Shown here: one piece after another, positions 1 through 64,000 of the stretch
Position numbering within the stretch: position 1 is the stretch's first letter
Layout: each line of letters starts with the position of its first letter
Assembly (NCBI GenBank): GCA_019429365.1
Contig: JAHYJD010000007.1
Coordinates: forward strand, 5,073 to 69,072
Direction of reading: 5' to 3'
Source: Bacteroidales bacterium
GTDB taxonomy: Bacteria > Bacteroidota > Bacteroidia > Bacteroidales > UBA7960
Length of the DNA: 64,000 nucleotides
Translations under genes and position numbers: made by a program
The notes under the pieces: model-generated
The model's database searches: none
What the model saw: only the letters and a program-made list of their open reading frames with translations
What the model was told of the DNA's origin: nothing

Positions 1-977
1 TTCATACCGGCCAGCATTTCGACCACAACATGAGCCAGGTGTTTTTTGAGCAAATGCAGATTCCGGAGCCTGCCTATAACCTCGGAATTCACAGCCTGCC
101 ACACGGGGCTATGACAGGACGCATGCTTGAGCGGGCCGAGGAGGTGATGCTTCACGAAGACCCCGACTGGGTTATGGTGTATGGCGACACCAACTCTACC
201 CTGGCTGGCGCACTGGCTGCAAAAAAAATCGGACTTCCGGTAGCGCATGTCGAAGCAGGCCTGCGGTCGTTCAACATGAGCATGCCCGAAGAGATTAACC
301 GCATTCTGACCGACCGCATTGCCGATCTGCTCTTTTGCCCCACCCAAACAGCTCTCGACAACCTGGAACAAGAAGGTTTCGACCACTTCGAAAGCAGGGT
401 GTTGCTTACAGGCGATGTAATGTACGATGCTTACCTGCATTTTTCGGATTTGCGTAAAGCGCCAAAAACACTGAAACTCCCAAAAAAATTCGGACTGGTA
501 ACGCTTCACCGGGCCGAAAACACCGACCAACCCGCCACCCTGAAGCAAATTATGGAAGCATTAAACCAAATTGCCGATCAGCTGCCCCTGGTGCTTCCTG
601 TTCACCCCCGCACGTTCAAAGTTCTAAGCCACGGCAAACTTCCTGCCTTGAACAAAAACATTATAATATCGGAACCAGTAAGCTACCTTGAAATCCTGTA
701 CTTGCTTGAAAAATGCCAGATGGTACTCACCGACAGTGGTGGACTGCAAAAAGAAGCCTATTTCGCCGAAAGGCCTTGCATAACCCTGCGCAACGAAACG
801 GAGTGGACTGAGCTGGTAGAAGCCGGTTACAATATTGTGGCCGGAAACAAAAAGAAAAATATTTACAAGGCATTTGGCCAGTATTCAAAAGAGCGGCCCG
901 AATTCAGCGCTGGATTGTATGGAATTGGTAATGCCGCCGGCATGATCGCTGATGCTTTTCAGCAGACCACACTCTAA
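1..977 (+). CDS. wecB: UDP-N-acetylglucosamine 2-epimerase (non-hydrolysing), 5' end cut by window edge
   Basis: Frame 3 is open from base 3 (HTGQHFDHNMSQVFF...). Family motifs are VYGDTNSTLAGALAA, HVEAGLRSFN and PEEINR. Stop is TAA at 975-977. Confidence 0.85.
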   Translation, partial: HTGQHFDHNMSQVFFEQMQIPEPAYNLGIHSLPHGAMTGRMLERAEEVMLHEDPDWVMVYGDTNSTLAGALAAKKIGLPVAHVEAGLRSFNMSMPEEINRILTDRIADLLFCPTQTALDNLEQEGFDHFESRVLLTGDVMYDAYLHFSDLRKAPKTLKLPKKFGLVTLHRAENTDQPATLKQIMEALNQIADQLPLVLPVHPRTFKVLSHGKLPALNKNIIISEPVSYLEILYLLEKCQMVLTDSGGLQKEAYFAERPCITLRNETEWTELVEAGYNIVAGNKKKNIYKAFGQYSKERPEFSAGLYGIGNAAGMIADAFQQTTL

Positions 978-982
978 AAAAA

Positions 983-1003
983 GAAGGGGCACAAGGCCCC
1001 TTC
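983..1003. terminator. bidirectional hairpin terminator between convergent wecB and gdh
   Basis: Stem gaaggggc (983-990) pairs with gccccttc (996-1003) around a 5-nt loop. An A-run lies on the left and a T-rich stretch on the right. Confidence 0.7.
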
Positions 1004-1027
1004 CTTTTGGAAATCAACTTCAACCAT

Positions 1028-2422
<1,395 letters not shown>

Positions 2423-2474
2423 TCACTTTTTGAAATGATTAATATTTTTATGGAAAACATATTTTTTTTGTTTT

Positions 2475-2489
2475 TTTCTTGCATATGTC
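2475..2489 (-). promoter_or_regulatory. 15-mer GACATATGCAAGAAA (read on - strand), also present upstream of the NuoE-like operon
   Basis: Exact 15/15 match to 10669-10683. It lies about 104-118 nt upstream of the gdh paralog 1 ATG, in the gene's orientation, and is followed by an A/T tract in both copies. Confidence 0.3.
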
Positions 2490-2551
2490 AATAATTTTTA
2501 TATAGAATATTTTGACAATAAGGCTTGCGAAAAGAAAACTATTTGTGATGG

Positions 2552-2559
2552 TAATTTTG
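2552..2559 (+). promoter_or_regulatory. candidate Bacteroidota -7 promoter box (TAATTTTG)
   Basis: Matches the TAnnTTTG consensus in the AT-rich divergent intergenic region, about 60 nt upstream of ATG 2621. No convincing -33 element was seen. Confidence 0.3.
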
Positions 2560-2620
2560 TAATTTCATTGCACGAAATTTTTATTATTGCGGCAGCGTAA
2601 GGTATAAACCCAGCCGAAAA

Positions 2621-5600
2621 ATGGAAAATAAAGAAGAATCGGGAACAATCAGGGAATCAGGATTTTTTTCAAGCAGCGCTAATCAGGCTCTTTCTATCAG
2701 CCAGGAAGAGATACAGCGCTTAATTGCCGAAAAGCGGGAGCGCCTGAAGGAGTTGGGAGCCATCAACCAGACCGTATCTATTTTAAAGGAAGAGCGGCCT
2801 GTTGGTGAAATGCTCCGCGAAATTGTGAAAGTACTTCCGCCGGCCTGGCAGTTTCCCGAAAATGCAGTAGCCCGCCTCAAATATGGCCAGGAAGTATATT
2901 TGAGCAGCAATCGCTTTCGCGAAAGCCGATGGTCGCAACGCAGGTCGTTCGAAACCATCGATGGACGCGAAGGATCACTGGAGGTTTTTTACCTGGCCGA
3001 ACACCCCCAGTTGGACGAAGGTCCATTCCTGATGGAAGAGCGTCAGCTCATCAGCAACATTGCCAACCTCATTACCGGCCATCTCAATACTCAGATCGGA
3101 AAAAATCTTCTTAAAAAGTCGGCAGCTGACCTTCAGGAGGCTACCCAGTCGCGCAAAGAGCAGGAACATGCAGCCAAAAACCGCCACCTGCTGCAAAAGT
3201 TTTTAATAAAGCACAACTCCGACCGCGATATTTATCACGACCTGATGCAATACAAGGTGCGTGAAATTTTGCTGGTTGCCAATCTCTACGATGCATATAA
3301 CATTGAGCAGGAAGGTCGGTTCTTTGAACAGGTTACCGGCGAATACTACCAGCTAAACCTGTCGTCGGCTCCGCGCATTACAGGCGTTTCCACACCCGAA
3401 GAAGCCCTGGAGAAACTACAGGAAAAACATTTCGACCTGGTTATTGTGATGATGGGCGTTGATAAAACGACACCGATTCAATTGAGCCGGATCATTAAGC
3501 AGATTTATCCAAGCACTCCCATTTTCCTGCTTCTAAACAACAACAGCGATATTGCCATGTTTGAAGATGGCAACAAGCAAATTGCACCCATCGACAAAAT
3601 TTTTGTTTGGAACGGCGACTCCAAGGTTTTCCTGGCCATGGTGAAATACAACGAAGATCGCTATAATGTGGAAAACGACATCCGGATTGGGATGGTTAGG
3701 GTCATTCTGCTGGTAGAAGATTCTGCACGCTATTATTCGCGCTACCTGCCCATTCTTTATTCCATTGTCATTGAACAGACGCAGCAGCTCATAGAAGAAG
3801 TAAATACCGACGAGCTCTATAAGTTGCTGAAGATGCGTGTAAGGCCCAAGGTTTTGCTGGCTTCAAATTACAAGGATGCAGTGCAGCTTTTCAACAAATT
3901 CAAGGACAATCTGCTTTGCATTATTTCAGATGCCCGGTTTGAAAAGGACGGCAATTACGCAGACGATGCCGGTATTAGCCTGATCAATTATGCCAAGGAG
4001 CAGATACCCGACCTGCCTACAGTGCTGCAATCGTCCGACCCCGCCAATGCTCAAAAAGCCTACGAACTGAAAGCCACCTTCATCAACAAAAACTCAGAGA
4101 ACCTGAAGCAGGACCTGCAGAGTTTTATCAACTATTACCTGGGCTTCGGAAATTTCGTTTACAAGGACGAAGAAGGCCGCAAAGACATCGCCATTGCCCG
4201 CTCCATGAAGGAGTTTCAAAATCATTTGCGCACCATTCCTGAGAAATCGCTCATTTATCATGCCCGAAAGAACCACTTCTCGCACTGGCTTATGGCCCGC
4301 GGCGAGATTCAGATTGCCAAGCGAATAAAGCCTTTAAAAGTCGACGACTTTCAGTCGCCCGGCAGCCTGCGCGAGTTTCTGATGAATGTTATTGAAGAAT
4401 GTATTCGCGACAAGCAAAAGGGTAAGGTGATAAATTTTGAAGAGTCGGCCCTGCTCGACGAAACCAACATCGTGAGCATGGCAAGCGGGTCACTCGGAGG
4501 TAAAGGACGGGGCCTGGCATTCATCAACATGCTCATCAACAATTTCAATTTCGCCGAACTGGTTCCCGACATCTGCATACTTTCACCCCGAACCACCATA
4601 ATCGGCACTGAGGAGTTTGAACGTTTTCTGCAAAATAATAATATTGCCGAAAAGATAACCCACGAAACCGACTACGAAACACTGAAGGAAATTTTCATGG
4701 CCGGGCGGCTTACCGAAAGCCTCCAGCGAAGACTTAAAGCTTACCTTTCGATCATTCACCGCCCCTTGGCCATCAGGTCTTCCAGCCTTTTTGAAGACTC
4801 CTTAATGCAACCCTTTGCGGGAATCTTCGACACATTTTTGCTGCCCAACAACCATCCCGACATAAAGGTAAGACTCGATCAGGCCATGAACGCCATTAAG
4901 CTGGTGTTTGCCTCCATCTTCTCTCCCACTGCTTCGGCCTATTTCCAGGCGGTAAATTATAAAATTGAAGAAGAAAAAATGGCCGTGATCATACAAGAAG
5001 TGGTGGGCAATGAGTATGAAGGGTATTTTTATCCTCACATCAGCGGGGTGGCGCAGTCGTTCAACTTTTATCCTTTCTCTTACATGCAGCCCGACGAGGG
5101 CTTTGCAGTAGCTGCCGTAGGGTTGGGAAAATACGTGGTGGAAGGAGAAAAAACATACCGCTTTTCACCGGTTCATCCCCAACTCGAAATTTATACCCCG
5201 CGCGACCTGTTCAAAAATTCACAGGTGCATTTTTTTGCCATCGACATGAAAAAGCAGGATATAAACTTGCTTGAAGGCGAAGATGCCGGCCTGACAAAAC
5301 TCGAAATTGACAAAGCCGAAATGCATGGTGCACTAAAACATTGCGCATCCGTATTCGACATCTCCAACGAGCGAATCATTCCCGGCATTACCCACCCTGG
5401 ACCACGGGTCATCAATTTTGCCAACATTCTTAAGTACGACTACATACCACTGGCAAAAACCATTGAGGTAATCCTGGATATTGTTTCTGAATCGATGGGC
5501 ACGCCTGTAGAAATTGAATTTGCCGTCGACCTCAACAAAGACAAGCAGGGACGGGCAGCTTTCTACTTGCTGCAGATCAAACCGCTTATCAAAAACATTA

Positions 5601-6178
5601 TTGATACTGAAATTTCCATTGACAAGATTGATAACGAGCGACTGATGCTGTATTCTGAAAACGGCATGGGTAATGGACGAATCGATAATATTTACGATGT
5701 TATTTATGTGGATGTGGACCATTTCGACCGCTTGAAAACAGAGAAGATGCGCGATGAAATAGAAATGCTTAACCAGCAAATGGTTAAGGAAAATCGCAAA
5801 TACATCCTTATTGGGCCTGGGCGCTGGGGCACCCGCGATCGTTTTATTGGCATTCCGGTGGTATGGTCACAGATTTCCAATGCCAGAATAATAGTGGAAG
5901 TTAGCCTCGAAAACTTCCCGCTCGATGCTTCCCTGGGCTCGCACTTCTTTCATAATGTCATTTCAATGAATGTGGGATATTTTTCTGTCAAACACAACGA
6001 CCTGATTGACTATATTAACTGGGACGAATTGAACAAGGCCAGCGTGAAGCAGCAAACGCGCTTTTTCAGGCACGTGCGGTTCGAAAAGCCAGTAGAGGTA
6101 GTTATGGACGGCAAAAAACGCGCTTCGCTCATTTACTTCCCACAAGAAGATAATATTGCTGAAAACGAAACCTTATGA
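2621..6178 (+). CDS. multidomain protein: coiled-coil + GAF-like sensor, two receiver-like modules, PPDK_N-type ATP-grasp (PEP/pyruvate-binding) domain, conserved C-terminal module
   Basis: 1185-aa ORF. The sensor region contains EGPFLMEERQLISNIANLI. Receiver-like modules are ILLVANLYD...FDLVIVMM and ILLVEDS...CIISD...FINK. ATP-grasp motifs are GGKGRGLAFIN, IRSSSLFEDS..PFAGIFDT and MAVIIQEVVG. The C-terminus is GPGRWGTRD...GIPVVWSQIS...LGSHFFHN. Confidence 0.7.
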   Translation: MENKEESGTIRESGFFSSSANQALSISQEEIQRLIAEKRERLKELGAINQTVSILKEERPVGEMLREIVKVLPPAWQFPENAVARLKYGQEVYLSSNRFRESRWSQRRSFETIDGREGSLEVFYLAEHPQLDEGPFLMEERQLISNIANLITGHLNTQIGKNLLKKSAADLQEATQSRKEQEHAAKNRHLLQKFLIKHNSDRDIYHDLMQYKVREILLVANLYDAYNIEQEGRFFEQVTGEYYQLNLSSAPRITGVSTPEEALEKLQEKHFDLVIVMMGVDKTTPIQLSRIIKQIYPSTPIFLLLNNNSDIAMFEDGNKQIAPIDKIFVWNGDSKVFLAMVKYNEDRYNVENDIRIGMVRVILLVEDSARYYSRYLPILYSIVIEQTQQLIEEVNTDELYKLLKMRVRPKVLLASNYKDAVQLFNKFKDNLLCIISDARFEKDGNYADDAGISLINYAKEQIPDLPTVLQSSDPANAQKAYELKATFINKNSENLKQDLQSFINYYLGFGNFVYKDEEGRKDIAIARSMKEFQNHLRTIPEKSLIYHARKNHFSHWLMARGEIQIAKRIKPLKVDDFQSPGSLREFLMNVIEECIRDKQKGKVINFEESALLDETNIVSMASGSLGGKGRGLAFINMLINNFNFAELVPDICILSPRTTIIGTEEFERFLQNNNIAEKITHETDYETLKEIFMAGRLTESLQRRLKAYLSIIHRPLAIRSSSLFEDSLMQPFAGIFDTFLLPNNHPDIKVRLDQAMNAIKLVFASIFSPTASAYFQAVNYKIEEEKMAVIIQEVVGNEYEGYFYPHISGVAQSFNFYPFSYMQPDEGFAVAAVGLGKYVVEGEKTYRFSPVHPQLEIYTPRDLFKNSQVHFFAIDMKKQDINLLEGEDAGLTKLEIDKAEMHGALKHCASVFDISNERIIPGITHPGPRVINFANILKYDYIPLAKTIEVILDIVSESMGTPVEIEFAVDLNKDKQGRAAFYLLQIKPLIKNIIDTEISIDKIDNERLMLYSENGMGNGRIDNIYDVIYVDVDHFDRLKTEKMRDEIEMLNQQMVKENRKYILIGPGRWGTRDRFIGIPVVWSQISNARIIVEVSLENFPLDASLGSHFFHNVISMNVGYFSVKHNDLIDYINWDELNKASVKQQTRFFRHVRFEKPVEVVMDGKKRASLIYFPQEDNIAENETL

Positions 6179-9153
6179 CCCTGAAATCGAAATACAAATA
6201 CAACGAACAATTTGCCACGGACCATTACGAATTTGCAGAGATAGCCTACGAGGACCTCATGCAGAAACGCATTATCAACGTATTGCTGATTTGCAGCAAC
6301 TACGATGCTTTTATGCTCGAGGAAGACGGGCGCATAAACGAAAAGATTTTCCTGGAATACACTTCCAAAAATTTGCGCTACCCACCGCAGTTTACCAAAG
6401 CCAGCTCGTCAGAAGAAGCGTTTGAATACCTGGAGAAAAAGGAGTTCGACCTGGTCATAACCATGTTGAATGTAGGTAAGATCGATGCCTTTGAAATGGC
6501 CAAAAAGGTCAAAAAACGCTACCCGAAAATTCCCATTGTGGTGCTGACGCATTTTTCGCGCGAGGTTTCTATTAAACTTTCGAACGAAGACCTTAGCGGC
6601 ATCGACTATGTGTTTTCATGGCTGGGCAACTCCAGCCTGCTGCTGGCCATCATAAAGCTGCTGGAAGACCGCATGAACGCCGAATTCGACATCGATGTGA
6701 TTGGCGTGCAGGCCATTTTGCTGGTCGAAGACTCTATCAGGTATTATTCATCGTACCTGCCTTCTATTTACAAAGTTATTTTCGATCAGACCAACGAATT
6801 GATGACTGAAGGGCTGAACGAACACCGCAAAACAATGCGAATGCGGGCCAGACCTAAAATTTTGCTGGCCAAAACCTACGAAGAGGCCGTCAGCCTTTTT
6901 GAGAAATACAATCAGAACCTGCTAGGAGTAATCTCTGATATCAGCTATTCCCGTAAGGGGAAAAGAGACAGCCAGGCGGGCATCAGGTTTGCCCGGCACA
7001 TTCGAAAAGTGGATAGCCAGATTCCGATCATGCTTCAATCGTCGGACGACTGGCAGGAAGAAATCATGCAGGAGATCAGGGTGGCATTCATAAACAAATA
7101 TTCTAAAACCCTGTTGGTAGAACTTAAGCAGTACATTCGGGAGAATTATGGCTTTGGCGATTTTGTCTTTAAGGATCCATTGACAAGCCGCGAGGAGGAT
7201 CGCGCCAACAACCTGCATTCGCTCCAGGTAAAAATTGCCAGGGTGCCCCCAAAAAGCCTTGAATACCATGTTTCAAACAACCATTTTTCGCGTTGGCTCA
7301 AAGCCAGGGCGCTTTTTTCTTTAGCCAATGTGTTTGCCGAAAAAAGTCGTGAAGATTTTAACAACATTGAAGAAGTAAGAAACTACCTGATTGACACGAT
7401 TGCCAACTACCGCCGCATGAAGGGGCGGGGAATCATCGCCAGCCATTTCGACGAGTACGCTGTTTTTACACGCCTTGGCGATGGGCAGTTGGGCGGAAAG
7501 GCACGTGGCCTGGCTTTCATTGACTCAGTAATAAACAAGCACAAAATAATGTATAACTGGGAAGGCGTTACGGTGGCCATTCCCCGAACAGTGGTCATTA
7601 CCACCGATATGTTCGACGAGTTCATGGAAGAAAACAGCTTGTACGACCTGGCCCTTTCCAATACCAGCGACGAGGAGATACTTGACCGTTTTGTGCAGTC
7701 GCGCACCCCTTCCAGGCTCAAATCCTACGTCAGAGATATTGTGGGGTTTTTTAATGCCCCTTTGGCCATTCGCTCCAGCAGCCTGTTGGAAGACAGTCAT
7801 TATCAGCCTTTTGCCGGTGTGTATTCCACATACATGATTCCCAACAACCACGCCGAAAAAACGGTGCGCATGCAACAGCTCGAACAAGCCATAAAAAGCG
7901 TGTATGCTTCCGTTTTTTTCCGCGAAAGCAAAGCCTATATTGCAGCTACCAGCAATGTGATCGACGAAGAAAAAATGGCCGTGGTAATACAGGAAGTGTC
8001 GGGTCGCTCCTATGGCAACAAGTTTTACCCCACGCTGTCGGGAGTAGCCCGTTCGGTAAACTTCTACCCTATTGAACCAGAACGCTATGAAGATGGCGTG
8101 GCCAACATTGCATTTGGCCTGGGAAAAACCATTGTGGAAGGAGGGATTTCTTTGAGATTCTCCCCTAGATATCCTGAAAAATCCTTGCAGCTCTCCAACC
8201 CTGAATTTGCTTTGCGCGATAGCCAGAAAGAATTCTACAGCCTTAACCTCGACCCCGAAAAGTTCATCCCCAGCATCGACGATGCTGACAACCTTTTTAA
8301 ACTCAGGATTAAGGAAGCCGTGTCTGATGCCTCTCTTAAATATGTTGCATCTACCTACGACTACGAGGACCACATGGTTCGCGATGGTCTTTACGATACT
8401 GGAAAAGTCATCGTTACTTTTGCCAATATTCTGAGGCACAATGTTTTTCCTTTGGCAGGTATACTTCAAAACCTGCTCGAGATTGGCCAGAAGGAAATGA
8501 ACAACCAGGTGGAAATCGAATTTGCAGCCAACATGGATGTACCAACAGGACAAAATAAAGTTTTTTACTTCCTTCAGATCAGACCCGTGGTCGAAATGCA
8601 GGAAAAACTCCGCATTAAGGTTAACACCTGCTTCCCCGAAAAGTCTATCATTATCAGCCAGCAGGCTTTGGGCAATGGGCTGATTGAAAACATCCGCGAT
8701 TTCATTTATGTGAAGCCCGACGCCTTCAATCCGGCCAACACAAAGGAAATAGCAGCCATCATTGACCACCTCAACAGCCAGTTTGTAAGCAACGGTCGCA
8801 ACTATATTTTGGTAGGACCCGGGCGCTGGGGGTCGGCCGATCCCTGGCTAGGTATACCGGTAAAATGGGCCCAGATTTCGGCCGCACGGCTCATTGTGGA
8901 AGCGGGCATGAAGGACTTCCATATCGATCCCAGCCAGGGAACCCACTTTTTTCAGAACCTGACCTCTTTCAACGTAGGGTATTTTACCGTAAATCCCTTT
9001 ATCGGAGAGGGGCATTACGACCTGGATTTTCTGAACCAGAAAAAGGCCGTTTACGAGGACCAGTTCGTCAGGCATCTTAAATTCCACGACCCTATCATCA
9101 TTAAAATAGATGGAAGCAAAAAGGCCGGAATCGTTTTAAAACCAGAAAAATAA
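6175..9153 (+). CDS. paralog of the preceding gene: two receiver-like modules + PPDK_N-type ATP-grasp domain + conserved C-terminal module (no GAF-like N-terminus)
   Basis: 992-aa ORF whose ATG overlaps the upstream stop (ATGA at 6175-6178). Motifs are VLLICSNYD...FDLVITML, ILLVEDS...GVISD...FINK, GGKARGLAFID, IRSSSLLEDS..PFAGVYST, MAVVIQEVSG, and GPGRWGSAD...GIPVKWAQIS...QGTHFFQN. Confidence 0.7.
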   Translation: MTLKSKYKYNEQFATDHYEFAEIAYEDLMQKRIINVLLICSNYDAFMLEEDGRINEKIFLEYTSKNLRYPPQFTKASSSEEAFEYLEKKEFDLVITMLNVGKIDAFEMAKKVKKRYPKIPIVVLTHFSREVSIKLSNEDLSGIDYVFSWLGNSSLLLAIIKLLEDRMNAEFDIDVIGVQAILLVEDSIRYYSSYLPSIYKVIFDQTNELMTEGLNEHRKTMRMRARPKILLAKTYEEAVSLFEKYNQNLLGVISDISYSRKGKRDSQAGIRFARHIRKVDSQIPIMLQSSDDWQEEIMQEIRVAFINKYSKTLLVELKQYIRENYGFGDFVFKDPLTSREEDRANNLHSLQVKIARVPPKSLEYHVSNNHFSRWLKARALFSLANVFAEKSREDFNNIEEVRNYLIDTIANYRRMKGRGIIASHFDEYAVFTRLGDGQLGGKARGLAFIDSVINKHKIMYNWEGVTVAIPRTVVITTDMFDEFMEENSLYDLALSNTSDEEILDRFVQSRTPSRLKSYVRDIVGFFNAPLAIRSSSLLEDSHYQPFAGVYSTYMIPNNHAEKTVRMQQLEQAIKSVYASVFFRESKAYIAATSNVIDEEKMAVVIQEVSGRSYGNKFYPTLSGVARSVNFYPIEPERYEDGVANIAFGLGKTIVEGGISLRFSPRYPEKSLQLSNPEFALRDSQKEFYSLNLDPEKFIPSIDDADNLFKLRIKEAVSDASLKYVASTYDYEDHMVRDGLYDTGKVIVTFANILRHNVFPLAGILQNLLEIGQKEMNNQVEIEFAANMDVPTGQNKVFYFLQIRPVVEMQEKLRIKVNTCFPEKSIIISQQALGNGLIENIRDFIYVKPDAFNPANTKEIAAIIDHLNSQFVSNGRNYILVGPGRWGSADPWLGIPVKWAQISAARLIVEAGMKDFHIDPSQGTHFFQNLTSFNVGYFTVNPFIGEGHYDLDFLNQKKAVYEDQFVRHLKFHDPIIIKIDGSKKAGIVLKPEK

Positions 9154-9264
9154 ATTTCCTGGCTTTCCTTTGTTATCTGAAAATTAAGGGCTAATTTCGT
9201 CCCGGAAATCAACGTTAATTTTTTAACATCACTCCTATTAAAAACTTTTTAAATCTGTTAAATT

Positions 9265-10602
9265 ATGGACTTAGAAAAGATCATGGCAGACCTGGAGAAA
9301 AAAAATCCGGGACAACCAGAATTTCTTCAGGCAGTAAAGGAAGTACTTGAAACGATTGAAGACGTTATCAAAGAAAACCCCAAGTACGAGGCAAACAACA
9401 TTGTTGAAAGAATTATTGAGCCCGACCGGGTAATCTCCTTCAAGGTAGAATGGCTCGACGACAAAGGCAATGTGAACGTAAACCGCGCTTTCCGCGTGCA
9501 GTTCAACAACGCTATTGGTCCTTACAAAGGTGGCATGCGTTTTCACCCCAGTGTAACCCTCGGGGGTCTGAAGTTCCTGGGTTTTGAACAAACCTTCAAG
9601 AACGCCCTTACAACCCTGCCCATGGGTGGTGCTAAAGGCGGCAGCGATTTCAACCCTAAAGGAAAATCCAACGCTGAAATCATGCGTTTCTGTCATGCGC
9701 TGATGTCAGAACTTTTCAAATATATTGGCCCCGACACCGACATTCCCGCTGGCGACATTGGCGTGGGTGGTCGCGAAATTGGCTACATGTACGGAATGTA
9801 CAAGAAACTTACCAACACCCACAATGGCGTGTTTACCGGCAAAGGCCGCAACTGGGGCGGCAGCCTCATCCGCCCGGAAGCCACCGGTTTCGGTAACGTT
9901 TACTTTGCAGAGGAAATGCTCAAGACCCGCGGCGACTCCATGAAAGGTAAGATCGTTGCCGTTTCAGGTTTTGGAAACGTATCATGGGGCTCAATCATTA
10001 AAGCCACCCAGCTTGGTGCCAGAGTGGTTACCATTAGTGGTCCCGACGGTTACGTATACGATCCTGATGGCATCAGCGGAGAAAAAATCGACTACCTGCT
10101 CGAGCTGCGCGCCTCCAACCAGGACATCGTGAAGCCATACACCTATGAATTCCCCAATGCCCAGTTTTTCGAAGGCAAGCGTCCTTGGGAAGTAAAGTGC
10201 GATGTAGCCCTCCCATGCGCTATCCAGAACGAACTCAACGCCCAGGATGCCCAAAACCTGGTTAACAATGGCGTAATTTGCGTTTCTGAAGGTGCCAACA
10301 TGCCCTGCACCCCCGAAGCCATGGAAATTTTGCTTAAGGCAAAAATCCTTTACGCTCCCGGAAAAGCCTCTAACGCCGGTGGTGTAGCCACTTCGGGCCT
10401 GGAACAGACCCAGAATGCCATGAAACTGAACTGGACTGCCGAAGAAGTGGAAGAAAAACTTCGCCAGATTATGATAAACATCCACGAAGCTTGTGTGAAG
10501 CACGGCAAGGAAGAGGATGGATACGTTAACTATGTGAAAGGCGCCAATGTGGCTGGCTTTATAAAAGTTGCCGACGCCATGATCGATCAGGGCGTTATTT
10601 AA
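9265..10602 (+). CDS. gdhA: glutamate dehydrogenase, paralog 2
   Basis: 445 aa with GPYKGGMRFHP, LPMGGAKGGSDFNPKG and the Rossmann motif GFGNVSWG. It is colinear with paralog 1 along its whole length. Confidence 0.9.
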   Translation: MDLEKIMADLEKKNPGQPEFLQAVKEVLETIEDVIKENPKYEANNIVERIIEPDRVISFKVEWLDDKGNVNVNRAFRVQFNNAIGPYKGGMRFHPSVTLGGLKFLGFEQTFKNALTTLPMGGAKGGSDFNPKGKSNAEIMRFCHALMSELFKYIGPDTDIPAGDIGVGGREIGYMYGMYKKLTNTHNGVFTGKGRNWGGSLIRPEATGFGNVYFAEEMLKTRGDSMKGKIVAVSGFGNVSWGSIIKATQLGARVVTISGPDGYVYDPDGISGEKIDYLLELRASNQDIVKPYTYEFPNAQFFEGKRPWEVKCDVALPCAIQNELNAQDAQNLVNNGVICVSEGANMPCTPEAMEILLKAKILYAPGKASNAGGVATSGLEQTQNAMKLNWTAEEVEEKLRQIMINIHEACVKHGKEEDGYVNYVKGANVAGFIKVADAMIDQGVI

Positions 10603-10626
10603 GCTCAATTCATTCAGAGAAAAAAA

Positions 10627-10656
10627 AGCTGTGCGGAAAACCGCACAGCTTTTTTT
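10627..10656 (+). terminator. rho-independent terminator after gdh paralog 2
   Basis: 10-bp stem agctgtgcgg/ccgcacagct, aaaa loop, then a T6 run. An A7 run upstream allows bidirectional use. Confidence 0.8.
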
Positions 10657-10668
10657 ATAAAAATAAAC

Positions 10669-10683
10669 GACATATGCAAGAAA
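10669..10683 (+). promoter_or_regulatory. 15-mer GACATATGCAAGAAA shared with the gdh paralog 1 upstream region
   Basis: Exact match to the - strand of 2475-2489. It lies 86-100 nt upstream of the NuoE-like ATG (10769). Confidence 0.3.
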
Positions 10684-10703
10684 TATTTTTTAAAAAAATA
10701 TTT
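10681..10703. repeat. 23-nt perfect A/T palindrome (aaatatttttt-a-aaaaaatattt)
   Basis: Read directly from the sequence. It overlaps the 3' end of the shared 15-mer, upstream of the NuoE-like operon. Confidence 0.6.
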
Positions 10704-10768
10704 TTTTAAATCTGATCAAAATCTTCAATTTTCCTTAATTTTCGCCCATAAACCAAAACACAGGTTAC

Positions 10769-11290
10769 ATGCGAGTGAAAAGGATTGCCCCCGAACCCGT
10801 TGCCCCTGTTGCCGAACCCAGTGTCGACCTTTCGTTAATAGACTCATTAATAGCGAAATACAAAGGGAAACAAGGCAACCTCATTCCCCTCTTACAGGGC
10901 ACACAAGAAATTTTTGGCTTCATTCCGCGCGAAGCTTTCCTGAAACTGCACAGCGACACCGGTCTCAGTCTCAGCGAGCTATACGGGGTGGCAACCTTCT
11001 ATGCACAGTTCAGGCTTACCCCTTCCGGGAAACACATAATTAAAATGTGCCACGGTACTGCTTGCCATGTGCAGAGTGTAACTGCCATTACCGACGAGCT
11101 GCTCGATTTCCTTGAGGTAAAAGACGGTGAGACTACCAGCGATGGATTGTTTACCATCGAAACAGTGGCCTGTCTGGGTTGCTGCTCCCTGGCACCGGTG
11201 ATGATGATCGACGAGGAGACCCATGGTAAGCTCACCCCAAAGGAAGCATTGAAAATCATTAAAGAAATACGGCGCAACGAAGCCCTTTAA
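10769..11290 (+). CDS. NuoE/HydC-like thioredoxin-fold [2Fe-2S] ferredoxin subunit
   Basis: 173 aa with Cys motif MCHGTACH...VACLGCCSLAPV, typical of NADH dehydrogenase subunit E-type proteins. Confidence 0.8.
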   Translation: MRVKRIAPEPVAPVAEPSVDLSLIDSLIAKYKGKQGNLIPLLQGTQEIFGFIPREAFLKLHSDTGLSLSELYGVATFYAQFRLTPSGKHIIKMCHGTACHVQSVTAITDELLDFLEVKDGETTSDGLFTIETVACLGCCSLAPVMMIDEETHGKLTPKEALKIIKEIRRNEAL

Positions 11291-11308
11291 ACCTTAAAGC
11301 CAGAGTGT

Positions 11309-13087
11309 ATGAAAAAGACAACCGTAATAGTGGGTTTGGGAAGTTGCGGCATAGCTGCAGGGGCTGGAAAAACTTTCAGTGAGTTTCAGCGGATAAAGGC
11401 CGCCGACAAACTCGATTTCGAGCTTAAAAAAACCAGTTGCGTGGGTATGTGTTTCCGCGAACCCCTGGTGGAAATCATCGACGAAAGCGGAAGCTACCTT
11501 TACGGACAGGTCGACCCAGCCAAAGCCGACGAGATCATCGAAAAACATATAAAAAACTTTTCTCCCATTCCTGAATACATTGTTCAGAGCGAGAGGTTCC
11601 CCACTCCCGAGCAGTCGTTTTTCGAGGGGCAGGTAAAAATTGCGCTTCGCAACTGCGGGCATATGGATCCTGAGAACATTGAAGAATACGAAGCCCGCAA
11701 TGGTTACGCAGCTATTCGCAAAATTGCAAACAACTTTATGAATCCCGATCAGGTGATACAAATGGTTATCGATTCGGGCATGCGTGGCCGCGGAGGCGGT
11801 GGTTTTTCCACCGGCATGAAATGGAAGTTTGCCCGCAACTACGACGCTCCGCAGAAGTACGTGATTTGCAATGCCGACGAGGGTGACCCGGGCGCTTTTA
11901 TGGACCGCTCCATACTCGAGGGCGACCCACACGGCGTGCTGGAAGGGATGATTATTTGCGGCTATGCCATTGGCGCCAGCGAAGGTTACATTTATTGCAG
12001 GGCCGAATACCCACTGGCCATTAAGCGCCTGAACATTGCCATTGAACAAGCCCGCAAAAAGGGTTACCTGGGCAAAGGCCTCTTTGGTATAGAGCATTTT
12101 AATTTCGACATTAAAATTAAAGAAGGCGCAGGAGCTTTTGTGTGCGGTGAAGAAACCGCCCTGATCGCCTCCATCGAAGGCAGGCGTGGCATGCCACGGC
12201 GCAGACCGCCATTCCCGGCCCAGTCGGGTCTGTGGAAAAGTCCTACCAACATTAACAATGTCGAGACCTTCGTCAACATTCCATGGATCATCTTCAACGG
12301 ACCGCAGGCATATGCTGCCATGGGCACCGAAAAGAGCAAGGGCACCAAGGTTTTTGCCCTTACCGGAAAAATTAAGCACGGCGGCCTTGTTGAAGTTCCC
12401 ATGGGCATGACCATCAGAGATATTATATACAACCTTGGTGGCGGAATTGCCAATGGTAAGAAGTTCAAAGCTGTGCAGCTGGGCGGCCCTTCGGGAGGCT
12501 GTGTCCCAGAATACCTCTCGCACACCCAAGTCGATTACGACTCGGTAAACGCCACCGGCGCAATCATGGGATCAGGCGGCATGGTGGTTATGGACGAGAC
12601 TACTTGTGTGGTGGATATTGCGCGTTTCTTCCTCGATTTCACACAGAAAGAGTCGTGTGGGAAATGTACATTTTGCCGCATTGGCACCAAGCGTATGCTC
12701 GAAATCCTGACGCGGATTACACAAGGCGAAGGCCAAGAAGGCGACATCGAACTGCTTGAAGAACTCGCCCACAACATCAAGGACGGATCATTGTGCGGGC
12801 TTGGACAAACAGCACCTAACCCGGTGCTTACCACCATCAAATATTTCCGCGACGAATATGAAGCACATATCCGCGACAAAAAGTGCCCGGCACTTAGCTG
12901 CAAAAAACTACTTACATACAAGGTCGACCAGGAGAAATGTACGGGTTGCATGGCCTGCACCAAAGGCTGTCCGGTCGATGCCATCGAAGGCGGCAAGCGC
13001 GAACCCCATTTTATCCTGCAGGAAGTTTGTATTAAATGCGGTGTATGCTTCACCAAATGCAAGTTTGGCGCTATCCAATTAAGTTAA
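11309..13087 (+). CDS. NuoF/HydB-like FMN- and NAD(H)-binding flavoprotein subunit with extra Fe-S domains
   Basis: 592 aa. N-terminal thioredoxin-like domain has GLGSCGIAAGA...CVGMCFREP. Then come GRGGGGFSTGMKW, the Fe-S motif ESCGKCTFCRIG, and a C-terminal 2x[4Fe-4S] region (CTGCMACTKGCP, CIKCGVCFTKC). Confidence 0.85.
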   Translation: MKKTTVIVGLGSCGIAAGAGKTFSEFQRIKAADKLDFELKKTSCVGMCFREPLVEIIDESGSYLYGQVDPAKADEIIEKHIKNFSPIPEYIVQSERFPTPEQSFFEGQVKIALRNCGHMDPENIEEYEARNGYAAIRKIANNFMNPDQVIQMVIDSGMRGRGGGGFSTGMKWKFARNYDAPQKYVICNADEGDPGAFMDRSILEGDPHGVLEGMIICGYAIGASEGYIYCRAEYPLAIKRLNIAIEQARKKGYLGKGLFGIEHFNFDIKIKEGAGAFVCGEETALIASIEGRRGMPRRRPPFPAQSGLWKSPTNINNVETFVNIPWIIFNGPQAYAAMGTEKSKGTKVFALTGKIKHGGLVEVPMGMTIRDIIYNLGGGIANGKKFKAVQLGGPSGGCVPEYLSHTQVDYDSVNATGAIMGSGGMVVMDETTCVVDIARFFLDFTQKESCGKCTFCRIGTKRMLEILTRITQGEGQEGDIELLEELAHNIKDGSLCGLGQTAPNPVLTTIKYFRDEYEAHIRDKKCPALSCKKLLTYKVDQEKCTGCMACTKGCPVDAIEGGKREPHFILQEVCIKCGVCFTKCKFGAIQLS

Positions 13088-13114
13088 GAATTTCCGTTCC
13101 GAAAAAAATATCTT

Positions 13115-16100
13115 ATGAGTAAACTTAATATCATTCTCAACGGACGCATTGTGCAGGGGCTTCCCGGCGAAACCATTCTGGAGCTGGCTCGCCGACAAGG
13201 CATTGAAATACCCACCCTTTGTCACGACGATCGCCTGGAGCCCTTTTCTTCGTGTTACGTTTGCGTAGTGGAGGTGGAAGGCATGCGCGGTTTGCAGCCA
13301 TCCTGTTCTACCAAGATCACCGAGGGCATGCGCATAGAAACGGAAAATGAAAGGGTGAAAAAATCCCGAAAAATGTCGCTGGAGCTTATGGCCAGCAACC
13401 ATTATGCCGATTGCGTTGCACCTTGTCGCGAAACTTGCCCGGCCGGAGTAGATGTACAGGGCTATATTGCCATGATCAACAAAGGCATGCATCGCGAGGC
13501 TGTGGAGCTGATAAAAAACACCAATCCCTTGCCAGCCATTTGTGGAAGGGTATGTGTGCGTCCATGCGAACTGGCCTGCCGCCGAAACCTGGTCGAAGGT
13601 GTGGGTGTGGGCATCGACTACCTGAAACGTTATACTTCCGATATTGATCTGGAATCGCATGTTCGCTTCCTGCCGAACCAGAAACCCGAAACCGGCAAAA
13701 GAGTGGCTATCATTGGAGCTGGTCCGGGAGGGCTAAGCGCCGCATTCTTCCTGGCAAAAGAAGGCCATCATGTAGAAATTTTCGAAGGAAACGCACATGC
13801 CGGAGGCATGCTCAGATATGGCATTCCGCCATACCGCCTGCCAAACGACATTATTGACAAGGAGGTGGAAGGCATAACTGCCCTTGGCGTGGAAATCCAT
13901 TACCACATGAAGTTAGGCGAAAACCTCAGCTATGCCGAACTAAAAAGCAACTTCGATGCCGTGATTCTGGCCATTGGCTCACAAAACGGCACCCGTATTG
14001 GCTGCGAAAACGATGATGCAGGGAATATCTTTTCGGGGATCGACTTTTTGCGCAACATGGAGGCCACCGGGCAGAAATACGACTTCAGCGGCAAAAAAGT
14101 AGGTGTGATTGGCGGAGGTAATACGGCCATGGACTGCTGCCGCACCGCAAAACGATGCGGTGCAAAGGAGGTAACCGTAATTTACCGTCGTACCGAAAAG
14201 GAAATGCCTGCCAACCCTATTGAAATACACGAGTCGAAACTCGAAGGAATCAACTATCTGTTCCTTACCGCCCCGGCCAGGGTAAACCCAGATGATAACG
14301 GCAACATAAAGTCTTTGACTTGCTTCCGGATGGAACTGGGCGAGCCAGATGCCTCAGGCAGGCGCCGCCCCGTTAAGGTCGAAGGCTCAGACTTTGATGT
14401 GGAGCTCGACATTGTACTGGCGGCCATTGGACAAAAAACCAACGTTAATTTCATCAACGACATTAGCAACCATGCCGGGCAGGAACTTATCATTAACAAA
14501 TGGGGCGACATTGCTGCTGACCCGAAAACCCTGCGCACCAGTATCGACAACGTGTTTGCCTGCGGCGATGGGGTAACCGGTCCTGCCACACTCATCGAGG
14601 CCATTGCTCAAGGACGTTTAGCGGCACAGAGCTGCAACAAATACCTGCACGGGAAGGAAGTTACTCCGCCACCATACGAATTCCTGAGCAAACGCGACAA
14701 CTTCCAGGAACAGCTTAAATCTGATTATGAGGCCTGGTATGAAAAACAGTGGCGCGAAGAAATGCCTACACTCGACCCAGCTGCCCGCGACAACTTTGAG
14801 GAAGTGGAACTGGGTTATACTACGGATGCTGCCATAAAGGAAACACGCAGATGCATGGAATGCGGCTGCAGCGAACTCTATACCTGCGACCTGAAAAAGT
14901 ATTCCACACATTACGAGGCCCGGCAAGAACACTTTAAGGGTGACTTTCGCAATTACCAGGTGCGGTTCGATCATCCGTTTGTGGAGATCGACAACAACAA
15001 GTGTATCCTTTGCAGTCGCTGTGTGCGTATTTGCGATGAAGTGGTGGGTGCTAAAGCCCTGGGACTGATCAATCGCGGCTTCGATACCTTTGTGGCTCCC
15101 AGCCTGGGAGAATCACTGCTGCATACCAATTGCGAGTCATGCGGAATGTGTATCGACACTTGCCCTACCGGCGCCATTACTGAGAATGTACCCTTCAAAC
15201 CCGGCCCGGTTCCCCTCGATACTTTTAAAACCATTTGTAATTATTGCTCGGTGGGTTGCCAAATCAATCTCCATCACAAATCGGGTTTCTTTGCCAGGGC
15301 AACGGGTAGTAAAGGTTTGATCAACAAGGATGGCAGCATTTGCCGCTACGGGAAATTCGGCTATCGCTACCTGAACGACCAAAGCCGGATCACCAAACCG
15401 CTTCTCAAAGAAAACGGAAAATTCAAACAAATCAGTTTCGATAAGGCATTTGAAATCATAAAGGAAAAGATTACCAAGGCCGATCCTGCCCAAACCGCAT
15501 TTTATGTGGGTGCACGACTGACCAATGAAGAAATGTACCTTGCCCAAAAAATTGCCCGGACCGGAGCCAAAACCAATAATATATCGAGTTTTCATTATAT
15601 GGATCGTGGCTCGGGTTATTCTGAAAACAGCAGAAACAACGTGCCTTTCGATCAGATTTATTCGGCCCGCCTGATTTATATCATGGGCAGCGAACTAAAT
15701 ATGGAAAATGCCGTGCCTGGATTTTATGTCAATAATCTGAGGCAAACAAACGGAATCAAGGTGGAGGTTATTACCTCTCAGGAGCCAAGCAGCTTAGAAC
15801 ATAAAGCCGATGCGCTGTTGCGAATAAAATCTTACGAACATTTCCTCAGGGCAGCAAACCATTACATACTGAGCAAACAATTGCAAAACAGCGTTTTTAT
15901 TGATGACCATTGCAATGGGTTTGAGGAATATCAAGAGGTTTTGTTGGCTGAAGATTTTGATAGTTTACTGGAAAAAGCTGGCTGTAGTAAGATTGAGCTG
16001 GCCACTTTCGTGGAAAACTATAATAATGAGCACCAAGCCGTGATCCTTTTTTCTGAGAAACATTTAAGCTCCGGTGCCTGCCACGAAATGCACAACCTGG

Positions 16101-16810
16101 CTTATCTAACCGGAAAATCGGGAAAGAATGCAAGTGGATTGATCAGCTTGAAGGAAAAGAACAATTCCCAGGGACTGTTTGACATGGGCGCATGCGCGGC
16201 CATAGCCCCTGGCGGAAAAAATATGACCTCCGGAAAGGTTCGGGAACACCTCCAAAAAGAGTGGAAAATCAGCGAGTTGCCAGATGAAATCAACCAGGAC
16301 CAATGGTCATTGCTAAGAAACGGCCTGATTAAGAACGCTTTCATTCTTAGCGAAGACCCCGTTGGATGCGCCATTAAAAAGGAAGAAATTCAGCAAATTC
16401 TGGAGAAAATTGATTTTCTTGTGGTTCAGGATCTCTTCTTGAGCGAAACGGCAGCCATGGCCGACCTGATTTTGCCGGCATCGCTGCACTTCGAAACCGG
16501 AGGTAGTTTTACCAACACCCAGAAGTTTATTCAGCAGTTTGATGCCACCTTTGCCTCTGCTAATGAAATGAGTAGTTTTGAACAGCTGCAAAGGCTGGGC
16601 AAATCACTGGGATTGGAATTAAACTATGAGAGTCCGGCCGCTGTGCTGCTGGAGGCTGCCTCCGTTATTCAACGTGCACCTGAAAATGGCTGGGTACCCT
16701 ACCGCTTTGTTACCCCAACCTCCGTCCACCCGCCCCGCCGCTTCGACCATGGTTGCGATTACCTGGTGAAGTATTTTGACGATGCATGGGAAAAAGCATT
16801 TAACCATTAA
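13115..16810 (+). CDS. fusion protein: N-terminal [2Fe-2S] ferredoxin + GltD-like NAD(P)H/FAD oxidoreductase module + NuoG-like Fe-S region + molybdopterin-oxidoreductase-like domain
   Basis: 1231 aa. 2Fe-2S region is CHDDRLEPFSSCYVCVVEV. GltD-like motifs are CPAGVDV, ICGRVCVRPCELACRR, VAIIGAGPGGLSAA, VIGGGNTAMDC and CGDGVTGPATLIEAIAQGR. Fe-S motifs are CMECGC, CILCSRCVRIC and CESCGMCIDTCP. ICNYCSVGCQINL marks the MopB-type N-terminal cluster. Confidence 0.8.
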   Translation: MSKLNIILNGRIVQGLPGETILELARRQGIEIPTLCHDDRLEPFSSCYVCVVEVEGMRGLQPSCSTKITEGMRIETENERVKKSRKMSLELMASNHYADCVAPCRETCPAGVDVQGYIAMINKGMHREAVELIKNTNPLPAICGRVCVRPCELACRRNLVEGVGVGIDYLKRYTSDIDLESHVRFLPNQKPETGKRVAIIGAGPGGLSAAFFLAKEGHHVEIFEGNAHAGGMLRYGIPPYRLPNDIIDKEVEGITALGVEIHYHMKLGENLSYAELKSNFDAVILAIGSQNGTRIGCENDDAGNIFSGIDFLRNMEATGQKYDFSGKKVGVIGGGNTAMDCCRTAKRCGAKEVTVIYRRTEKEMPANPIEIHESKLEGINYLFLTAPARVNPDDNGNIKSLTCFRMELGEPDASGRRRPVKVEGSDFDVELDIVLAAIGQKTNVNFINDISNHAGQELIINKWGDIAADPKTLRTSIDNVFACGDGVTGPATLIEAIAQGRLAAQSCNKYLHGKEVTPPPYEFLSKRDNFQEQLKSDYEAWYEKQWREEMPTLDPAARDNFEEVELGYTTDAAIKETRRCMECGCSELYTCDLKKYSTHYEARQEHFKGDFRNYQVRFDHPFVEIDNNKCILCSRCVRICDEVVGAKALGLINRGFDTFVAPSLGESLLHTNCESCGMCIDTCPTGAITENVPFKPGPVPLDTFKTICNYCSVGCQINLHHKSGFFARATGSKGLINKDGSICRYGKFGYRYLNDQSRITKPLLKENGKFKQISFDKAFEIIKEKITKADPAQTAFYVGARLTNEEMYLAQKIARTGAKTNNISSFHYMDRGSGYSENSRNNVPFDQIYSARLIYIMGSELNMENAVPGFYVNNLRQTNGIKVEVITSQEPSSLEHKADALLRIKSYEHFLRAANHYILSKQLQNSVFIDDHCNGFEEYQEVLLAEDFDSLLEKAGCSKIELATFVENYNNEHQAVILFSEKHLSSGACHEMHNLAYLTGKSGKNASGLISLKEKNNSQGLFDMGACAAIAPGGKNMTSGKVREHLQKEWKISELPDEINQDQWSLLRNGLIKNAFILSEDPVGCAIKKEEIQQILEKIDFLVVQDLFLSETAAMADLILPASLHFETGGSFTNTQKFIQQFDATFASANEMSSFEQLQRLGKSLGLELNYESPAAVLLEAASVIQRAPENGWVPYRFVTPTSVHPPRRFDHGCDYLVKYFDDAWEKAFNH

Positions 16811-16821
16811 AAAGAAAAAGT

Positions 16822-17277
16822 ATGAAAACCTTCAGTTCGCTCGATGAGATCCTCGACTTTGCCATGAATGCCGAGCAGGAAGCCGTTGATTTCTACACTC
16901 AGCTAGCCACACAGCAGAAAAATCAGCAAATAAGGGAAGTTTTCCTGGAATTTGCACGGGAGGAAGTGAACCACAAGGCTCGTCTGCAGAAAATAAAAGA
17001 CGAGCGGCTTTTCGACATGGAGGTGGAAAAGGTAACCGACCTGAAGATTGCCGATTATGTAATCAGCGCCAAGCCCTCGCCCAATATGGAATATGCTGAC
17101 GCGCTGGTGCTGGCCATGAAAAAGGAAAAGGCTGCTTTTAAGCTATATACCGCCCTTTCTGAGCGCACCCACAATACCGAACTCAGCAAGGTATTCAAGG
17201 CACTTGCCATTGAAGAATCGAAACACAAACTTCGCTTCGAACTTGAATACGACGAATATGTGATGCGCGAAAACTAA
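16822..17277 (+). CDS. ferritin-like / rubrerythrin-family diiron protein (no rubredoxin domain)
   Basis: 151 aa with paired E...ExxH signatures (AEQEAVDFY, REEVNHK, AIEESKHK). It starts 11 nt after the fusion gene. Confidence 0.65.
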   Translation: MKTFSSLDEILDFAMNAEQEAVDFYTQLATQQKNQQIREVFLEFAREEVNHKARLQKIKDERLFDMEVEKVTDLKIADYVISAKPSPNMEYADALVLAMKKEKAAFKLYTALSERTHNTELSKVFKALAIEESKHKLRFELEYDEYVMREN

Positions 17278-17283
17278 ACAAAA

Positions 17284-17312
17284 AGCCATTCCCAAAAATT
17301 CAGGGAATGGCT
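17284..17312. terminator. bidirectional hairpin between convergent genes
   Basis: 10-bp stem agccattccc/gggaatggct with a 9-nt loop. Confidence 0.6.
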
Positions 17313-17351
17313 TTAAAAATGTATGTGTGACATCAAATCACCAGGTAATCA

Positions 17352-17954
17352 TTACTCACTCTTAACTTTTATGGTGCAGCCAATGGCGCGGGTAACTGAT
17401 GGCTCGGGGGTTTTGCCTGCCATAAGTGCATGGATGGCGTTGGCCAGGTACCTTTCACTAACCTGGCTGGCATCGCGCGGACTGTCGTCGATACCACCGA
17501 TATAGGCTACTTTGAGGTCTGTGCCAACACGTTCGAGCAAATATACGTGGGGAGTGTGGGTTGCACCATATTTGGGATAAATCTTCTGACCATCGTCAAA
17601 AACATAGGCAAAAGGAAACCCCTTTTCCTTGGCACGGACCTGCATTAATTCATAAGAATCCTGTGGCTGAACCTCCGGATCATTAGGATTGATTGCAATT
17701 ACCGGAAAACCTTTGGGTGCAAACTCATTGTGCAGTTCGATCATGCGATCTTCGTAGGCAACTACAAAGGGACAGTGATTACATGAAAAAATCACTACAA
17801 AACCTTTGGCATCAGGGTAGTCGGCCATGGATATGTACTTACCGTCCACATTGAGCAAACGGAAATCGGTTGCTACATCACCCACCTTATAACCTTGGGC
17901 AAAACTGGCGGCTGCCAGAAAAAGAATACTGAGAAAAATACTCACTCGCTTCAT
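17352..17954 (-). CDS. secreted thioredoxin-fold (redoxin/AhpC-TSA-like) protein
   Basis: 200 aa with a signal peptide (MKRVSIFLSILFLAAASFA) and a CxxC-type motif, SCNHCPF. Confidence 0.7.
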   Translation of the reverse strand: MKRVSIFLSILFLAAASFAQGYKVGDVATDFRLLNVDGKYISMADYPDAKGFVVIFSCNHCPFVVAYEDRMIELHNEFAPKGFPVIAINPNDPEVQPQDSYELMQVRAKEKGFPFAYVFDDGQKIYPKYGATHTPHVYLLERVGTDLKVAYIGGIDDSPRDASQVSERYLANAIHALMAGKTPEPSVTRAIGCTIKVKSE

Positions 17955-17965
17955 TGTAATTGGAT

Positions 17966-18466
17966 TTAGTTTATTAATTGTTGAATTAATGCTTCAAGTT
18001 CTTCAAAATGGAATTCGCGCTGATAAAAACCTCTGAAATCCTTGCTATATATAACTGTTGCAGGAATTGCCCCGGTCCATTCTTCACTGACAAGAGGGAT
18101 CCAGCGGTTGGGGTTTCTTTCGTCTAAAAGAATAACCTCACTTTGCACATTCATATCGCTGACAAAAGGGATTACCCTGGACTCAAGCTGATTGGGGAAG
18201 TCAAGGCTTACCAGAAGCACTTTGACCTTTTTGCTTTCATACACTTCATTCAGTTTTTCAAAGGCTGGAATCTCACGTACACAAGGCGCACACCAGGTTG
18301 CCCAGAAATTCACCACATACACACTGTCGGTTTCCAGGTAAAGCATTGGCTCAAACTCATCAAAACTCAACACCTTGATGACTTGACCATTCCTGGCATG
18401 GATAACACTTTGAAAACTAAAGAAAAAAACAGAAATCAGGATCAGGTTACGAAAAGTTTGTCTCAT
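17966..18466 (-). CDS. TlpA-like thiol:disulfide oxidoreductase
   Basis: 166 aa with a signal/anchor sequence and the WATWCAPCVREIP active-site motif. Confidence 0.7.
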   Translation of the reverse strand: MRQTFRNLILISVFFFSFQSVIHARNGQVIKVLSFDEFEPMLYLETDSVYVVNFWATWCAPCVREIPAFEKLNEVYESKKVKVLLVSLDFPNQLESRVIPFVSDMNVQSEVILLDERNPNRWIPLVSEEWTGAIPATVIYSKDFRGFYQREFHFEELEALIQQLIN

Positions 18467-18597
18467 ATTTTTGGTAAGAAATTGTCAATTAGACATATAC
18501 CTTTATCGACACTCGTAATTTAAAAAGGTTTAAAAGCAAAAGACTAACAACAAAATAAAATGTTTGTTTAACTCCGGGAGCAGGTATTTTCCATTTC

Positions 18598-18628
18598 AAA
18601 AAAAAAGGCCATCACAAGGACGGCCTTT
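18598..18628 (-). terminator. terminator downstream of rny
   Basis: On the - strand, stem aaaaggcc/ggcctttt with an 11-nt loop is followed by a long T run. Confidence 0.5.
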
Positions 18629-18647
18629 TGGATATAAGAGTTTAATT

Positions 18648-20189
18648 CTATTTGGCGTATGCCACGGCCCTTGTTTCCCTGATCACGGTAATTTTAATTT
18701 GTCCGGGATAGGTCATTTCAGTCTGAATTTTTTTGCTGAGGTCGTACGAAATTTGTTCGGCATCCTTATCTGAAACCTTTTCGCTGCCAACAATAACGCG
18801 AAGTTCACGGCCAGCCTGTATGGCGTATGTCTTGACCACGCCGGGGTACGAAAGGGCCAGTTCCTCAAGATCGTTAAGCCGCTTGATGTAGGATTCGACC
18901 ACTTCGCGCCTCGCACCGGGCCTGGCACCAGAAATGGCATCACAAACCTGGATAATGGGCGAAATCAAACTTGTCATTTCCACTTCGTCGTGGTGGGCAC
19001 CAATGGCGTTCACAATTTCGGGATGTTCCTTAAATTTTTCAGCCAGTTTCATGCCCAGCATGGCATGAGGAAGGTCGGGCTCGTTGTCGGGCACCTTGCC
19101 AATATCGTGCAATAAACCTGCGCGCTTGGCCAGTTTAGGATTAAGCCCAAGCTCAGAGGCCATGGTGGCAGCCAGGTTGGCCACTTCCTTGGAGTGCTGC
19201 AATAAGTTCTGACCATAAGAAGACCGGTATTTCATTTTACCGATCAGGCGGATAAGTTCGTGGTGGAGGTTGTGAATACCAAGGTCGATGGCAGTGCGCT
19301 TTCCAACCTCAATAATTTCCTGGTCAATTTGTTTTTTAACCTTAGCCACTACCTCTTCGATACGTGCAGGGTGAATGCGACCATCAGTAACCAGCTTGTG
19401 CAGCGACAGGCGGGCAATTTCGCGACGCACCGGATCAAATCCGCTTAGAATAATAGCTTCGGGCGTGTCGTCCACAATAATTTCAATGCCTGTGGCGGCT
19501 TCCAGGGCACGTATGTTGCGCCCTTCACGGCCAATGATGCGGCCTTTTACTTCATCGTTTTCAATCGGAAAAACTGAAACGGAGTTTTCAATGGCCACTT
19601 CTGTAGCCGTACGCTGCAATGAGTGGATCACCAGTTTACGAGCCTCGTTATGGGCGGTAAGCTTGGCTTCATCCATCATATCCTTAATAAAAACCTGTGC
19701 TTCCGACTGGGCTTCAGACTTCAGGGTTTCAACCAGTTCGGATTTTGCTTCATGGGCAGACAAGCCACTAATTGATTCGAGCTTCTCGAGCTGCTGTTTG
19801 TAAGTTTTCTCCAGATCGGCTTGCTTTCGCGAAACTATTTCCATCTGGTTGCTTAGGTTCTCCTGGAGGGCATTCACTTCTTTTTGCTTGCGCTGGTAGT
19901 CCTCCATTCGCTGAGAGTAACCAAGTTCTTTTTGCTTAAGCTTGCTTTCGGCAGCATTAATCTCCTGGGTCTTCTCAAAAACATATTTCTCGTGTTCGGC
20001 TTTAAGCTGGAGGAACTTCTCCTTTGCCTGCAGCATTTTTTCTTTCTTCAGCACTTCAGCTTCCGAAACGGCTTCTTTCAGAATATGCTGGCTTTTCTTT
20101 ACGATAGCCTTCCGCATAATGGTACCGGCAATAAGCCCTCCCAAACCGAGCGAAACCACTGCGATAATGCCGTAGATTAATATTTCCAT
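18648..20189 (-). CDS. rny: ribonuclease Y
   Basis: 513 aa. It has an N-terminal TM helix, a long coiled-coil, a KH region ([15 protein letters not shown]) and an HD domain (HSKEVANLA...GLLHDIGK). Confidence 0.9.
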
Positions 20190-20216
20190 ATTCGCATTTT
20201 AGTTTGTTTAGTAAAT

Positions 20217-20423
20217 AAAAAAACCCGCAATTAATTCAAGAGGGTTTATAGAAACCCCAGTAATACAGGTTTTAGGGGTCGGTGTATTTCGAACGTCCAC
20301 TGTCCACTAGGGACCGCCCAAGGCGAACCATGGGTGGTGAGGCCTGTTCTAGAAACACCAAACGTGTCCTAAAGTTTAATTGTGTTGAGTTTCACAAACG
20401 TATTCTTGAATTAATGCGGGTGT
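20217..20423 (-). ncRNA. ssrS: candidate 6S-type RNA (ssrS-like)
   Basis: ORF-free gap of about 255 nt between zapA and rny. The - strand 5' arm cccgcattaattcaag (20420-20405) pairs with the 3' arm cttgaattaattgcggg (20240-20224), giving 16 bp with one bulge. The stem encloses about 165 nt and is followed by a T run. Ends are approximate. Confidence 0.5.
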
Positions 20424-20446
20424 ACCAAGAATATTTTCAAAGAGCG

Positions 20447-20740
20447 TTAGCTTTCTTTCAGCTGATCGTCCAGTATCCGTTCAAGCTTGAGCAGTTTTTC
20501 ATTCAGTTGGGCCTGTTTTTCGGCCTTGTCCTTAACACTAAGGCTATCTACCGCAAACTGTAGCGTTACCATTGCCAGCAGGTCTTGTTTGTCCCTGAAG
20601 GCGAAAGTGCTGCCATATTCGGTCATTTTTTCCTTTATCAATCGTCCGGCTTCCCGGAAAATCTGCTCCTCCTCTTCACTTTTTACGCTGAGCCGGTAAG
20701 GGCGGTCAGCAATTATAACGGATATTAACTGTTCTTTCAT
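20447..20740 (-). CDS. zapA: cell division protein ZapA
   Basis: 97 aa. The N-terminus VIIADRPYRLSV and a C-terminal coiled-coil are typical of ZapA. Confidence 0.7.
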   Translation of the reverse strand: MKEQLISVIIADRPYRLSVKSEEEEQIFREAGRLIKEKMTEYGSTFAFRDKQDLLAMVTLQFAVDSLSVKDKAEKQAQLNEKLLKLERILDDQLKES

Positions 20741-20755
20741 GAATCCCAGCAGGGC

Positions 20756-21040
20756 TTATCTGTTTAAAAGCGCGTAACACTTCTCGATTTCCCGCAAAAG
20801 TTCGTTCACTTTTTGCCGTGCCTGTAACGAATCGTTTTTTCCCAATAAGAAAGTTAGATGGTTGTTTGCCATTTTTTCTTCCATTTGTTGTATCCGGGCG
20901 GCTTGCTCATTGAGCTGTTTCCTTAATTGCTCCTGGTCAGTTTCAAGGTTTGTTATCTTCTCCTTAAGCTGCCGGTTGCGTAAGACCAGCTTCTGGGTTT
21001 TGTTGATAATGCCCTCAACGGTAAGCCCCAATTCGTCCAT
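20756..21040 (-). CDS. small coiled-coil protein (ZapB-like position upstream of zapA)
   Basis: 94 aa, heptad-rich (LKEKITNLETDQEQLRKQLNEQAARIQQMEEK), 15 nt upstream of zapA. Confidence 0.5.
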   Translation of the reverse strand: MDELGLTVEGIINKTQKLVLRNRQLKEKITNLETDQEQLRKQLNEQAARIQQMEEKMANNHLTFLLGKNDSLQARQKVNELLREIEKCYALLNR

Positions 21041-21211
21041 TCCTTTTCGGCATTAAGCGTTGCCACAAATGTAAAATATTTCCTCTAAATTAAGAAGATT
21101 TTTTGAGCTGTCAAAGCTTTTATATTAAATCCAGGGGCGTGAATCTTGGTTTTTTGTGAAAATTTTTCAAACTTTAATCTTTGATTTTTGATAATGAACC
21201 TATTGACCACT

Positions 21212-22483
21212 ATGAAAGAAGAATTTATTTCGTATCTGTGGGTAAACAAGCTGCTTTTTCCAGACAAACTGGCTACAACCCGGGGTGAAGCAGTGCAGGT
21301 ATTGCAGCCAGGGCAGATTAACCGCGACGCTGGTCCTGACTTTTTTGCTGCACGGGTCCGAATCGGAGCCACGCTTTGGGTGGGCAATGTAGAGATACAT
21401 GTGCGCAGCTCGCAATGGAATCTGCATGGTCATCATTCCGATGCCGCCTATGATAACATTATCCTGCATGTGGTTTTTGAACACGATAAGGAGGTGGTGA
21501 ACTCGCGTGGTGAAATAATGCCGGTACTTGAGGTTAAAAGTTTTTTCGAACACAAACTGCTCGAAAATTATCAGCGCTTGCAGGCTTCAAAAGCCTGGGT
21601 GCCCTGTGAGCGGCACATTGGTGAAACCGACCGCCTGATTCTGAATAACTGGCTGAGCCGCCTGCTGGTGGAAAGGCTGGAAAGAAAATCGGGCGATGTG
21701 CTTCATTTTCTCGAATATTTTGGCAACGACTGGGAACAAGTTTTTTATTTCCTGCTGGCGCGCAACTTTGGATTTAAGGTCAACGCCAGCCCCTTTGGTT
21801 TGCTGGCCCAGCGCACGCCCTACAATTTGCTGGTTCGAAACCGTAATAATCTCACAGCCCTTGAGGCGCTGCTTTTCGGACAATCAGGCTTACTTAACGA
21901 GGGCCAACAGGATGTTTACCCACGCAGCTTGATGGCCGAATACCGCCACCAGCAAAAAAAGCATGACCTGAAACCAGTCGATTTAAAACTCTGGAAGTTT
22001 GCCCGGCTGCGTCCGGTAAATTTTCCTACCATCAGAATTGCTCAGTTTGCCATGCTCATCCACCAAACCGGCCACCTTTTCCGAAACATGGTCGAAACAA
22101 AAAAACCACAAGATATTCACCAGCAATTCAAAATAAAAGCCTCACCATATTGGAACGATCATTATGTATTTGACAAGCCTTCGCAAAAAAGGGAAAAGCA
22201 TCTCGGAAAGGAGGCTGTTAACAACATCATAATAAACACGGTGGCCCCGGTATTATTTATCTACGGGAGGCAAAGCATGCGCCCGGAACTTTGCGACAAG
22301 GCCATGAATCTGTTACAGGAAACGCCCGGAGAAAACAATGCGATTGTCAGGCAATGGGAAAGCCTTGGCGTTAGCGCCCAGCATGCCGCCGATTCGCAGG
22401 CCTTGCTGGAACTGAAGAAATATTACTGCACCCCGAAAAAATGCCTGCAATGTCCCATTGGGCATATGATTTTAAAACGCTGA
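21212..22483 (+). CDS. DUF2851-family protein
   Basis: The N-terminus MKEEFISYLWVNKLLF and overall length match my recollection of the DUF2851 family. The ORF track starts at TTG 21188, and ATGs occur at 21194 and 21212. Confidence 0.65.
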   Translation: MKEEFISYLWVNKLLFPDKLATTRGEAVQVLQPGQINRDAGPDFFAARVRIGATLWVGNVEIHVRSSQWNLHGHHSDAAYDNIILHVVFEHDKEVVNSRGEIMPVLEVKSFFEHKLLENYQRLQASKAWVPCERHIGETDRLILNNWLSRLLVERLERKSGDVLHFLEYFGNDWEQVFYFLLARNFGFKVNASPFGLLAQRTPYNLLVRNRNNLTALEALLFGQSGLLNEGQQDVYPRSLMAEYRHQQKKHDLKPVDLKLWKFARLRPVNFPTIRIAQFAMLIHQTGHLFRNMVETKKPQDIHQQFKIKASPYWNDHYVFDKPSQKREKHLGKEAVNNIIINTVAPVLFIYGRQSMRPELCDKAMNLLQETPGENNAIVRQWESLGVSAQHAADSQALLELKKYYCTPKKCLQCPIGHMILKR

Positions 22484-22489
22484 TCAACC

Positions 22490-22906
22490 TCAGTCGATTA
22501 TCTGTATTTCATAGGTCAGGTCAATGGCCTTTGCCAGGGTAGCACTCACCCCGCAATATTTGTCTTTCGAGAGTTGAACAGCCCGCTCCAGTTTATCGAG
22601 TGGAAGGTTTTTTCCTTTAAAAACGTATATAACATGCATGGAAAGGAAGTCTTTGGGCAGCTCATCCCTAATATTGCCATCCACTTTGATGCTGAGGCCT
22701 TTAATATTTACCCGCATTTTCTTCAGAATGTCGACCACATCAATAGCGGTGCAACCAGCCAGCGAAACCATCATTAAAGGCTTCGGTCGCATCCCCCTGG
22801 GCTTTCCCGAATTTTCCATATCGGCATCAATCATAATTTTATGGCCTTCATTGTCAACTTCAAAAACAAGATCTTCCAGCCAGTTCAGTTCAACAGACCT
22901 CTTCAT
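22490..22906 (-). CDS. OsmC/Ohr-family protein
   Basis: 138 aa with SLAGCTAIDV and KYCGVSATL, matching the two-Cys pattern of the OsmC superfamily. Confidence 0.75.
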   Translation of the reverse strand: MKRSVELNWLEDLVFEVDNEGHKIMIDADMENSGKPRGMRPKPLMMVSLAGCTAIDVVDILKKMRVNIKGLSIKVDGNIRDELPKDFLSMHVIYVFKGKNLPLDKLERAVQLSKDKYCGVSATLAKAIDLTYEIQIID

Positions 22907-22949
22907 AGGTTATTATTTTAAATGATTTAATTCTTTCTTTCGGGTTTTC

Positions 22950-24812
22950 TTAGGACCGGCTCTCACCTATCGGAAATACAATCTTCACGGTGGTGCCGGC
23001 ATTTTGCACAATTTCCATAACGCCATTTACCTGATCTTTCACCAGCACCTCGACCAGAGGCAAGCCGTTGGTTTGCAAATTATTTACATCAAACTTTTGA
23101 GGTAGGCCCTTTCCGTTGTCAATTACTTCGAGATAACATTGACCAGCATCCTGATAAAAGTTGATCGTTAGTTTTGGGGGAAGCTGATCTCCTTTTTTCC
23201 TTCCCCTTAGATTGAAGGCGTGCGAAAGGGAGTTACTGATTATCTCGTTTACAATAATTCCTAAGGGGACGGCATGGTCGATATCAAGAAATATTTCGGA
23301 AAGATTCAGGTCAATTTCCACCTCATCTTTTCTCCTGTAAAACCCGGTAAGCTGGCCTACAATCATGCGCAGAAATCCCGAAAAATCGACCTCGGAGTAG
23401 TTGATAGAAAGGTACAAGTGATGATGCACCAGCAAAATGGCACGCACCCGTTGTGCCAACTCACTAAATTTCTGGTTTACCTTGCTGGGGTTGCCTTTGG
23501 TGATATGGGCATTGATCAGGGCAACAATCAGGTTCATATTGTTCTTCACCCTGTTATGAATCTCATTGATAAGCACTTCCTTTTCAGCAATATCAGCCTT
23601 GATCTTTTCCTCCACTTTCAATCGCTCGGTCATCTTAATCTGCAGTTCTTTATACGAGTTTGCCAGTTGGATGCTGCGTTCCTTAACCCGGGCCTCAAGC
23701 ACCTCGCTCATGCTGCGAAGCTTGTTCTCGATTTGCTGCCGTATGATAATTTCGTTGCGTAGCTTTATGGCTTCGCGATTATCCTGCCCGAAAACCATCA
23801 GTCCCACCACATCTTCAAAGTTGTCTTTAACGAGGATCAGCGAAATATTTACAGCAATGTATTCGCCCTTTGCCGATCTCAGGCTCAGCTCAGCGGGCCC
23901 GGAATACCCCTTGCTAACGGCCCATTCGGCAAACTTTTCCAGTTCGCGTTCTTCAGCAAAAAAAGATGACACCTTTCGGCCAATAATATGGCGGCTTCTC
24001 ATTTGCAGCAGGTCTGATGTAAACGAATTGGTACGGGTAACCTGCCCCTGAAGGCTACAGAAAAACAACACCTGGTTGGTACGGCCAATAACTTGCTCAG
24101 CCGCCAGGGCAGGCGTAAGGGCAAAAAACCGCAGCCTGAGCATACCATAAGCTATTCCGCCAAGCCAAAAAACCGAATAAATATGCGAAAGGTTATTAAG
24201 ACCAATAACACCACCCATGGGTAGGATAAGGTCGCTAATAATACCAAACGTAAAAGCAATGGTAAGGGGAAAGAAAATTATATTGAACTGTGCCACTTCT
24301 GCAGGCCGGTTCATGCCACGGCGCCACCAAAGCAGCAGAAAAAACAACAGCCCCAGCGAAACAAACAGATAGGCATAGCTGGCCCCAATAAAGAAAGAAA
24401 AACTGGAGGTTGCACTAAAGTGGTCGATGAAAAAAATCCGTTCAATGTTTCCGGGAACAAACAGCATGAATCCCACAAGCGTAAGGCCAATGGCAAATAA
24501 TAGCCTGAACAACCATTTTTTCAATCGATTGCTTTTTGGCAAATCGGTGAGTAGCGAGATAAACCTAATAAGGATAGGGAGATAAAGAAAAGTGCTGGCC
24601 GCTGCAAAAGGAAAGAAAGGATAGCCGCCATATAGGCGTGAGCCTGGGTCGAACACCACATGTCCGAAAGACCACGTTGCAAAAACCAGCGAAACAGCGA
24701 AAAACCAGCGATTCAGGGCGGCCGAAGGGTTTTTTAAGAACACAAACAAACCCAGTTCAAGGTACAAGATCAGCACCGTAAGAGATAATATTGAAATCAG
24801 GTTAATCTGCAT
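22950..24812 (-). CDS. membrane sensor histidine kinase (HisKA_2-type H-box)
   Basis: 620 aa. The N-terminal half is polytopic and hydrophobic, followed by a PAS-like segment and a coiled-coil. The H-box is EIHNRVKNNMNLIVALI and the ATPase motif is EVIDNGKGLP. Confidence 0.8.
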   Translation of the reverse strand: MQINLISILSLTVLILYLELGLFVFLKNPSAALNRWFFAVSLVFATWSFGHVVFDPGSRLYGGYPFFPFAAASTFLYLPILIRFISLLTDLPKSNRLKKWLFRLLFAIGLTLVGFMLFVPGNIERIFFIDHFSATSSFSFFIGASYAYLFVSLGLLFFLLLWWRRGMNRPAEVAQFNIIFFPLTIAFTFGIISDLILPMGGVIGLNNLSHIYSVFWLGGIAYGMLRLRFFALTPALAAEQVIGRTNQVLFFCSLQGQVTRTNSFTSDLLQMRSRHIIGRKVSSFFAEERELEKFAEWAVSKGYSGPAELSLRSAKGEYIAVNISLILVKDNFEDVVGLMVFGQDNREAIKLRNEIIIRQQIENKLRSMSEVLEARVKERSIQLANSYKELQIKMTERLKVEEKIKADIAEKEVLINEIHNRVKNNMNLIVALINAHITKGNPSKVNQKFSELAQRVRAILLVHHHLYLSINYSEVDFSGFLRMIVGQLTGFYRRKDEVEIDLNLSEIFLDIDHAVPLGIIVNEIISNSLSHAFNLRGRKKGDQLPPKLTINFYQDAGQCYLEVIDNGKGLPQKFDVNNLQTNGLPLVEVLVKDQVNGVMEIVQNAGTTVKIVFPIGESRS

Positions 24813-24825
24813 TTTTTATTCCGGC

Positions 24826-26676
24826 TTATTTCTCGAATTTCAAAATAAAGGATGTTCCGTATGACACTCTGTGGATCAGGCGCCCCTTCAAATGATCTTT
24901 TACCAGCACATTTACCAGGCCTAAGCCTGAAGAACCATCTCCTCCCGAAAGCGGGTCCTTGGCAAGGCCAACTCCATTATCACTTATCAGCAAGGTATAT
25001 TCGTCCTGGCGTTTGTAAAATTCCACATTGATGGTACCCACCTGCGGGCCTTTATCCTTGCTTCTCTCGGCAAGCGGAAAAGCATGTTGCAAAGCATTGG
25101 TAAGCAACTCAGTGTATATGATTCCGCAGGGAATAGCCTGATCAATTTCCAGAAATTCGTTGCCCACATTCAGTCTGAAGATAACATTCTTGCCTGCGCC
25201 TTGGTTGGCATAAATCTCACCCGTTGAATTTTTGATAAAATCACTGAAGTTTATCCGTGAGAGATTTTTGGAAGCATAGAAATCTTCGTGTATGGCCGAA
25301 ATGCTGCGGATACGCTCTGCTATACGCTTAAGTTTTTCCCTGGCTGAGGTATCCATATCCTTATGGAATCCGAGCATATTGGTAAGGGAAATAATAATCT
25401 GAATGTTGTTTTTTACACGGTGGTGAATTTCTTTAACCAGTTGAATTTTCTCCTGCAGGTCTGACGATATCTGCTGTTCGGCCCTTTTCTTTTCCAGTAT
25501 TTCCTTTCCCAGTTTCTGATTGGCATCAAAAAGTTCCTGGGTGCGTTTCTCAACAAGCATTTCCAGGTCTTGCCTGATTTGCGTAAGCGCTTTTTCGTTG
25601 CGGGTTCGTTCGGCCACCTCTTGCTGAAGCTTCACCTTTTGACGCAGGTCGACTCCAAGCAACACCATCCCTAAGAAATTTCCCAAGTAATCGTCAATCC
25701 TGACAAGAGTGATCACCACAGGAATGGGCTGGCCCGTTCTGGGAAAAAGTTCGGTGGAAATTTCGGGCACATCATGCCGAAAACGAGCCTGGCGGGTTAG
25801 CTCCTTAATGGTAGAGTGATCACGAAAAAGTTTTTCAGGAGAAAGCCGCATGATCTCGTAACTATTGAATTTGAGATTATCAAGGCAATAACGGTTCACT
25901 GAATAGATGCGCCCCTGCTGATCGAAATATATAACAAACTCGCGAAGGTGATTGGTGATAAGGCGAGAAACGATATCGACCGAAAAAACTTGCTGCCGGA
26001 GGCTAACCACAGCAAAAAACAGACCCAAACCCATTGGAATGGCATTGACATGGGCCAGCGGACCTATTTCTGTTAAGCCAAAGTATGGCAGAATAATATT
26101 TGTAAGGAAGCTAAGAAAAACAAACCCCAGCATACCTCCCAAAATAAAGTTAATCTGAAGTTTCTGCCTTCTCTGGCTTACATCTTTCCGCCATTTGTAA
26201 AGGATAAAAATAGCAATGAAGGCCGCCAGCAGCAGATAGGCAACAAAAAGGTAAAACCAGAACGATCCTGAATTAAGGTAGTAATACCTTACCCCATCAA
26301 CAAAAAAGAACTGCTTAAGGGAGTATGGATGGATTTGAAACCTGATGAAAGGTGCCACTGCCATAGGTACGAGCAAAAACCAAATGATTTGACTAATGAA
26401 TTTGTCCTCTTTATTCGAAAGACGATATATGAGGAGGGCTGTAAAAACCGGAAATCCCAGCCAGCCCAATGATGCCGCACGGTCGAACTTGTAAATCAGG
26501 TCAAGATCGAGGGTGACATGCTGGAGGAAGTTAAAAAAGGAGAAAAAAGAAAAAGAAAGGGAAAAGAAAAAGAAAGCCCATTTAATTTTTGATGGTTTCA
26601 GAATAAAATGAGCGATAATTAATGCCTGGAAAAAAAGCAAAAAGCTTACGAATGAAAGAATTGCGTAAACATTCAT
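24826..26676 (-). CDS. membrane sensor histidine kinase, paralog of the preceding gene
   Basis: 616 aa with the same architecture. The H-box is EIHHRVKNNIQIIISL and the ATPase motif is LISDNGVGL. Confidence 0.8.
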   Translation of the reverse strand: MNVYAILSFVSFLLFFQALIIAHFILKPSKIKWAFFFFSLSFSFFSFFNFLQHVTLDLDLIYKFDRAASLGWLGFPVFTALLIYRLSNKEDKFISQIIWFLLVPMAVAPFIRFQIHPYSLKQFFFVDGVRYYYLNSGSFWFYLFVAYLLLAAFIAIFILYKWRKDVSQRRQKLQINFILGGMLGFVFLSFLTNIILPYFGLTEIGPLAHVNAIPMGLGLFFAVVSLRQQVFSVDIVSRLITNHLREFVIYFDQQGRIYSVNRYCLDNLKFNSYEIMRLSPEKLFRDHSTIKELTRQARFRHDVPEISTELFPRTGQPIPVVITLVRIDDYLGNFLGMVLLGVDLRQKVKLQQEVAERTRNEKALTQIRQDLEMLVEKRTQELFDANQKLGKEILEKKRAEQQISSDLQEKIQLVKEIHHRVKNNIQIIISLTNMLGFHKDMDTSAREKLKRIAERIRSISAIHEDFYASKNLSRINFSDFIKNSTGEIYANQGAGKNVIFRLNVGNEFLEIDQAIPCGIIYTELLTNALQHAFPLAERSKDKGPQVGTINVEFYKRQDEYTLLISDNGVGLAKDPLSGGDGSSGLGLVNVLVKDHLKGRLIHRVSYGTSFILKFEK

Positions 26677-26825
26677 TTTCCGGGCAGATTGTTTATTTTA
26701 GATAAGAATAAGCAACATCAAATATCTGATTAATTTTCGAGTTTAAGAAATTATTAGCCAAGGTGCCCAATAAAAAACCCCGGAAGAAGATCGTCCGGGG
26801 CCTGAAGTTTGTAATCTGAATATTT

Positions 26826-27767
26826 TTAATCGTCCTGGTCGGCCAGAAAACGCTCAGCCTCAATGGCAGCCATGCAACCTGAGCCTGCCGCTGTAACTGC
26901 CTGCCGGTAAACATGGTCCTGAATATCGCCGGCAGCAAAAACCCCTGGCAACTTGGTCTGTGTGCTATCAGGTTTGGTTATCAGGTAACCGTTTTCGTCC
27001 ATATCGAGTTGCCCTTTAAAAAGTTCACTATTGGGCTTATGACCAATGGCAACAAAAAACCCTTCAATGTCGAGGCGGCTTTCTTCGTTGGTCTTTACGT
27101 TTTTAAGGATTGCACCATTTACGGTTTTATCGCCCACAATCTCAACAGGAACCGAGTCCCAAATTATTTCAATATTTGGGGTTTTCATAACGCGATGCTG
27201 CATAGCCTTTGAGGCACGCAGTTCGTCGCGGCGGTGAATCAGGTAAACTTTCTTGGCCAATTTCGAAAGGTAAGAAGCCTCTTCGCAGGCGGTATCGCCA
27301 CCTCCAACCACAGCCACATTCATGCCTTTGTAAAAAAAGCCATCGCATGTGGCACAGGCCGAAACCCCAAAACCATTGAATTTCTTTTCTGACTCAAGGC
27401 CAAGCCAGCGTGCCGTGGCCCCTGTAGAAATAATAAGGGTTTCGGCATAAACCTCGTTGGTTTCGTCAATGGTAACTTTGAAGGGCCTTTGCGATAAATC
27501 AACCGCCGTAGCCAAACCCCAGCGAATGTCAGTACCAAAACGCTCGGCCTGCTTGCGAAAATCTTCCATCATTTGCGGGCCTTGCACGCCATCGGGATAA
27601 CCAGGATAGTTCTCTACCTCGGTGGTAATGGTTAGTTGACCACCAGGCTGCAAGCCCTGGTAAATCACAGGCCTTAAATCGGCCCTGGCAGCATAAATGG
27701 CAGCAGTGTAACCAGCTGGTCCACTGCCAATGATCAGGCATTTGATCAGTTCTTTGTTCTCACTCAT
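26826..27767 (-). CDS. trxB: thioredoxin-disulfide reductase
   Basis: 313 aa with [16 protein letters not shown], the redox-active CATCDG motif, and [10 protein letters not shown]. Confidence 0.9.
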
Positions 27768-27861
27768 GGCAAGTTATTTTTCAATTTTAATTGTATTTTT
27801 GCGCAAAATTAAAATAATTATCCCACAAAAATATATTAATGTTTGTTAAAGCCCCAAAGGC

Positions 27862-28881
27862 TTACCTGCGCCTGGGTTTCATAATGAAACCAATACGGAT
27901 GGCATTGAACAAATAGCCATCATATCGGGTATCGGTGGGTTCAACCCCATCGAGAAGGTTAAAAGCGGTGTACCGGTATCCAAATTCATAACCGATCACT
28001 GTTCGAAAACCTGCCAGCCAGGAAAACCCTACGCCAAAGGGAATAGCGGGCTGCAATATCCTGAACTCACCAATGGGCTGCTCTTCAAAGCCATCGGCAT
28101 TCATTAGCTTCAGGTTATTGGCAAAAAGCCCCAAACCGGCAAAGCCATAAATATCGAAAGTATTCATGCTGGGCAGGGGTGCATAAAAGGCAATGCGAGC
28201 GTTAAATTCAAGCAAATTATTTTCGAACGAATAGCCTTCAAATCCCTGAAGTTCTTTTTCGTCGCTACCAGTCAGCCTGGCATAGTCAAGCCCAAGGCTT
28301 AGTCCGAACCATTCTACCATCCTGAACTTCGAATACACGCCAAGGGTAAAGCCAGGGTTATTCACCTGGTAATTAATAGACTGGCCCAGCCCCAATCCTT
28401 TGCTTCCCTGCAGGTCGGTAAACGAATGGGCGGTACCCACGGAAAAACCCATTTCGCGGCTACCCACGCCAAAGTATCGATCCCTTTCTGACATTCGCAA
28501 GGGCTGACGACCTCGCCCCCGGGTTTGGTTAACCATGCTGGGCGTGGGTGTGGGGCGGTCGCTGCCCAGGGTGCCGGCATTCAGACTTGCTGACTCAGGG
28601 GGAGAATACGACTGAGTCCGGTTCCGGGAATGCCTTCTCGACTGGCTCCTTTTGCTGGCTTCCGATGGCTGCCGCCTGTCGCGCGACCGGCCTCCAAAAA
28701 CCGGAGAATAATTGACACCGCCATCCGCAAACAAATTGTCGGAGTTTTGGGCAGATTGAAAATCCGGGTCCAAAACAGCCATTTCAACTCCGGTAATAAA
28801 GGAATCGGGAAAATTCGGCCCGGCATAAACCCAAACGACACCAAAAGCCAGCAAAAAAGACGAAAAAAGAAATTTCTTCAT
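27862..28881 (-). CDS. outer-membrane beta-barrel protein with Arg/Ser-rich insert
   Basis: 339 aa with a signal peptide. The C-terminal roughly 200 aa show alternating beta-strand patterning and end in an aromatic-rich barrel terminus (FNAIRIGFIMKPRRR). It is a paralog of the next gene. Confidence 0.6.
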   Translation of the reverse strand: MKKFLFSSFLLAFGVVWVYAGPNFPDSFITGVEMAVLDPDFQSAQNSDNLFADGGVNYSPVFGGRSRDRRQPSEASKRSQSRRHSRNRTQSYSPPESASLNAGTLGSDRPTPTPSMVNQTRGRGRQPLRMSERDRYFGVGSREMGFSVGTAHSFTDLQGSKGLGLGQSINYQVNNPGFTLGVYSKFRMVEWFGLSLGLDYARLTGSDEKELQGFEGYSFENNLLEFNARIAFYAPLPSMNTFDIYGFAGLGLFANNLKLMNADGFEEQPIGEFRILQPAIPFGVGFSWLAGFRTVIGYEFGYRYTAFNLLDGVEPTDTRYDGYLFNAIRIGFIMKPRRR

Positions 28882-28899
28882 AAACGAAATAGTTTCTGT

Positions 28900-29667
28900 T
28901 TACCTGCCCATGCGGGGCCCAAAATAGTAACCTAGATTAATGGCATTGAAAAAATAAGAATCCTTGGCGGGCCCTGCACTGGGGGCTTCGCCATCGAGGT
29001 AGTCGGTGAAAGTTTTTCGCCATCCAACATTAAAACCGATTTTAAAATTGCCTTGAGTGGTATAATGAAACCCGAAACCAAAAGGAATAGAGGGTTGCAA
29101 CAGGCTAAAATCTTCTTCTATTTCAATTGGTCCATCAACATTATGATACAAACTGGGATCATGATAAAAGGCAATAATTCCGGTGTAGGCATACAGATCA
29201 ATAGGAATATTGAGATAACGCTTGGGCAAATAAAACTCTGTTTTAAGGGCGATCTCATAAATATCATTGTCGAAGTAACGTGCCCGGTTATAACGCGAGG
29301 AGGTTACCGGAGATAGGCTGTCGGCCCCACCAATATTGCCGTAGTTAAAGCCCGCATTGAGGGCAAAAATGTCGCAAAACCGGTACCTGGCAAAAGCCCC
29401 GTAGTGCAAACCAGTGGCTTTCCACTGGGCGTCGAGAAACAAAATCCGCGAGGCATCGCGCGTGCCGCCAATGTCAGCAAGCGAATGGGCGGAGCCAATG
29501 CTAACGCCCACATCCCAGCCACGGGTTTTGCTCAGCATGACTTCGCGCAGCGAAGTAAAGGGTTGATTGGGAACTCCCGTTATGGGAATATTGGGGCGGG
29601 TCTGCCCGAAAATAACCTGAAAATTGCAAAGAAAAATTATGACAAACGTGAATAATATTTTCTTCAT
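28900..29667 (-). CDS. outer-membrane beta-barrel protein, paralog
   Basis: 255 aa with a signal peptide. Shared blocks with 27862-28881 are GSAHSL.D..G, LQP.IPFG.GF and FNAI..G. Confidence 0.6.
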   Translation of the reverse strand: MKKILFTFVIIFLCNFQVIFGQTRPNIPITGVPNQPFTSLREVMLSKTRGWDVGVSIGSAHSLADIGGTRDASRILFLDAQWKATGLHYGAFARYRFCDIFALNAGFNYGNIGGADSLSPVTSSRYNRARYFDNDIYEIALKTEFYLPKRYLNIPIDLYAYTGIIAFYHDPSLYHNVDGPIEIEEDFSLLQPSIPFGFGFHYTTQGNFKIGFNVGWRKTFTDYLDGEAPSAGPAKDSYFFNAINLGYYFGPRMGR

Positions 29668-30017
29668 ATAAAAAGCTTAAAGCATTTATATTTCTGACAC
29701 GAAAAAAAAGCGCCCAGGTTTCCCGAATCCTTATTAGCACTGGCAAAAACCCAAAAACATAACAATTTTTGCAAGTGTAAAGTTAACAAAAAACGAATGG
29801 GCAATACATGTATTATTGTAATACAACGAAAAGCAGGCCCGTTTATTTGGTATGATTTTAGATATATGAGCAAATAATTATGCCGGTAAATTGTACTTTT
29901 GCTAATATTACAACTGGCTTACCGGCCCCCTTCAACGAGCATGATTCGTTAAACCAATTTGGATATAGATTCATCATGCGGATGGTATCCAGTCTTCACA
30001 AATAAAAAAATCTGAAA

Positions 30018-31277
30018 ATGAAAATATTGAGAACCAGTCTACTTTTTGCCGGAATCGCAGCCCTGCTTATGGTCTCCTTTTCGTGCAACCGTAAAAGCAA
30101 AAGCCTGGTGACCACTGCCAGCGGAAAAAACATAGAAGAAATTATGGAAATGCCTGTACCCCTTCGCAACAACCTTTTTGCTTTCGATCTGCTGAAAGCC
30201 ATCCCCGAATACAAGGAAAACTTTATTATTTCGCCTTTCAGTATTTCGTCGGCCCTGGCCATGACCTATGCCGGAGCTGCCGGCGCCACCCAGGACGAAA
30301 TGGTGCGTACGCTCTATTTCGATCCCGATCAGGATCGCTTTCACCCCGACTACAGCGCATATATGATGCGACTGCGCGAGCTGGCCGGCGACAAGGTGCA
30401 GCTGAATATTGCCAACAACCTTTGGGCACAGCAGGGATACCACTTCCGGCAGCAATACTTCGACTTGCTGGAACTAAATTACGGCACCACACTGAATGAG
30501 GTGGACTTTTACCGCGGCGACCGCGAGCAGATTCGGCTCGACATTAACCAATGGGTGTTTGAAGAAACCCGCGAAAAGATCAGCGATCTGATTGCCCAGG
30601 GCGTTCTAACCGAAGATACCCGCCTGGTGCTGGTCAATGCCATTCATTTTTACGGGCCATGGATGGTAGAATTTGAAAAAAGCATGACCCGTCAGGATTA
30701 TTTCCGCAACATAAGCGGCGAGCGTCAGCTTACCGATTTCATGTTCCGCAGCGACAAGTTTCAGTATTTTTCCGGCGAGCAAATGCAAGCCCTGGAGCTG
30801 CCCTATGCCGGCGGCGATTTTTCCATGCTCATAGTCCTTCCAAACGAGGAGATAAGCCTGCCCGATCTGGAGCAAAGCCTTTCGGCAGAAGATTTTATGG
30901 AAATGATGACTGGCATGGAAGAAAAGGAAGCAGATGTGATCATTCCAAAATTCAAGGCAGAAACAAAAACCGACCTCGAAGACTTGCTGGCCCAAATGGG
31001 GATGCCGCTGGCTTTCTCCAATAAGGCCGATTTCAGCGGTATGACGGGCGAGCAGGACCTCAAAATTGACAAGGTAATACACAAAGCAATGATTGAAGTG
31101 GGCGAAGAAGGCACCGAAGCTGCAGCAGCCACAGCCGTGGTTATTGTGAGGAAAACCGCGATAATGCCCGGTGAAGAAACCAAAATCCTGTTCAAGGCCG
31201 ATCGTCCTTTCCTTTATTTCATTAAGGACAACCACAACAACAGCATACTGTTTATGGGCCGTCAGCTTAAGTTCTGA
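30018..31277 (+). CDS. serpin-family protease inhibitor, lipoprotein-type signal
   Basis: 419 aa. The signal ends in SFSC. Serpin blocks are SPFSISSALAMTYAGA and NAIHFYGPW. The hinge and reactive-centre loop read EEGTEAAAATAVVIVRKTAI, followed by FKADRPFLYFI. Confidence 0.85.
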   Translation: MKILRTSLLFAGIAALLMVSFSCNRKSKSLVTTASGKNIEEIMEMPVPLRNNLFAFDLLKAIPEYKENFIISPFSISSALAMTYAGAAGATQDEMVRTLYFDPDQDRFHPDYSAYMMRLRELAGDKVQLNIANNLWAQQGYHFRQQYFDLLELNYGTTLNEVDFYRGDREQIRLDINQWVFEETREKISDLIAQGVLTEDTRLVLVNAIHFYGPWMVEFEKSMTRQDYFRNISGERQLTDFMFRSDKFQYFSGEQMQALELPYAGGDFSMLIVLPNEEISLPDLEQSLSAEDFMEMMTGMEEKEADVIIPKFKAETKTDLEDLLAQMGMPLAFSNKADFSGMTGEQDLKIDKVIHKAMIEVGEEGTEAAAATAVVIVRKTAIMPGEETKILFKADRPFLYFIKDNHNNSILFMGRQLKF

Positions 31278-31290
31278 CCTCAAAAAAAAA

Positions 31291-31314
31291 GCCGCTCAAA
31301 CAGCGGCTTTTTTT
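31291..31314. terminator. bidirectional terminator between serpin and the convergent lipoprotein gene
   Basis: Stem gccgct/agcggc is flanked by an A9 run and a T7 run. Confidence 0.75.
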
Positions 31315-31329
31315 AATATCCTAATTGGA

Positions 31330-32817
31330 TTATTTGCATACCCACACGTCCAGGTGTATTACATAGTAGGGGTAATAAGGAACCTCAATTTCCAGTTCGT
31401 TTCCTTTGTAGGTTGTAAAAAGCCCGGCTGCCGGCCTTTCGGCGGGCAACTCGCCTTCGTTGTAGCCCTGAATCTTCACAGGTTCTGAAACATTGCGCAG
31501 CATCATATTGTCGCCCAGTGTAATGGTTAGCACTCCATTGCTGTATTGGGCATTGGCGCCTTCTACCAGTTGTTGCCCGGCATAAATGGGATGGGAGGAA
31601 CCTGTAGAAGAAGTATTGTCGAAATAATACCACCAGGCCTCACCCTCACCGGCATCTGAGCCTGCAAAAGCCGTTTCGGAAGTCCAGTTGCAGTCGTCAT
31701 CATCGTCTTCCACGAAAGTGAGAATCTTAAGTCCACCCAGTCCGGTGGCCACGAAAATAAAGTTGCCTTCCGATCTTACGAAGTTTGTAGAAAGCGGCCC
31801 ACCGAAGTCGAAGTAGCCATATTCCACGAAAGTGACATCCTTACCATCTGAACTACCTTCGAGACCCGCAACGGCAATACCAGCGCCGCCGTTACCTATG
31901 AAAAGCAAAGGATGGTTGTAAGAAACACTGTTGGTCACAAAATCTTCGTCTTCGAGGCCCGGAGGAGTAATGGGCCGATCGAAGGTCTGCAGCAAAGCGA
32001 GGCCATCTGCGTTGTAAATATGCACTCCTCCCCTGTTCAGTGCGGCGAAAAGAAATTCAGGCGAAGCATCCAGCTCGGCTTTGGAGGCCCTTTGCAAAAA
32101 GTCTGCATCTATAGGGATCGTTTCACCATCGAGCACATAAATATTTTCCCGGGTGAGCACATAGGCGTCTAGTCCAAGGGCAAAAGAACGGGCATCGGTA
32201 AAAGGAAGGAAGTCTTCGTTACCTTCGGCATCGATAATGGTTAGCCCGCCGGTACTTCCGCTCACAACATAAATCAAGTCCTCTGCTACGGTCATACTCA
32301 TTGCGGAAAATGACTGCAGCCTGAATACCTCCAGTTCAACGTCTTCGGCTTCGGGGTCGAGAAAACCGAAGTAGGCACCCTGCGAGTCCTGCCCGGCCAC
32401 CACAATTTGTCCATCGTGCCAACCGATGGTATTCACATCGCGATTGGGAAACTCAATGGAATGAATGATAAAAGGTGCGGCAGGATTGGTAATGTCAATA
32501 ATATCGATGGCACCCATTTGATCGGGTCCTCTCATATTATAGGAAACCAAGGCGCGGTTGCCCACAATTTCCACGTGGGTGGCCTGCACCGTGCGTCCGT
32601 CGATAATTGGCGCATCGACCTCAGCCACCAGGGTATAAATAAAGCCGGAAGTGGCTTGGATCGATTTCAGTCCAAAGCCTGGCACCAGACGTATTTCCTG
32701 ATTCTTGAATTTGACCCTGCTCTGGGGTTCGCCCGATCCGTCGATCCGCAGATCATCCTTCTGGCATGAGAAAAACAAAACAAGGAATCCGATAAGCGTA
32801 AAAGTAAATTTCTTCAT
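31330..32817 (-). CDS. beta-propeller lipoprotein (LVIVD-repeat-like)
   Basis: 495 aa with lipobox LFFSCQKDD. Blocks of the form GG(L/V).I.D/N recur (STGGLTIID, NRGGVHIYN, GLGGLKILT). Confidence 0.5.
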   Translation of the reverse strand: MKKFTFTLIGFLVLFFSCQKDDLRIDGSGEPQSRVKFKNQEIRLVPGFGLKSIQATSGFIYTLVAEVDAPIIDGRTVQATHVEIVGNRALVSYNMRGPDQMGAIDIIDITNPAAPFIIHSIEFPNRDVNTIGWHDGQIVVAGQDSQGAYFGFLDPEAEDVELEVFRLQSFSAMSMTVAEDLIYVVSGSTGGLTIIDAEGNEDFLPFTDARSFALGLDAYVLTRENIYVLDGETIPIDADFLQRASKAELDASPEFLFAALNRGGVHIYNADGLALLQTFDRPITPPGLEDEDFVTNSVSYNHPLLFIGNGGAGIAVAGLEGSSDGKDVTFVEYGYFDFGGPLSTNFVRSEGNFIFVATGLGGLKILTFVEDDDDDCNWTSETAFAGSDAGEGEAWWYYFDNTSSTGSSHPIYAGQQLVEGANAQYSNGVLTITLGDNMMLRNVSEPVKIQGYNEGELPAERPAAGLFTTYKGNELEIEVPYYPYYVIHLDVWVCK

Positions 32818-33049
32818 AGCGTGCAGAATAAATGATAAGAGCGGGTAAAGTTCTGCTCAGCCCCCCGAGCCCTTTGAACAATCCCAGTTAAACCTTGATT
32901 TTCAACCACAAACATAATCATTTTTCAGGTAAAATCAAAATAATATTATGTCCGCAGCCATTACTGTAACTAATGTTGAACAATCAAAGCTGCTTTCCGG
33001 TTTAACACCCAGTAAAAGATTTATTCACTCATTAAAAAAAACAACCTCT

Positions 33050-33478
33050 ATGAGCAAACATTATGCAAGCGCACGCTGGGAAGGCAACCTGGTAAAAGGC
33101 AACGGTAAATACACCCTGAAGACCAGCGGCCATGAAGGCGGCTACAGTTTTACCACGCGCTTTGAAGACGACAAGAAACTTTCGAGCCCCGAAGAACTGA
33201 TTGGTGCAGCCCATGCCGGCTGTTTTTCCATGGCCTTTGCCCACAGCCTCGACCAGGCAGGCTTCACCCCCGATTCAATAGAAACCGATGCCACAGTAAC
33301 GCTGGCAAAGACCGATGCCGGTTTTGCCATTACCGAAATTTTGCTCAAAACCCGCGGCAAAGTAGCTGGCATAAGCAAGGAGAAATTCCTCGAAATCGCC
33401 GGCGGCGCCAAGGAAAACTGCCCCGTTTCGAAAGCCCTGAAAGCCGTAAACATAAGCATGGAAGCTGAGTTGCTGTAA
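33050..33478 (+). CDS. osmC: OsmC-family peroxiredoxin
   Basis: The N-terminus MSKHYASARWEGNLVKGNG is typical of OsmC. Cys motifs are AAHAGCFSMA and ENCPVSKAL. The ORF track starts upstream at 32948, but that extension has no family support. Confidence 0.8.
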   Translation: MSKHYASARWEGNLVKGNGKYTLKTSGHEGGYSFTTRFEDDKKLSSPEELIGAAHAGCFSMAFAHSLDQAGFTPDSIETDATVTLAKTDAGFAITEILLKTRGKVAGISKEKFLEIAGGAKENCPVSKALKAVNISMEAELL

Positions 33479-33539
33479 AAATCCAGGCTCCGCTCAAGGT
33501 CCGCTCGAGAACCAGTGTAACCGTATTTAAAGCAGAACC

Positions 33540-33569
33540 CCCATTGGCGATTTTTAAGACGCCAATGGG
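33540..33569 (+). terminator. hairpin downstream of osmC
   Basis: 10-bp stem cccattggcg/cgccaatggg with a 10-nt loop, followed by agttaattttt. Confidence 0.6.
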
Positions 33570-33695
33570 AGTTAATTTTTAAGCGGCATTTGACGGTCCC
33601 CGAGCGGAATTCGACCGAAGGGAGAATGGAGTCGAGGGGTATTCGGGGTCTTTTTCACCGTAAGGACAAGTCGCGACCTGTCCCTACCCGGTTCC

Positions 33696-33717
33696 TACCT
33701 CGCTCTTACCTCGCTCT
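33696..33717. repeat. tandem 11-mer x2 (tacctcgctct)
   Basis: Read directly from the sequence, within the ORF-free tract 33480-33849. Confidence 0.8.
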
Positions 33718-33736
33718 TGTGGGATCGGAGTTAATT

Positions 33737-33771
33737 GGGACTTGAAAGGAAGATGCAAGGGACTTGAAAGG
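33737..33771. repeat. direct 13-mer repeat gggacttgaaagg x2 (period 22)
   Basis: Copies lie at 33737-33749 and 33759-33771. Confidence 0.8.
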
Positions 33772-33812
33772 GAGCTGAGAACTCTCGTTTAATCTTCGGC
33801 AGAAATAAAAAA

Positions 33813-33833
33813 TCAGGACCGTTGTGATCCTGA
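33813..33833 (-). terminator. hairpin terminator downstream of tRNA-Cys
   Basis: Stem tcagga/tcctga. On the - strand it is followed by a T6 run, and it starts 17 nt after the tRNA 3' end. Confidence 0.6.
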
Positions 33834-33849
33834 CTTTTTACCGGGGTTG

Positions 33850-33920
33850 AGGTCTCGAGCGGATTCGAACCGCTGTACGAGGTTTTGCAGACCTCTGCCT
33901 AGCCACTCGGCCACGAGACC
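33850..33920 (-). tRNA. tRNA-Cys (anticodon GCA)
   Basis: Folded by hand. The acceptor stem is GGTCTCG/CGAGACC and the anticodon stem is GAGGT/ACCTC with loop CTGCAAA. The T arm is AGCGG-TTCGAAT-CCGCT and the discriminator is T. No CCA is encoded. Confidence 0.85.
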
Positions 33921-33997
33921 CTGTTGGGTTTTAACGCCGCAAAAATAAAGCAAATTATGCTATTGGCAAAATTATTTTTTTGGTATTAATACCAAAT

Positions 33998-34348
33998 TTA
34001 TCGCGACAGCTCCACGCTCACGGCCTGCATCTTGCCTCCCATAGGCGGATTCATTTTGGATATACGAAGTTTAATATTGGTGATGGCCGGAAATTCAGCC
34101 ATAACCGAGTCGAGAATTCGGCGGCCGATATGTTCGAGCAGGGCGCTTTTGGTATCCATTTGGGCTTTCACCAGGTTGTACACCTTTTGGTAGTTTATAG
34201 TGTCGTGCAATTTGTCAGAAATTTCCGCGGCAGCGGTATTGGTTTCCAACTCCAGGTTCAGAATAAAACGGTTGCCAATGATCTGCTCCTCTTCAAAGCA
34301 GCCATGGTAGGCATAAAATTCCATTTGCTCCAGGATGATCTTTCCCAT
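33998..34348 (-). CDS. folB: dihydroneopterin aldolase
   Basis: 116 aa with the family signature EFYAYHGCFEEEQIIGNRF...DTINY. Confidence 0.85.
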   Translation of the reverse strand: MGKIILEQMEFYAYHGCFEEEQIIGNRFILNLELETNTAAAEISDKLHDTINYQKVYNLVKAQMDTKSALLEHIGRRILDSVMAEFPAITNIKLRISKMNPPMGGKMQAVSVELSR

Positions 34349-34412
34349 AAGAATCAGATTTTTGAATTATCACAAAAGTAAAAAAACCTCCCCTATAGTC
34401 CTTGCTTATTTT

Positions 34413-34420
34413 TAATTTTG
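34413..34420 (+). promoter_or_regulatory. candidate -7 promoter box (TAATTTTG) for glnS
   Basis: Matches TAnnTTTG 37 nt upstream of the glnS ATG. No properly spaced -33 element was seen. Confidence 0.3.
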
Positions 34421-34456
34421 CACTTTCGTGAAAATTAACAGACAAAAAACGGCCCG

Positions 34457-36151
34457 ATGAAGGAAAACACCACGCCCGAACCAAAAGCTTCGCTCAACTT
34501 CCTGGAACAGATCATAACCAACGACCTTGAAAATAACACCACCAGCGGGAAGGTGCATACGCGCTTCCCCCCGGAGCCAAACGGTTACCTGCATATCGGT
34601 CATGCCAAGAGTATCTGCCTCAACTTTGGGCTTGCCCAGAAATTCAATGGCAAGTGCAACCTTCGCTTTGATGATACCAACCCCACCAAGGAAGAGCAGG
34701 AATATGTGGATAGCATTAAGGAAGATGTGCGCTGGCTGGGCTTCGACTGGGAAGACCGGGAGTATTATGCATCGGATTATTTCGAGCAGCTATACCAGTT
34801 TGCCGTTCACCTGATAAAAAAAGGCAAGGCCTATGTGTGCGAAATGACGGCCGAAGAGATCAGTGCCAACCGTGGCACCCCGGCCATTCCCGGTAAGGAA
34901 AGCCCCTGGCGCAACCGCGGCGTGGAAGAAAACCTTGACCTTTTCGACCGCATGCGCAAAGGTGATCTTCCTGACGGCAGCCATGTATTGAGGGCCAAGG
35001 TCGACATGGCCTCGCCCAATATGCATATGCGCGACCCGGTAATGTATCGTATCATGCACGCCCACCACCACCGCACAGGCAACGACTGGTGCATTTACCC
35101 CATGTACGACTGGGCACACGGACAAAGCGACTACCTCGAGGGCATTACCCACAGCATTTGTACCCTCGAGTTCGAGGTGCACCGACCCCTTTACGAATGG
35201 TTTCTGAACGAGCTCGACCTGCCCAACCTCAAACCACGGCAGATTGAATTTGCGCGCCTTAACCTCAGCTATACGATTATGAGTAAACGTAAGCTGCTCA
35301 CCCTGGTGCAGGAAGGCCTGGTAAATGGCTGGGACGATCCCCGCATGCCTACCATTAGCGGATTACGCCGACGTGGCTTCACTCCAGCAAGTATCCGCAT
35401 GTTTGCCGATCGCGTGGGCGTGGCCAAGCGCGAAAACGTGATTGAGGTGGGCCTTCTGGAACATTGTATCCGCGAAGACCTGAACAAAAATGCACCGCGA
35501 GCCATGGCTGTTTTCAATCCGGTGAAGCTTATTATCGACAACTATCCCGAAGGACATTCGGAGGAGCTTCCTTCGCCCGTAAACCCCGAAGACCCTGACA
35601 GCGGCCACCGAATGCTGCCATTCAGCAAAAATTTAGTAATAGAGCGCGAAGACTTTATGGAAGACCCACCCAAGAAGTTCTTCCGCCTGGCACCCGGAGC
35701 CGAAGTGCGCCTGAAATCAGCTTACATTATCCGTTGCGATTATGTGGTGAAGGACGAACAGGGCGAGGTGACTGAAATACATTGCACCTATTTCCCGGAA
35801 ACAAAGAGCGGGCTGCCCAGCGACAAAAAAGTGAAAGGCACCCTGCATTGGGTTTGCCCCGAGCATGCCGTGGAAGCAGAGGTGCGACTTTACGACCGTC
35901 TGTTCAAGGTATCCGATCCGGAAGAAGTGGAGGAAGGCGAAGATTTTCGGGTGCACCTGAATCCTGAATCGCTTAAGGTGGTTAAGGCTATTGTTGAGCC
36001 TTCGGTAAAGGATGCTATTGCAGGCAAACACTACCAGTTTGAACGAAATGGGTATTATGTGGTGGATAAGGACACCCAGCCCGGCAATTTAGTGTTTAAC
36101 CGCATTGTGCCCCTGCGGGAATCGTGGGTAAACACCGAAAAAAACAAGTAA
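34457..36151 (+). CDS. glnS: glutamine--tRNA ligase
   Basis: 564 aa. The class I HIGH region is [16 protein letters not shown] and the KMSKS-like motif is TIMSKRKL. The size and C-terminal anticodon-binding beta-barrel region are typical of GlnRS. Confidence 0.92.
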
Positions 36152-36196
36152 ATATTTATTACAGCATCTGAAAAATTACTAAATTTGCACCTCCAT

Positions 36197-36269
36197 TGTC
36201 CTGTGGTGTAATTGGCAACACGTCTGACTCTGAATCAGAAGAGTTTAGGTTCGACCCCTAACAGGACAA
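36197..36269 (+). tRNA. tRNA-Gln (anticodon CTG)
   Basis: Folded by hand. The acceptor stem is TGTCCTG/CAGGACA (U1-A72) and the D stem is GTGT/ACAC. The anticodon stem is TCTGA/TCAGA with loop CTCTGAA. The T arm is TTAGG-TTCGACC-CCTAA. Confidence 0.85.
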
Positions 36270-36274
36270 CTTGA

Positions 36275-36320
36275 AAATCAGCCGCTTGCATTATTTTGCA
36301 AACGGCTGATTTTGTTTTTG
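36275..36320 (+). terminator. terminator after tRNA-Gln
   Basis: 10-bp stem aaatcagccg/cggctgattt, followed by tgttttt. Confidence 0.7.
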
Positions 36321-36448
36321 TATTTCCTGAAAGGTACATTTTCTTGAGGAGAATCTGGACCTCTGCCATTGGGTCTAACCGAAGAAACCTTTATCTGCTT
36401 GACCATCTTTTCAACTTTTCCTTATTTTTATCCTACGAAAAGGAAATT

Positions 36449-37069
36449 ATGGAAGCGCATCATTTTCGCGATAGCTTAAACCGGGAACTACAGCACCAGG
36501 CAAAGGCCGACCGGTTTTACTCCGAAAAAATGGGTGTGAAAAATATTGCCCGCTACAATTCGGACACGCAGGAAGACATGGTGTTTCAGCGTCAGGACAT
36601 TGATCTGTCGTTTGAGCTGAATGGCCGCCGACTAATGGTGTCGGAAAAATTCAGAAACCACGATTATGGCGACCTTTACCTTGAATGTTACAGCAAATAC
36701 CCTGGCACCCTCGGCTGGATGCACCACAGCAAGGCCGATTTCCTGGCCTGCTTTTTTCCCGAAAGGGTAATATGGCTGAATAAAAAAATGCTGGTCGATT
36801 TTTTTCACATCAAATTATTGCCGGCTGTTCCCGGAGCCTGGTTTGCAAAGATAAACCGCGAATTGCACGGCCGCAGCGGCCAACAAAAACACCAACTTGA
36901 GTTTTTCGGAAAAACATGGGAGTTTACTGTAATTCAAGCATTTAATCGCAGTGGTAACGATCAATGGCATACCATCGGCCTTGGAATACCCTTTAAAATG
37001 CTGGAGGAGTTTAATATACCTGGGAAAGTATTTATGATTTATGATTTAGGATTTAGGATTGAGGATTGA
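36449..37069 (+). CDS. hypothetical protein (possible nuclease partner of the convergent methyltransferase)
   Basis: 206 aa from the first ATG; the ORF track starts at TTG 36296. I recognise no family. An acidic/Lys cluster (QDIDLSFELNGRRLMVSEKFR...DLYLECYSK) is the only nuclease-like hint. The last roughly 12 codons are encoded by the heptamer array. Confidence 0.4.
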   Translation: MEAHHFRDSLNRELQHQAKADRFYSEKMGVKNIARYNSDTQEDMVFQRQDIDLSFELNGRRLMVSEKFRNHDYGDLYLECYSKYPGTLGWMHHSKADFLACFFPERVIWLNKKMLVDFFHIKLLPAVPGAWFAKINRELHGRSGQQKHQLEFFGKTWEFTVIQAFNRSGNDQWHTIGLGIPFKMLEEFNIPGKVFMIYDLGFRIED

Positions 37070-37096
37070 GGATTGAGGATTGAGGATTGAGGATTT
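37034..37096. repeat. tandem heptamer array, 9 units (atgattt x2, aggattt, aggattg x5, aggattt)
   Basis: Counted base by base. It spans the stop codon (37067-37069) of the preceding ORF. An inverted copy of the atgattt words lies at 37128-37154. Confidence 0.9.
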
Positions 37097-37167
37097 TGTC
37101 AATGCCTGAATAACGTTGACCGTTTTTAAATTCATAAATCATAATTCATAAATCTGAGGCCCTGCCT

Positions 37168-37926
37168 TTAATAAATAACTTTCGGTTCTCCTCCCTGGAA
37201 AAGTGAGGGGGCATTCATAAATTCGGTAAACCGTCCTTGGATAATCTGGCAGTACTCTGTGTTTAATTCATAACCAACAAAATCCCGTCCGGTTTTCAGG
37301 CAGGCCATGGCGGTAGTTCCTGAGCCCATGAAAGGGTCGAGCACCAGGTCGCCAGGATTGCTGCTGATCTCAATATAAGGGAGGCAAACCCGCAGTGGTT
37401 TCTGTGTTTTGTGCGGGGTGCGCTCAGCGCCCATGCAAATAGGGGCTTCAATAAAATTGTGCATCTCGTTCACGGGCTTGTGGTTCCATGTTTTGGGGCT
37501 TCCTTTTGAGAAGTGCACCATCAGCTCCATGCTGTTGGCAAACATTTTTCGGGTATGTATGGCAGGAAACGGGTTGGTTTTGTGCCAATGAATCACCTTG
37601 CGAAACTGAAAACCTGCCTTGGTAACAATACGGTTGATGTATGAAACGAAATCGTCGCCGCACCAAAGGTAGCCGCTTGCTCCCGGTTTGGCCACCCGGT
37701 AACACTCGCGCAGCACATCTTCAAGAAACTGCAGATAAGCTTCTTCAGAGACGAAACCATCAAATTCAAACTCGGTGACCACATCCTTATGGTTCTTCAG
37801 ACCCTTAATATTCTGGGCACGGTTTTGGTAATAGGGCGGGTCGGTAAAGATCAGGTCGGCAACCCCATCGTTTAGTGAAGCCATACCTTCCAAACAATTC
37901 TGGTGATATACAGTGTTAAGTCGCAT
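37168..37926 (-). CDS. DNA methyltransferase, beta-class (motif IV before motif I), DPPY type (probably N6-adenine)
   Basis: 252 aa. LIFTDPPYY lies near the N-terminus and LDPFMGSGTT near the C-terminus. Confidence 0.85.
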   Translation of the reverse strand: MRLNTVYHQNCLEGMASLNDGVADLIFTDPPYYQNRAQNIKGLKNHKDVVTEFEFDGFVSEEAYLQFLEDVLRECYRVAKPGASGYLWCGDDFVSYINRIVTKAGFQFRKVIHWHKTNPFPAIHTRKMFANSMELMVHFSKGSPKTWNHKPVNEMHNFIEAPICMGAERTPHKTQKPLRVCLPYIEISSNPGDLVLDPFMGSGTTAMACLKTGRDFVGYELNTEYCQIIQGRFTEFMNAPSLFQGGEPKVIY

Positions 37927-38109
37927 GCATAATGTTTTTTACAAAAATAATCATCCCCGCCAACAAACCTCTAACCCGAAAAAATTTTTTAATACTGAAT
38001 TTCGACTGAAAGGAAAATTATATTTTTTGCTTTCCAACCTTTTTCCTTTCAATAGCGTCTTACCTTTAACTGAGGATTTGATAAGGTGATTTTTGAAAAC
38101 CCTTCCTGC

Positions 38110-38829
38110 ATGAAAAAACTTTTACCACTATTCTTTATTCTTTTCCTGGGCCTTGCTTCTTGCCAAAAAGATCCTTCTACCCTGCCGGCAAAGATCAAAT
38201 TTAATTTTGGTATGACACCGCTCTCTGCCGGGGAAGGTCTGAAAGATGCTTCCGTTAATACTGACCAGAGCGGCCAGGTTTACCTTACCATGGATGGCGG
38301 TACGCTGGTGGTCAGCACCATTGAATTTGAGGGCAGGCGCCAGGATGCCAGCGATGTTTTTTTCACCGCCGATTTCGACCCGCCCATTGTGGTGGACCTC
38401 GAAACAGAAACCATGAACCGCCTGGTGCAATTCGACATACCCCAGGGCATTTACGAACGCATCGAACTGAAATTTCATCTCGGGGCTTCAGGACAACTGC
38501 CCCTGGTAATGACAGGCGAAGCCAACCTTCCCATCTTTGGTCAAAAACCCGTGAGATTTGAATACCAGTACAGTGAACCAGTGCGGGTAGTGGCTCAAAG
38601 CAGCACCGGAGGCAACATCGTGCTGAAAAAGGATGTGCCCGGCACAGCCACTGTCGATGTGAATGCCAGCCACCTTTTCAGGCTGGTAAATGTGGGGCTG
38701 CTGGTGTCTTCTGAATTACACAATGAGAATGGAGGCGAGATAATTCTGATTAACCAGGACATGAACAGTCCGATTTTTAACGTTATTGCTAATAGATTAA
38801 GTCAGTCTTTTGAGGTGATTTTTGAATAG
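38110..38829 (+). CDS. hypothetical lipoprotein
   Basis: The signal and lipobox are MKKLLPLFFILFLGLASCQKD. The ORF track starts at GTG 38086. Confidence 0.5.
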   Translation: MKKLLPLFFILFLGLASCQKDPSTLPAKIKFNFGMTPLSAGEGLKDASVNTDQSGQVYLTMDGGTLVVSTIEFEGRRQDASDVFFTADFDPPIVVDLETETMNRLVQFDIPQGIYERIELKFHLGASGQLPLVMTGEANLPIFGQKPVRFEYQYSEPVRVVAQSSTGGNIVLKKDVPGTATVDVNASHLFRLVNVGLLVSSELHNENGGEIILINQDMNSPIFNVIANRLSQSFEVIFE

Positions 38830-38835
38830 TTTTTA

Positions 38836-39381
38836 ATGCAGGTCGACCTTTACAAAGAGGAGGAAATAGTTAAGGGTTGCCAGAACAATGAGCGTAAATA
38901 CCAGGAGATTTTGTACCGCCGGTATGCACGCAAAATGTATGGCATTTGCATGAGCTATGCCGGAAATCGCGACTTGGCCCAGGATATGCTGCACGATGCC
39001 TTTTTGAAAATTTTCAGAACCATCGACAGCTTTAAAATGGAAGGCTCGCTGGAAGGATGGATCAGAAGGGTAGTCAGTAATACGGCGATCGATCTCCTCA
39101 GAAAACAGCAACGGCTCGATCATTACATTACCGAAGACATGGAAGAAATTCAAACAGATAAAAAACCCGGCGTACACAGCTATCTTGCTACCAAGGAAAT
39201 ACTTGAAATGGTGAGCCATCTGCCCGATGGCGCCAGGGCTATTTTCAACCTCTTTGCCCTCGAAGGATTTTCGCACAAAGAAATTGCCGACCAGCTTCGA
39301 ATCAGCGAAGGAACCTCTAAATCGCAATACAACCGTGCCAGAAGCATTCTGAAGGGCTGGATAGAAAACAACCAGGAATAA
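38836..39381 (+). CDS. RNA polymerase ECF-type sigma-70 factor
   Basis: 181 aa. Region 2 contains DLAQDMLHDAFLKIF. The region 4 HTH is FSHKEIADQLRISEGTSKSQYNRAR. Confidence 0.85.
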   Translation: MQVDLYKEEEIVKGCQNNERKYQEILYRRYARKMYGICMSYAGNRDLAQDMLHDAFLKIFRTIDSFKMEGSLEGWIRRVVSNTAIDLLRKQQRLDHYITEDMEEIQTDKKPGVHSYLATKEILEMVSHLPDGARAIFNLFALEGFSHKEIADQLRISEGTSKSQYNRARSILKGWIENNQE

Positions 39382-39626
39382 TGAAAAAACCCAAAGGAAA
39401 ACAACCCCCCAAAAACCAATTCAAGATGTTGACAGATAAGGAACTCAGGCTGCTGGAAGAACTGGAAAAAAACCAGGACGTAGTGTATTTGCTCAACACC
39501 GAAGAATGTGAATTTGTATCGCGACTCATTTCAAGCTACAGGGAAATTAGAAGGCAACTGCTGGCTATTCAGCTAAACCAGCAAGAAGACTGGCTGGAAG
39601 AATACAACAAGAACAAAGGTGAATAA
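39381..39626 (+). CDS. small hypothetical protein downstream of the sigma factor
   Basis: 81 aa. Its start shares one base with the sigma gene stop (TAATG). No family was recognised. Confidence 0.4.
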   Translation: MKKPKGKQPPKNQFKMLTDKELRLLEELEKNQDVVYLLNTEECEFVSRLISSYREIRRQLLAIQLNQQEDWLEEYNKNKGE

Positions 39627-39640
39627 AACAGCCCAGGCAA

Positions 39641-40819
39641 ATGGATTTTGATAAATGGTACCGGACCGAAATTGAGTCGAACCAGGAAGACCCGCCCGGG
39701 GCTTTGTGGGAGGCGATTCAGGACGACCTCGACACCGACCTTGTCTGGCTGAGGCTGTCGGGCAAGCTGCCAGCGAAGAAACTTCCGCTATGGTCCACCC
39801 TGGCCATGGCTGCTTCTGTTGCCCTGCTGGTTGGTTTTGCTGCCTGGTTCTTTTGGTATGGAGAATTTTCCACAACTGGCCCAGCGCCAATGGCTGTTGA
39901 AGAGGCGCCAGCTCCAGTTCAGGAAACGACCTCTGGCACTCCGGAAATCGTCGATCCAACCCAAAGTCAACAACCAGTTTTGGCAATGCAGCCATTACAG
40001 TCTCAAAGAAAAGCCATTGGCGACAGCCCTTCACTAGCAATTTTTGAGCCGGAAGATAAGGACCTTTTTGTGGCCAGAAATGAAGGGATCCATGTTATCC
40101 GCTCTAAGCCTGCCAGAGAAATTGCAACGGCCACAGTTCCTGAAACAAATATCAAAACTTCCGCTTTCAACAGCCTCGAAGCCGAATTCCTGGCCACGGT
40201 ATTGCCCGAAAAAACCGCTCCGCGTTTCAGCATTGGCCTGACTGGTCAGTTTGCCAACACCTGGCTCCTGAACCAGAAAACCCTCCGAGGTCTGCAAAGC
40301 CAGGAACTGACCAATACCCATGCCTCCTTTGGGAAAAATTTCGGTTTAACCACTTTTGTACCCCTATCGGCCAGGTCGGGTCTTAAATCAGAGTTGTTTC
40401 TTTTTTCGCAAAGCCGGCAGAATTACAACGAATATATTGCGGGCCAATACGCATCAACTGGCCTCGCGCTCAATTATACCAGTATCACCCTGCAATACAG
40501 TCAGCGCTTCGGCAGGGGGCTTTCTCCACATATGCTCAGCCTGGGAGTATATGCAAGTGCCTTGCTACAGGCTCGTGAGTTTGAAGGCCGCACAGCCCAA
40601 AGGGTTAAAGACCAGTATTCAGATACCGATCTGGGCCTTGTGGCGGGTTACGAATACCTCATTCCGCTATCAGGGCAGCTGTTCCTGGGCACAGGAATAT
40701 TTGCAAAGTATGGACTGACCAATGCCTTCTCGGGAAACCAGGAAATTCCTTCATACCTCAACCGCACCCGCAATGCAGCCTTTGTTTTTTCTCTTTCGCT
40801 GAATTATGCCTTTGAATAA
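39641..40819 (+). CDS. anti-sigma-like membrane protein with C-terminal beta-barrel-like domain
   Basis: 392 aa. It has a short cytoplasmic N-terminus, one TM helix (LWSTLAMAASVALLVGFAAWFFW), a Pro/Gln-rich linker and a C-terminal porin-like alternating pattern ending in LSLNYAF. Confidence 0.5.
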   Translation: MDFDKWYRTEIESNQEDPPGALWEAIQDDLDTDLVWLRLSGKLPAKKLPLWSTLAMAASVALLVGFAAWFFWYGEFSTTGPAPMAVEEAPAPVQETTSGTPEIVDPTQSQQPVLAMQPLQSQRKAIGDSPSLAIFEPEDKDLFVARNEGIHVIRSKPAREIATATVPETNIKTSAFNSLEAEFLATVLPEKTAPRFSIGLTGQFANTWLLNQKTLRGLQSQELTNTHASFGKNFGLTTFVPLSARSGLKSELFLFSQSRQNYNEYIAGQYASTGLALNYTSITLQYSQRFGRGLSPHMLSLGVYASALLQAREFEGRTAQRVKDQYSDTDLGLVAGYEYLIPLSGQLFLGTGIFAKYGLTNAFSGNQEIPSYLNRTRNAAFVFSLSLNYAFE

Positions 40820-40899
40820 TTTTTGAACGTTCCAACCTTTTGGGGTTTAATAACGTCTTAGCAGTAAACCTCCCCTTTTTTAATTAACCTTAAATAAAA

Positions 40900-41829
40900 A
40901 TGAATATGAGACAACTTAGAAATTTTGCTTTTCTTTTTACACTAATAGGATTAACAGCCTTTCTGATAACATCCTGCCAGAAAGATGCCGATCTTGGCGG
41001 AAAAACTACTGGCACCTTGCATCTTTCTATTACCGATGCGCCTATTGATGCCTACGACATTACCGGCGTTTTCATAACCATTACCGGTATTGAATACAAC
41101 CAGGAGAATACCTGGATGGTACTCGAAGAGTTTGATGGTCCCGTAACCCTCAACCTGCTTGAGCTCACCGATGGTATCTCGGCCCAGTTAGGCAGTTTCG
41201 AACTGGAAGCCGGAACTTATACCCAGTTGCGGTTTATGCTTGATGCTCCTGAAATGGGCAATGGCAGCCACGCCAACCCTGGTTGCTACCTCGAATTTGG
41301 CGATGGCACTACCGAGCCATTGTTTGTTCCCAGTGGCGCACAAACCGGTTATAAAGCTGTGGGCGAATTTATTATTCCTGCAGAAGGCGACATATATGTA
41401 ACAGCTGACTTTGATGTCAGGAAATCTGTTGTGGTGGCTGGCAACTCCGGTAAATTTATCCTCAAGCCCACCATCAGGCTGGTTGTAGAAGACCGCTCGG
41501 GCGAAATTGAAGGCACACTGCTGAATATGGACGAGGAAACTGAAGGGCTGGGTTACCTGGTTTATATATACGAAGCCGGAACCTACGACGAAGCGGAGGC
41601 CGACGATCCTGCTGAGGAAGAACCCAGGTTCCCCAACGCCATTAGCAGCAAGCTGGTTGATGAAGACGGAAATTTTATGTTTGCGTTCCTTCCTGAAGGC
41701 CTCTACGATCTGGTGTTGATAACTACCCTCGATGGCGAGTTCAGCGAAGTGCTCGGACTGGTTGAAGAAATTGAAGTAATCAGAAACGTGACCACTGTGG
41801 TGGAAATAGATATTACTGGGTTAGAGTAA
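40900..41829 (+). CDS. DUF4382-type lipoprotein
   Basis: 309 aa with lipobox FLITSCQKD. GTLHLSITDAPID and ELEAGTYTQLRFML resemble the DUF4382 family as I recall it. Confidence 0.6.
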   Translation: MNMRQLRNFAFLFTLIGLTAFLITSCQKDADLGGKTTGTLHLSITDAPIDAYDITGVFITITGIEYNQENTWMVLEEFDGPVTLNLLELTDGISAQLGSFELEAGTYTQLRFMLDAPEMGNGSHANPGCYLEFGDGTTEPLFVPSGAQTGYKAVGEFIIPAEGDIYVTADFDVRKSVVVAGNSGKFILKPTIRLVVEDRSGEIEGTLLNMDEETEGLGYLVYIYEAGTYDEAEADDPAEEEPRFPNAISSKLVDEDGNFMFAFLPEGLYDLVLITTLDGEFSEVLGLVEEIEVIRNVTTVVEIDITGLE

Positions 41830-41852
41830 ACCTCCTCTTTACCTGTAACCTG

Positions 41853-41884
41853 CGGGGGCTGATTTGGCAGCCCCCGTTTTTTTT
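41853..41884 (+). terminator. rho-independent terminator
   Basis: 9-bp GC-rich stem cgggggctg/cagcccccg followed by a T8 run. Confidence 0.8.
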
Positions 41885-42446
41885 ACCCTTGCACTTCTTC
41901 CCACCTGAAACAATTGACAAGATGATCATTCACCAGGCCTATAGCTTGCATGTGCGCATAAAAAACCGTGGTACCCAGAAATTTAAAGCCACGTTGTTTC
42001 AAATCTTTGCTTATCAAATCAGATAAAGACGTACTTGTGGGTAACTGAGAAAGACTTTCCCATTTGTTAATAACAGGCTTGTTTCCAACAAATGACCACA
42101 AATATTTATCGAAGGTTCCAAACTCTTTCTTTACTTCCAGAAAACGAGCTGCATTATTAATGGCCGCCAGAATCTTTGCCCTGTTGCGAATAATTCCTGC
42201 ATCCTGAACAAGCTCTTCCACTTTTTCAAGACCAAAAGCAGCCACTTTCCACGGATCGAAATCTGCAAAAGCCCTGCGGAAATTTTCACGCTTCTTTAAA
42301 ACGATATACCAGCTCAAACCAGCCTGCATGGATTCGAGCACCAGAAACTCGAAATGCTTTCTGTCCTCATGAACAGGCACACCCCATTCCTCATCGTGGT
42401 ATTTAACATAAAGCGGATCGGTTCCGCACCAGGGACAACGCACCAT
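41883..42446 (-). CDS. tag: DNA-3-methyladenine glycosylase I
   Basis: 187 aa with the Tag signature CPWCGTDPLYVKYHDEEWGVP. Confidence 0.9.
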   Translation of the reverse strand: MVRCPWCGTDPLYVKYHDEEWGVPVHEDRKHFEFLVLESMQAGLSWYIVLKKRENFRRAFADFDPWKVAAFGLEKVEELVQDAGIIRNRAKILAAINNAARFLEVKKEFGTFDKYLWSFVGNKPVINKWESLSQLPTSTSLSDLISKDLKQRGFKFLGTTVFYAHMQAIGLVNDHLVNCFRWEEVQG

Positions 42447-42453
42447 TTGATTT

Positions 42454-42480
42454 ATGATTTAGGAATAATGATTTAGGAAT
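42454..42480. repeat. direct 13-mer repeat atgatttaggaat x2 (period 14)
   Basis: Copies lie at 42454-42466 and 42468-42480. They use the same atgattt/aggat words as the 37034 array. Confidence 0.85.
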
Positions 42481-42490
42481 TAATAAAAAA

Positions 42491-42530
42491 ACTTCCGACC
42501 TGCCTGCCGGCAGGCAGGCTTCGGACTTCC
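42491..42530 (-). terminator. long palindromic hairpin downstream of the GNAT gene
   Basis: A perfect 20-nt palindrome cctgcctgccggcaggcagg (42499-42518) is extended by ttccga/tcgga arms. On the - strand it is followed by a T7 run. Confidence 0.7.
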
Positions 42531-43076
42531 TCACCCCTCATTCCACTCGCTCTTCAGCAAGGAATACATTTCAATATCGTTGAATCCGCTGCTTAACAAC
42601 TCGGCATCGCGAGCAATGCCTTCGAAAGTGAAATTCAGTTTTTTTGGAATTCGTTTGCTTCTTTGGTTTCCGGTGGCCACATTGATTTGAATCCGGTGAA
42701 AGTTCCAGCAATGAAATGCCTGATGGATCATCGCCCTTACCGACCGGGTAATAATGCCCTTCCCCTGAAAGCGTTCAGATATCCAGTATCCGATTTCAGT
42801 TTTTCGGTTGGCCGTATCGGTAAATTTGTAACCGATCAGACCTGCAAAACGGCCCTGGAAACGAATGGCGTAAACAATATCAGCAGGGCCGGTTGAGGCA
42901 ACCATGGCCGTTTCAACAAACCTTCGAGTATCGGAGATTTCCATTGTAAAATCAACAAAAGGAAGCCACCGTCCAAGGTATTTTCGCTCCCGGTCAATGG
43001 TGGAAAAAATGTCCTCAACATCCTCCATTGAAACAGGAGCCAGGATAATATCTTCATTTACAATTAATCTTGCCAT
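42531..43076 (-). CDS. GNAT-family N-acetyltransferase (RimJ/RimL-like)
   Basis: 181 aa with the acetyl-CoA motif region QGKGIITRSVRAMIHQAF. Confidence 0.8.
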   Translation of the reverse strand: MARLIVNEDIILAPVSMEDVEDIFSTIDRERKYLGRWLPFVDFTMEISDTRRFVETAMVASTGPADIVYAIRFQGRFAGLIGYKFTDTANRKTEIGYWISERFQGKGIITRSVRAMIHQAFHCWNFHRIQINVATGNQRSKRIPKKLNFTFEGIARDAELLSSGFNDIEMYSLLKSEWNEG

Positions 43077-43158
43077 ATCGCAAAGAATTACTGTTCATAT
43101 CTAAATCAAAAAGAACCATTTTCGCAATCATAAATCAATATTCATAAATTTTCTCTGA

Positions 43159-43179
43159 GCCCTGTGCCCTATGCCCTGC
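43159..43179. repeat. tandem heptamer x3 (gccctgt gccctat gccctgc)
   Basis: Read directly from the sequence. It is preceded by aatcataaatcaatattcataaatt (43126-43150), which resembles 37128-37154. Confidence 0.85.
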
Positions 43180-43185
43180 GCTGCT

Positions 43186-43689
43186 TTAATCATACATTTC
43201 CACATATTCAAAAGTATTGCCACAATGTTGCAGAAACTTCAGGAAATCTGAGTATTTAATTACTAGTGAGGCAGTGTTGATGCAGGGATGAAAACTTATG
43301 GTTTTACTTTCCGCAAGGTTTTTATCGAGAAAAAGGTGCACATGTTTTGCATGGTCGTTGATCAATCCGAATGGAGTAACGGATCCGGGTGTAATCCCCA
43401 GGTGCCTTTTAAGCCTTTCGGGAGAGGCAAAGGTTAGTTTGCCTTGTTTCAGGCGTTGCTCCAAGTCGCGTATGTTCAGCTCCTGCCGGTGCTCCAGGAT
43501 AACAAGGTAGTGCCGGTTTCCTTTGTGATTTCTAAAGAAAAGGTTTTTGCAATGGGTGGCATCCAGGTCCTTCCAGTACTTTTGGGCCTCTTCAACTGTT
43601 GGGGCAGCCGGGTGTTCGTAATACTCGAATTCAATGCCGAGTTCTTCAAATAACTGATATAAATTAAGATCTCCATTCATAACCGACAA
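43186..43689 (-). CDS. YbaK/ProX-family aminoacyl-tRNA editing (deacylase) domain protein
   Basis: 167 aa with HCKNLFF, GSVTPFGL and FHPCINTAS blocks typical of prolyl-tRNA-synthetase-associated domains. Confidence 0.7.
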   Translation of the reverse strand: MSVMNGDLNLYQLFEELGIEFEYYEHPAAPTVEEAQKYWKDLDATHCKNLFFRNHKGNRHYLVILEHRQELNIRDLEQRLKQGKLTFASPERLKRHLGITPGSVTPFGLINDHAKHVHLFLDKNLAESKTISFHPCINTASLVIKYSDFLKFLQHCGNTFEYVEMYD

Positions 43690-43734
43690 ATTTAATCCAT
43701 TTTACCCGCAGGCACAATGCCCTTTGGAAATAAA

Positions 43735-43769
43735 AACAGGCTGTCAGCATTACTCCGCGACAGCCTGTT
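43735..43769 (-). terminator. terminator downstream of trpB2-type gene
   Basis: 11-bp stem aacaggctgtc/gacagcctgtt. On the - strand it is followed by tttta. Confidence 0.65.
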
Positions 43770-43800
43770 TTGCATTGTTTCCGGGTAGTACGGGTGCTCT

Positions 43801-45162
43801 TCAGCTGGGTTGCAGAGCGTCGGTCAGCGAAACGGATCTTTTAATTTCTTCATCGCTAACGCCCTGATCGGTCAATTCACCTGCCAGGTAAGAAGCATAG
43901 GACGCCAGATCGAGGTAGCCATGCCCGCAAAGGTTGAACAAAATGGTCTTTTCCGTTCCTTCTTCCTTGCAGCGTAATGCTTCATCAATCACAGTGGCAA
44001 TGGCGTGGGTGGCTTCGGGTGCCGGAATAATGCCTTCTGAGCGGGTAAACTGCATGCCTGCCTCGAAACAGCGTTTTTGGTTCTGCGAAACGGCTTCGAT
44101 CAGCCCATCTTTGAGCAGTTGGCTCACAATCACACCAGCTCCATGGTATCTGAGACCGCCGGCATGAATAGGCGATGGCATAAAATCATGGCCCAGGGTG
44201 TACATCGGCAAAAGGGGTGTCATGCCTGCAGTATCGCCAAAATCGTAACGGAACTCACCGCGCGTAAGTTTTGGACAGGAAGCCGGCTCTACGGCAATGC
44301 AGCGCACATTCTGGTTTTCACGAAGGTTCTTTTCAAGGAATGGAAAGGCAATACCGGCAAAGTTGCTGCCGCCGCCAAAGGGAGCCACCACAATATCGGG
44401 AAAATCGCCGGCTTTTTCCAGCTGAAGAATGGCCTCCTGCCCTATCACGGTCTGGTGCAGCAAAACGTGATTGAGCACACTGCCCAAAGCATAATGGGCT
44501 TCCGGATCGCTGGCTGCCCGTTCAATAGCCTCAGAAATGGCAATACCAAGACTACCCGTAGAATGGGGATCAGCATCAAGCACCCGTCTGCCCACCTCAG
44601 TAATCAGAGATGGCGAAGAGTGTACGGTTCCGCCAAATGTATTCATCATAATTTTGCGATAGGGCTTTTGGTCGTAACTCACCCTCACCATAAATACTTC
44701 GCACTCCATGCCAAACATCTGGCAGGCATAGGCAAGAGCCGTGCCCCACTGACCGGCACCGGTTTCGGTTGTAATACGCTTAATACCTTCCATCTTACTA
44801 TAAAAAGCCTGGGGTACAGCCGTATTGGGTTTATGCGAACCGGCCGGGCTTACGCCTTCGTATTTATAATAGATTTTGGCCGGAGTGTCGAGCAATTTTT
44901 CCAAACCCGTAGCCCTGAAAAGCGGCGTAGGCCTCCAGCTGGCATAAATCTTTCTTACCTCGTCGGGAATTTCAATAAAGCGCTCCGAAGAAACATCCTG
45001 AAGTATTAGTTCCTTTGGGAAAAGCGGTTCAAGCTGGTCGGGCGTAATGGGTTGACGTGTGCCGGGATGAAGCGGTGGCAGCGGCTTATTGGGCATATCA
45101 GCCGTAATGTTATAATAAAAACGCGGAATTTCCGCCTCTGAAAGCATGATTTTTCGTTGCAT
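43801..45162 (-). CDS. TrpB-like PLP-dependent enzyme (tryptophan synthase beta, TrpB2 type), stand-alone
   Basis: 453 aa. It has the long N-terminal extension typical of TrpB2, the PLP lysine block GSHKPNTA, and the phosphate loop FGGGSNFAG. No trpA is adjacent. Confidence 0.85.
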   Translation of the reverse strand: MQRKIMLSEAEIPRFYYNITADMPNKPLPPLHPGTRQPITPDQLEPLFPKELILQDVSSERFIEIPDEVRKIYASWRPTPLFRATGLEKLLDTPAKIYYKYEGVSPAGSHKPNTAVPQAFYSKMEGIKRITTETGAGQWGTALAYACQMFGMECEVFMVRVSYDQKPYRKIMMNTFGGTVHSSPSLITEVGRRVLDADPHSTGSLGIAISEAIERAASDPEAHYALGSVLNHVLLHQTVIGQEAILQLEKAGDFPDIVVAPFGGGSNFAGIAFPFLEKNLRENQNVRCIAVEPASCPKLTRGEFRYDFGDTAGMTPLLPMYTLGHDFMPSPIHAGGLRYHGAGVIVSQLLKDGLIEAVSQNQKRCFEAGMQFTRSEGIIPAPEATHAIATVIDEALRCKEEGTEKTILFNLCGHGYLDLASYASYLAGELTDQGVSDEEIKRSVSLTDALQPS

Positions 45163-45269
45163 GGCATGTAATTATTTGAAAATAAACTGGTTAACCGGCG
45201 AATACCGGAAATAGGAATTTGTTATGTAATTGTTTTGAATTACACGGAGGCACAAAGCCCCCACAGAGG

Positions 45270-45362
45270 TTAGGATATAGTATTAGCAGCCCGGGAGGAC
45301 CGCCACCAGGACCAGTTGTTGCGAAGCCATGCGCTTCTATGGAGGGTTTTATCTGTCAACAT
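45270..45362 (-). promoter_or_regulatory. candidate Trp-rich leader peptide ORF (attenuator-type) upstream of trpB2
   Basis: A 30-codon ORF, translated by hand, gives MLTDKTLHRSAWLRNNWSWWRSSRAANTIS. It has 4 TGG codons including WSWW, and it ends 107 nt upstream of the trpB2 ATG. Confidence 0.45.
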
Positions 45363-45393
45363 CTGGTTAATCATGGGCTAAAATTAAACAAAG

Positions 45394-45429
45394 GTTTTGG
45401 TGCAGCAAAACTTTTTTCCCTTTTTTTTA
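45394..45429 (+). terminator. terminator-like hairpin with no upstream + strand gene
   Basis: Stem gttttg/caaaac with loop gtgcag, then tttttt ccc tttttttt. It lies between the leader ORF and ferritin. Confidence 0.4.
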
Positions 45430-45597
45430 CTTAAAACATTTAAGTATCTGATTATGAATATTCATACGAACTGGAAAACGTTAATAAATTTTAAATCTAT
45501 ACAAACTCTATTTTTGGTGCAACACAAGCCTGATAATTTTCTACCTTTGATGATCAAAGTAAATTTTTCAATTACAAACTATAAAAAACAGAAGACC

Positions 45598-46104
45598 ATG
45601 TTATCGAAAAAAATGGAAGAAATCCTGAATCTGCAGGTGGGTAAAGAGGCCTATGCTTCGGCCCTGTACCTTGCCATGGCATCATGGGCAGAGAATAAAG
45701 GAATGGAAGGAGTTTCCGAATGGTTTTATGCCCAGACAGAAGAAGAACGCCTTCATATGCTTAAATTCCTTCGCTATGTAAATGAGCGTGGCGGACACGG
45801 CGTTGTGCCACTGGTTGACCAGCCACCCGTAGCGTTTAAGGACGTGAAAACTGTTTTTGAAGCAGCCCTGGAACATGAGCAGATGGTGACCCGCTCCATT
45901 AATGAGATCGTTGCCCTTGCCCTGGAAGAAAAAGATTTCACCACCCACCACTGGCTTCAATGGTTCGTTGAAGAACAGCTTGAAGAAGAAAGTTCTGTTC
46001 AGCGCATTATTGACAAGCTGAACCTGCTTGGCGAACACAATCTTTATTTGTTCGACCGCGATATTATGGGCATGCGCGGTGCCGGAGCCGAAGGCGAAGC
46101 TTAA
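45598..46104 (+). CDS. ftnA: non-heme ferritin
   Basis: 168 aa from the ATG at 45598. Ferroxidase-centre blocks are EAYASALYLAMASW, EEERLHMLKF and ALEHEQMVT. The upstream part of the 235-aa track ORF is AT-rich and has no support. Confidence 0.85.
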   Translation: MLSKKMEEILNLQVGKEAYASALYLAMASWAENKGMEGVSEWFYAQTEEERLHMLKFLRYVNERGGHGVVPLVDQPPVAFKDVKTVFEAALEHEQMVTRSINEIVALALEEKDFTTHHWLQWFVEEQLEEESSVQRIIDKLNLLGEHNLYLFDRDIMGMRGAGAEGEA

Positions 46105-46130
46105 ATCGCAATGTTTGACTGAAGAAAATA

Positions 46131-46157
46131 AAAGGGGATAGTTTGTCCCCTTTTTTT
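46131..46157 (+). terminator. rho-independent terminator after ferritin
   Basis: Stem aaagggga/tccccttt followed by a T7 run. Confidence 0.75.
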
Positions 46158-46184
46158 ATTTCTTATTAATTTCGCACAGCATTA

Positions 46185-46257
46185 GCCTCCTTAGCTCAGT
46201 TGGTAGAGCAACGCACTCGTAATGCGTAGGTCGCGGGTTCGACTCCCGTGGGAGGCT
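46185..46257 (+). tRNA. tRNA-Thr (anticodon CGT)
   Basis: Folded by hand. The acceptor stem is GCCTCCT/GGGAGGC and the D arm is AGCTCAGTTGGTAGAGC. The anticodon stem is ACGCA/TGCGT with loop CTCGTAA. The T arm is GCGGG-TTCGACT-CCCGT. Confidence 0.85.
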
Positions 46258-46278
46258 CTTTTAAATTCATTTTTCCAA

Positions 46279-46373
46279 GGTGCAACGCACCCAAATATTG
46301 GTAGCAGAGGGTTACTCCAAACCTAATTAGGTGCAGCGCACCGTGATATTTATTATTTCGGTGCGCTGCACCT
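46279..46373. repeat. three copies of a near-palindromic 13-mer GGTGCA(A/G)CGCACC, two of them forming a 14-bp inverted repeat
   Basis: ggtgcaacgcacc lies at 46279-46291. aggtgcagcgcacc at 46329-46342 is the reverse complement of ggtgcgctgcacct at 46360-46373, with a 17-nt AT-rich spacer. Confidence 0.8.
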
Positions 46374-46599
46374 CAATGTAATACAATCCTGATATACTTC
46401 TACCGATATTTCGCGGCGCTGCCGCTTAAACCACGCAATTCAGTCTGCGCAGTGAACCCCACCCTATCTTAAACAATCACAATTAACTCATTTATAGTTT
46501 TTTAAAATATTTCAGAAAAAAAGTACTTTTTTTCTTGTACGGTATTATTTTTTATTATTACATTTGCGTATTCAAATACCACAATTCAATTTAAAGATT

Positions 46600-46998
46600 T
46601 TGAGCAAGATTTTAAACATATCGGAAGCCGCCACCATAGCCATTCACAGCATGGCGTTGATAGCCCGAAGCAAGGAGCTGTTAAACGCCCAGGAGATAGC
46701 AGAAGTGACGGGATTCTCGAAAAATCACATCTCAAAAGTGCTTCAGCAACTGGTTAAGTTCAATTTTTTGAATTCTACCCGAGGGCCCAAGGGAGGTTTT
46801 GTGCTCAAACGCAATCCCGAAGAGGTTTCCTTAATGGAAATTTACCGTGCCATAGAAGGCGACATTGACCAGGGTACCGGCTGCAAAATGCATTGCGAAA
46901 ATTGCCCGTTCAACAGTTGTATTTTCGGTGGGCTGAGTGAAAAATTCAGCCGCGAATTCAGCAACTACCTAAATGAAAAGAATTTAGCCACAGTATAA
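46600..46998 (+). CDS. Rrf2-family transcriptional regulator (Fe-S type)
   Basis: An N-terminal wHTH (ISEAATIAIHSMALIA...) and a C-terminal Cys cluster (GCKMHCENCPFNSC). There is no in-frame ATG near the N-terminus. TTG at 46600 gives a family-typical start; the track uses TTG 46564. Confidence 0.75.
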   Translation: MSKILNISEAATIAIHSMALIARSKELLNAQEIAEVTGFSKNHISKVLQQLVKFNFLNSTRGPKGGFVLKRNPEEVSLMEIYRAIEGDIDQGTGCKMHCENCPFNSCIFGGLSEKFSREFSNYLNEKNLATV

Positions 46999-47020
46999 AA
47001 CGAATAATCCCTTCAACAGA

Positions 47021-47917
47021 ATGAAGCGAACAATCATTAAAATAGATGAAGAACTTTGCAACGGTTGCGGCCTTTGCGTTGATGGTTGCCACGAAGGCGC
47101 CCTGCAGTTAATTGATGGTAAGGCCCGCATGATCAGTGATCTGTATTGCGATGGCCTTGGTGCCTGCATTGGCGACTGCCCCGTAGGTGCCATTACCCTC
47201 GAAGAGCGTGAAGCCGAGCCTTACGACGAGATCAAGGTTATGGAGCGCATTGCGCCCAAAGGTGAAAAAACCATTATCGCCCACCTGAACCACCTGATCG
47301 ATCACGACCAGACCGACTTTGTTGAACAGGGGATTAATTACATACGCGATAACAATCTCGATGTGGACCTTTCAAAACTAAAAAACTCAAAAAAGCAAGT
47401 AACGATGCACGAACACCAACATTCAAAAGATCACCAGCATGGTCATGGCGGCGGTTGCCCCGGCTCACGTGCCATGACTTTCGATATTCCCGCGACAACG
47501 GCAGCAACAAATATGGTAAATGGCGACCAGCCTTCAGAGCTGCGTCAGTGGCCCGTTCAGTTTCATCTGGTGAATCCCCAGGCCCCCTATTTCCAGAATG
47601 CCGATGTACTGCTGGCCGCCGACTGTGTGGCTTTCAGCATGGGCAATTTCCACAGCAAATATTTAAAAGGCAAAGGACTAGCCATCGCCTGCCCAAAACT
47701 CGACTCAGGCAAAGAAATCTATATTGAGAAGCTCACCGCCATGATCGACCAGGCCAAAATCAATACCCTTACGGTAATGATTATGGAAGTACCCTGCTGC
47801 TCGGGCTTGCTGCAAATGGCTAAGATTGCCACACAGAATGCCAGCCGCAAAGTGCCCGTAAAGGCCTTGGTCGTGAGCCTTAAAGGAGAAGTGATCAGCG
47901 AAGAATGGGTTTTATAA
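47021..47917 (+). CDS. 4Fe-4S dicluster domain protein with C-terminal Cys-containing domain
   Basis: 298 aa with [11 protein letters not shown] and [12 protein letters not shown], plus a C-terminal EVPCCSG block. It lies directly upstream of hcp. Confidence 0.7.
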
Positions 47918-48021
47918 TTGTAAAAAAATTAATTGTAAACTGCAGATTGAGCGATTTCAATCTTTTCAAAATATCAACCAGATTTATTAAGTCACTTAAA
48001 AACCAAAAAAAATTAAAATAT

Positions 48022-49680
48022 ATGAGCATGTTTTGTTTTCAGTGTCAGGAAACTGCAAAAGGAATCGGCTGCACCATTAAGGGTGTATGCGGCAAAACCC
48101 CTGAAGTAGCGGGCATTCAGGATGTATTGATGTATTTCTTGCGGGGTCTTTCGGTCTATGCCGAAATCGGCCGCGATAAGGGGATCGAAAATGAAAAGGT
48201 AAACCATTTTGTATTCGAAGGCCTTTTCATGACCATTACCAATGCCAACTTCGACCACCAGCGTTTTATCGACAAGCTGCGCGAAGGCTTTGAGCTGCGC
48301 AAAAACTTCATTCTTGAGCTCGAAGCCGCCGGTGTGGAGATCAGCCAGGACGAACTTCCTGAAGCAGCCAAATGGGTAGCCTACACCCCGGGCGAATACG
48401 AACGCAAAGCCCAGCAGGTAGGCGTACTGCAAATGAGCGAGAATGAGGATGTTCGTTCGCTTCGCGAACTGATAATTTATGGCATAAAAGGTATGGCCGC
48501 TTACGCGGAACACGCTTACAACCTGGGGTTTGCCGAGAAGGAAATTTTCCAGTTTATGCAAAAAGGTCTGGCTGCCACCCTCAACGACAACCTTAGCGCC
48601 GAAGAACTCACCGGATTGGTGCTTGAAACCGGCAAGTACGGTGTGCAAGTTATGGCATTGCTTGATAAAGCAAACACCAGCAAATACGGCAACCCCGAAA
48701 TCACCAAGGTGAACATCGGCGTTCGCAACAACCCTGGTATTTTGATCAGCGGCCACGACCTGCGCGATATGGAAGACCTGCTGGAGCAAACCAAGGGTAC
48801 TGGCGTGGATGTTTATACCCACAGCGAAATGCTGCCCGCCAACTACTATCCTGCTTTCAAAAAGTATGAGCATTTTGTGGGCAACTACGGCAATGCCTGG
48901 TGGAAACAACGCGAAGAATTTGAGACCTTCAATGGCCCCATTCTTTTCACCACCAACTGTATTGTTCCTCCTGCCAAGAGTGCCACTTACACCGACCGCA
49001 TTTACACCACTGGTGCATCGGGTCTGGAAGGTGCCATTCATATTGGTGAACGCGAAAACGGTGGCCGTAAGGATTTCTCGCAGATCATAGAGCATGCCAA
49101 GCGTTGCGAAGCACCCCAGGAAATTGAAACCGGCGAAATCGTTGGTGGTTTTGCACACAACCAGGTAATGCAACTGGCTGATAAGGTGGTCGATGCCGTG
49201 AAGTCAGGCGCCATTCGCAAATTCTTTGTAATGGCCGGTTGTGATGGCCGTATGAAAGATCGCGATTATTACACCGAGTTTGCTGCTGCCCTGCCCAAAG
49301 ACACCGTAATCCTTACCGCAGGCTGCGCAAAATACCGCTACAACAAACTGCCCCTGGGCGATATTGGCGGCATTCCGCGCGTACTCGATGCCGGCCAGTG
49401 CAACGACAGCTACAGCCTGGCAGTAATAGCCCTGAAGCTAAAGGAAGTGTTCGAACTGAACGACATTAACGACCTGCCCATTGCCTACAACATTGCTTGG
49501 TACGAGCAGAAAGCCGTTATCGTTTTACTGGCACTTCTTTCACTTGGTGTGAAGAACATTCACCTCGGGCCCACACTCCCCGCATTCCTGTCGCCCAACG
49601 TGGCAAAGGTACTGGTGGAAAATTTTGGTATTTCGCCTATCAATACCGTAGACGAAGACATGAAGGTGTTTCTGAATTAA
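48022..49680 (+). CDS. hcp: hybrid cluster protein (hydroxylamine reductase)
   Basis: 552 aa from the ATG at 48022. The N-terminal Cys motif MFCFQCQET...[10 protein letters not shown] and the length are typical. The 39 extra track codons upstream are AT-rich with no support. Confidence 0.92.
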
Positions 49681-49703
49681 ATATTTTATATATTTGAAGA
49701 TCA

Positions 49704-49739
49704 AAACCTGCCGGACCTGAAAAATCCGGCAGGTTTTTT
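49704..49739 (+). terminator. rho-independent terminator after hcp
   Basis: 12-bp stem aaacctgccgga/tccggcaggttt followed by a T run. Confidence 0.8.
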
Positions 49740-49776
49740 AAAGATTCATCGTCTTACCCACCAAAAACCAAAGGAT

Positions 49777-51033
49777 ATGAAAACAGCAGGAAGATTTGCA
49801 GCAGTGTTTATTCTGACAATTTTGGTCCTGAATACTTCAGCCCAGTTTTCTTTAACGGGCGAATTGCGACCCAGGGCAGAATACCGCAATGGTTTCTCAA
49901 GCCTGATTGGCGAAGACGAAGAGGCTGCCTTTTTTATTTCGCAGCGCTCGAGGCTCAACTTCAGGTATGACAAGGAAGAACTAACATTCTTTGTAAGCCT
50001 GCAGGATGTAAGGGTTTGGGGTGAGGTACCTCAACTGACCCGCTCTGATGTCAACTCCTCCATTCACGAGGCCTGGGGCGAACTCAGACTCAGCCCAGAT
50101 GTGGCACTCAGATTGGGACGTCAGGAACTGGTGTATGACAATGCACGTATGCTGGGCAATGTGGACTGGGCGCAGCAGGGACGAAGCCACGATCTGGCAC
50201 TGCTGAAATGGAACACCAGCGATCGCTCGCAGTTTCATGCCGGATTTGCCTTTAACCAGGAAGGCGAACGAAGGGTATCTACCTTTTACACCCTGAATAA
50301 CTATAAAACCATGCAGTTTCTGTGGTTTAACCAGCGTTGGGATCAAACAGGCCTCAGCCTGCTTTTCCTTAACAACGGCATGCAGGGACTCGAAAAAACC
50401 CATTTCAGCCAGACCACCGGCGGACGCCTCACCTCGAAACTGGCAGCTATCGACTTTTCTGCCTCGGCTTTTGCGCAGACCGGACGCGATGCGATCGACC
50501 GAAAATTATCGGCCTTTTACCTGGCAGCAGAAGGTGGGTACAATTTTTCTGAAAATTTCAAAGGGGCCCTGGGTTTTGAATTCCTTTCGGGAACAGACCT
50601 GGTTGAGACTTCGGACCCCAACGCCACCAACCGCTCGTTCAATCCGCTATACGGCACCAACCACGCCTTCAACGGGCACATGGACTATTTTTATGTAGGC
50701 AACCACATTAATAATGTGGGACTGATTAACCCCTATATTACCACTCAATATGCAAAGGATCAATTTCTTTTACAAGGCAACCTGCATATGTTTTTTGCTG
50801 ATGGTGTCGTGCATGAGGCCGGCAATCCAGAAACAAAAATGAGTGCTTACCTGGGTACTGAAATTGACCTGATTCTTGGTTACAACATCAGTCCAAATGC
50901 CAGCATCCGCGGTGGTTACTCGCATTTGTTTGCCTCCGAAACCATGGAAAGAATTAAAGGTGGCGACCATACCCAATTACAAAATTGGATGTGGGTAATG
51001 GTTATTTTAAAACCAACCTTGTTCAGCAATTGA
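49777..51033 (+). CDS. outer-membrane beta-barrel, alginate-export-like family
   Basis: 418 aa with a signal peptide. GELRPRAEYRNGF at the mature N-terminus and alternating strands are typical of that family as I recall it. Confidence 0.55.
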   Translation: MKTAGRFAAVFILTILVLNTSAQFSLTGELRPRAEYRNGFSSLIGEDEEAAFFISQRSRLNFRYDKEELTFFVSLQDVRVWGEVPQLTRSDVNSSIHEAWGELRLSPDVALRLGRQELVYDNARMLGNVDWAQQGRSHDLALLKWNTSDRSQFHAGFAFNQEGERRVSTFYTLNNYKTMQFLWFNQRWDQTGLSLLFLNNGMQGLEKTHFSQTTGGRLTSKLAAIDFSASAFAQTGRDAIDRKLSAFYLAAEGGYNFSENFKGALGFEFLSGTDLVETSDPNATNRSFNPLYGTNHAFNGHMDYFYVGNHINNVGLINPYITTQYAKDQFLLQGNLHMFFADGVVHEAGNPETKMSAYLGTEIDLILGYNISPNASIRGGYSHLFASETMERIKGGDHTQLQNWMWVMVILKPTLFSN

Positions 51034-51099
51034 TTTTTTAAAAAGTGCTTTATTCTTACTAACTTAGGTTGGTTTTAATATTTAAATACCCAGACACCT

Positions 51100-51291
51100 A
51101 TGGAAAAAGATCCCATTATCTGCACCTGCAACGAAATAAAACAAAGCGAAATTGAACTGGGTATTAAGGCAAAGAATCTCAAAACCATAGAAGAAGTCCA
51201 GGATGAAACCTCGGCAGGCACAGTATGCGGCGCCTGCGTCGATGACATTTTCCTGATCCTTGAAAAAATAAACGGAAATGTGGAATTATAA
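51100..51291 (+). CDS. BFD-like [2Fe-2S]-binding domain protein
   Basis: 63 aa with Cys pattern CTCNE...GTVCGACVDD. Confidence 0.7.
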   Translation: MEKDPIICTCNEIKQSEIELGIKAKNLKTIEEVQDETSAGTVCGACVDDIFLILEKINGNVEL

Positions 51292-51305
51292 GGAAGTCGG
51301 AAGTC
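51292..51305. repeat. tandem heptamer x2 (ggaagtc)
   Basis: It starts immediately after the BFD-like stop. The related word ggaagtccgaag occurs on the - strand at 42519-42530. Confidence 0.8.
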
Positions 51306-51423
51306 TTCAAATCCGGGTAAATAACTTTAATCCAGCCCCGGGTTTTATTAAAACCTCCCCCTAACCCCCTCCAAAGGGGGAATTCCTAAGATTACATTGA
51401 ACCCATACTGCCGTCAGGCAGGC

Positions 51424-51444
51424 TTGAACTTTGAACTTTAAACT
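51424..51444. repeat. tandem heptamer x3 (ttgaact ttgaact ttaaact)
   Basis: Read directly from the sequence. It is preceded by ctgccgtcaggcaggctt (51408-51425), which resembles the 42503-42521 palindrome. Confidence 0.85.
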
Positions 51445-51452
51445 TTTTTAAA

Positions 51453-51779
51453 ATGAGCACATTCGACACAAGTAAAATCATAGCATTCACAAAAGCAGTA
51501 GATTATTCAACCGACGGTATTGTAAGCAAGCGGGTGCTGGAAAAATCGACTGGCAACGTGAGCCTGTTTGCATTCGACAAGGGCCAGAAGCTCAGCGAGC
51601 ACAGTGCCCCATTCGATGCCATGGTGCAAGTTCTTGAGGGCAAGGCCGAGGTAATTATCAATAAGGAGCCTTATCACCTCGAAGCCGGGCAAACCATTAT
51701 CATGCCCGCCAACATTCCGCATGCAGTCAATGCCGTGGAACGTTTCAAAATGCTGCTTACCATGATCAAAGGCCAGTAA
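51453..51779 (+). CDS. cupin-domain protein
   Basis: 108 aa with the cupin motif region EHSAPFDAMVQVLEGKAEV...MPANIPHAV. Confidence 0.7.
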   Translation: MSTFDTSKIIAFTKAVDYSTDGIVSKRVLEKSTGNVSLFAFDKGQKLSEHSAPFDAMVQVLEGKAEVIINKEPYHLEAGQTIIMPANIPHAVNAVERFKMLLTMIKGQ

Positions 51780-51803
51780 AGGCTGTTAAAATCCTCACCA
51801 TAT

Positions 51804-52115
51804 ATGATCAGGAAATCAGTTCCGAAGCAGGCCCCGCAAGTTTCTGCAGCCGTTGATGGACGCACAATGCACAGCGACTCCCGCGCCGAGGCTATTTTAC
51901 TAACCTTGCAGCCCGGCGAAGAAATGCCCATGCACAAAAACCCTTTTGATGTTTTGTTTGCAGGCATCAAAGGAGAGGCATTGCTGGTTTGCACCGACCA
52001 AACCATGACAATAATACCCGGTGAAACCATTTTCGTTACTGCAGATGAGGACCGTGCCTGGCAAAACAAAGGACAGGTTAAAGCCCAGATTTTGGTGTTT
52101 AAAATCCTGTCCTGA
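51804..52115 (+). CDS. cupin-domain protein
   Basis: 103 aa with MPMHKNPFDVLFAGIKGEALL...GETIFV. The start codon is uncertain. Confidence 0.6.
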   Translation: MIRKSVPKQAPQVSAAVDGRTMHSDSRAEAILLTLQPGEEMPMHKNPFDVLFAGIKGEALLVCTDQTMTIIPGETIFVTADEDRAWQNKGQVKAQILVFKILS

Positions 52116-52217
52116 CATAAGAGGGTTTTCGGGAATTACTTAGAAAAGTTGCTGGAAGAATTTTTAAAGCAACACTTTTTTCATATATTTATGCCTGAAA
52201 TTAAACCCCTTGTCATC

Positions 52218-54107
52218 ATGAAAAAAACAATACGCTCTGCCTTTTTTCTATTTTCATTAATTGCCTTAATTCCAATTACTTCTACGGCCCAAGAAAATAG
52301 CCGTATGACGGAATTTGAGGCTTTTGCCAATGGGGTTTTTGAAACTATCCTGGCCGAAAAGCACATTGCAGGAGCCACTTTTTCTGTGGTTCACAAGGGT
52401 GAGGTCATGATCAGAAAAGGCTATGGATTTGCCAATGTGGATCAGAATCTATCCGTAAATCCCGAAACAACCCTTTTCCGTATTGGTTCTATTAGCAAAC
52501 TTTTCGTCTGGATAGGGGTAATGCAGATGGTGGAGCAGGGCAAGCTTGACTTAGATCGCGATATAAATGAATATCTTCAGGCCTTTAAAATTCCTGACAC
52601 TTACGATCAGCCGGTTACTTTGCGAAGCCTGATGACCCACACGCCTGGCTTTGAAGACAAGCTTTATCAGCTTTTTGTGCTTGATGAAAACGACATGAAA
52701 CCCCTGGCGGAAGTACTCAAAGAACAGCTGCCCAAAAGGGTCAGGCCACCGCTTCAGCAGGCCTCCTATTCAAACCACGGCACCGGCATTGCCCAGCACC
52801 TGGTGGAGCTGGCCAGCGAAATGCCTTTTGTGGAATATGCCGAGCGCTTCATTTTCGATCCCCTTGGCATGCAGCACACCACCATCAGGCAGCCCGTTCC
52901 TGCAGCCATGGCTACCAATCTTTCACTGGGTTATGCATACAAAGACGGCCGTTTTATTGAAAAGCCCTTTGAACTTATTCCGCTGCAAAGCATTGGGTCG
53001 GCCAGCACTACGGCCAGTGATATGGCGCGATTTATGAATGCCCTTTTGAATAACACCTGCCTGGAAGGGCATTGCCTGCTCGACTCGGCCACTTATGCCT
53101 TAATGACCAAACCTGCCTTTTCCCATGCCACCGGTACCAATCCCGCACTGCTGGGATTTATGGATGTGAGCTTCAACGGACACCGCATTTTCGGACACGG
53201 AGGCAGTACCTTCCTTTTTCACTCCTTGATGGTGATCCTTCCCGAAGACAGCACGGGTATTTTCTATTCCTTCAATAGTGAAGCCGGCTCCGGTGTGTCA
53301 ATGAAAACAATTGAATACTTGGGTGAATACCTCTTTCCCGACACCAGACCTTTGGCAGAAACGATTGAACTGAACGCAGACTATCTGGAGGATTTCGAGG
53401 GTACCTATCGAATGAATCGCTTTTCACACACTGAATTCTTCAAGGTGCTGTCGTTGGCCATGTCAGCAAAGGTCAGCCAGGAAAATGGCATGCTGCGGAT
53501 GGACGCCATGGGAGAAACCACCTGGTGGATGCCTGTTGACAGCCTGACCTTCAGGGAAGAAAGAAGCAACCAACTGATCGTTTTCTCGCGCGATAAAAAA
53601 GGGAAGGTCGACAATATCTTCCTGGGACAGCTGGCCATATTTGCTTTTAACAAAAATCGCGGATTCTGGACACCCCAACTGCACGCCATTCTGTTTGCAT
53701 TGCTAATTTTTGTCATACTTTACATACTAGTTGTGTGGCCGGGGATATTTTTCTTACGCCGGAAATATGTGCCTGCCGACCGGGCGCCAGCAACTCTTCC
53801 GTTGGGCAGTAAAGTCATAGCATGGATAACGGCAGCATGCTATCTTCTTTTTTTCATTTTCTTCGCAACAGGCACTCCTCCCGGGCAAGACCTTGTGTTT
53901 GGAGTAACTCCCGGCATTAAGACAGCCTTGTTTTTCCCTTTGTTGGCTATTCCATTCACCATACTGATGATCTGGCAGAGCATCACCCTGCTCGATGAGC
54001 ATAACACCCGCTTTCGCAGCCGCTTGTTTTACTGGCTCTCTACCCTGGTTTTCATGGCGGTGATCTGGCAATTTCATTTCTGGAACCTGCTGGGCTGGAG
54101 ATATTAA
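52218..54107 (+). CDS. serine hydrolase (beta-lactamase/PBP4-type fold) with C-terminal multi-pass membrane domain
   Basis: It has a signal peptide from the ATG at 52218 and the S-x-x-K motif RIGSISKLF. A YSNHG block follows. The last roughly 170 aa form 4-5 hydrophobic helices. Confidence 0.8.
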   Translation: MKKTIRSAFFLFSLIALIPITSTAQENSRMTEFEAFANGVFETILAEKHIAGATFSVVHKGEVMIRKGYGFANVDQNLSVNPETTLFRIGSISKLFVWIGVMQMVEQGKLDLDRDINEYLQAFKIPDTYDQPVTLRSLMTHTPGFEDKLYQLFVLDENDMKPLAEVLKEQLPKRVRPPLQQASYSNHGTGIAQHLVELASEMPFVEYAERFIFDPLGMQHTTIRQPVPAAMATNLSLGYAYKDGRFIEKPFELIPLQSIGSASTTASDMARFMNALLNNTCLEGHCLLDSATYALMTKPAFSHATGTNPALLGFMDVSFNGHRIFGHGGSTFLFHSLMVILPEDSTGIFYSFNSEAGSGVSMKTIEYLGEYLFPDTRPLAETIELNADYLEDFEGTYRMNRFSHTEFFKVLSLAMSAKVSQENGMLRMDAMGETTWWMPVDSLTFREERSNQLIVFSRDKKGKVDNIFLGQLAIFAFNKNRGFWTPQLHAILFALLIFVILYILVVWPGIFFLRRKYVPADRAPATLPLGSKVIAWITAACYLLFFIFFATGTPPGQDLVFGVTPGIKTALFFPLLAIPFTILMIWQSITLLDEHNTRFRSRLFYWLSTLVFMAVIWQFHFWNLLGWRY

Positions 54108-54257
54108 ATTTATTGTGTTTCCCGCCGAAAGGCAAATTTTTTCTGTGGTCCCTTTGGTATGCCCCACTACCGTCCAAAAGGGACCTTTTTATTGAAATGT
54201 ATAATTAAAAGGCTTTTTATACTTTTGCAGCAAGTTTTTAATCCCTTACTGCACCCA

Positions 54258-56720
54258 ATGAATCCTGCTAAAACCCTCCAAAAATCATTAATTCTTTTTA
54301 TTCTTTTAATCACTTTTATTTTTCAGGTCCAGGGCAGGCAGGACCCCCGGAGGCTGGAAGCCATGAGAGTGGCCCATCCACCAAAAATGGATGGCACCCT
54401 CAGCGACCCCATTTGGCAACTTGCTTTTCCGGCCAACGGTTTTATGCAATATGAGCCACACAACGACCGCCCTGCCTCCTTCGAAACCGAAGTGCGTGTA
54501 TTGTTCGACGACAATTCCATTTACATTGGGGCCTTGCTTTTCGATCCCAGCCCCGACAGTATACTTACCGAGCTGGGTTTGCGCGATGCCGACGACAAGC
54601 TCAATGCCGACCAGTTTTGGGTAGACATCAACCCTTTTAATGATGGAGTGAATGGTTTCCGTTTCAAGGTGTCGGCCTCGGGGGTGGAGACCGATGTCAA
54701 CATGTCGGGCAGTACTGGCAACCGTGGCGACCTTAACTGGGACGCCGTTTGGAAAAGCCAGGTGAGCATCACTGATTTTGGCTGGGTAGTGGAAATGGAG
54801 ATCCCCTATTCTGCCTTGCGATTCCCAAAAGGAGCCATGCAAGACTGGGGCATAAACTTCTGGCGCGAGATAAGGCGCACGCGCGAGTCGTCGAGCTGGA
54901 ACTTTGTGAACCGCCGTATTGGTGAGCAGTTGGGCTCCATGGGGCTGCTCAGCGGCCTGGACGGCATTGATCCGCCCCTGCGACTGGCATTCTTCCCATA
55001 TGTTTCGGGCTATATGGAGAAAAACGGCGGCGACCTTGGCTGGGCAAGGACTTTTAATGGCGGTATGGATGTGAAATACGGCATCAGCGAAAGCTTTACC
55101 CTCGACATGACCCTGATCCCAGATTTTGGCCAAGTGCACTCCGATGCGCGGGTGCTGAATCTTACACCCTATGAAGTGAAATACGATGAGAACCGGCAGT
55201 TTTTTACTGAGGGCACGGAGCTTTTCAGCAAGGCCGACCTTTTTTATTCGCGCCGCATAGGCACCGAACCAAAGGGCTATCGCAGCGTAAGGAACGAACT
55301 GCTCGAGAACGAAGTAATTGAAGAGAACCCTGTGGAAACCCGCCTGATCAATGCCACCAAGTTTTCGGGGCGCACTTCGCGTGGCCTGGGCATAGGCATA
55401 TTTAACGGCATGACCGCCGCCAGCAATGCCTTGGTACTCGACACCATAGGCCAGCAGACACGCGAAATAACCACCCAGCCTTTTACCAATTACAACCTTG
55501 TGGTACTCGACCAGAGTCTTCCAAACAATTCATATGTAAGCTTGGTCAACACCAATGTGAGCGGCTCGGCAGAAGGCTACATGGCCAACGTGACCGGTAC
55601 GGAGTTTCGATTGCTCGACCGCACCAATATGTTCCGCGCAAGCGGTAAGGCAGCCCTGAGCCAGCAATACTTCAGCGAGGCCGACAACAACTTTGGCTAC
55701 AAATACGATTTGAACCTGGGAAAATACGGTGGCACATGGCAATACAGCTACTCGCGCTCGGTGATCAGCGATACTTACGAGCAAAACGACATGGGATTTC
55801 TGAGAAGAAATAATGAAGTGGAGGATGAGGTATCACTGAGCTACAATGTTTTTGACCCTTTCTGGCGCATTCTTAACTATTCCACTGGCCTTTCGTTCGA
55901 ATACAGTAAATTGTTTAATCCCCGGACCTTTACAGGGATGGAACTGGGATACAATCTGAGAGTCTTGTTCGATACGCGCTTTTTTATCATCTTCAGGGCA
56001 AATTATAAGCCACAGGGAGAGCGCGATTATTTTGAACCCCGCGCCCCGGGCAGATTTTACGAAACCGACGATGCCTTCGACCTGTACTTGATGTATTCGA
56101 CCGACTATCGCAAAAGGGTGTATCTTGATGGTAGTTTTTATTACGAAAAAATTAATTCGATATACAACCAGGACAGCTTCAACTTCGACTTCCGGCCCAC
56201 TTTCCGCGCAAGCGACCGACTGAACATTGGTTACGGGCTCAATTATTCCGAGAAAAGAAACGATATTGGTTACGTCAGGCAAAACAACCCCGAAGAGGTC
56301 TACTTTGGAAAACGAAACAGCCCCACCACCATCAACACCTTGCGAACTACCTACATTTTCAGCCCCACCATTGCCCTGAACTTCGACCTGAGGCATTACT
56401 GGTCGAGGGTATTTTATGATGGCGACTATTTTTTCCTCAACACCAACGGTCGCCTTGAAAATATTGAAGAAGACCTGCAAATCCCAGACATTAATTACAA
56501 TGCCTTCACCATCGACATGAAGCTCACCTGGAACTTTGCACCCGGAAGCCAGCTCTCGCTTGTATGGAAAAACATTATCGACAGCCGCCAAAGCGATGCA
56601 TCACCGACTTTCCTTGAAAACCTTGAACGCACCCTGAACGAACCACAGCTAAACAGTTTTTCATTGAAGCTGCTTTATTACATAGATTATCAGATGATCA
56701 GAAGAGCGGTTAGCCGTTAA
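54258..56720 (+). CDS. DUF5916 / CBM9-like domain outer-membrane-associated protein
   Basis: 820 aa from the ATG at 54258, which gives a clean signal peptide. The N-terminal block PPKMDGTLSDPIWQLA...FMQYEPHNDRPASFETEVRVLFDDNSIYIGA matches the family as I recall it. Confidence 0.6.
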   Translation: MNPAKTLQKSLILFILLITFIFQVQGRQDPRRLEAMRVAHPPKMDGTLSDPIWQLAFPANGFMQYEPHNDRPASFETEVRVLFDDNSIYIGALLFDPSPDSILTELGLRDADDKLNADQFWVDINPFNDGVNGFRFKVSASGVETDVNMSGSTGNRGDLNWDAVWKSQVSITDFGWVVEMEIPYSALRFPKGAMQDWGINFWREIRRTRESSSWNFVNRRIGEQLGSMGLLSGLDGIDPPLRLAFFPYVSGYMEKNGGDLGWARTFNGGMDVKYGISESFTLDMTLIPDFGQVHSDARVLNLTPYEVKYDENRQFFTEGTELFSKADLFYSRRIGTEPKGYRSVRNELLENEVIEENPVETRLINATKFSGRTSRGLGIGIFNGMTAASNALVLDTIGQQTREITTQPFTNYNLVVLDQSLPNNSYVSLVNTNVSGSAEGYMANVTGTEFRLLDRTNMFRASGKAALSQQYFSEADNNFGYKYDLNLGKYGGTWQYSYSRSVISDTYEQNDMGFLRRNNEVEDEVSLSYNVFDPFWRILNYSTGLSFEYSKLFNPRTFTGMELGYNLRVLFDTRFFIIFRANYKPQGERDYFEPRAPGRFYETDDAFDLYLMYSTDYRKRVYLDGSFYYEKINSIYNQDSFNFDFRPTFRASDRLNIGYGLNYSEKRNDIGYVRQNNPEEVYFGKRNSPTTINTLRTTYIFSPTIALNFDLRHYWSRVFYDGDYFFLNTNGRLENIEEDLQIPDINYNAFTIDMKLTWNFAPGSQLSLVWKNIIDSRQSDASPTFLENLERTLNEPQLNSFSLKLLYYIDYQMIRRAVSR

Positions 56721-56801
56721 TTCCTTTTGTTAATAAAGTTTTGATAAGTTACTTGGATAGGAAAGAAACAGGATCAGAAATATGGATAATTTTGCACCCG
56801 T

Positions 56802-56819
56802 ACTGCATAATTATTCAGA
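56802..56819 (+). promoter_or_regulatory. candidate ARG box overlapping the argR start region
   Basis: acTGCATAATTATTCAga differs from the TGAAT half of consensus tnTGAATwwwwATTCAnw at one position. It ends 1 nt before the argR ATG. Confidence 0.4.
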
Positions 56820-57311
56820 ATGGAAAATAAAACCTTACGCCTGCAGGCAATAAAGAGAATAATAAGCTCTGAAAAAATCGCCAGTCAGGAACAATTAATG
56901 CAAAGACTTCAGGCCGAAGGATTCGACTTAACCCAGGCCACCGTTTCAAGAGACCTTAAGCAACTGCAGGCAGGCAAGAAACCCGACCCCGATAAAGGGT
57001 CGGTTTTTTTTATCACCGAACCTGAACTAGCTTCAATGTCAAAAGAAACCATCGATGGCAGGCTATTGCTTTCAGGAATCCGTTCGGTGATATTTGCCAA
57101 CAATTTTGGGGTGGTAAAAACCCTGCCTGGCTATGCCAGCAGCATTGCCGTGCATATCGACAAGCACAATCGCTTCGAGATCATTGGCACCATTGCCGGC
57201 GACGACACCATTCTGCTCATACCCGGGCAGAATATCGACCACAACCAAATGAAAAAAGCCCTGAAAATGATTTTTCCTGAACTTCAGGACCATTTTTTCC
57301 GCAAGGGATAG
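56820..57311 (+). CDS. argR: arginine repressor
   Basis: 163 aa. The N-terminal wHTH is QEQLMQRLQAEGFDLTQATVSRDLKQL and the C-terminal oligomerisation/Arg-binding block is GTIAGDDTILLI. Confidence 0.85.
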   Translation: MENKTLRLQAIKRIISSEKIASQEQLMQRLQAEGFDLTQATVSRDLKQLQAGKKPDPDKGSVFFITEPELASMSKETIDGRLLLSGIRSVIFANNFGVVKTLPGYASSIAVHIDKHNRFEIIGTIAGDDTILLIPGQNIDHNQMKKALKMIFPELQDHFFRKG

Positions 57312-57351
57312 TCCTTTAAAAAGTACATTTCTAAAGTCAAAACAACTATTC

Positions 57352-58440
57352 ATGAATCAATCCGGAGTAAAAAAGAAAGCAAGGCTGATCCTCGAAAACG
57401 GGAAGGAGTTCAATGGGGTGTCTTTCGGCTATGAGGGTTCGGTGGCAGGCGAAGTGGTTTTTAACACCGCCATGACCGGCTACCCCGAGAGTCTCACCGA
57501 CCCCTCCTACAAAGGGCAGATATTGGTGTCCACATTTCCCCTTATCGGGAATTACGGAGTACCCAAAAGGGAAATGGAGAATGGCATACTTAAAGGCTTT
57601 GAATCAGATCGGATACAGATTTCAGGCCTGATCATTTCAGATTATTCTTCGGAATACAGCCACTGGAATGCAGAACTTAGCCTCGGTGACTGGTTGAAAG
57701 AGCATAAAGTGCCTGGTATTTGCGGCATCGACACCCGTGCATTGACCAAGATCATTCGTGAGTCGGGATGCATGCTGGGGAAGATTGTTTTTGAAGATGA
57801 AATGCTTGACTGGTACGACCCCAATGCCGACAACCTTGTTGCTCAAGTGAGCGTGCCCGAAAAGAAGATTTACGGAAACGGCCGGCATCGCATTATGCTC
57901 ATTGACTGTGGGGTAAAGTTCAACATTATCAGGAGTCTGCTTGAATATGACACTACCGTGATCCGTGTGCCTTACGATTATGATTTCCTTTCGGAAGAAT
58001 ACGACGGCCTTTTTATCACCAATGGTCCGGGCGACCCGGCCATGTGCACCAAAACCATCCAACACCTATCAAAAGCTATTGTTGCAGACATTCCCATTTT
58101 CGGTATTTGTTTAGGCAATCAGCTGCTGGGCATTGCCAGCGGGGCAAGCACCTTCAAGCTGAAGTATGGCCACCGCAGTCACAACCAGCCAGTGATACAG
58201 CATGGCACCAACCAATGTTTCATTACTTCGCAGAATCATGGTTTTGCCGTGGACCACAGCAAGCTGAAAAACGACTGGGAGGTTTATTTTACCAATCTGA
58301 ACGACAACACTTGCGAAGGCATTCGCCACCGCGAAAAGCCCATATTTTCTACCCAGTTTCACCCCGAAGCCTCCGGCGGACCAACCGACACTGCTTTCCT
58401 GTTCAGCCAGTTTATTGAAATGATTGAAAAACAACGGTAA
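57352..58440 (+). CDS. carA: carbamoyl-phosphate synthase small (glutamine amidotransferase) subunit
   Basis: 362 aa with TGYPESLTDPSY, catalytic Cys in FGICLGNQLL, and the His/Glu block FSTQFHPEA. Confidence 0.92.
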   Translation: MNQSGVKKKARLILENGKEFNGVSFGYEGSVAGEVVFNTAMTGYPESLTDPSYKGQILVSTFPLIGNYGVPKREMENGILKGFESDRIQISGLIISDYSSEYSHWNAELSLGDWLKEHKVPGICGIDTRALTKIIRESGCMLGKIVFEDEMLDWYDPNADNLVAQVSVPEKKIYGNGRHRIMLIDCGVKFNIIRSLLEYDTTVIRVPYDYDFLSEEYDGLFITNGPGDPAMCTKTIQHLSKAIVADIPIFGICLGNQLLGIASGASTFKLKYGHRSHNQPVIQHGTNQCFITSQNHGFAVDHSKLKNDWEVYFTNLNDNTCEGIRHREKPIFSTQFHPEASGGPTDTAFLFSQFIEMIEKQR

Positions 58441-58452
58441 TATCTCCACAGA

Positions 58453-61400
58453 ATGAATACAAACAGTGATCTGTCAAAATCAGAAATAAAAAAAGTAATT
58501 GTGCTGGGTTCGGGTGCACTTAAGATCGGCGAGGCCGGCGAGTTCGACTACTCCGGTTCACAGGCGCTGAAAGCACTTAAGGAAGAGGGCATTGAAACCG
58601 TGCTGATCAATCCCAATATTGCTACGGTGCAAACGTCAGAAGGCATTGCCGACAAAATATACTTCCTGCCCGTAACACCCGCTTTTGTTGAACAGGTAAT
58701 CGAAAAGGAAAAGCCCCAGGGCATCCTGCTGGCATTTGGCGGGCAAACAGCACTGAACTGCGGCATAAAACTGGAAGACAGCGGCATTTTTGAAAAATTC
58801 GGCGTGAAAGTGCTGGGCACCCCGGTGCAGGCCATTAAGAACACCGAGGACCGCGACCTTTTTATTAAGAAACTTGATGAGATCAGCGTAAAAACGGCCC
58901 GCAGCCGTGCCGTGGAAAGCACTGAAGAAGCGCTGAAAGCAGCAGAGGAGATTGGCTACCCGCTGATTGTCAGGGCTGCTTTCGCCCTGGGCGGACTGGG
59001 CAGCGGCTTTGCCTCAACCAATGATGAGCTAGAAAAACTTTGTCAAAGCGCCTTTGCTTATTCCTCGCAAGTACTTATTGAAGAATCCCTCAAGGGCTGG
59101 AAGGAGATTGAATATGAGGTGGTGCGCGACCGGTACAACAACTGCATCACGGTATGCAACATGGAAAACTTCGACCCCCTGGGAATACATACGGGCGAAA
59201 GCATCGTAGTGGCACCATCGCAAACCCTGTCGAACAGCGAGTACCATAAGCTCAGGCAATTGTCCATCGACATTATCCGCCACATTGGTGTGGTGGGCGA
59301 GTGCAACGTGCAGTATGCACTGCATCCCGAATCGGAAGACTACCGAGTGATCGAGGTCAACGCCCGGCTTTCGCGCTCCAGCGCACTGGCATCAAAGGCC
59401 ACTGGCTACCCGCTGGCATTCGTGGCTGCAAAGCTGGCCCTGGGTTATGGGTTGCACGAACTAAAAAACTCTGTGACCAAAACCACTTCGGCCTTTTTCG
59501 AACCGGCCCTCGACTATATCGTTTGCAAGATTCCGCGCTGGGACTTGGGTAAGTTCTCGGGCGTGTCGAAGCAGATTGGAAGCAGCATGAAAAGTGTGGG
59601 CGAAGTGATGGCCATTGGTCGCAACTTCGAAGAGGCCATTCAGAAGGGACTGCGCATGATCGGGCAAGGCATGCACGGATTTGTGGGAAACTCCGACATT
59701 CATTTCGATAATGTGGAGGAAGAACTCCAAAAGCCAACCGACATGCGCATTTATGCCATCAGTGCCGCCCTGGAGGAAGGATACAGCATTGACCGCATCC
59801 ACGAGCTGACCAAAATCGACAAATGGTTCCTGAACGGCCTGAAAAACATTCAGCAAGTTAAGGATCAACTTCAGCAAATAGATTCGCTGGAAGAAATCCC
59901 GGATGTTTTGCTTCTGGAGGCCAAAGTGAGGGGGTTTTCCGATTTTCAGATCGTGCGCATGGTGCTCAATTGCCTGCCCATTGAAATAGAAACCCAAATG
60001 AACATCCTCCGGAATCTTCGCAAGCAAAGGGGCATTGTGCCCTCAGTTAAGCAGATTGACACCATGGCTGCCGAGTATCCTGCACAGACCAACTACCTCT
60101 ACCTGACCTACTCTGGCTCGGAACATGATGTGGCGTTCAGCCACGATCAGAAATCAGTGGTGGTACTTGGTTCAGGGGCCTACCGCATTGGCAGCAGCGT
60201 AGAGTTCGACTGGTGCGGGGTCAACGCTTTGCAAACCATCTCGAAAACAGGCATGCGTTCGGTCATGATCAATTACAATCCCGAAACGGTTAGCACCGAT
60301 TTCGATGTGTGCGACCGGCTTTATTTCGAAGAGCTTTCCCTGGAAAGGGTTTTGGATATCGTAGACCTGGAAACCCCGAAGGGCGTAATCGTTTCCACCG
60401 GCGGGCAGATACCCAACAACCTGGCCATGCGCCTATTCAGGCAGGAAGTTCCCATTTTGGGCACCTCTCCCCTTTCCATCGATCAGGCCGAAGACCGCAA
60501 CAAGTTTTCGGCCATGCTCGACAGGCTGGGCATTGACCAGCCCCGCTGGAGCGAACTCACCAGCATTGAAGAGATCAATCGCTTTGCCGACAAGGTGGGA
60601 TTTCCGCTGCTCATCAGGCCTTCCTATGTTTTATCGGGCGCCGCCATGAACGTGGTTTCCAACAAAACCGAAATGGAGCAGTTCCTTTCGCTGGCCACCA
60701 AAGTTTCGAAGCAGCACCCGGTAGTAGTTACCGAGTTTATTGAAGGCGCCAAGGAAATTGAGATCGATGCGGTGGCTGATCACGGCGAGATCATTGCCTA
60801 TGCCTTTAGCGAGCACATCGAGTTTGCCGGGGTACATTCGGGAGACGCCACCATGGTTTTTCCGCCACAGAAACTTTATTTCGAAACCATTCGCCGCATC
60901 AAGAAGATCAGCAAGGCCATAGCAGCTGAGCTTAATATTTCGGGGCCTTTCAACATGCAGTTCCTGGCAAAGGACAACGAAATCAAGGTGATTGAATGCA
61001 ATCTCAGGGCATCAAGAAGTTTTCCATTTGTTTCCAAGGTTCTGAAGGTCAATTTCATAGAGCTGGCAACCAAAATCATGCTGGGACTGAAGGTCGAAAA
61101 ACCCGGCAAGTCCATTTTCGACCTCGACTACATTGGTATCAAGGCGCCGCAATTCAGCTTCTCCAGGCTTGCCAAGGCCGATCCTGTTCTCGGAGTAGAA
61201 ATGGCCTCCACCGGCGAGGTAGGCTGTCTTGGCGACACCTTTTACGAGGCCATACTCAAGGCCATGCTGTCGGTGGGCTACACCATCCCTAAAAAGAATA
61301 TTTTGCTCAGCACCGGCCCCATGCGTTCAAAGGTAGAACTCGTGAACTCCTGCAAGATACTTATTGAGAAAGGCTACAACCTTTTTGCCACCCGTGGCAC

Positions 61401-61695
61401 GGCCAATTTCCTGCAACTGAACGGCATCCATGCCGAACCCCTTCATTGGCCCGACGAAGACGCCAAGCCCAATGTGCTCGACTACCTTCGGAACAAAATG
61501 ATCGACCTGGTGATAAACATCCCGAAAGACAACAGCCAGTCGGAGCTTTTCAATGATTATGAGATCAGGCGCAACGCCATAGATTTCAACATTCCGCTTA
61601 TTACCAATGCCAGGCTGGCCAGCGCTTTCATTTATGCCTTTTGCAAATACCAACCCGGTGAAATAAAAATTAAAAGCTGGGACGAATACAATTAA
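58453..61695 (+). CDS. carB: carbamoyl-phosphate synthase large subunit
   Basis: 1080 aa with duplicated ATP-grasp halves (VLGSGALKIGEAGEFDYSG and VLGSGAYRIGSSVEFDWCG) and a C-terminal MGS-like domain. Confidence 0.95.
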   Translation: MNTNSDLSKSEIKKVIVLGSGALKIGEAGEFDYSGSQALKALKEEGIETVLINPNIATVQTSEGIADKIYFLPVTPAFVEQVIEKEKPQGILLAFGGQTALNCGIKLEDSGIFEKFGVKVLGTPVQAIKNTEDRDLFIKKLDEISVKTARSRAVESTEEALKAAEEIGYPLIVRAAFALGGLGSGFASTNDELEKLCQSAFAYSSQVLIEESLKGWKEIEYEVVRDRYNNCITVCNMENFDPLGIHTGESIVVAPSQTLSNSEYHKLRQLSIDIIRHIGVVGECNVQYALHPESEDYRVIEVNARLSRSSALASKATGYPLAFVAAKLALGYGLHELKNSVTKTTSAFFEPALDYIVCKIPRWDLGKFSGVSKQIGSSMKSVGEVMAIGRNFEEAIQKGLRMIGQGMHGFVGNSDIHFDNVEEELQKPTDMRIYAISAALEEGYSIDRIHELTKIDKWFLNGLKNIQQVKDQLQQIDSLEEIPDVLLLEAKVRGFSDFQIVRMVLNCLPIEIETQMNILRNLRKQRGIVPSVKQIDTMAAEYPAQTNYLYLTYSGSEHDVAFSHDQKSVVVLGSGAYRIGSSVEFDWCGVNALQTISKTGMRSVMINYNPETVSTDFDVCDRLYFEELSLERVLDIVDLETPKGVIVSTGGQIPNNLAMRLFRQEVPILGTSPLSIDQAEDRNKFSAMLDRLGIDQPRWSELTSIEEINRFADKVGFPLLIRPSYVLSGAAMNVVSNKTEMEQFLSLATKVSKQHPVVVTEFIEGAKEIEIDAVADHGEIIAYAFSEHIEFAGVHSGDATMVFPPQKLYFETIRRIKKISKAIAAELNISGPFNMQFLAKDNEIKVIECNLRASRSFPFVSKVLKVNFIELATKIMLGLKVEKPGKSIFDLDYIGIKAPQFSFSRLAKADPVLGVEMASTGEVGCLGDTFYEAILKAMLSVGYTIPKKNILLSTGPMRSKVELVNSCKILIEKGYNLFATRGTANFLQLNGIHAEPLHWPDEDAKPNVLDYLRNKMIDLVINIPKDNSQSELFNDYEIRRNAIDFNIPLITNARLASAFIYAFCKYQPGEIKIKSWDEYN

Positions 61696-61779
61696 AGTCC
61701 AGCTTTTCTTCACGTAAAAATTAATGCTAAACCTTTTCAAGGGTTTTTGGTTAATTTTGCCATACCAAATCCAAACAAA

Positions 61780-63429
61780 ATGAAGAAAATATTATTAGTT
61801 GCTGCGCTCGTAATAGTGGCTGCTTCCGCTTTTTATTGCAATACCAGGAAGACTGAAGCTGACCTGATTGTGCATAACGCCAACGTTTACCTTGTTGACG
61901 AGGCTTTCTCAACTGCTGAAGCTTTCGCGGTAAAAGACGGCAAAATTGTTGAAACCGGCAGCAGCAAGGCGATATTGAAGAAATTCACCTCCAGTGTGAT
62001 CACCGATATGGAAGGTGCCTTTGTTTACCCCGGCCTGATCGATCCGCACAGCCATTTCTTTGGCTATGGACGCTCGCTCGCCAATGCCGACCTTATGGGT
62101 GTGGCCTCTTTCGAGGAAATCATAGAGATACTTCAACAGCATCATGAAAAATACCCCTCAGAATGGCTGCTTGGCCGTGGCTGGGACCAAAACCTCTGGC
62201 CAGTGAAGGAGTTTCCGCACCGCAGCCAGCTAGACGCCGTCTTTCCGGACATACCCGTGCTGCTCACCCGCGTGGATGGCCATGCCGCCATCGCCAACAC
62301 CGAAGCCCTCCGCCGGGCCGGCATCACCGCACGCACCCGGATGGCAGGTGGTGATGTGATCGTGCGTAATGGTGAACCCACCGGCATCCTGATCGACAAC
62401 GCCATTGGGTTGGTTCGCCGTCAAATCCCCGCTCCCACCTTACAGGATGAGATCAACGCCCTGCTCAACGCCCAGACCAACACTTTTGCCGTGGGACTCA
62501 CCAGCGTGAGCGATGCCGGATTGGCCACCCAGGCCGTGCGCCTGATCGACTCGCTGCAGCAGGCCGGTGCCATGAAAACCAGGATATACGCCATGCTTAG
62601 CCCAACGGAAGAAAATTTTGAAACCTTCGTTAAAAACGGTCCATATAAAACCGATTATCTCAATGTACGCTCCGTGAAACTTTTTGCTGATGGCGCCCTG
62701 GGCTCGCGCGGTGCCAGGCTCATTGAAGATTATTCTGACGAGCCCGGCAATGCCGGACTGCTGGTCGAGACGCCTGATGTCATGGCCGAGGTATCGCGCA
62801 AAGCCTTTGAGCATGGCTACCAGGTTGCCACCCACGCCATTGGCGATTCGGCCAACCGGCTCATGCTTCACATCTACGGCGAGATTCTCAAAGACAAGAA
62901 CGACCTGCGATGGCGCATTGAGCACGCACAGATCGTGCACCCCGACGACTTCGACCTTTTCGGCAAGTACAGCATCATTCCCTCCATACAAACCACCCAC
63001 GCCACAAGCGATATGATATGGGCTTATGACCGTCTGGGGACAGAGCGCATGAAAGGAGCTTATGCCTATCAACAGTTACTGCAACAAAATGGCTGGCTGC
63101 CCAACGGCAGCGACTTCCCCGTGGAGCGCATCAACCCCTTGTATGGCTTTTACGCTGCCTTTGCCCGCAAAAACCACGATGGCTATCCCGAAGGCGGTTT
63201 CCAGATGGAGAACGCCCTCACCCGCGAGCAAGCCATGCGTGGCATGACCATCTGGGCCGCCAAAGCGCAATTTGAAGAACATGAAAAAGGCAGCCTGGAG
63301 CCCGGCAAATTCGCCGACTTCATTGTGGTAGAAAAAGACCTGATGACCATGCCCGCCGAAGAGATCCTAACCCTGCCCATAAAATACACTTTCGTAAATG
63401 GCCAAAGGGTGTTTGCATCAGGAAATTAA
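61780..63429 (+). CDS. metal-dependent amidohydrolase (YtcJ-like)
   Basis: It has a signal/lipoprotein-like N-terminus from the ATG at 61780. Metal ligand blocks are GLIDPHSHF, ATHAIGDSAN and IEHAQIV, plus a C-terminal GSLEPGKFADF. Confidence 0.8.
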   Translation: MKKILLVAALVIVAASAFYCNTRKTEADLIVHNANVYLVDEAFSTAEAFAVKDGKIVETGSSKAILKKFTSSVITDMEGAFVYPGLIDPHSHFFGYGRSLANADLMGVASFEEIIEILQQHHEKYPSEWLLGRGWDQNLWPVKEFPHRSQLDAVFPDIPVLLTRVDGHAAIANTEALRRAGITARTRMAGGDVIVRNGEPTGILIDNAIGLVRRQIPAPTLQDEINALLNAQTNTFAVGLTSVSDAGLATQAVRLIDSLQQAGAMKTRIYAMLSPTEENFETFVKNGPYKTDYLNVRSVKLFADGALGSRGARLIEDYSDEPGNAGLLVETPDVMAEVSRKAFEHGYQVATHAIGDSANRLMLHIYGEILKDKNDLRWRIEHAQIVHPDDFDLFGKYSIIPSIQTTHATSDMIWAYDRLGTERMKGAYAYQQLLQQNGWLPNGSDFPVERINPLYGFYAAFARKNHDGYPEGGFQMENALTREQAMRGMTIWAAKAQFEEHEKGSLEPGKFADFIVVEKDLMTMPAEEILTLPIKYTFVNGQRVFASGN

Positions 63430-63602
63430 AAAATGGCCTTTCTGATCAATAAAACTCACGGTGTGACTTCAAGTCACCCCGTGAGTGGCTTTTATAGTTG
63501 CCTCTCCACTTCACTTCGTTTCAATGGGTTGTTAGGCTAACATTTCCTGGCAAAAGAAAACAAAAATGGAGACTTATCGTTAAATTTGCAGGAGATAAAC
63601 CA

Positions 63603-63824
63603 ATGGAAATCATGAACATTATAGAAAAAAGGGACTTCATTCACAGTTACTTGCATTATGCGGATGAAAAAACCATTGACGAGTTTTATGAAAAGCTTCA
63701 GAAAGAGGAGGTTTTAAGGGCAAAGCTTGAAAGCAGGGCTGCCAAAGCCGAGGATGACATTCGTTCTGGGAGAATTTTTTCCCGAACAGAATTGGAGCAA
63801 CGCACGGCAACTATTGGAAAATAG
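63603..63824 (+). CDS. small antitoxin-like protein (orphan)
   Basis: 73 aa from the ATG at 63603. The C-terminal block AKAEDDIRSGRIFSRTELEQ resembles antitoxins paired with ParE/RelE toxins in Bacteroidota, from my recollection. Confidence 0.4.
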   Translation: MEIMNIIEKRDFIHSYLHYADEKTIDEFYEKLQKEEVLRAKLESRAAKAEDDIRSGRIFSRTELEQRTATIGK

Positions 63825-63868
63825 ATATTTTTGACTCCAGGCAAGACCCCGAGAAAATGAAGGGATAA
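63821..63868 (+). pseudogene. C-terminal remnant of a RelE/ParE-type toxin
   Basis: The other frame (offset by one base) reads IDIFDSRQDPEKMKG-stop. FD(T/S)RQ(D/N)P is the usual C-terminal signature of these toxins. The frame has no start, and a stop lies 22 codons upstream. Confidence 0.4.
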
Positions 63869-64000
63869 CCTAATGCTTTAAAGATATCTTTGCCTCATCT
63901 CAATCTAAAAGTTTTTTTTAAGTGTTCCATGACCAAGTTTTGGTGTGATTCGGTATCTCATTTTGAAATTCTGCAAAAAATTATAGCTTTGCTAAACACA

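Follow-up and report, generated by a model that had tools for sequence, protein, structure and literature searches.

Paired receiver-linked PPDK_N ATP-grasp proteins with a previously undescribed C-terminal domain are encoded between glutamate dehydrogenase genes in a Bacteroidales bacterium

Two neighboring genes of a Bacteroidales bacterium encode proteins in which a PPDK_N-type ATP-grasp domain is followed by a previously undescribed, family-specific C-terminal domain, and this ATP-grasp/C-terminal unit shows genetic coupling to glutamate dehydrogenase (GDH). The genes lie in a 64,000-nt stretch of DNA (the window). ORF A (2621..6178, + strand; 1185 aa) encodes a sensor-like N-terminal domain, a pseudo-receiver (pseudo-REC), a receiver (REC), a linker, the PPDK_N ATP-grasp domain and the C-terminal module, and ORF B (6175..9153, + strand; 992 aa) encodes a pseudo-REC, REC, linker, PPDK_N ATP-grasp domain and C-terminal module. 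The coordinates, strand and lengths of both ORFs given in a preliminary description of this DNA were reproduced, together with the 4-nt ATGA (6175..6178, + strand) where the A stop and the B start overlap, an arrangement consistent with translational coupling. The same description had called A and B paralogs from the first receiver-like module to the C-terminus. BLASTP aligned them at 38% identity over 975 aa (679 bits; A205-1176 vs. B25-992), and on this alignment they are neighboring paralogs. Orthologs of A were found at 66-91% identity.

The pair was also correctly placed between a divergent and a co-directional gdh gene. The divergent gdh1 (1028..2416, − strand; Met16 at nt 2371 is the likelier start) encodes a family-I (~50 kDa, hexameric type) GDH, and gdh2 (9265..10602, + strand), a second family-I GDH gene, begins 111 nt past B. 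By Pfam, both products are full two-domain proteins with ELFV_dehydrog_N and ELFV_dehydrog (175 and 305 bits, respectively, for gdh1). The best PDB matches of gdh1 were to E. coli GdhA (4fcc/3sbo; E 1e-182), and those of the gdh1/gdh2 pair were to E. coli GdhA and C. symbiosum GDH. In a terminator scan, the gap between B and gdh2 was free of + strand terminator-like sites. Over positions 900-11400, a promoter/terminator scan that leaves out Bacteroidota promoters returned counts equal to the shuffle background and is thus uninformative, and an Rfam scan of positions 1-17000 returned no RNA element. No kinase gene was found adjacent to A or B within the window.

Absence of a PPDK_N match had been named beforehand as a result that would refute the preliminary description. 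The Pfam PPDK_N model (PF01326; cut-off 27 bits) matched A with 135.8 bits at residues 624-991 (4490..5593, + strand) and B with 133.8 bits at residues 438-812 (7486..8610, + strand). All motifs quoted in that description were located, i.e., GGKGRGL at A626 and GGKARGL at B440, RSSS at A719 and B533, and IQE at A791 and B605 in the ATP-grasp domain, and GPGRWG at A1065 and B881, GSHFF at A1106 and GTHFF at B922 in the C-terminal module. Across 77/77 sequences, K442, R533, S534, S535, E539, D540, Q606, E780, E782 and Q801 (B numbering) were invariant; A carries K628, R719, E964, E966 and Q985. A full-length AF2 model of B was obtained with a pLDDT of 84.9 and a pTM of 0.71. When the PPDK_N domain of B was searched with Foldseek, it matched rifampin phosphotransferase (RPH; 5hv1, E 5e-12) and PPDK (1kbl, E 4.5e-6), and RPH was the best match both by structure and by sequence (E 3e-5). 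The ATP-grasp domains of A and B are genuine PPDK_N domains with the catalytic residue set intact, and the fold and catalytic residues are those they have in common with RPH (5HV1/5HV6), PEP synthase and PPDK.

Beyond this domain the likeness ends. In RPH, PEP synthase and PPDK, a swivel phosphohistidine domain (GG.TSH) is accompanied by a substrate domain, which binds rifampin in RPH and is a PEP/pyruvate TIM barrel in the dikinases, whereas A and B are without both, have one orphan domain of ~170 aa, and have gained receivers at their N-termini. That a canonical phosphohistidine motif and a TIM barrel are missing had been noted before and held up. GG.TSHA and TSH motifs occurred nowhere in A or B, and neither protein had a Pfam match to PEP-utilizers or PEP-utilizers_C at E<=0.1. 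A few homologs go by 'phosphoenolpyruvate synthase' in databases, or by 'pyruvate, phosphate dikinase', but it is exceedingly improbable that A and B are ordinary enzymes of either kind, an identity that is refuted by their domain content. Besides the missing domains, NCBIfam models of the PEP synthase/PPDK type scored 18-50 bits against cut-offs of 598-1063, and only ~180 aa follow the ATP-grasp domain before the protein ends. The equivalog for rifamycin-inactivating phosphotransferase (NF041857) scored 23.2 and 21.2 bits against a cut-off of 999 and covered the ATP-grasp domain only.

The C-terminal module spans residues 1008-1174 in A (5642..6142, + strand), with R1068, D1073, E1093, S1104, H1108 (nt 5942-5944), N1112 and D1163, and residues 824-992 in B (8644..9150, + strand), where it is an orphan alpha/beta domain of ~170 aa. 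Its invariant residues in B are P882-G-R-W-G886, D889, E909, S920, G922, H924 (nt 8944-8946), F925, N928, Y936 and D979. The module of B was modeled by AF2 with a pLDDT of 90.4 and a pTM of 0.89, and is joined to the ATP-grasp domain by a low-confidence tether (residues 806-823; 8590..8643, + strand), in which blocks across 801-820 averaged pLDDT values of 68 and 65 and residues 809-811 fell below 50. The His was carried by 502/502 modules, with a constant spacing of 36 residues after GRWG. In the model this His falls in a low-pLDDT loop and takes the N-cap position of a helix (113-121) that begins one residue before His114 (module numbering). The His is predicted to sit on a mobile element, that is, a flexible loop behind a flexible tether.

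Searches of PDB, BFVD and Pfam with the C-terminal module yielded no match. The BFVD fold search was empty at E<=1e-3, a sequence profile of the module returned only noise from PDB and Pfam (longin, E 0.056; Peptidase_S9, E 0.065), and Foldseek reached a best E of 0.058 against the PDB, which includes PPDK 1kbl, RPH 5hv1 and other PEP-utilizing enzymes. Alignment of the module to the swivel domains of PpsA, PtsI and PPDK with hhalign gave a probability of 0.4%, in what is a weak test with three swivel sequences. The His of G(S/T/A)HFF had been proposed to be a divergent swivel histidine. Its conservation is universal, as that proposal implied, but homology to swivel domains was undetected by Pfam, Foldseek and hhalign, so the term can denote a functional analogy at most, and not homology. 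With the motif search also negative, a divergent swivel domain was rejected as the identity of the module. Locally, the order 'loop-[ST]-His-helix-strand' is reminiscent of TSHAA, again an analogy at most. A nucleotidyltransferase identity (Pol-beta type) was likewise rejected. The NTP_transf_2 match in the double protein P0193 lies at 1554-1594, beyond its second module (1329-1448), and represents an extra fused domain; no member of the module alignment matched NTP_transf_2.

Judged by their domain content, A and B are enzyme-type response regulators. In the first receiver-like unit, REC1, Met occupies the phospho-acceptor position (Met277 in A, 3257..3691, + strand; Met97 in B, 6271..6702, + strand), as it does in 58/58 aligned sequences, and in B the Lys position holds Phe147. 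The second unit, REC2, has E366, D367, D437 (nt 3929-3931), S471 and K490 in A (3695..4138, + strand) and E185, D186, D255 (nt 6937-6939), S289/S290 and K308 in B (6706..7146, + strand), and at least 53 of the ~59-60 sequences bearing the domain conserve each of these residues. Pfam Response_reg scored 38.2 bits in B, above its cut-off of 30.2, and 25.5 bits in A as a partial match to REC1. Both units have the CheY-like fold; the acceptor Asp with its acidic pocket, the Ser and the Lys are found in REC2 and not in REC1. The receiver modules of the preliminary description divide into a pseudo-receiver without the Asp and an intact receiver, the latter not having been singled out there. With its acidic pocket, Asp, Ser and Lys all retained, REC2 makes gating by a receiver plausible. 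In the model of B, the receivers form two (beta-alpha)5-type units that matched PleD and single receivers by Foldseek, and in tandem they matched PleD (1w25, E 2e-7) and the REC-REC proteins 3luf/3mf4. PleD-type regulators resemble A and B in having a REC and pseudo-REC pair ahead of an enzymatic output, but in A and B the pseudo-receiver comes first, and the output is an ATP-grasp domain plus an orphan domain, not GGDEF.

Between REC2 and the ATP-grasp domain is a DUF5752-like helical linker. In A (4139..4468, + strand) it scored 24.4 bits at residues 526-602 against the Pfam cut-off of 23, and in B (7147..7464, + strand), where the AF2 model has helices at 347-416, it was sub-threshold at 21 bits. 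DUF5752 (PF19027), a family without known function for which our literature search found no paper, was also a precomputed match on some orthologs. The N-terminal extension of A (~200 aa) is real and is kept in A-type orthologs. Its domain at residues 26-170 (2696..3130, + strand) is absent from B and has a mean column identity of 66% among the A-type orthologs. The preliminary description had ascribed a GAF-like sensor to A alone; an extra, conserved domain is indeed there, but a 15-sequence profile had no significant Pfam (GAF included) or PDB match. The best relevant PDB match, 4g3v (E 0.028), covered 48 residues of the N-terminal stretch only, and the GAF label is tentative at most. It is possible that the domain is a ligand sensor.

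The core of ATP-grasp domain plus module was represented by at least 1,767 representative clusters at 50% identity, with the module always C-terminal, and anaerobes of sediments, digesters and freshwater contribute thousands of sequences to the family. A receiver-less core of ~575 aa exists (P0210, P0419 and P0459), and the ATP-grasp domain with its C-terminal domain is the minimal, widely distributed unit. A survey of gene neighborhoods, proposed in the preliminary description as a check on gdh adjacency, showed that the adjacency recurs. A GDH gene was adjacent at 67/144 surveyed loci (39/76 genome loci and 28/68 metagenome loci) and in 7/7 distant look-ups, mostly on the same strand and with gaps down to 4-5 nt. 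The arrangement of B followed by gdh was seen at 21 of the 23 close genome loci and at 10/37 more distant ones. Among 80 loci, GDH formed the sole large flanking cluster (31, vs. 8 for the next, an OmpR-type regulator), proteins with glutamate-synthase domains and PyrK/NfnA-like proteins were rare neighbors, and no other conserved neighbor was comparable to GDH. The association recurs across Bacteroidota, Lentisphaerota/Victivallales and Desulfobacterota members at identities down to ~37%, and at the Lentisphaerota/Victivallales loci a different GDH class is found instead (Bac_GDH_CD, 1040 aa). Two short-form loci, L083 and L085, pair the receiver-less core with gdh and have a stand-alone REC gene within ~5 kb downstream. 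Of the signal-gated phosphotransferase linked to glutamate/2-oxoglutarate metabolism that had been proposed earlier, the metabolic link is supported by GDH being the sole recurrent neighbor across phyla, and the phosphotransfer itself is putative.

These neighborhoods bear on two further explanations. The first is a non-canonical autokinase or phosphorelay, in which the ATP-grasp domain would load the C-terminal His and pass the phosphoryl group to the protein's own REC2 Asp, that of the partner paralog, or a separate regulator, standing in for a histidine kinase and reporting energy or nitrogen status. Such a relay fits the presence, in one polypeptide, of an invariant His together with a receiver whose Asp is intact; the OmpR-type and stand-alone REC neighbors also agree with it, and EI-Ntr, which combines a GAF domain with PEP-driven His phosphotransfer, is a functional analog in nitrogen sensing. 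We consider the relay improbable: REC-less forms of the core are widespread and are still paired with gdh, the linkage to GDH would be left unexplained, and the OmpR neighbor is rare. A second explanation would have the ATP-grasp domain merely bind ATP, ADP or AMP and the protein regulate GDH allosterically by binding, with no phosphotransfer. GDH adjacency agrees with such a sensor, as does the absence of the swivel and TIM-barrel domains by which PPDK and PEP synthase complete catalysis. Against it, lineages of ~37% identity all retain the catalytic/Mg residues of the ATP-grasp domain and the C-terminal His without exception, a pattern expected for chemistry and not for binding alone, and its prospects seem slim.

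Our preferred reading, held tentatively, is that A and B carry out receiver-gated, ATP-driven phosphotransfer via the invariant His and so control GDH or the glutamate/2-oxoglutarate node. Some histidine kinase would phosphorylate the REC2 Asp (D437 in A, D255 in B) and relieve inhibition; in A, a ligand on the extra N-terminal domain may add to activation. The ATP-grasp domain would then use ATP to phosphorylate or pyrophosphorylate H1108/H924, as in all known PPDK_N enzymes, with the C-terminal domain standing in for the missing swivel domain. Since neither a swivel domain nor a TIM barrel is present, another phospho-acceptor is needed, and the phosphoryl group would be passed to one that the C-terminal domain binds in its own conserved R/D/E/S/N pocket. 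The preferred acceptor would be the neighboring GDH, giving a covalent on/off switch; a small molecule of the glutamate/2-oxoglutarate node comes a close second in likelihood. The translationally coupled A and B probably act as a hetero-oligomer, and the occurrence of double-core fusion proteins in the family supports two cores working together.

If GDH is the acceptor, the ATP-grasp and orphan domains would form a new class of protein-modifying dikinase, which places a (pyro)phosphoryl group on a His of a new carrier fold and then on GDH; we regard this as unlikely. Equally doubtful, and drawn by analogy, is the suggestion that such a dikinase gives anaerobic Bacteroidota, Lentisphaerota and Desulfobacterota a covalent GDH switch under two-component control, a counterpart of GlnE/GlnD and glutamine synthetase. 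Several observations count against a GDH switch. The C-terminal fold is no recognizable phosphohistidine carrier, and its many invariant polar residues suggest an active site for a small molecule more than a surface for docking a protein. An adjacent GDH is missing at about half of the loci, and the existence of two partner GDH classes agrees with a reaction-level link no less than with a protein-specific one.

A rival reading is a small-molecule kinase or dikinase that would act on a GDH-node metabolite (glutamate, glutamine, 2-oxoglutarate, ammonia or a nicotinamide cofactor), the enzyme's C-terminal domain being the substrate-binding and catalytic domain and its receivers merely tuning flux. 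We know of no PPDK_N enzyme that phosphorylates a protein; the characterized ones known to us all use non-protein acceptors, such as small molecules or glucans. The best partial NCBIfam matches of A and B were PigC/RedH, PEP synthase and rifamycin phosphotransferase, the dense invariant set of R884, D889, E909, S920, H924, N928, Y936 and D979 is active-site-like, and tight GDH operons with an exchange of GDH class fit a pathway-level link. Still, no known pathway requires such a step beside GDH, a pseudo-REC and REC (with a sensor-like domain in A) would be unusual on a pathway enzyme, and the presence of one paralog per gdh paralog suggests protein pairing. On balance, we judge a small-molecule kinase to be somewhat unlikely.

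Precedents exist for parts of the preferred receiver-gated phosphotransfer. Cj1418 of Campylobacter jejuni, annotated as PPDK/PEPS, uses ATP to phosphorylate L-glutamine and acts on a glutamate-family amino acid (PMC10971088). By description, the one level at which it was compared with A and B, it shows that the PPDK/PEPS superfamily can act at the glutamate node. Cj1418 keeps the canonical phosphohistidine domain, is not known to have receivers, and belongs to a capsule-modification cluster and is not beside gdh. In E. coli K-12, ppsR adjoins ppsA, so that PpsR-PpsA is similar in arrangement to A/B and gdh, with a regulator gene beside that of the covalently modified target enzyme; GlnE with glutamine synthetase and AceK with isocitrate dehydrogenase parallel the proposed GDH switch in logic only. 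PpsR, GlnE and AceK differ from A and B in fold and chemistry, and modification of GDH by the A/B family is a proposal only.

The domain combination itself has been recorded in censuses of response regulators. Galperin et al. (2018; PMC5847659) called the combination of REC and pyruvate phosphate dikinase 'Bacteroides-like', and Maule et al. (2015; PMC4395418) reported that PPDK effectors are enriched for aspartate-less receivers, which matches REC1 of A and B. The 'REC + PPDK' response regulators of these censuses very probably belong to the same family as A and B. The passages concerned list the domain combination only and give no function, missing swivel domain or TIM barrel, C-terminal module or GDH linkage. 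In our literature search, no paper was found on the function, GDH link or C-terminal domain of REC-PPDK fusions, and nothing was found on PPDK_N with GDH, on the name 'pyruvate-binding domain', or on reversible GDH inactivation in Bacteroides.

GDH is one of two gates between carbon and nitrogen metabolism, and post-translational control of bacterial GDH is largely unknown outside a few model organisms. Here a large uncharacterized family combines a well-understood engine of ATP-pyrophosphoryl transfer with an orphan domain and is tied to two GDH classes across phyla. This linkage points to ATP-dependent control, or a partner reaction, at the nitrogen/carbon junction. Receiver-less forms of ~575 aa that have gdh immediately downstream open the question to a direct in vitro test. 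If GDH is modified, or a phosphorylated metabolite is made at the GDH node, the regulatory or metabolic chemistry involved would be new; the result would assign a function to a class of response-regulator output so far only listed in censuses, and would correct misleading 'PEP synthase/PPDK' annotations.

ORF A (2621..6178, + strand, 1185 aa) and ORF B (6175..9153, + strand, 992 aa) are joined by an ATGA overlap and encode paralogs with 38% identity over 975 residues (BLASTP, 679 bits). The aligned part pairs A205-1176 with B25-992, and a ~200-aa N-terminal extension is therefore private to A. Upstream of A lies the divergent glutamate dehydrogenase (GDH) gene gdh1 (1028..2416, - strand), and a second, gdh2 (9265..10602, + strand), follows B after 111 nt. 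Pfam showed each to encode a complete ELFV_dehydrog_N + ELFV_dehydrog protein, with E. coli GdhA and Clostridium symbiosum GDH as the closest solved relatives. A + strand terminator-like site was not found in the B-gdh2 gap, in a scan whose counts were at background level, and an Rfam scan found no RNA element. As listed, gdh1 opens with a TTG and runs to 462 aa; alignments to solved GDHs start at about residue 16-20, and a start at Met16 (nt 2371), for a protein of 447 aa, is likelier. The sequence that follows the GxGNV dinucleotide-binding loop includes TLSDSNG in gdh1 and TISGPDG in gdh2; this position tells GDHs of the NADP type (E. coli) from those of the NAD type (C. symbiosum). Against NAD-specific 1bgv, gdh2 scores relatively higher, and the two paralogs may differ in coenzyme and direction.

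Upstream of gdh1, positions 30-977 (+) encode a UDP-N-acetylglucosamine 2-epimerase (Epimerase_2, 321 bits) whose match begins at profile position 24, so that the ORF starts inside the domain; close relatives keep this gene upstream of gdh1. Directly 3′ of gdh2, three + strand genes (10769-16810) encode a NuoE-like 2Fe-2S protein (173 aa), a NuoF-like FMN/FeS protein (592 aa), and a 1231-aa Fer2_4 + Fer4_20 + Pyr_redox_2 + NuoG/molybdopterin-like fusion, the first three domains of which we take to be GltD/NfnB-like. The trio resembles a flavin-based module for NAD(P)H and ferredoxin. Its synteny with gdh2 is kept in close relatives, and it also occurs beside family members at loci L043, L049, and L078, the first two without gdh alongside.

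The PPDK_N domain named in the preliminary description was recovered by Pfam at 136 bits in A and 134 bits in B (cut-off 27), and all of the motifs quoted there are present. That description could find neither the canonical phosphohistidine motif nor a PEP/pyruvate TIM-barrel domain; GG.TSHA, or even TSH, is absent from both proteins, and neither PEP-utilizers nor PEP-utilizers_C matched by Pfam. Response_reg matches were partial, and a marginal DUF5752 match fell between receiver and ATP-grasp. Matches to the NCBIfam PigC/RedH, PEP synthase, and rifamycin phosphotransferase models were confined to the opening portion of the ATP-grasp and stayed far under the cut-offs; in the PDB, sequence relatives were limited to single receiver domains and the ATP-grasp of Listeria rifampin phosphotransferase. 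Judged by domain content, the database names "phosphoenolpyruvate synthase" and "pyruvate, phosphate dikinase" carried by some of these proteins are wrong.

An alignment of 77 sequences (A type, B type, and short forms, the last only ~37% identical) was used to build an AlphaFold2 model of full-length B (pLDDT 84.9, pTM 0.71). In the model, two (βα)5 units (residues 33-176 and 178-324) are followed by a helical linker domain that ends near residue 430, by the ATP-grasp (431-805), by a low-confidence tether (806-823), and by a compact α/β C-terminal domain (824-990). By Foldseek, the N-terminal half matched PleD-type tandem receivers (1w25, 3luf/3mf4), and the ATP-grasp matched rifampin phosphotransferase 5hv1 (E 5e-12) and PPDK 1kbl. 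Residues K442, R533, S534, S535, E539, D540, Q606, E780, E782, and Q801 were invariant in 77/77 sequences and probably bind nucleotide and Mg, as their counterparts do elsewhere in the PPDK_N family; on these sequence grounds, the evidence establishes an ATP-grasp predicted to be catalytically intact. In the same alignment, the phospho-acceptor position of the first receiver (REC1) was occupied by Met in 58/58 sequences and its Lys position by Phe; REC1 is an aspartate-less pseudo-receiver. The second (REC2) kept E185, D186, D255, S289/S290, and K308 (E366, D367, D437, S471, and K490 in A); of the ~59-60 sequences bearing the domain, at least 53 conserved each of these. The signal gating proposed earlier is therefore plausible, but by way of REC2. 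Maule et al. (2015; PMC4395418) place PPDK-type effector domains in the group with a high association to aspartate-less receivers.

Representative clusters (50% identity) matched in an exhaustive search with B811-992 numbered 1,767 at E≤1e-3, of which 402 reached E≤1e-30. In every host the module was C-terminal, with host lengths of ~575, ~715-735, ~990, ~1150, and ~1520-1650 aa, the longest class having two copies. As the ~575-aa hosts consist of PPDK_N and the module and nothing else, the two form the core unit. Invariant residues were P882-G-R-W-G886, D889, G893, W898, E909, S920, G922, H924 (H1108 in A), F925, N928, Y936, and D979; the His was present in 502/502 modules among 509 fetched proteins, and it followed GRWG by 36 residues in 494/496 regex matches. 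No relative of the module was detected in the libraries searched, and the divergent swivel histidine suggested in the preliminary description is left without homology support. A Pfam scan of 25 members gave no match, a profile search of PDB sequences gave only noise, and BFVD gave nothing at E≤1e-3. Foldseek against 350,542 PDB chains reached at best E 0.058 (TM ~0.26) and did not match the swivel domain, though full PPDK and rifampin phosphotransferase were in the library; hhalign against the swivel domains of E. coli PpsA, PtsI, and a PPDK from locus L041 gave a probability of 0.4%. In a model of the isolated module (pLDDT 90.4, pTM 0.89), the His is at a helix N-cap, within the loop modeled with the least confidence. 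Such a tethered module, with its [STA]-His invariant and N-capping a helix, would be compatible with a functionally analogous phospho-carrier. In three proteins of 1520-1650 aa (P0126, P0136, P0193), two PPDK_N + module units are naturally fused in one chain, which in the Rosetta-stone sense hints at cooperation between two cores, as might occur in the A+B pair; together with the ATGA overlap, these fusions suggest that A and B act together. P0193 ends in a canonical Pol-β-type nucleotidyltransferase domain (FGS...DVDLL).

Adjacency to gdh, raised earlier as a check, was examined in three sets of loci. Among 80 B-type genome-contig loci (56-96% identical), 63 were usable, and 33 of these had gdh no more than 2.5 kb downstream; the share was 21/23 at ≥70% identity and 10/37 at 50-62%. 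An A-type paralog was immediately upstream in 34/55. All six distant members looked up, only ~37-39% identical to B and including two receiver-less ~575-aa forms (one named Desulfobacteraceae), had a same-strand ~380-480-aa GDH 20-105 nt downstream. At distant loci, the GDH partner is mostly gdh1-like. Among 80 metagenome loci (36-52% identical to a short form), GDH was adjacent in 28 of 68 usable ones, with gaps down to 4-5 nt. GDH was by far the largest flanking ORF cluster (31/80 loci), followed by an OmpR-type regulator (8), a glutamate-synthase-domain protein (5), and a PyrK/NfnA-like protein (5). About half of the surveyed loci had no GDH nearby. These data establish a cross-phylum genetic link between the family and GDH. 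At Lentisphaerota/Victivallales loci (L171, L021, L026), the neighbor is a 1040-aa large GDH (Bac_GDH_CD + ELFV_dehydrog; 1360-4482, - strand, in L171) instead of the 50-kDa GDH, so the link follows GDH function and not one GDH lineage. On another Victivallales contig (L027, 3526-9544), two B-type genes stand in tandem (68% and 66% identity with B); an A-type copy is absent, as is gdh from the flank retrieved. A paralog pair seems to have arisen there by a different route. Two Desulfobacteraceae-like loci (L083, L085) share panB/panC/DUF2520 genes upstream of a short core and gdh, and genes for a DnaJ/DUF1232 protein, a holin-like protein, and a stand-alone receiver downstream; in L083, a cNMP-binding protein gene follows gdh.

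The evidence establishes A and B as receiver-fused PPDK_N ATP-grasp proteins, predicted to be catalytically intact, with an orphan His-bearing domain. We tentatively propose that the receiver would gate the ATP-grasp, that ATP-driven phosphotransfer would pass through H924/H1108, and that GDH itself would be the most likely acceptor. A protein target is suggested by the heavy signaling decoration of A and B, by the presence of one paralog beside each gdh paralog, and by the precedent of regulators encoded beside their targets, as in the ppsR-ppsA pair. A close rival, only slightly less likely, is a small-molecule acceptor at the glutamate/2-oxoglutarate node; the invariant polar residues of the module are as dense as in an active site, and the exchange of GDH class also favors it. 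So does the fact that, to our knowledge, every characterized PPDK_N superfamily member acts on a non-protein acceptor. One such member, Cj1418, is described as an L-glutamine kinase (PMC10971088).

The REC-PPDK_N combination is already listed in domain censuses, without an assigned function in the portions consulted (Maule et al., 2015, PMC4395418; Galperin et al., PMC5847659). Our literature search found no paper on the function of the family, its loss of swivel and TIM-barrel domains, its C-terminal module, or its GDH linkage. The novelty would lie in the partner domain and in the context of a predicted PPDK_N phosphotransfer enzyme.

Follow-up and report, generated by a model that had tools for sequence, protein, structure and literature searches.

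Organization of the nfnCBA-F locus

We analyzed a window of 64,000 nt from a Bacteroidales bacterium (GCA_019429365.1 JAHYJD010000007.1:5073-69072), in which four genes on the + strand, delimited by ORF and Pfam searches, follow one another closely. They encode a NuoE-like subunit (nfnC/stnA, BfuC; 10769-11290, 173 aa), a NuoF-like FMN/NAD(H) subunit (nfnB/stnB, BfuB; 11309-13087, 592 aa), a 2Fe2S-GltD-NuoG/Fdh-like large subunit (nfnA/stnC, BfuA; 13115-16810, 1231 aa) and a ferritin/rubrerythrin-like di-iron four-helix-bundle protein (here called F; 16822-17277, 151 aa). The ORF coordinates confirmed the tight spacing described in an earlier note on this DNA, with intergenic gaps of exactly 18, 27 and 11 nt. 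No terminator hairpin was found between any of the four genes, and hairpins were present at both flanks only. Upstream, a 16-bp stem followed by a T run forms an intrinsic terminator 3′ of gdh2 (10621-10656, + strand; dG −24.5 kcal/mol, z −8.4), the stem of which covaries through compensatory changes in loci L010-L012. Downstream, a hairpin between the convergent F and TlpA-like genes (17282-17314, + strand; dG −19.3 kcal/mol, z −5.0) likely marks the end of the operon. Judged by gaps and hairpins only, nfnC, nfnB, nfnA and F most likely share one transcript, apart from gdh2.

A scan for sigma-70 promoter and terminator consensus sequences gave counts at or below shuffle expectation; the A/T-extended stems and 9-nt loops of the two flanking hairpins kept it from detecting either. 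The sole Rfam match in 9000-18700 was RsaE, which we rejected since it was sub-threshold (29.8 bits, gathering score 79) and the region is that of the terminator hairpin. A 15-mer common to the upstream regions of gdh1 and nfnC is kept only in the closest relatives and gives no support to a general operator.

The earlier note had placed two glutamate dehydrogenase genes immediately upstream. This is true of gdh2 (9265-10602, + strand; PRK14030 type, NCBIfam NF010633, 808 bits) but not of gdh1 (1028-2371, − strand; NADP-specific family match, NCBIfam NF006929, 768 bits), which lies 8.4 kb from the nfn operon on the opposite strand, beyond two receiver/PPDK_N genes from which it diverges. Because gdh2 ends in a strong, covarying terminator, we consider it a separate transcription unit at this locus.

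Domains and cofactor sites of the three Nfn subunits

The nfnC product matched Pfam 2Fe-2S_thioredx (NuoE type, E = 4.6e-46) and contains the cysteines of the [2Fe-2S] cluster C1 (C94, C99, C135, C139); its best PDB matches were 9bov_C (6e-54), 8oh5_A (2e-48) and 9n5u_C. In the nfnB product, Complex1_51K, SLBB and NADH_4Fe-4S were detected by Pfam, together with the B1 [4Fe-4S] site (C450, C453, C456, C496) and an NADH loop, GMRGRGGGGFS (residues 157-167), that matches the loop GLRGRGGAGFP of the C. saccharolyticus (Csac) enzyme (PMC11829005). All features of the flavobicluster (B1 [4Fe-4S], FMN/NADH loops, C1 [2Fe-2S]) are present in these two proteins.

Two accessories had been attributed to the NuoF-like subunit, an N-terminal thioredoxin-like 2Fe-2S domain and a C-terminal 2x[4Fe-4S] domain. 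The second was readily recognized as a ferredoxin-binding domain at residues 537-589 (C544-C554 and C574-C584). The first is present as well, with a partial 2Fe-2S_thioredx Pfam match at residues 31-79, but its cluster is doubtful: the domain has three cysteines only (C13, C44, C48), and the equivalent three-Cys site in C. saccharolyticus binds Zn and no 2Fe-2S cluster (PMC11829005). By homology, the site may hold either Zn or 2Fe-2S. The domain aligned Cys-for-Cys with solved NfnB/StnB, an Nfn-type pattern, and scored 95-98 bits against these proteins versus 44-48 bits against HydB.

For the nfnA product, Pfam reported Fer2_4, Fer4_20, Pyr_redox_2 (GltD-like), Fer4_Nqo3, Molybdop_Fe4S4 and Molybdopterin, and neither Fe_hyd_lg_C nor Molydop_binding. 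The full-length protein matched 9bov_A (1e-239), 8oh5_C (5e-233) and 9n5u_A (1.5e-182), and its GltD/NfnL-like domain matched the NfnSL chain 4ylf_B (1.8e-96). All seven cluster motifs (A1-A7) are there, with ligands invariant across 119 homologs: the retained Fe-S sites include the [2Fe-2S] cluster A1, the His-ligated cluster, the CxxCxC..C cluster, the dicluster domain and the Molybdop_Fe4S4 cluster, as well as the Cys3Lys site A7 (C108, C147, C151 and K171, the last being the unusual Lys ligand, equivalent to Csac K170). An FAD motif (GAGPGG) lies at residue 201 and an NADPH motif (GGGNTA) at residue 333; StnC likewise carries FAD GxGxxG and NADPH GxGxxA motifs (PMC7483475).

Compared to the rest of the protein, the Fdh-like C-terminal half shows much lower similarity to the solved enzymes (∼200-260 bits over 650 aa), and the whole protein is 53-59 aa longer than the solved large subunits. 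Residues 744-932, where Fdh-type enzymes carry a Cys/Sec metal ligand, contain no Cys and no in-frame stop. Together with the missing Molydop_binding domain, this agrees with the prior description of a molybdopterin-like domain without a recognizable catalytic-ligand motif, and the Fdh-like domain is probably a non-catalytic scaffold with a dead pterin domain, as in Csac NfnA.

Assignment of nfnCBA to the Nfn-Bfu transhydrogenases

The gene layout is that of a type-1 Bfu, namely a NuoE-like subunit, a NuoF-like subunit and a fusion of a NuoG N-terminus with GltD- and Fdh-like parts. We assigned nfnCBA to Nfn-Bfu because this architecture matches, NfnABC/Stn structures rank first among the solved relatives of each subunit, and the cofactor ligands are kept. 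The ranking was clearest for the NuoF-like protein, which scored 875 bits against 8oh5_B, 862 against 9bov_B and 851 against 9n5u_B, compared to at most 378 bits against Nqo1/NuoF chains of complex I. Its scores against the NCBIfam NuoF models were also below the cut-offs (TIGR01959, 488 with a cut-off of 559; NF010120, 370 with a cut-off of 389). By PDB bit-score ranking and these cut-offs, it therefore does not fall within respiratory complex I.

The PDB ranking of the three subunits and their conserved ligands thus support the NADH/ferredoxin/NADP(H) redox-balancing complex that the earlier note had proposed. This inference is right but not new: the enzyme family has been known since 2020, and exactly this architecture, with its GltD-NuoG fusion, had been described as Stn/Nfn-Bfu, which the earlier note did not mention. 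Stn and NfnABC catalyze the bifurcating reaction (PMC7483475, PMC9304861, PMC10482914, PMC11829005), and NAD+/ferredoxin-dependent NADPH oxidation and a tetramer of heterotrimers are known only for the enzymes of S. ovata, C. saccharolyticus and T. sibiricus. What goes beyond earlier reports is limited to the di-iron gene that often accompanies nfnCBA in Bacteroidales and the recurring gdh link. As a whole, the sequence evidence makes it very probable that the locus encodes an NfnABC/StnABC-like type-1 Bfu that would make NADPH from NADH and reduced ferredoxin, followed by the di-iron gene F.

Homologs of these proteins carry public names such as ‘formate dehydrogenase major subunit’, ‘molybdopterin-dependent oxidoreductase’ and ‘NADH-quinone oxidoreductase subunit’, and we obtained partial NCBIfam matches to Fdh-alpha, NuoG, NuoF and GltD, all of them below the cut-offs. 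One could thus read the complex as a formate dehydrogenase, a hydrogenase, a respiratory NADH dehydrogenase module or a glutamate-synthase partner rather than a transhydrogenase, which we regard as highly improbable. Formate oxidation is contradicted by the lack of a Cys/Sec ligand region and of Molydop_binding, by the inability of Stn to oxidize formate (PMC7483475) and by the absence of pterin density in Csac NfnA (PMC11829005). A bifurcating [FeFe]-hydrogenase of the HydABC type was rejected because the 1231-aa protein lacks the H-cluster domain Fe_hyd_lg_C, as had been noticed before, and a NuoEFG module of complex I because of the sub-cut-off NuoF scores and because no nuo membrane-arm genes lie near nfnCBA. 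Glutamate synthase GltBD would require a GltB partner, and no credible Glu_synthase domain (PF01645) or GOGAT large subunit was found in the genome (95.9% complete), the best match being partial and reaching 25 bits. Rub-Bfu, a predicted type 4 Bfu, was rejected as well, since here a BfuA gene separates the di-iron gene from BfuB.

Proposed reaction and metabolic setting

As an Nfn-Bfu, the soluble flavin/Fe-S complex would reversibly catalyze 2 NADPH + NAD+ + oxidized ferredoxin <-> 2 NADP+ + NADH + reduced ferredoxin. Going by the solved homologs, NADP(H) would bind at the FAD of the GltD-like domain in the large subunit, from which single electrons would travel through A7 (Cys3Lys), A6, A3, A2 and finally A1 into the B1-FMN-C1 flavobicluster that belongs to the NuoF/NuoE-like pair. 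Bifurcation or confurcation would take place there, with NAD(H) reacting at the FMN and ferredoxin at the C-terminal 2x[4Fe-4S] domain, while the Fdh-like domain would serve as a scaffold without cofactor. In Nfn-Bfu enzymes, the bifurcation site is the BfuBC core and not the GltD-like flavin (PMC10482914).

The likely direction in vivo is from NADH and reduced ferredoxin to NADPH, which could serve biosynthesis including GDH-based ammonium assimilation. We consider this direction likely because this fermentative Bacteroidales carries pyruvate:ferredoxin oxidoreductase (PFOR) and several HydABC-type hydrogenase loci, and because no GOGAT large subunit and no GltD-like domain other than that of the nfnA product were found in its genome. 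The H-cluster genes of the hydrogenase loci are on other contigs, where they adjoin other NuoF paralogs, and no NfnS next to a GltD-like gene was found at the locus or elsewhere in the genome. NfnABC is not the sole source of NADPH, as the genome also has glucose-6-phosphate dehydrogenase.

A di-iron protein gene frequently follows nfnA

F matched the Pfam families Rubrerythrin (2.6e-17) and Ferritin_2. Its AF2 model consists of four long helices (pLDDT 87.8), with 1vjx (TM1526), 2fzf and rubrerythrin 1b71 as the best fold matches, although the identity to these proteins is only 21-27%. The ligands E18, E48, H51, E102, E132 and H135 were invariant in 24 sequences. [quoted passage not shown] F is not a canonical rubrerythrin: it has no Cys at all and no Cys4 rubredoxin domain, and its helix C offers a single Glu (M99..E102) and no ExxE.

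In an order-level sample of Bacteroidales, counted by family, F was directly 3′ of nfnA in 24 of the 56 families that have the large subunit; in 21 it was unlinked, and in 11 no F was detected. The unusual fourth member of the earlier note is therefore real and conserved, but not obligatory. In an even sample of 200 genomes from the phylum, only 4 of which belong to the order of the window, no F homolog was detected outside the window's genome at E<=1e-10. Elsewhere, F follows NfnL-like genes (L036, L038), cydAB with a flavodiiron gene (three families) or gdh. Occasional fusions join it to a GltD-like protein (L033) or to a NuoG/Fdh-like Fe-S scaffold (L034).

Two explanations for this association have to be weighed. 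F could be a genuine fourth subunit, or serve the large subunit as a dedicated electron acceptor, delivering electrons from NAD(P)H and ferredoxin to H2O2/O2. It might dock, for example, at the ‘dead-end’ A2-A4-A5 branch by the vestigial pterin site and act as a safety valve or in self-protection, making the complex a hybrid of Nfn-Bfu and Rub-Bfu. This idea is rather doubtful. It draws on the position of F after nfnA, which is also seen in Ignavibacteria-type loci with different flanks, on the invariant di-iron ligands, on the L033 and L034 fusions and on the company of NfnL-like, cydAB and flavodiiron genes. Moreover, NCBIfam PRK12775 describes a fusion of NfnS, GltD and a ferritin domain, to the ferritin part of which F is similar (E = 5.8e-5). 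Li et al. described the A4-A5 branch as a dead end that might act as an overflow pool (PMC11829005), and rubrerythrin-linked Bfu enzymes were predicted by Schut et al. (PMC9304861). However, the solved Nfn/Stn complexes function without such a protein, F has neither the rubredoxin domain nor the ExxE helix-C motif of true rubrerythrins, and, of the 56 families, 21 have it unlinked and 11 yielded no F. The GltD::ferritin fusion of L033 was a singleton in a search of 5.8 billion proteins and hence is a weak ‘Rosetta stone’; no large fusions occurred among the 150 best F-family representatives. The two downstream AhpC/TSA-family genes do not provide an oxidative-stress context either, since signal peptides, CxxC motifs and TlpA/ResA matches identify their products as secreted TlpA/ResA-like proteins and not as peroxiredoxins.

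Alternatively, F could be independent of the enzyme and share only the transcript or neighborhood with nfnCBA and gdh, by inherited synteny; it would then be a mini-ferritin of the iron-buffering or ferroxidase type, or else a general stress protein. The bacterioferritin-like ligand pattern is consistent with this, as are fold matches that include Dps-like proteins and bacterioferritins, and weak NCBIfam matches to the MbfA erythrin domain and to encapsulated ferritins. F also stands alone in many contexts, including beside H+-PPase, a TonB receptor or gdh, and its family is large (1857 representative clusters) and made up mostly of stand-alone proteins of 150 aa (nearly all of the best 150 are ∼150 aa). 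Against this speak the same-orientation adjacency to nfnA, kept across 24 families with only 50-65% protein identity and changing flanks, and the repeated association and occasional fusion with GltD/NuoG-type modules. An independent F is quite possible, if short of probable, and we rate it somewhat above F as an electron acceptor. F is a modest addition to a known enzyme.

Recurrence of the gdh neighborhood and implications

The proposed coupling of the complex to glutamate dehydrogenase gained support from synteny. Among the 57 Bacteroidales families sampled, at least 7 showed the arrangement gdh-nfnCBA-F or rearranged versions of it, with gdh adjoining nfnCBA in loci L018, L035 and L039-L043 and the gdh1 paralog type directly upstream of nfnC in L039-L041; in the window, by contrast, gdh2 is transcriptionally separate. 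In several families, gdh, receiver-ATP-grasp genes, nfnCBA and the di-iron gene co-recur in varying order, and this recurrence in different orders lends support to a functional link between gdh and nfn.

Extending this, the Bacteroidales NfnABC may have gained a di-iron component fed by the dead-end A4-A5 branch, yielding an NAD(P)H/ferredoxin-driven peroxide/O2 reductase or a means of self-protection or repair after exposure to air, within a gdh/receiver-ATP-grasp/nfnCBA/F module that ties NADPH supply to ammonium assimilation. We consider this unlikely as a complete scenario. The conserved di-iron protein could explain what the dead-end Fe-S branch of the cryo-EM structures is for, and the recurrent gene neighborhood could mark a regulated link between redox balance and nitrogen assimilation in organisms apparently lacking GOGAT. 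Of practical use, thousands of metagenome homologs from Bacteroidota and Ignavibacteriota labeled ‘formate dehydrogenase major subunit’, ‘molybdopterin-dependent oxidoreductase’ or ‘NADH-quinone oxidoreductase’ are better read as NADPH-forming Nfn-Bfu transhydrogenase, which alters metabolic models of gut and digester Bacteroidales.

Comparison with known systems

In sequence and fold, F is closest to TM1526 (1VJX) and the P. furiosus protein 2FZF, two ferritin-like diiron-carboxylate proteins of unknown function, and to rubrerythrin (1B71/1RYT), with all of which it shares the bundle and the ligand series; F lacks the extra Glu ligand in helix C and the rubredoxin domain that rubrerythrin has. 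PRK12775 is an example of a ferritin-like domain fused to GltD-type modules. The predicted Rub-Bfu (Schut et al. 2022, PMC9304861) resembles the window in linking a BfuBC core to a rubrerythrin-family di-iron gene, but has no BfuA and carries the rubrerythrin after BfuB, whereas the window has a complete Nfn-type BfuA and then a di-iron gene without a rubredoxin domain. With NfnSL/NfnAB, the window has the GltD/NfnL-like FAD/NADPH domain in common, without NfnS.

Of the solved Bfu enzymes, the archaeal Nfn-Bfu of Thermococcus sibiricus (PDB 9N5U/9N5V; PMC12018979, PMC9304861) strongly matches all three subunits, but its large subunit has only 963 aa (∼270 aa fewer) and no ligands for the A4 cluster; in the window protein the bacterial set is complete. 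StnABC of Sporomusa ovata (PDB 8OH5/8OH9; Kremp 2020, PMC7483475; Kumar 2023, PMC10482914) provides the best match to the NuoF-like subunit (875 bits) and shares the GltD-NuoG fusion, the HxxxCxxxCxxxCP and CxxCxC..C motifs, the NADPH GxGxxA motif and the gene order E-F-G. In this acetogen, however, the neighbors are Wood-Ljungdahl genes and, downstream, pabAB, and a di-iron gene is absent. NfnABC of Caldicellulosiruptor saccharolyticus (PDB 9BOV/9BP5; Li et al. 2025, PMC11829005) is the best PDB match for the large subunit (1e-239) and the NuoE-like subunit (6e-54). It has the same three subunits in the same domain order, and all cluster ligands including the Cys3Lys site A7, the three-Cys NfnB N-terminus and the dead pterin domain are common to both. 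Compared to this enzyme from a thermophilic Firmicute, the window stands out by a longer large subunit (1231 versus 1178 aa) with a strongly diverged Fdh-like half, by its Bacteroidales host, by the di-iron gene that follows the operon, and by its gdh and receiver-ATP-grasp neighbors.

Gene organization and transcription units

The operon consists of four plus-strand ORFs, namely nfnC, encoding a NuoE-like subunit (10769-11290; 173 aa; Pfam NuoE-type thioredoxin-like 2Fe-2S protein), nfnB, encoding a NuoF-like subunit (11309-13087; 592 aa; Pfam Complex1_51K, SLBB and NADH_4Fe-4S, plus an N-terminal thioredoxin-like segment and a C-terminal 2x[4Fe-4S] domain), nfnA, encoding a large GltD-NuoG/Fdh-like subunit (13115-16810; 1231 aa; Pfam Fer2_4, GltD-like Fer4_20/Pyr_redox_2, Fer4_Nqo3, Molybdop_Fe4S4 and Molybdopterin), and a gene for a ferritin/rubrerythrin-like di-iron protein, termed F here (16822-17277; 151 aa; Pfam Rubrerythrin/Ferritin_2). 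The Pfam scan of the nfnA product returned neither an H-cluster nor a Molydop_binding domain. The genes are separated by exactly 18, 27 and 11 nt, so that the ORF coordinates bear out the spacing described in the earlier note, as Pfam does its domain content. The source genome is 3.57 Mb and 95.9% complete, with the window on contig C83, and the nearest public relatives are uncultured Bacteroidales.

The operon is flanked by predicted hairpins. One follows the upstream glutamate dehydrogenase gene gdh2 (10621-10656; 16-bp stem and T run; dG -24.5 kcal/mol, z -8.4) and shows compensatory changes in three relatives; the other follows F (17282-17314; dG -19.3, z -5.0). None of the three gaps inside the operon folds, and the four genes therefore most likely form a single transcript, apart from gdh2. 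An identical 15-mer, GACATATGCAAGAAA, lies ∼100 nt upstream of both gdh1 (2475-2489, minus strand) and nfnC (10669-10683, plus strand), in sense orientation each time (2 matches with ≤2 mismatches versus 0.18 expected). It is exact in the related loci L010 and L011 and diverged in L012. We found no evidence for a general operator role, since the 15-mer is absent from more distant relatives.

The redox subunits belong to the NfnABC/Stn family

Searches of the PDB returned the three solved NfnABC/Stn structures as the top relatives of all three redox subunits: 9bov_A (1e-239), 8oh5_C (5e-233) and 9n5u_A (1.5e-182) for the large subunit, 9bov_C, 8oh5_A and 9n5u_C for the NuoE-like subunit, and 8oh5_B, 9bov_B and 9n5u_B (851-875 bits) for the NuoF-like subunit. 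HydB proteins match the latter at 617-757 bits, and formate-dehydrogenase beta and complex I subunits at 408 bits or less. Solved structures of this family are those of Caldicellulosiruptor saccharolyticus (Csac) NfnABC (PMC11829005), S. ovata StnABC (PMC10482914; enzyme first described in PMC7483475) and an archaeal Nfn-Bfu (PMC12018979); Schut et al. (PMC9304861) classed the family as 'type 1 Nfn-Bfu'. Rather than a new fusion, the GltD-NuoG protein is thus the normal large subunit of such enzymes. The NuoF-like subunit also fails to reach the NCBIfam thresholds set for respiratory NuoF. Overall, the locus shows every defining feature of Nfn-Bfu/Stn enzymes that can be read from sequence, which supports the main interpretation of the earlier note, an NADH/ferredoxin/NADP(H) redox complex, as an already known kind of enzyme. 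Complex I, HydABC, Rub-Bfu, GOGAT and canonical rubrerythrin were considered as well, and the locus lacks defining features of each; Rub-Bfu, a prediction of Schut et al. (PMC9304861), is ruled out as it has no BfuA. The genome's H-cluster genes lie beside other NuoF paralogs (contigs C221, C8 and C187, with several FeFe-hydrogenase loci), and the complex is therefore an enzyme separate from the hydrogenases.

Public large-subunit homologs (P0003, P0005, P0015, P0073 and others) are named 'formate dehydrogenase major subunit', 'molybdopterin-dependent oxidoreductase' or 'FAD-dependent oxidoreductase', and di-iron homologs 'rubrerythrin' or 'ferritin family protein'; none of them carries an Nfn/Stn annotation.

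The cofactor sites are in line with this assignment. In the large subunit we located the [2Fe-2S] ligands (C36/C47/C50/C64), the HxxxCxxxCxxxCP motif (H96-C108), the GltD-type Cys block (C143/C147/C151/C155), the CxxCxC..C motif (C580-C591), two CxxCxxCxxxC motifs (C630-640 and C673-683) and the Molybdop_Fe4S4 set (C708/C711/C715/C743), all of them invariant in 119 homologs, as well as an FAD motif (GAGPGG at 201) and an NADPH-type motif (GGGNTA at 333). The A7 cluster, bound in Csac by Cys108, Cys147, Cys151 and Lys170 (Li et al., PMC11829005), has its counterpart in C108, C147, C151 and K171, the last aligning with Csac K170 and likewise invariant across the 119 homologs. The NuoF-like subunit retains the NADH loop together with the B1 and both C-terminal clusters. 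Its N-terminal thioredoxin-like domain is present as claimed, but the 2Fe-2S cluster assigned to it is not assured, because the equivalent Csac site binds Zn (PMC11829005). The domain has three Cys, each aligned with a Cys of NfnB/StnB, against which it scores twice as high as against HydB.

Two further Cys of the nfnA product, Cys342 and Cys348 (AMDCCRTAKRCGA, residues 341-348), are invariant in 119 Bacteroidota/Ignavibacteriota homologs. The solved enzymes of Csac and S. ovata carry different residues at both positions. Residues 1210-1220 hold a C-terminal 'F..GCD' motif (C1214, 95% conserved), in a tail that does not align to solved proteins.

Linkage to glutamate dehydrogenase genes

The gdh genes are nearly universal in the order (145/151 genomes). 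Only gdh2 (9265-10602, plus strand) is immediately upstream of the operon, whereas gdh1 (1028-2371, minus strand), previously also described as adjacent, lies beyond two receiver/PPDK_N genes. In some relatives nfnC is immediately preceded by a co-oriented gdh, which is of the gdh1 type in L039, L040 and L041 and of the gdh2 type in L042 and L018, and L035 and L043 carry rearranged clusters of gdh, receiver/PPDK_N genes, nfnCBA and F. Among the gdh matches listed, linkage occurs in at least 7 of 57 families. The proposed coupling thus finds support in a neighbourhood that recurs in different gene orders; it is nevertheless a minority arrangement and not operonic in the window, where the terminator hairpin at 10621-10656 sets gdh2 apart as a separate unit.

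The intervening genes (2621-9153) encode two paralogous receiver + PPDK_N (ATP-grasp) + DUF5752-like proteins of 1185 and 992 aa. Such genes accompany gdh and nfnCBA-F in varying order across several Bacteroidales families (L035, L039-L041 and L043), and in L043 they stand on both sides of the nfn operon. In L042 (G246:C65, 5973-7621), nfnA is broken into two frames at about residue 230 of its GltD-like portion, by a frameshift or else through misassembly.

The di-iron protein F

F contains no Cys among its 151 residues, while E18, E48, H51, E102, E132 and H135 are invariant, and its predicted model is a four-helix bundle (pLDDT 87.8). Nearest in sequence and fold are two uncharacterised di-iron proteins, TM1526 and 2FZF, followed by rubrerythrin and by Dps-like or bacterioferritin proteins. 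Unlike true rubrerythrins, F has neither a rubredoxin domain nor an ExxE motif. Among the papers covered by our search, none describes a di-iron gene in Nfn-Bfu operons.

The earlier note considered F an unusual fourth member. It is conserved, lying directly 3′ of nfnA in relatives, an Ignavibacteria genome among them, whose large subunits are 61-69% identical and whose flanks differ, but it is not obligatory. In 150 genomes of the order (roughly one per family, 148 genera), 56 had a full or near-full nfnA-type gene. Of these, 24 had F immediately 3′ of it in the same orientation (gap ≤214 nt in 18), 3 had F further off on the same contig and 18 on another contig or strand, and in 11 it was not found.

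Some of the data favour F as a redox partner of GltD/NuoG-type modules, a role that is unproven. It is suggested by unlinked F genes after or beside NfnL/NfnS-like genes (L036 and L038) and by two fusions. In L033 (G296:C3, 4259-7047), the gene after an NfnS-like one encodes a 650-aa GltD-like protein whose C-terminal di-iron domain is 49% identical to F; in L034, a diverged F copy is fused to a NuoG/Fdh-like Fe-S scaffold, following an NfnS-NfnL pair. F also weakly matches the ferritin part of PRK12775, a curated NCBIfam fusion of NfnS, GltD and a ferritin domain. Against this, the F family consists overwhelmingly of stand-alone proteins, the L033 fusion is a singleton (sole match in a search of 5.8 billion proteins), and the genes adjoining F are of the secreted TlpA/ResA type rather than cytoplasmic peroxiredoxins. 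Other unlinked F genes follow gdh (three families) or cydAB and a flavodiiron gene (three families), the latter an oxygen-handling context.

That arrangement of cydA, cydB, a flavodiiron gene (ODP + flavodoxin) and F is seen in L020 (1838-6481), L021 and L029. The L034 gene set (G293:C451, 952-6362) lies directly 3′ of a normal nfnCBA and encodes NfnS-like (274 aa), NfnL-like (605 aa) and 757-aa proteins, the last with an N-terminal Rubrerythrin-family domain and Fer4 dicluster, Molybdop_Fe4S4 and Molybdopterin-like domains; a 151-aa di-iron gene follows. In the distant relatives L016 (2871-12171) and L017 (2405-12182), one of which belongs to the Ignavibacteria, nfnC-B-A-F comes directly after a classical NfnS + NfnL pair, thus placing two unrelated Nfn-type transhydrogenases in a single gene string. 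A gene for a 99-aa 2x[4Fe-4S] ferredoxin lies downstream on the opposite strand, directly after the string in L017 and ∼3 kb off in L016. Convergent with the window's operon are two AhpC/TSA-family genes (17352-18466, minus strand), for which signal peptides, CxxC motifs and TlpA/ResA matches reject a peroxiredoxin identity in favour of secreted thiol-disulfide oxidoreductases; they still adjoin F in G231 (L019), where nfnCBA is elsewhere. The remaining value of the locus lies in the putative role of F and in the gdh-linked neighbourhood.

Proposed mechanism and comparison with known enzymes

By analogy with the solved enzymes, NADP(H) would react with the FAD bound in the GltD-like domain, and electrons would pass along the Fe-S clusters A7-A6-A3-A2-A1 to the B1-FMN-C1 flavobicluster, where they may be split, or merged in reverse, between NAD(H) and ferredoxin docked at the NuoF-like subunit's C-terminal domain. 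The genome encodes pyruvate:ferredoxin oxidoreductase and glucose-6-phosphate dehydrogenase. Within this 95.9%-complete genome we found no GltD-like gene other than nfnA, hence no NfnSL, and no credible gene for a GOGAT large subunit; two gdh genes are present. A physiological direction from NADH and reduced ferredoxin to NADPH is plausible, and would make the complex one of two NADPH sources.

The pterin domain of the large subunit appears ligand-less: residues 744-932, the place of the Cys/Sec ligand in Fdh-type enzymes, contain no Cys, and Pfam finds no C-terminal pterin-capping domain. This agrees with Csac NfnA, whose pterin site is empty (PMC11829005), and with Stn, which is without formate activity (PMC7483475).
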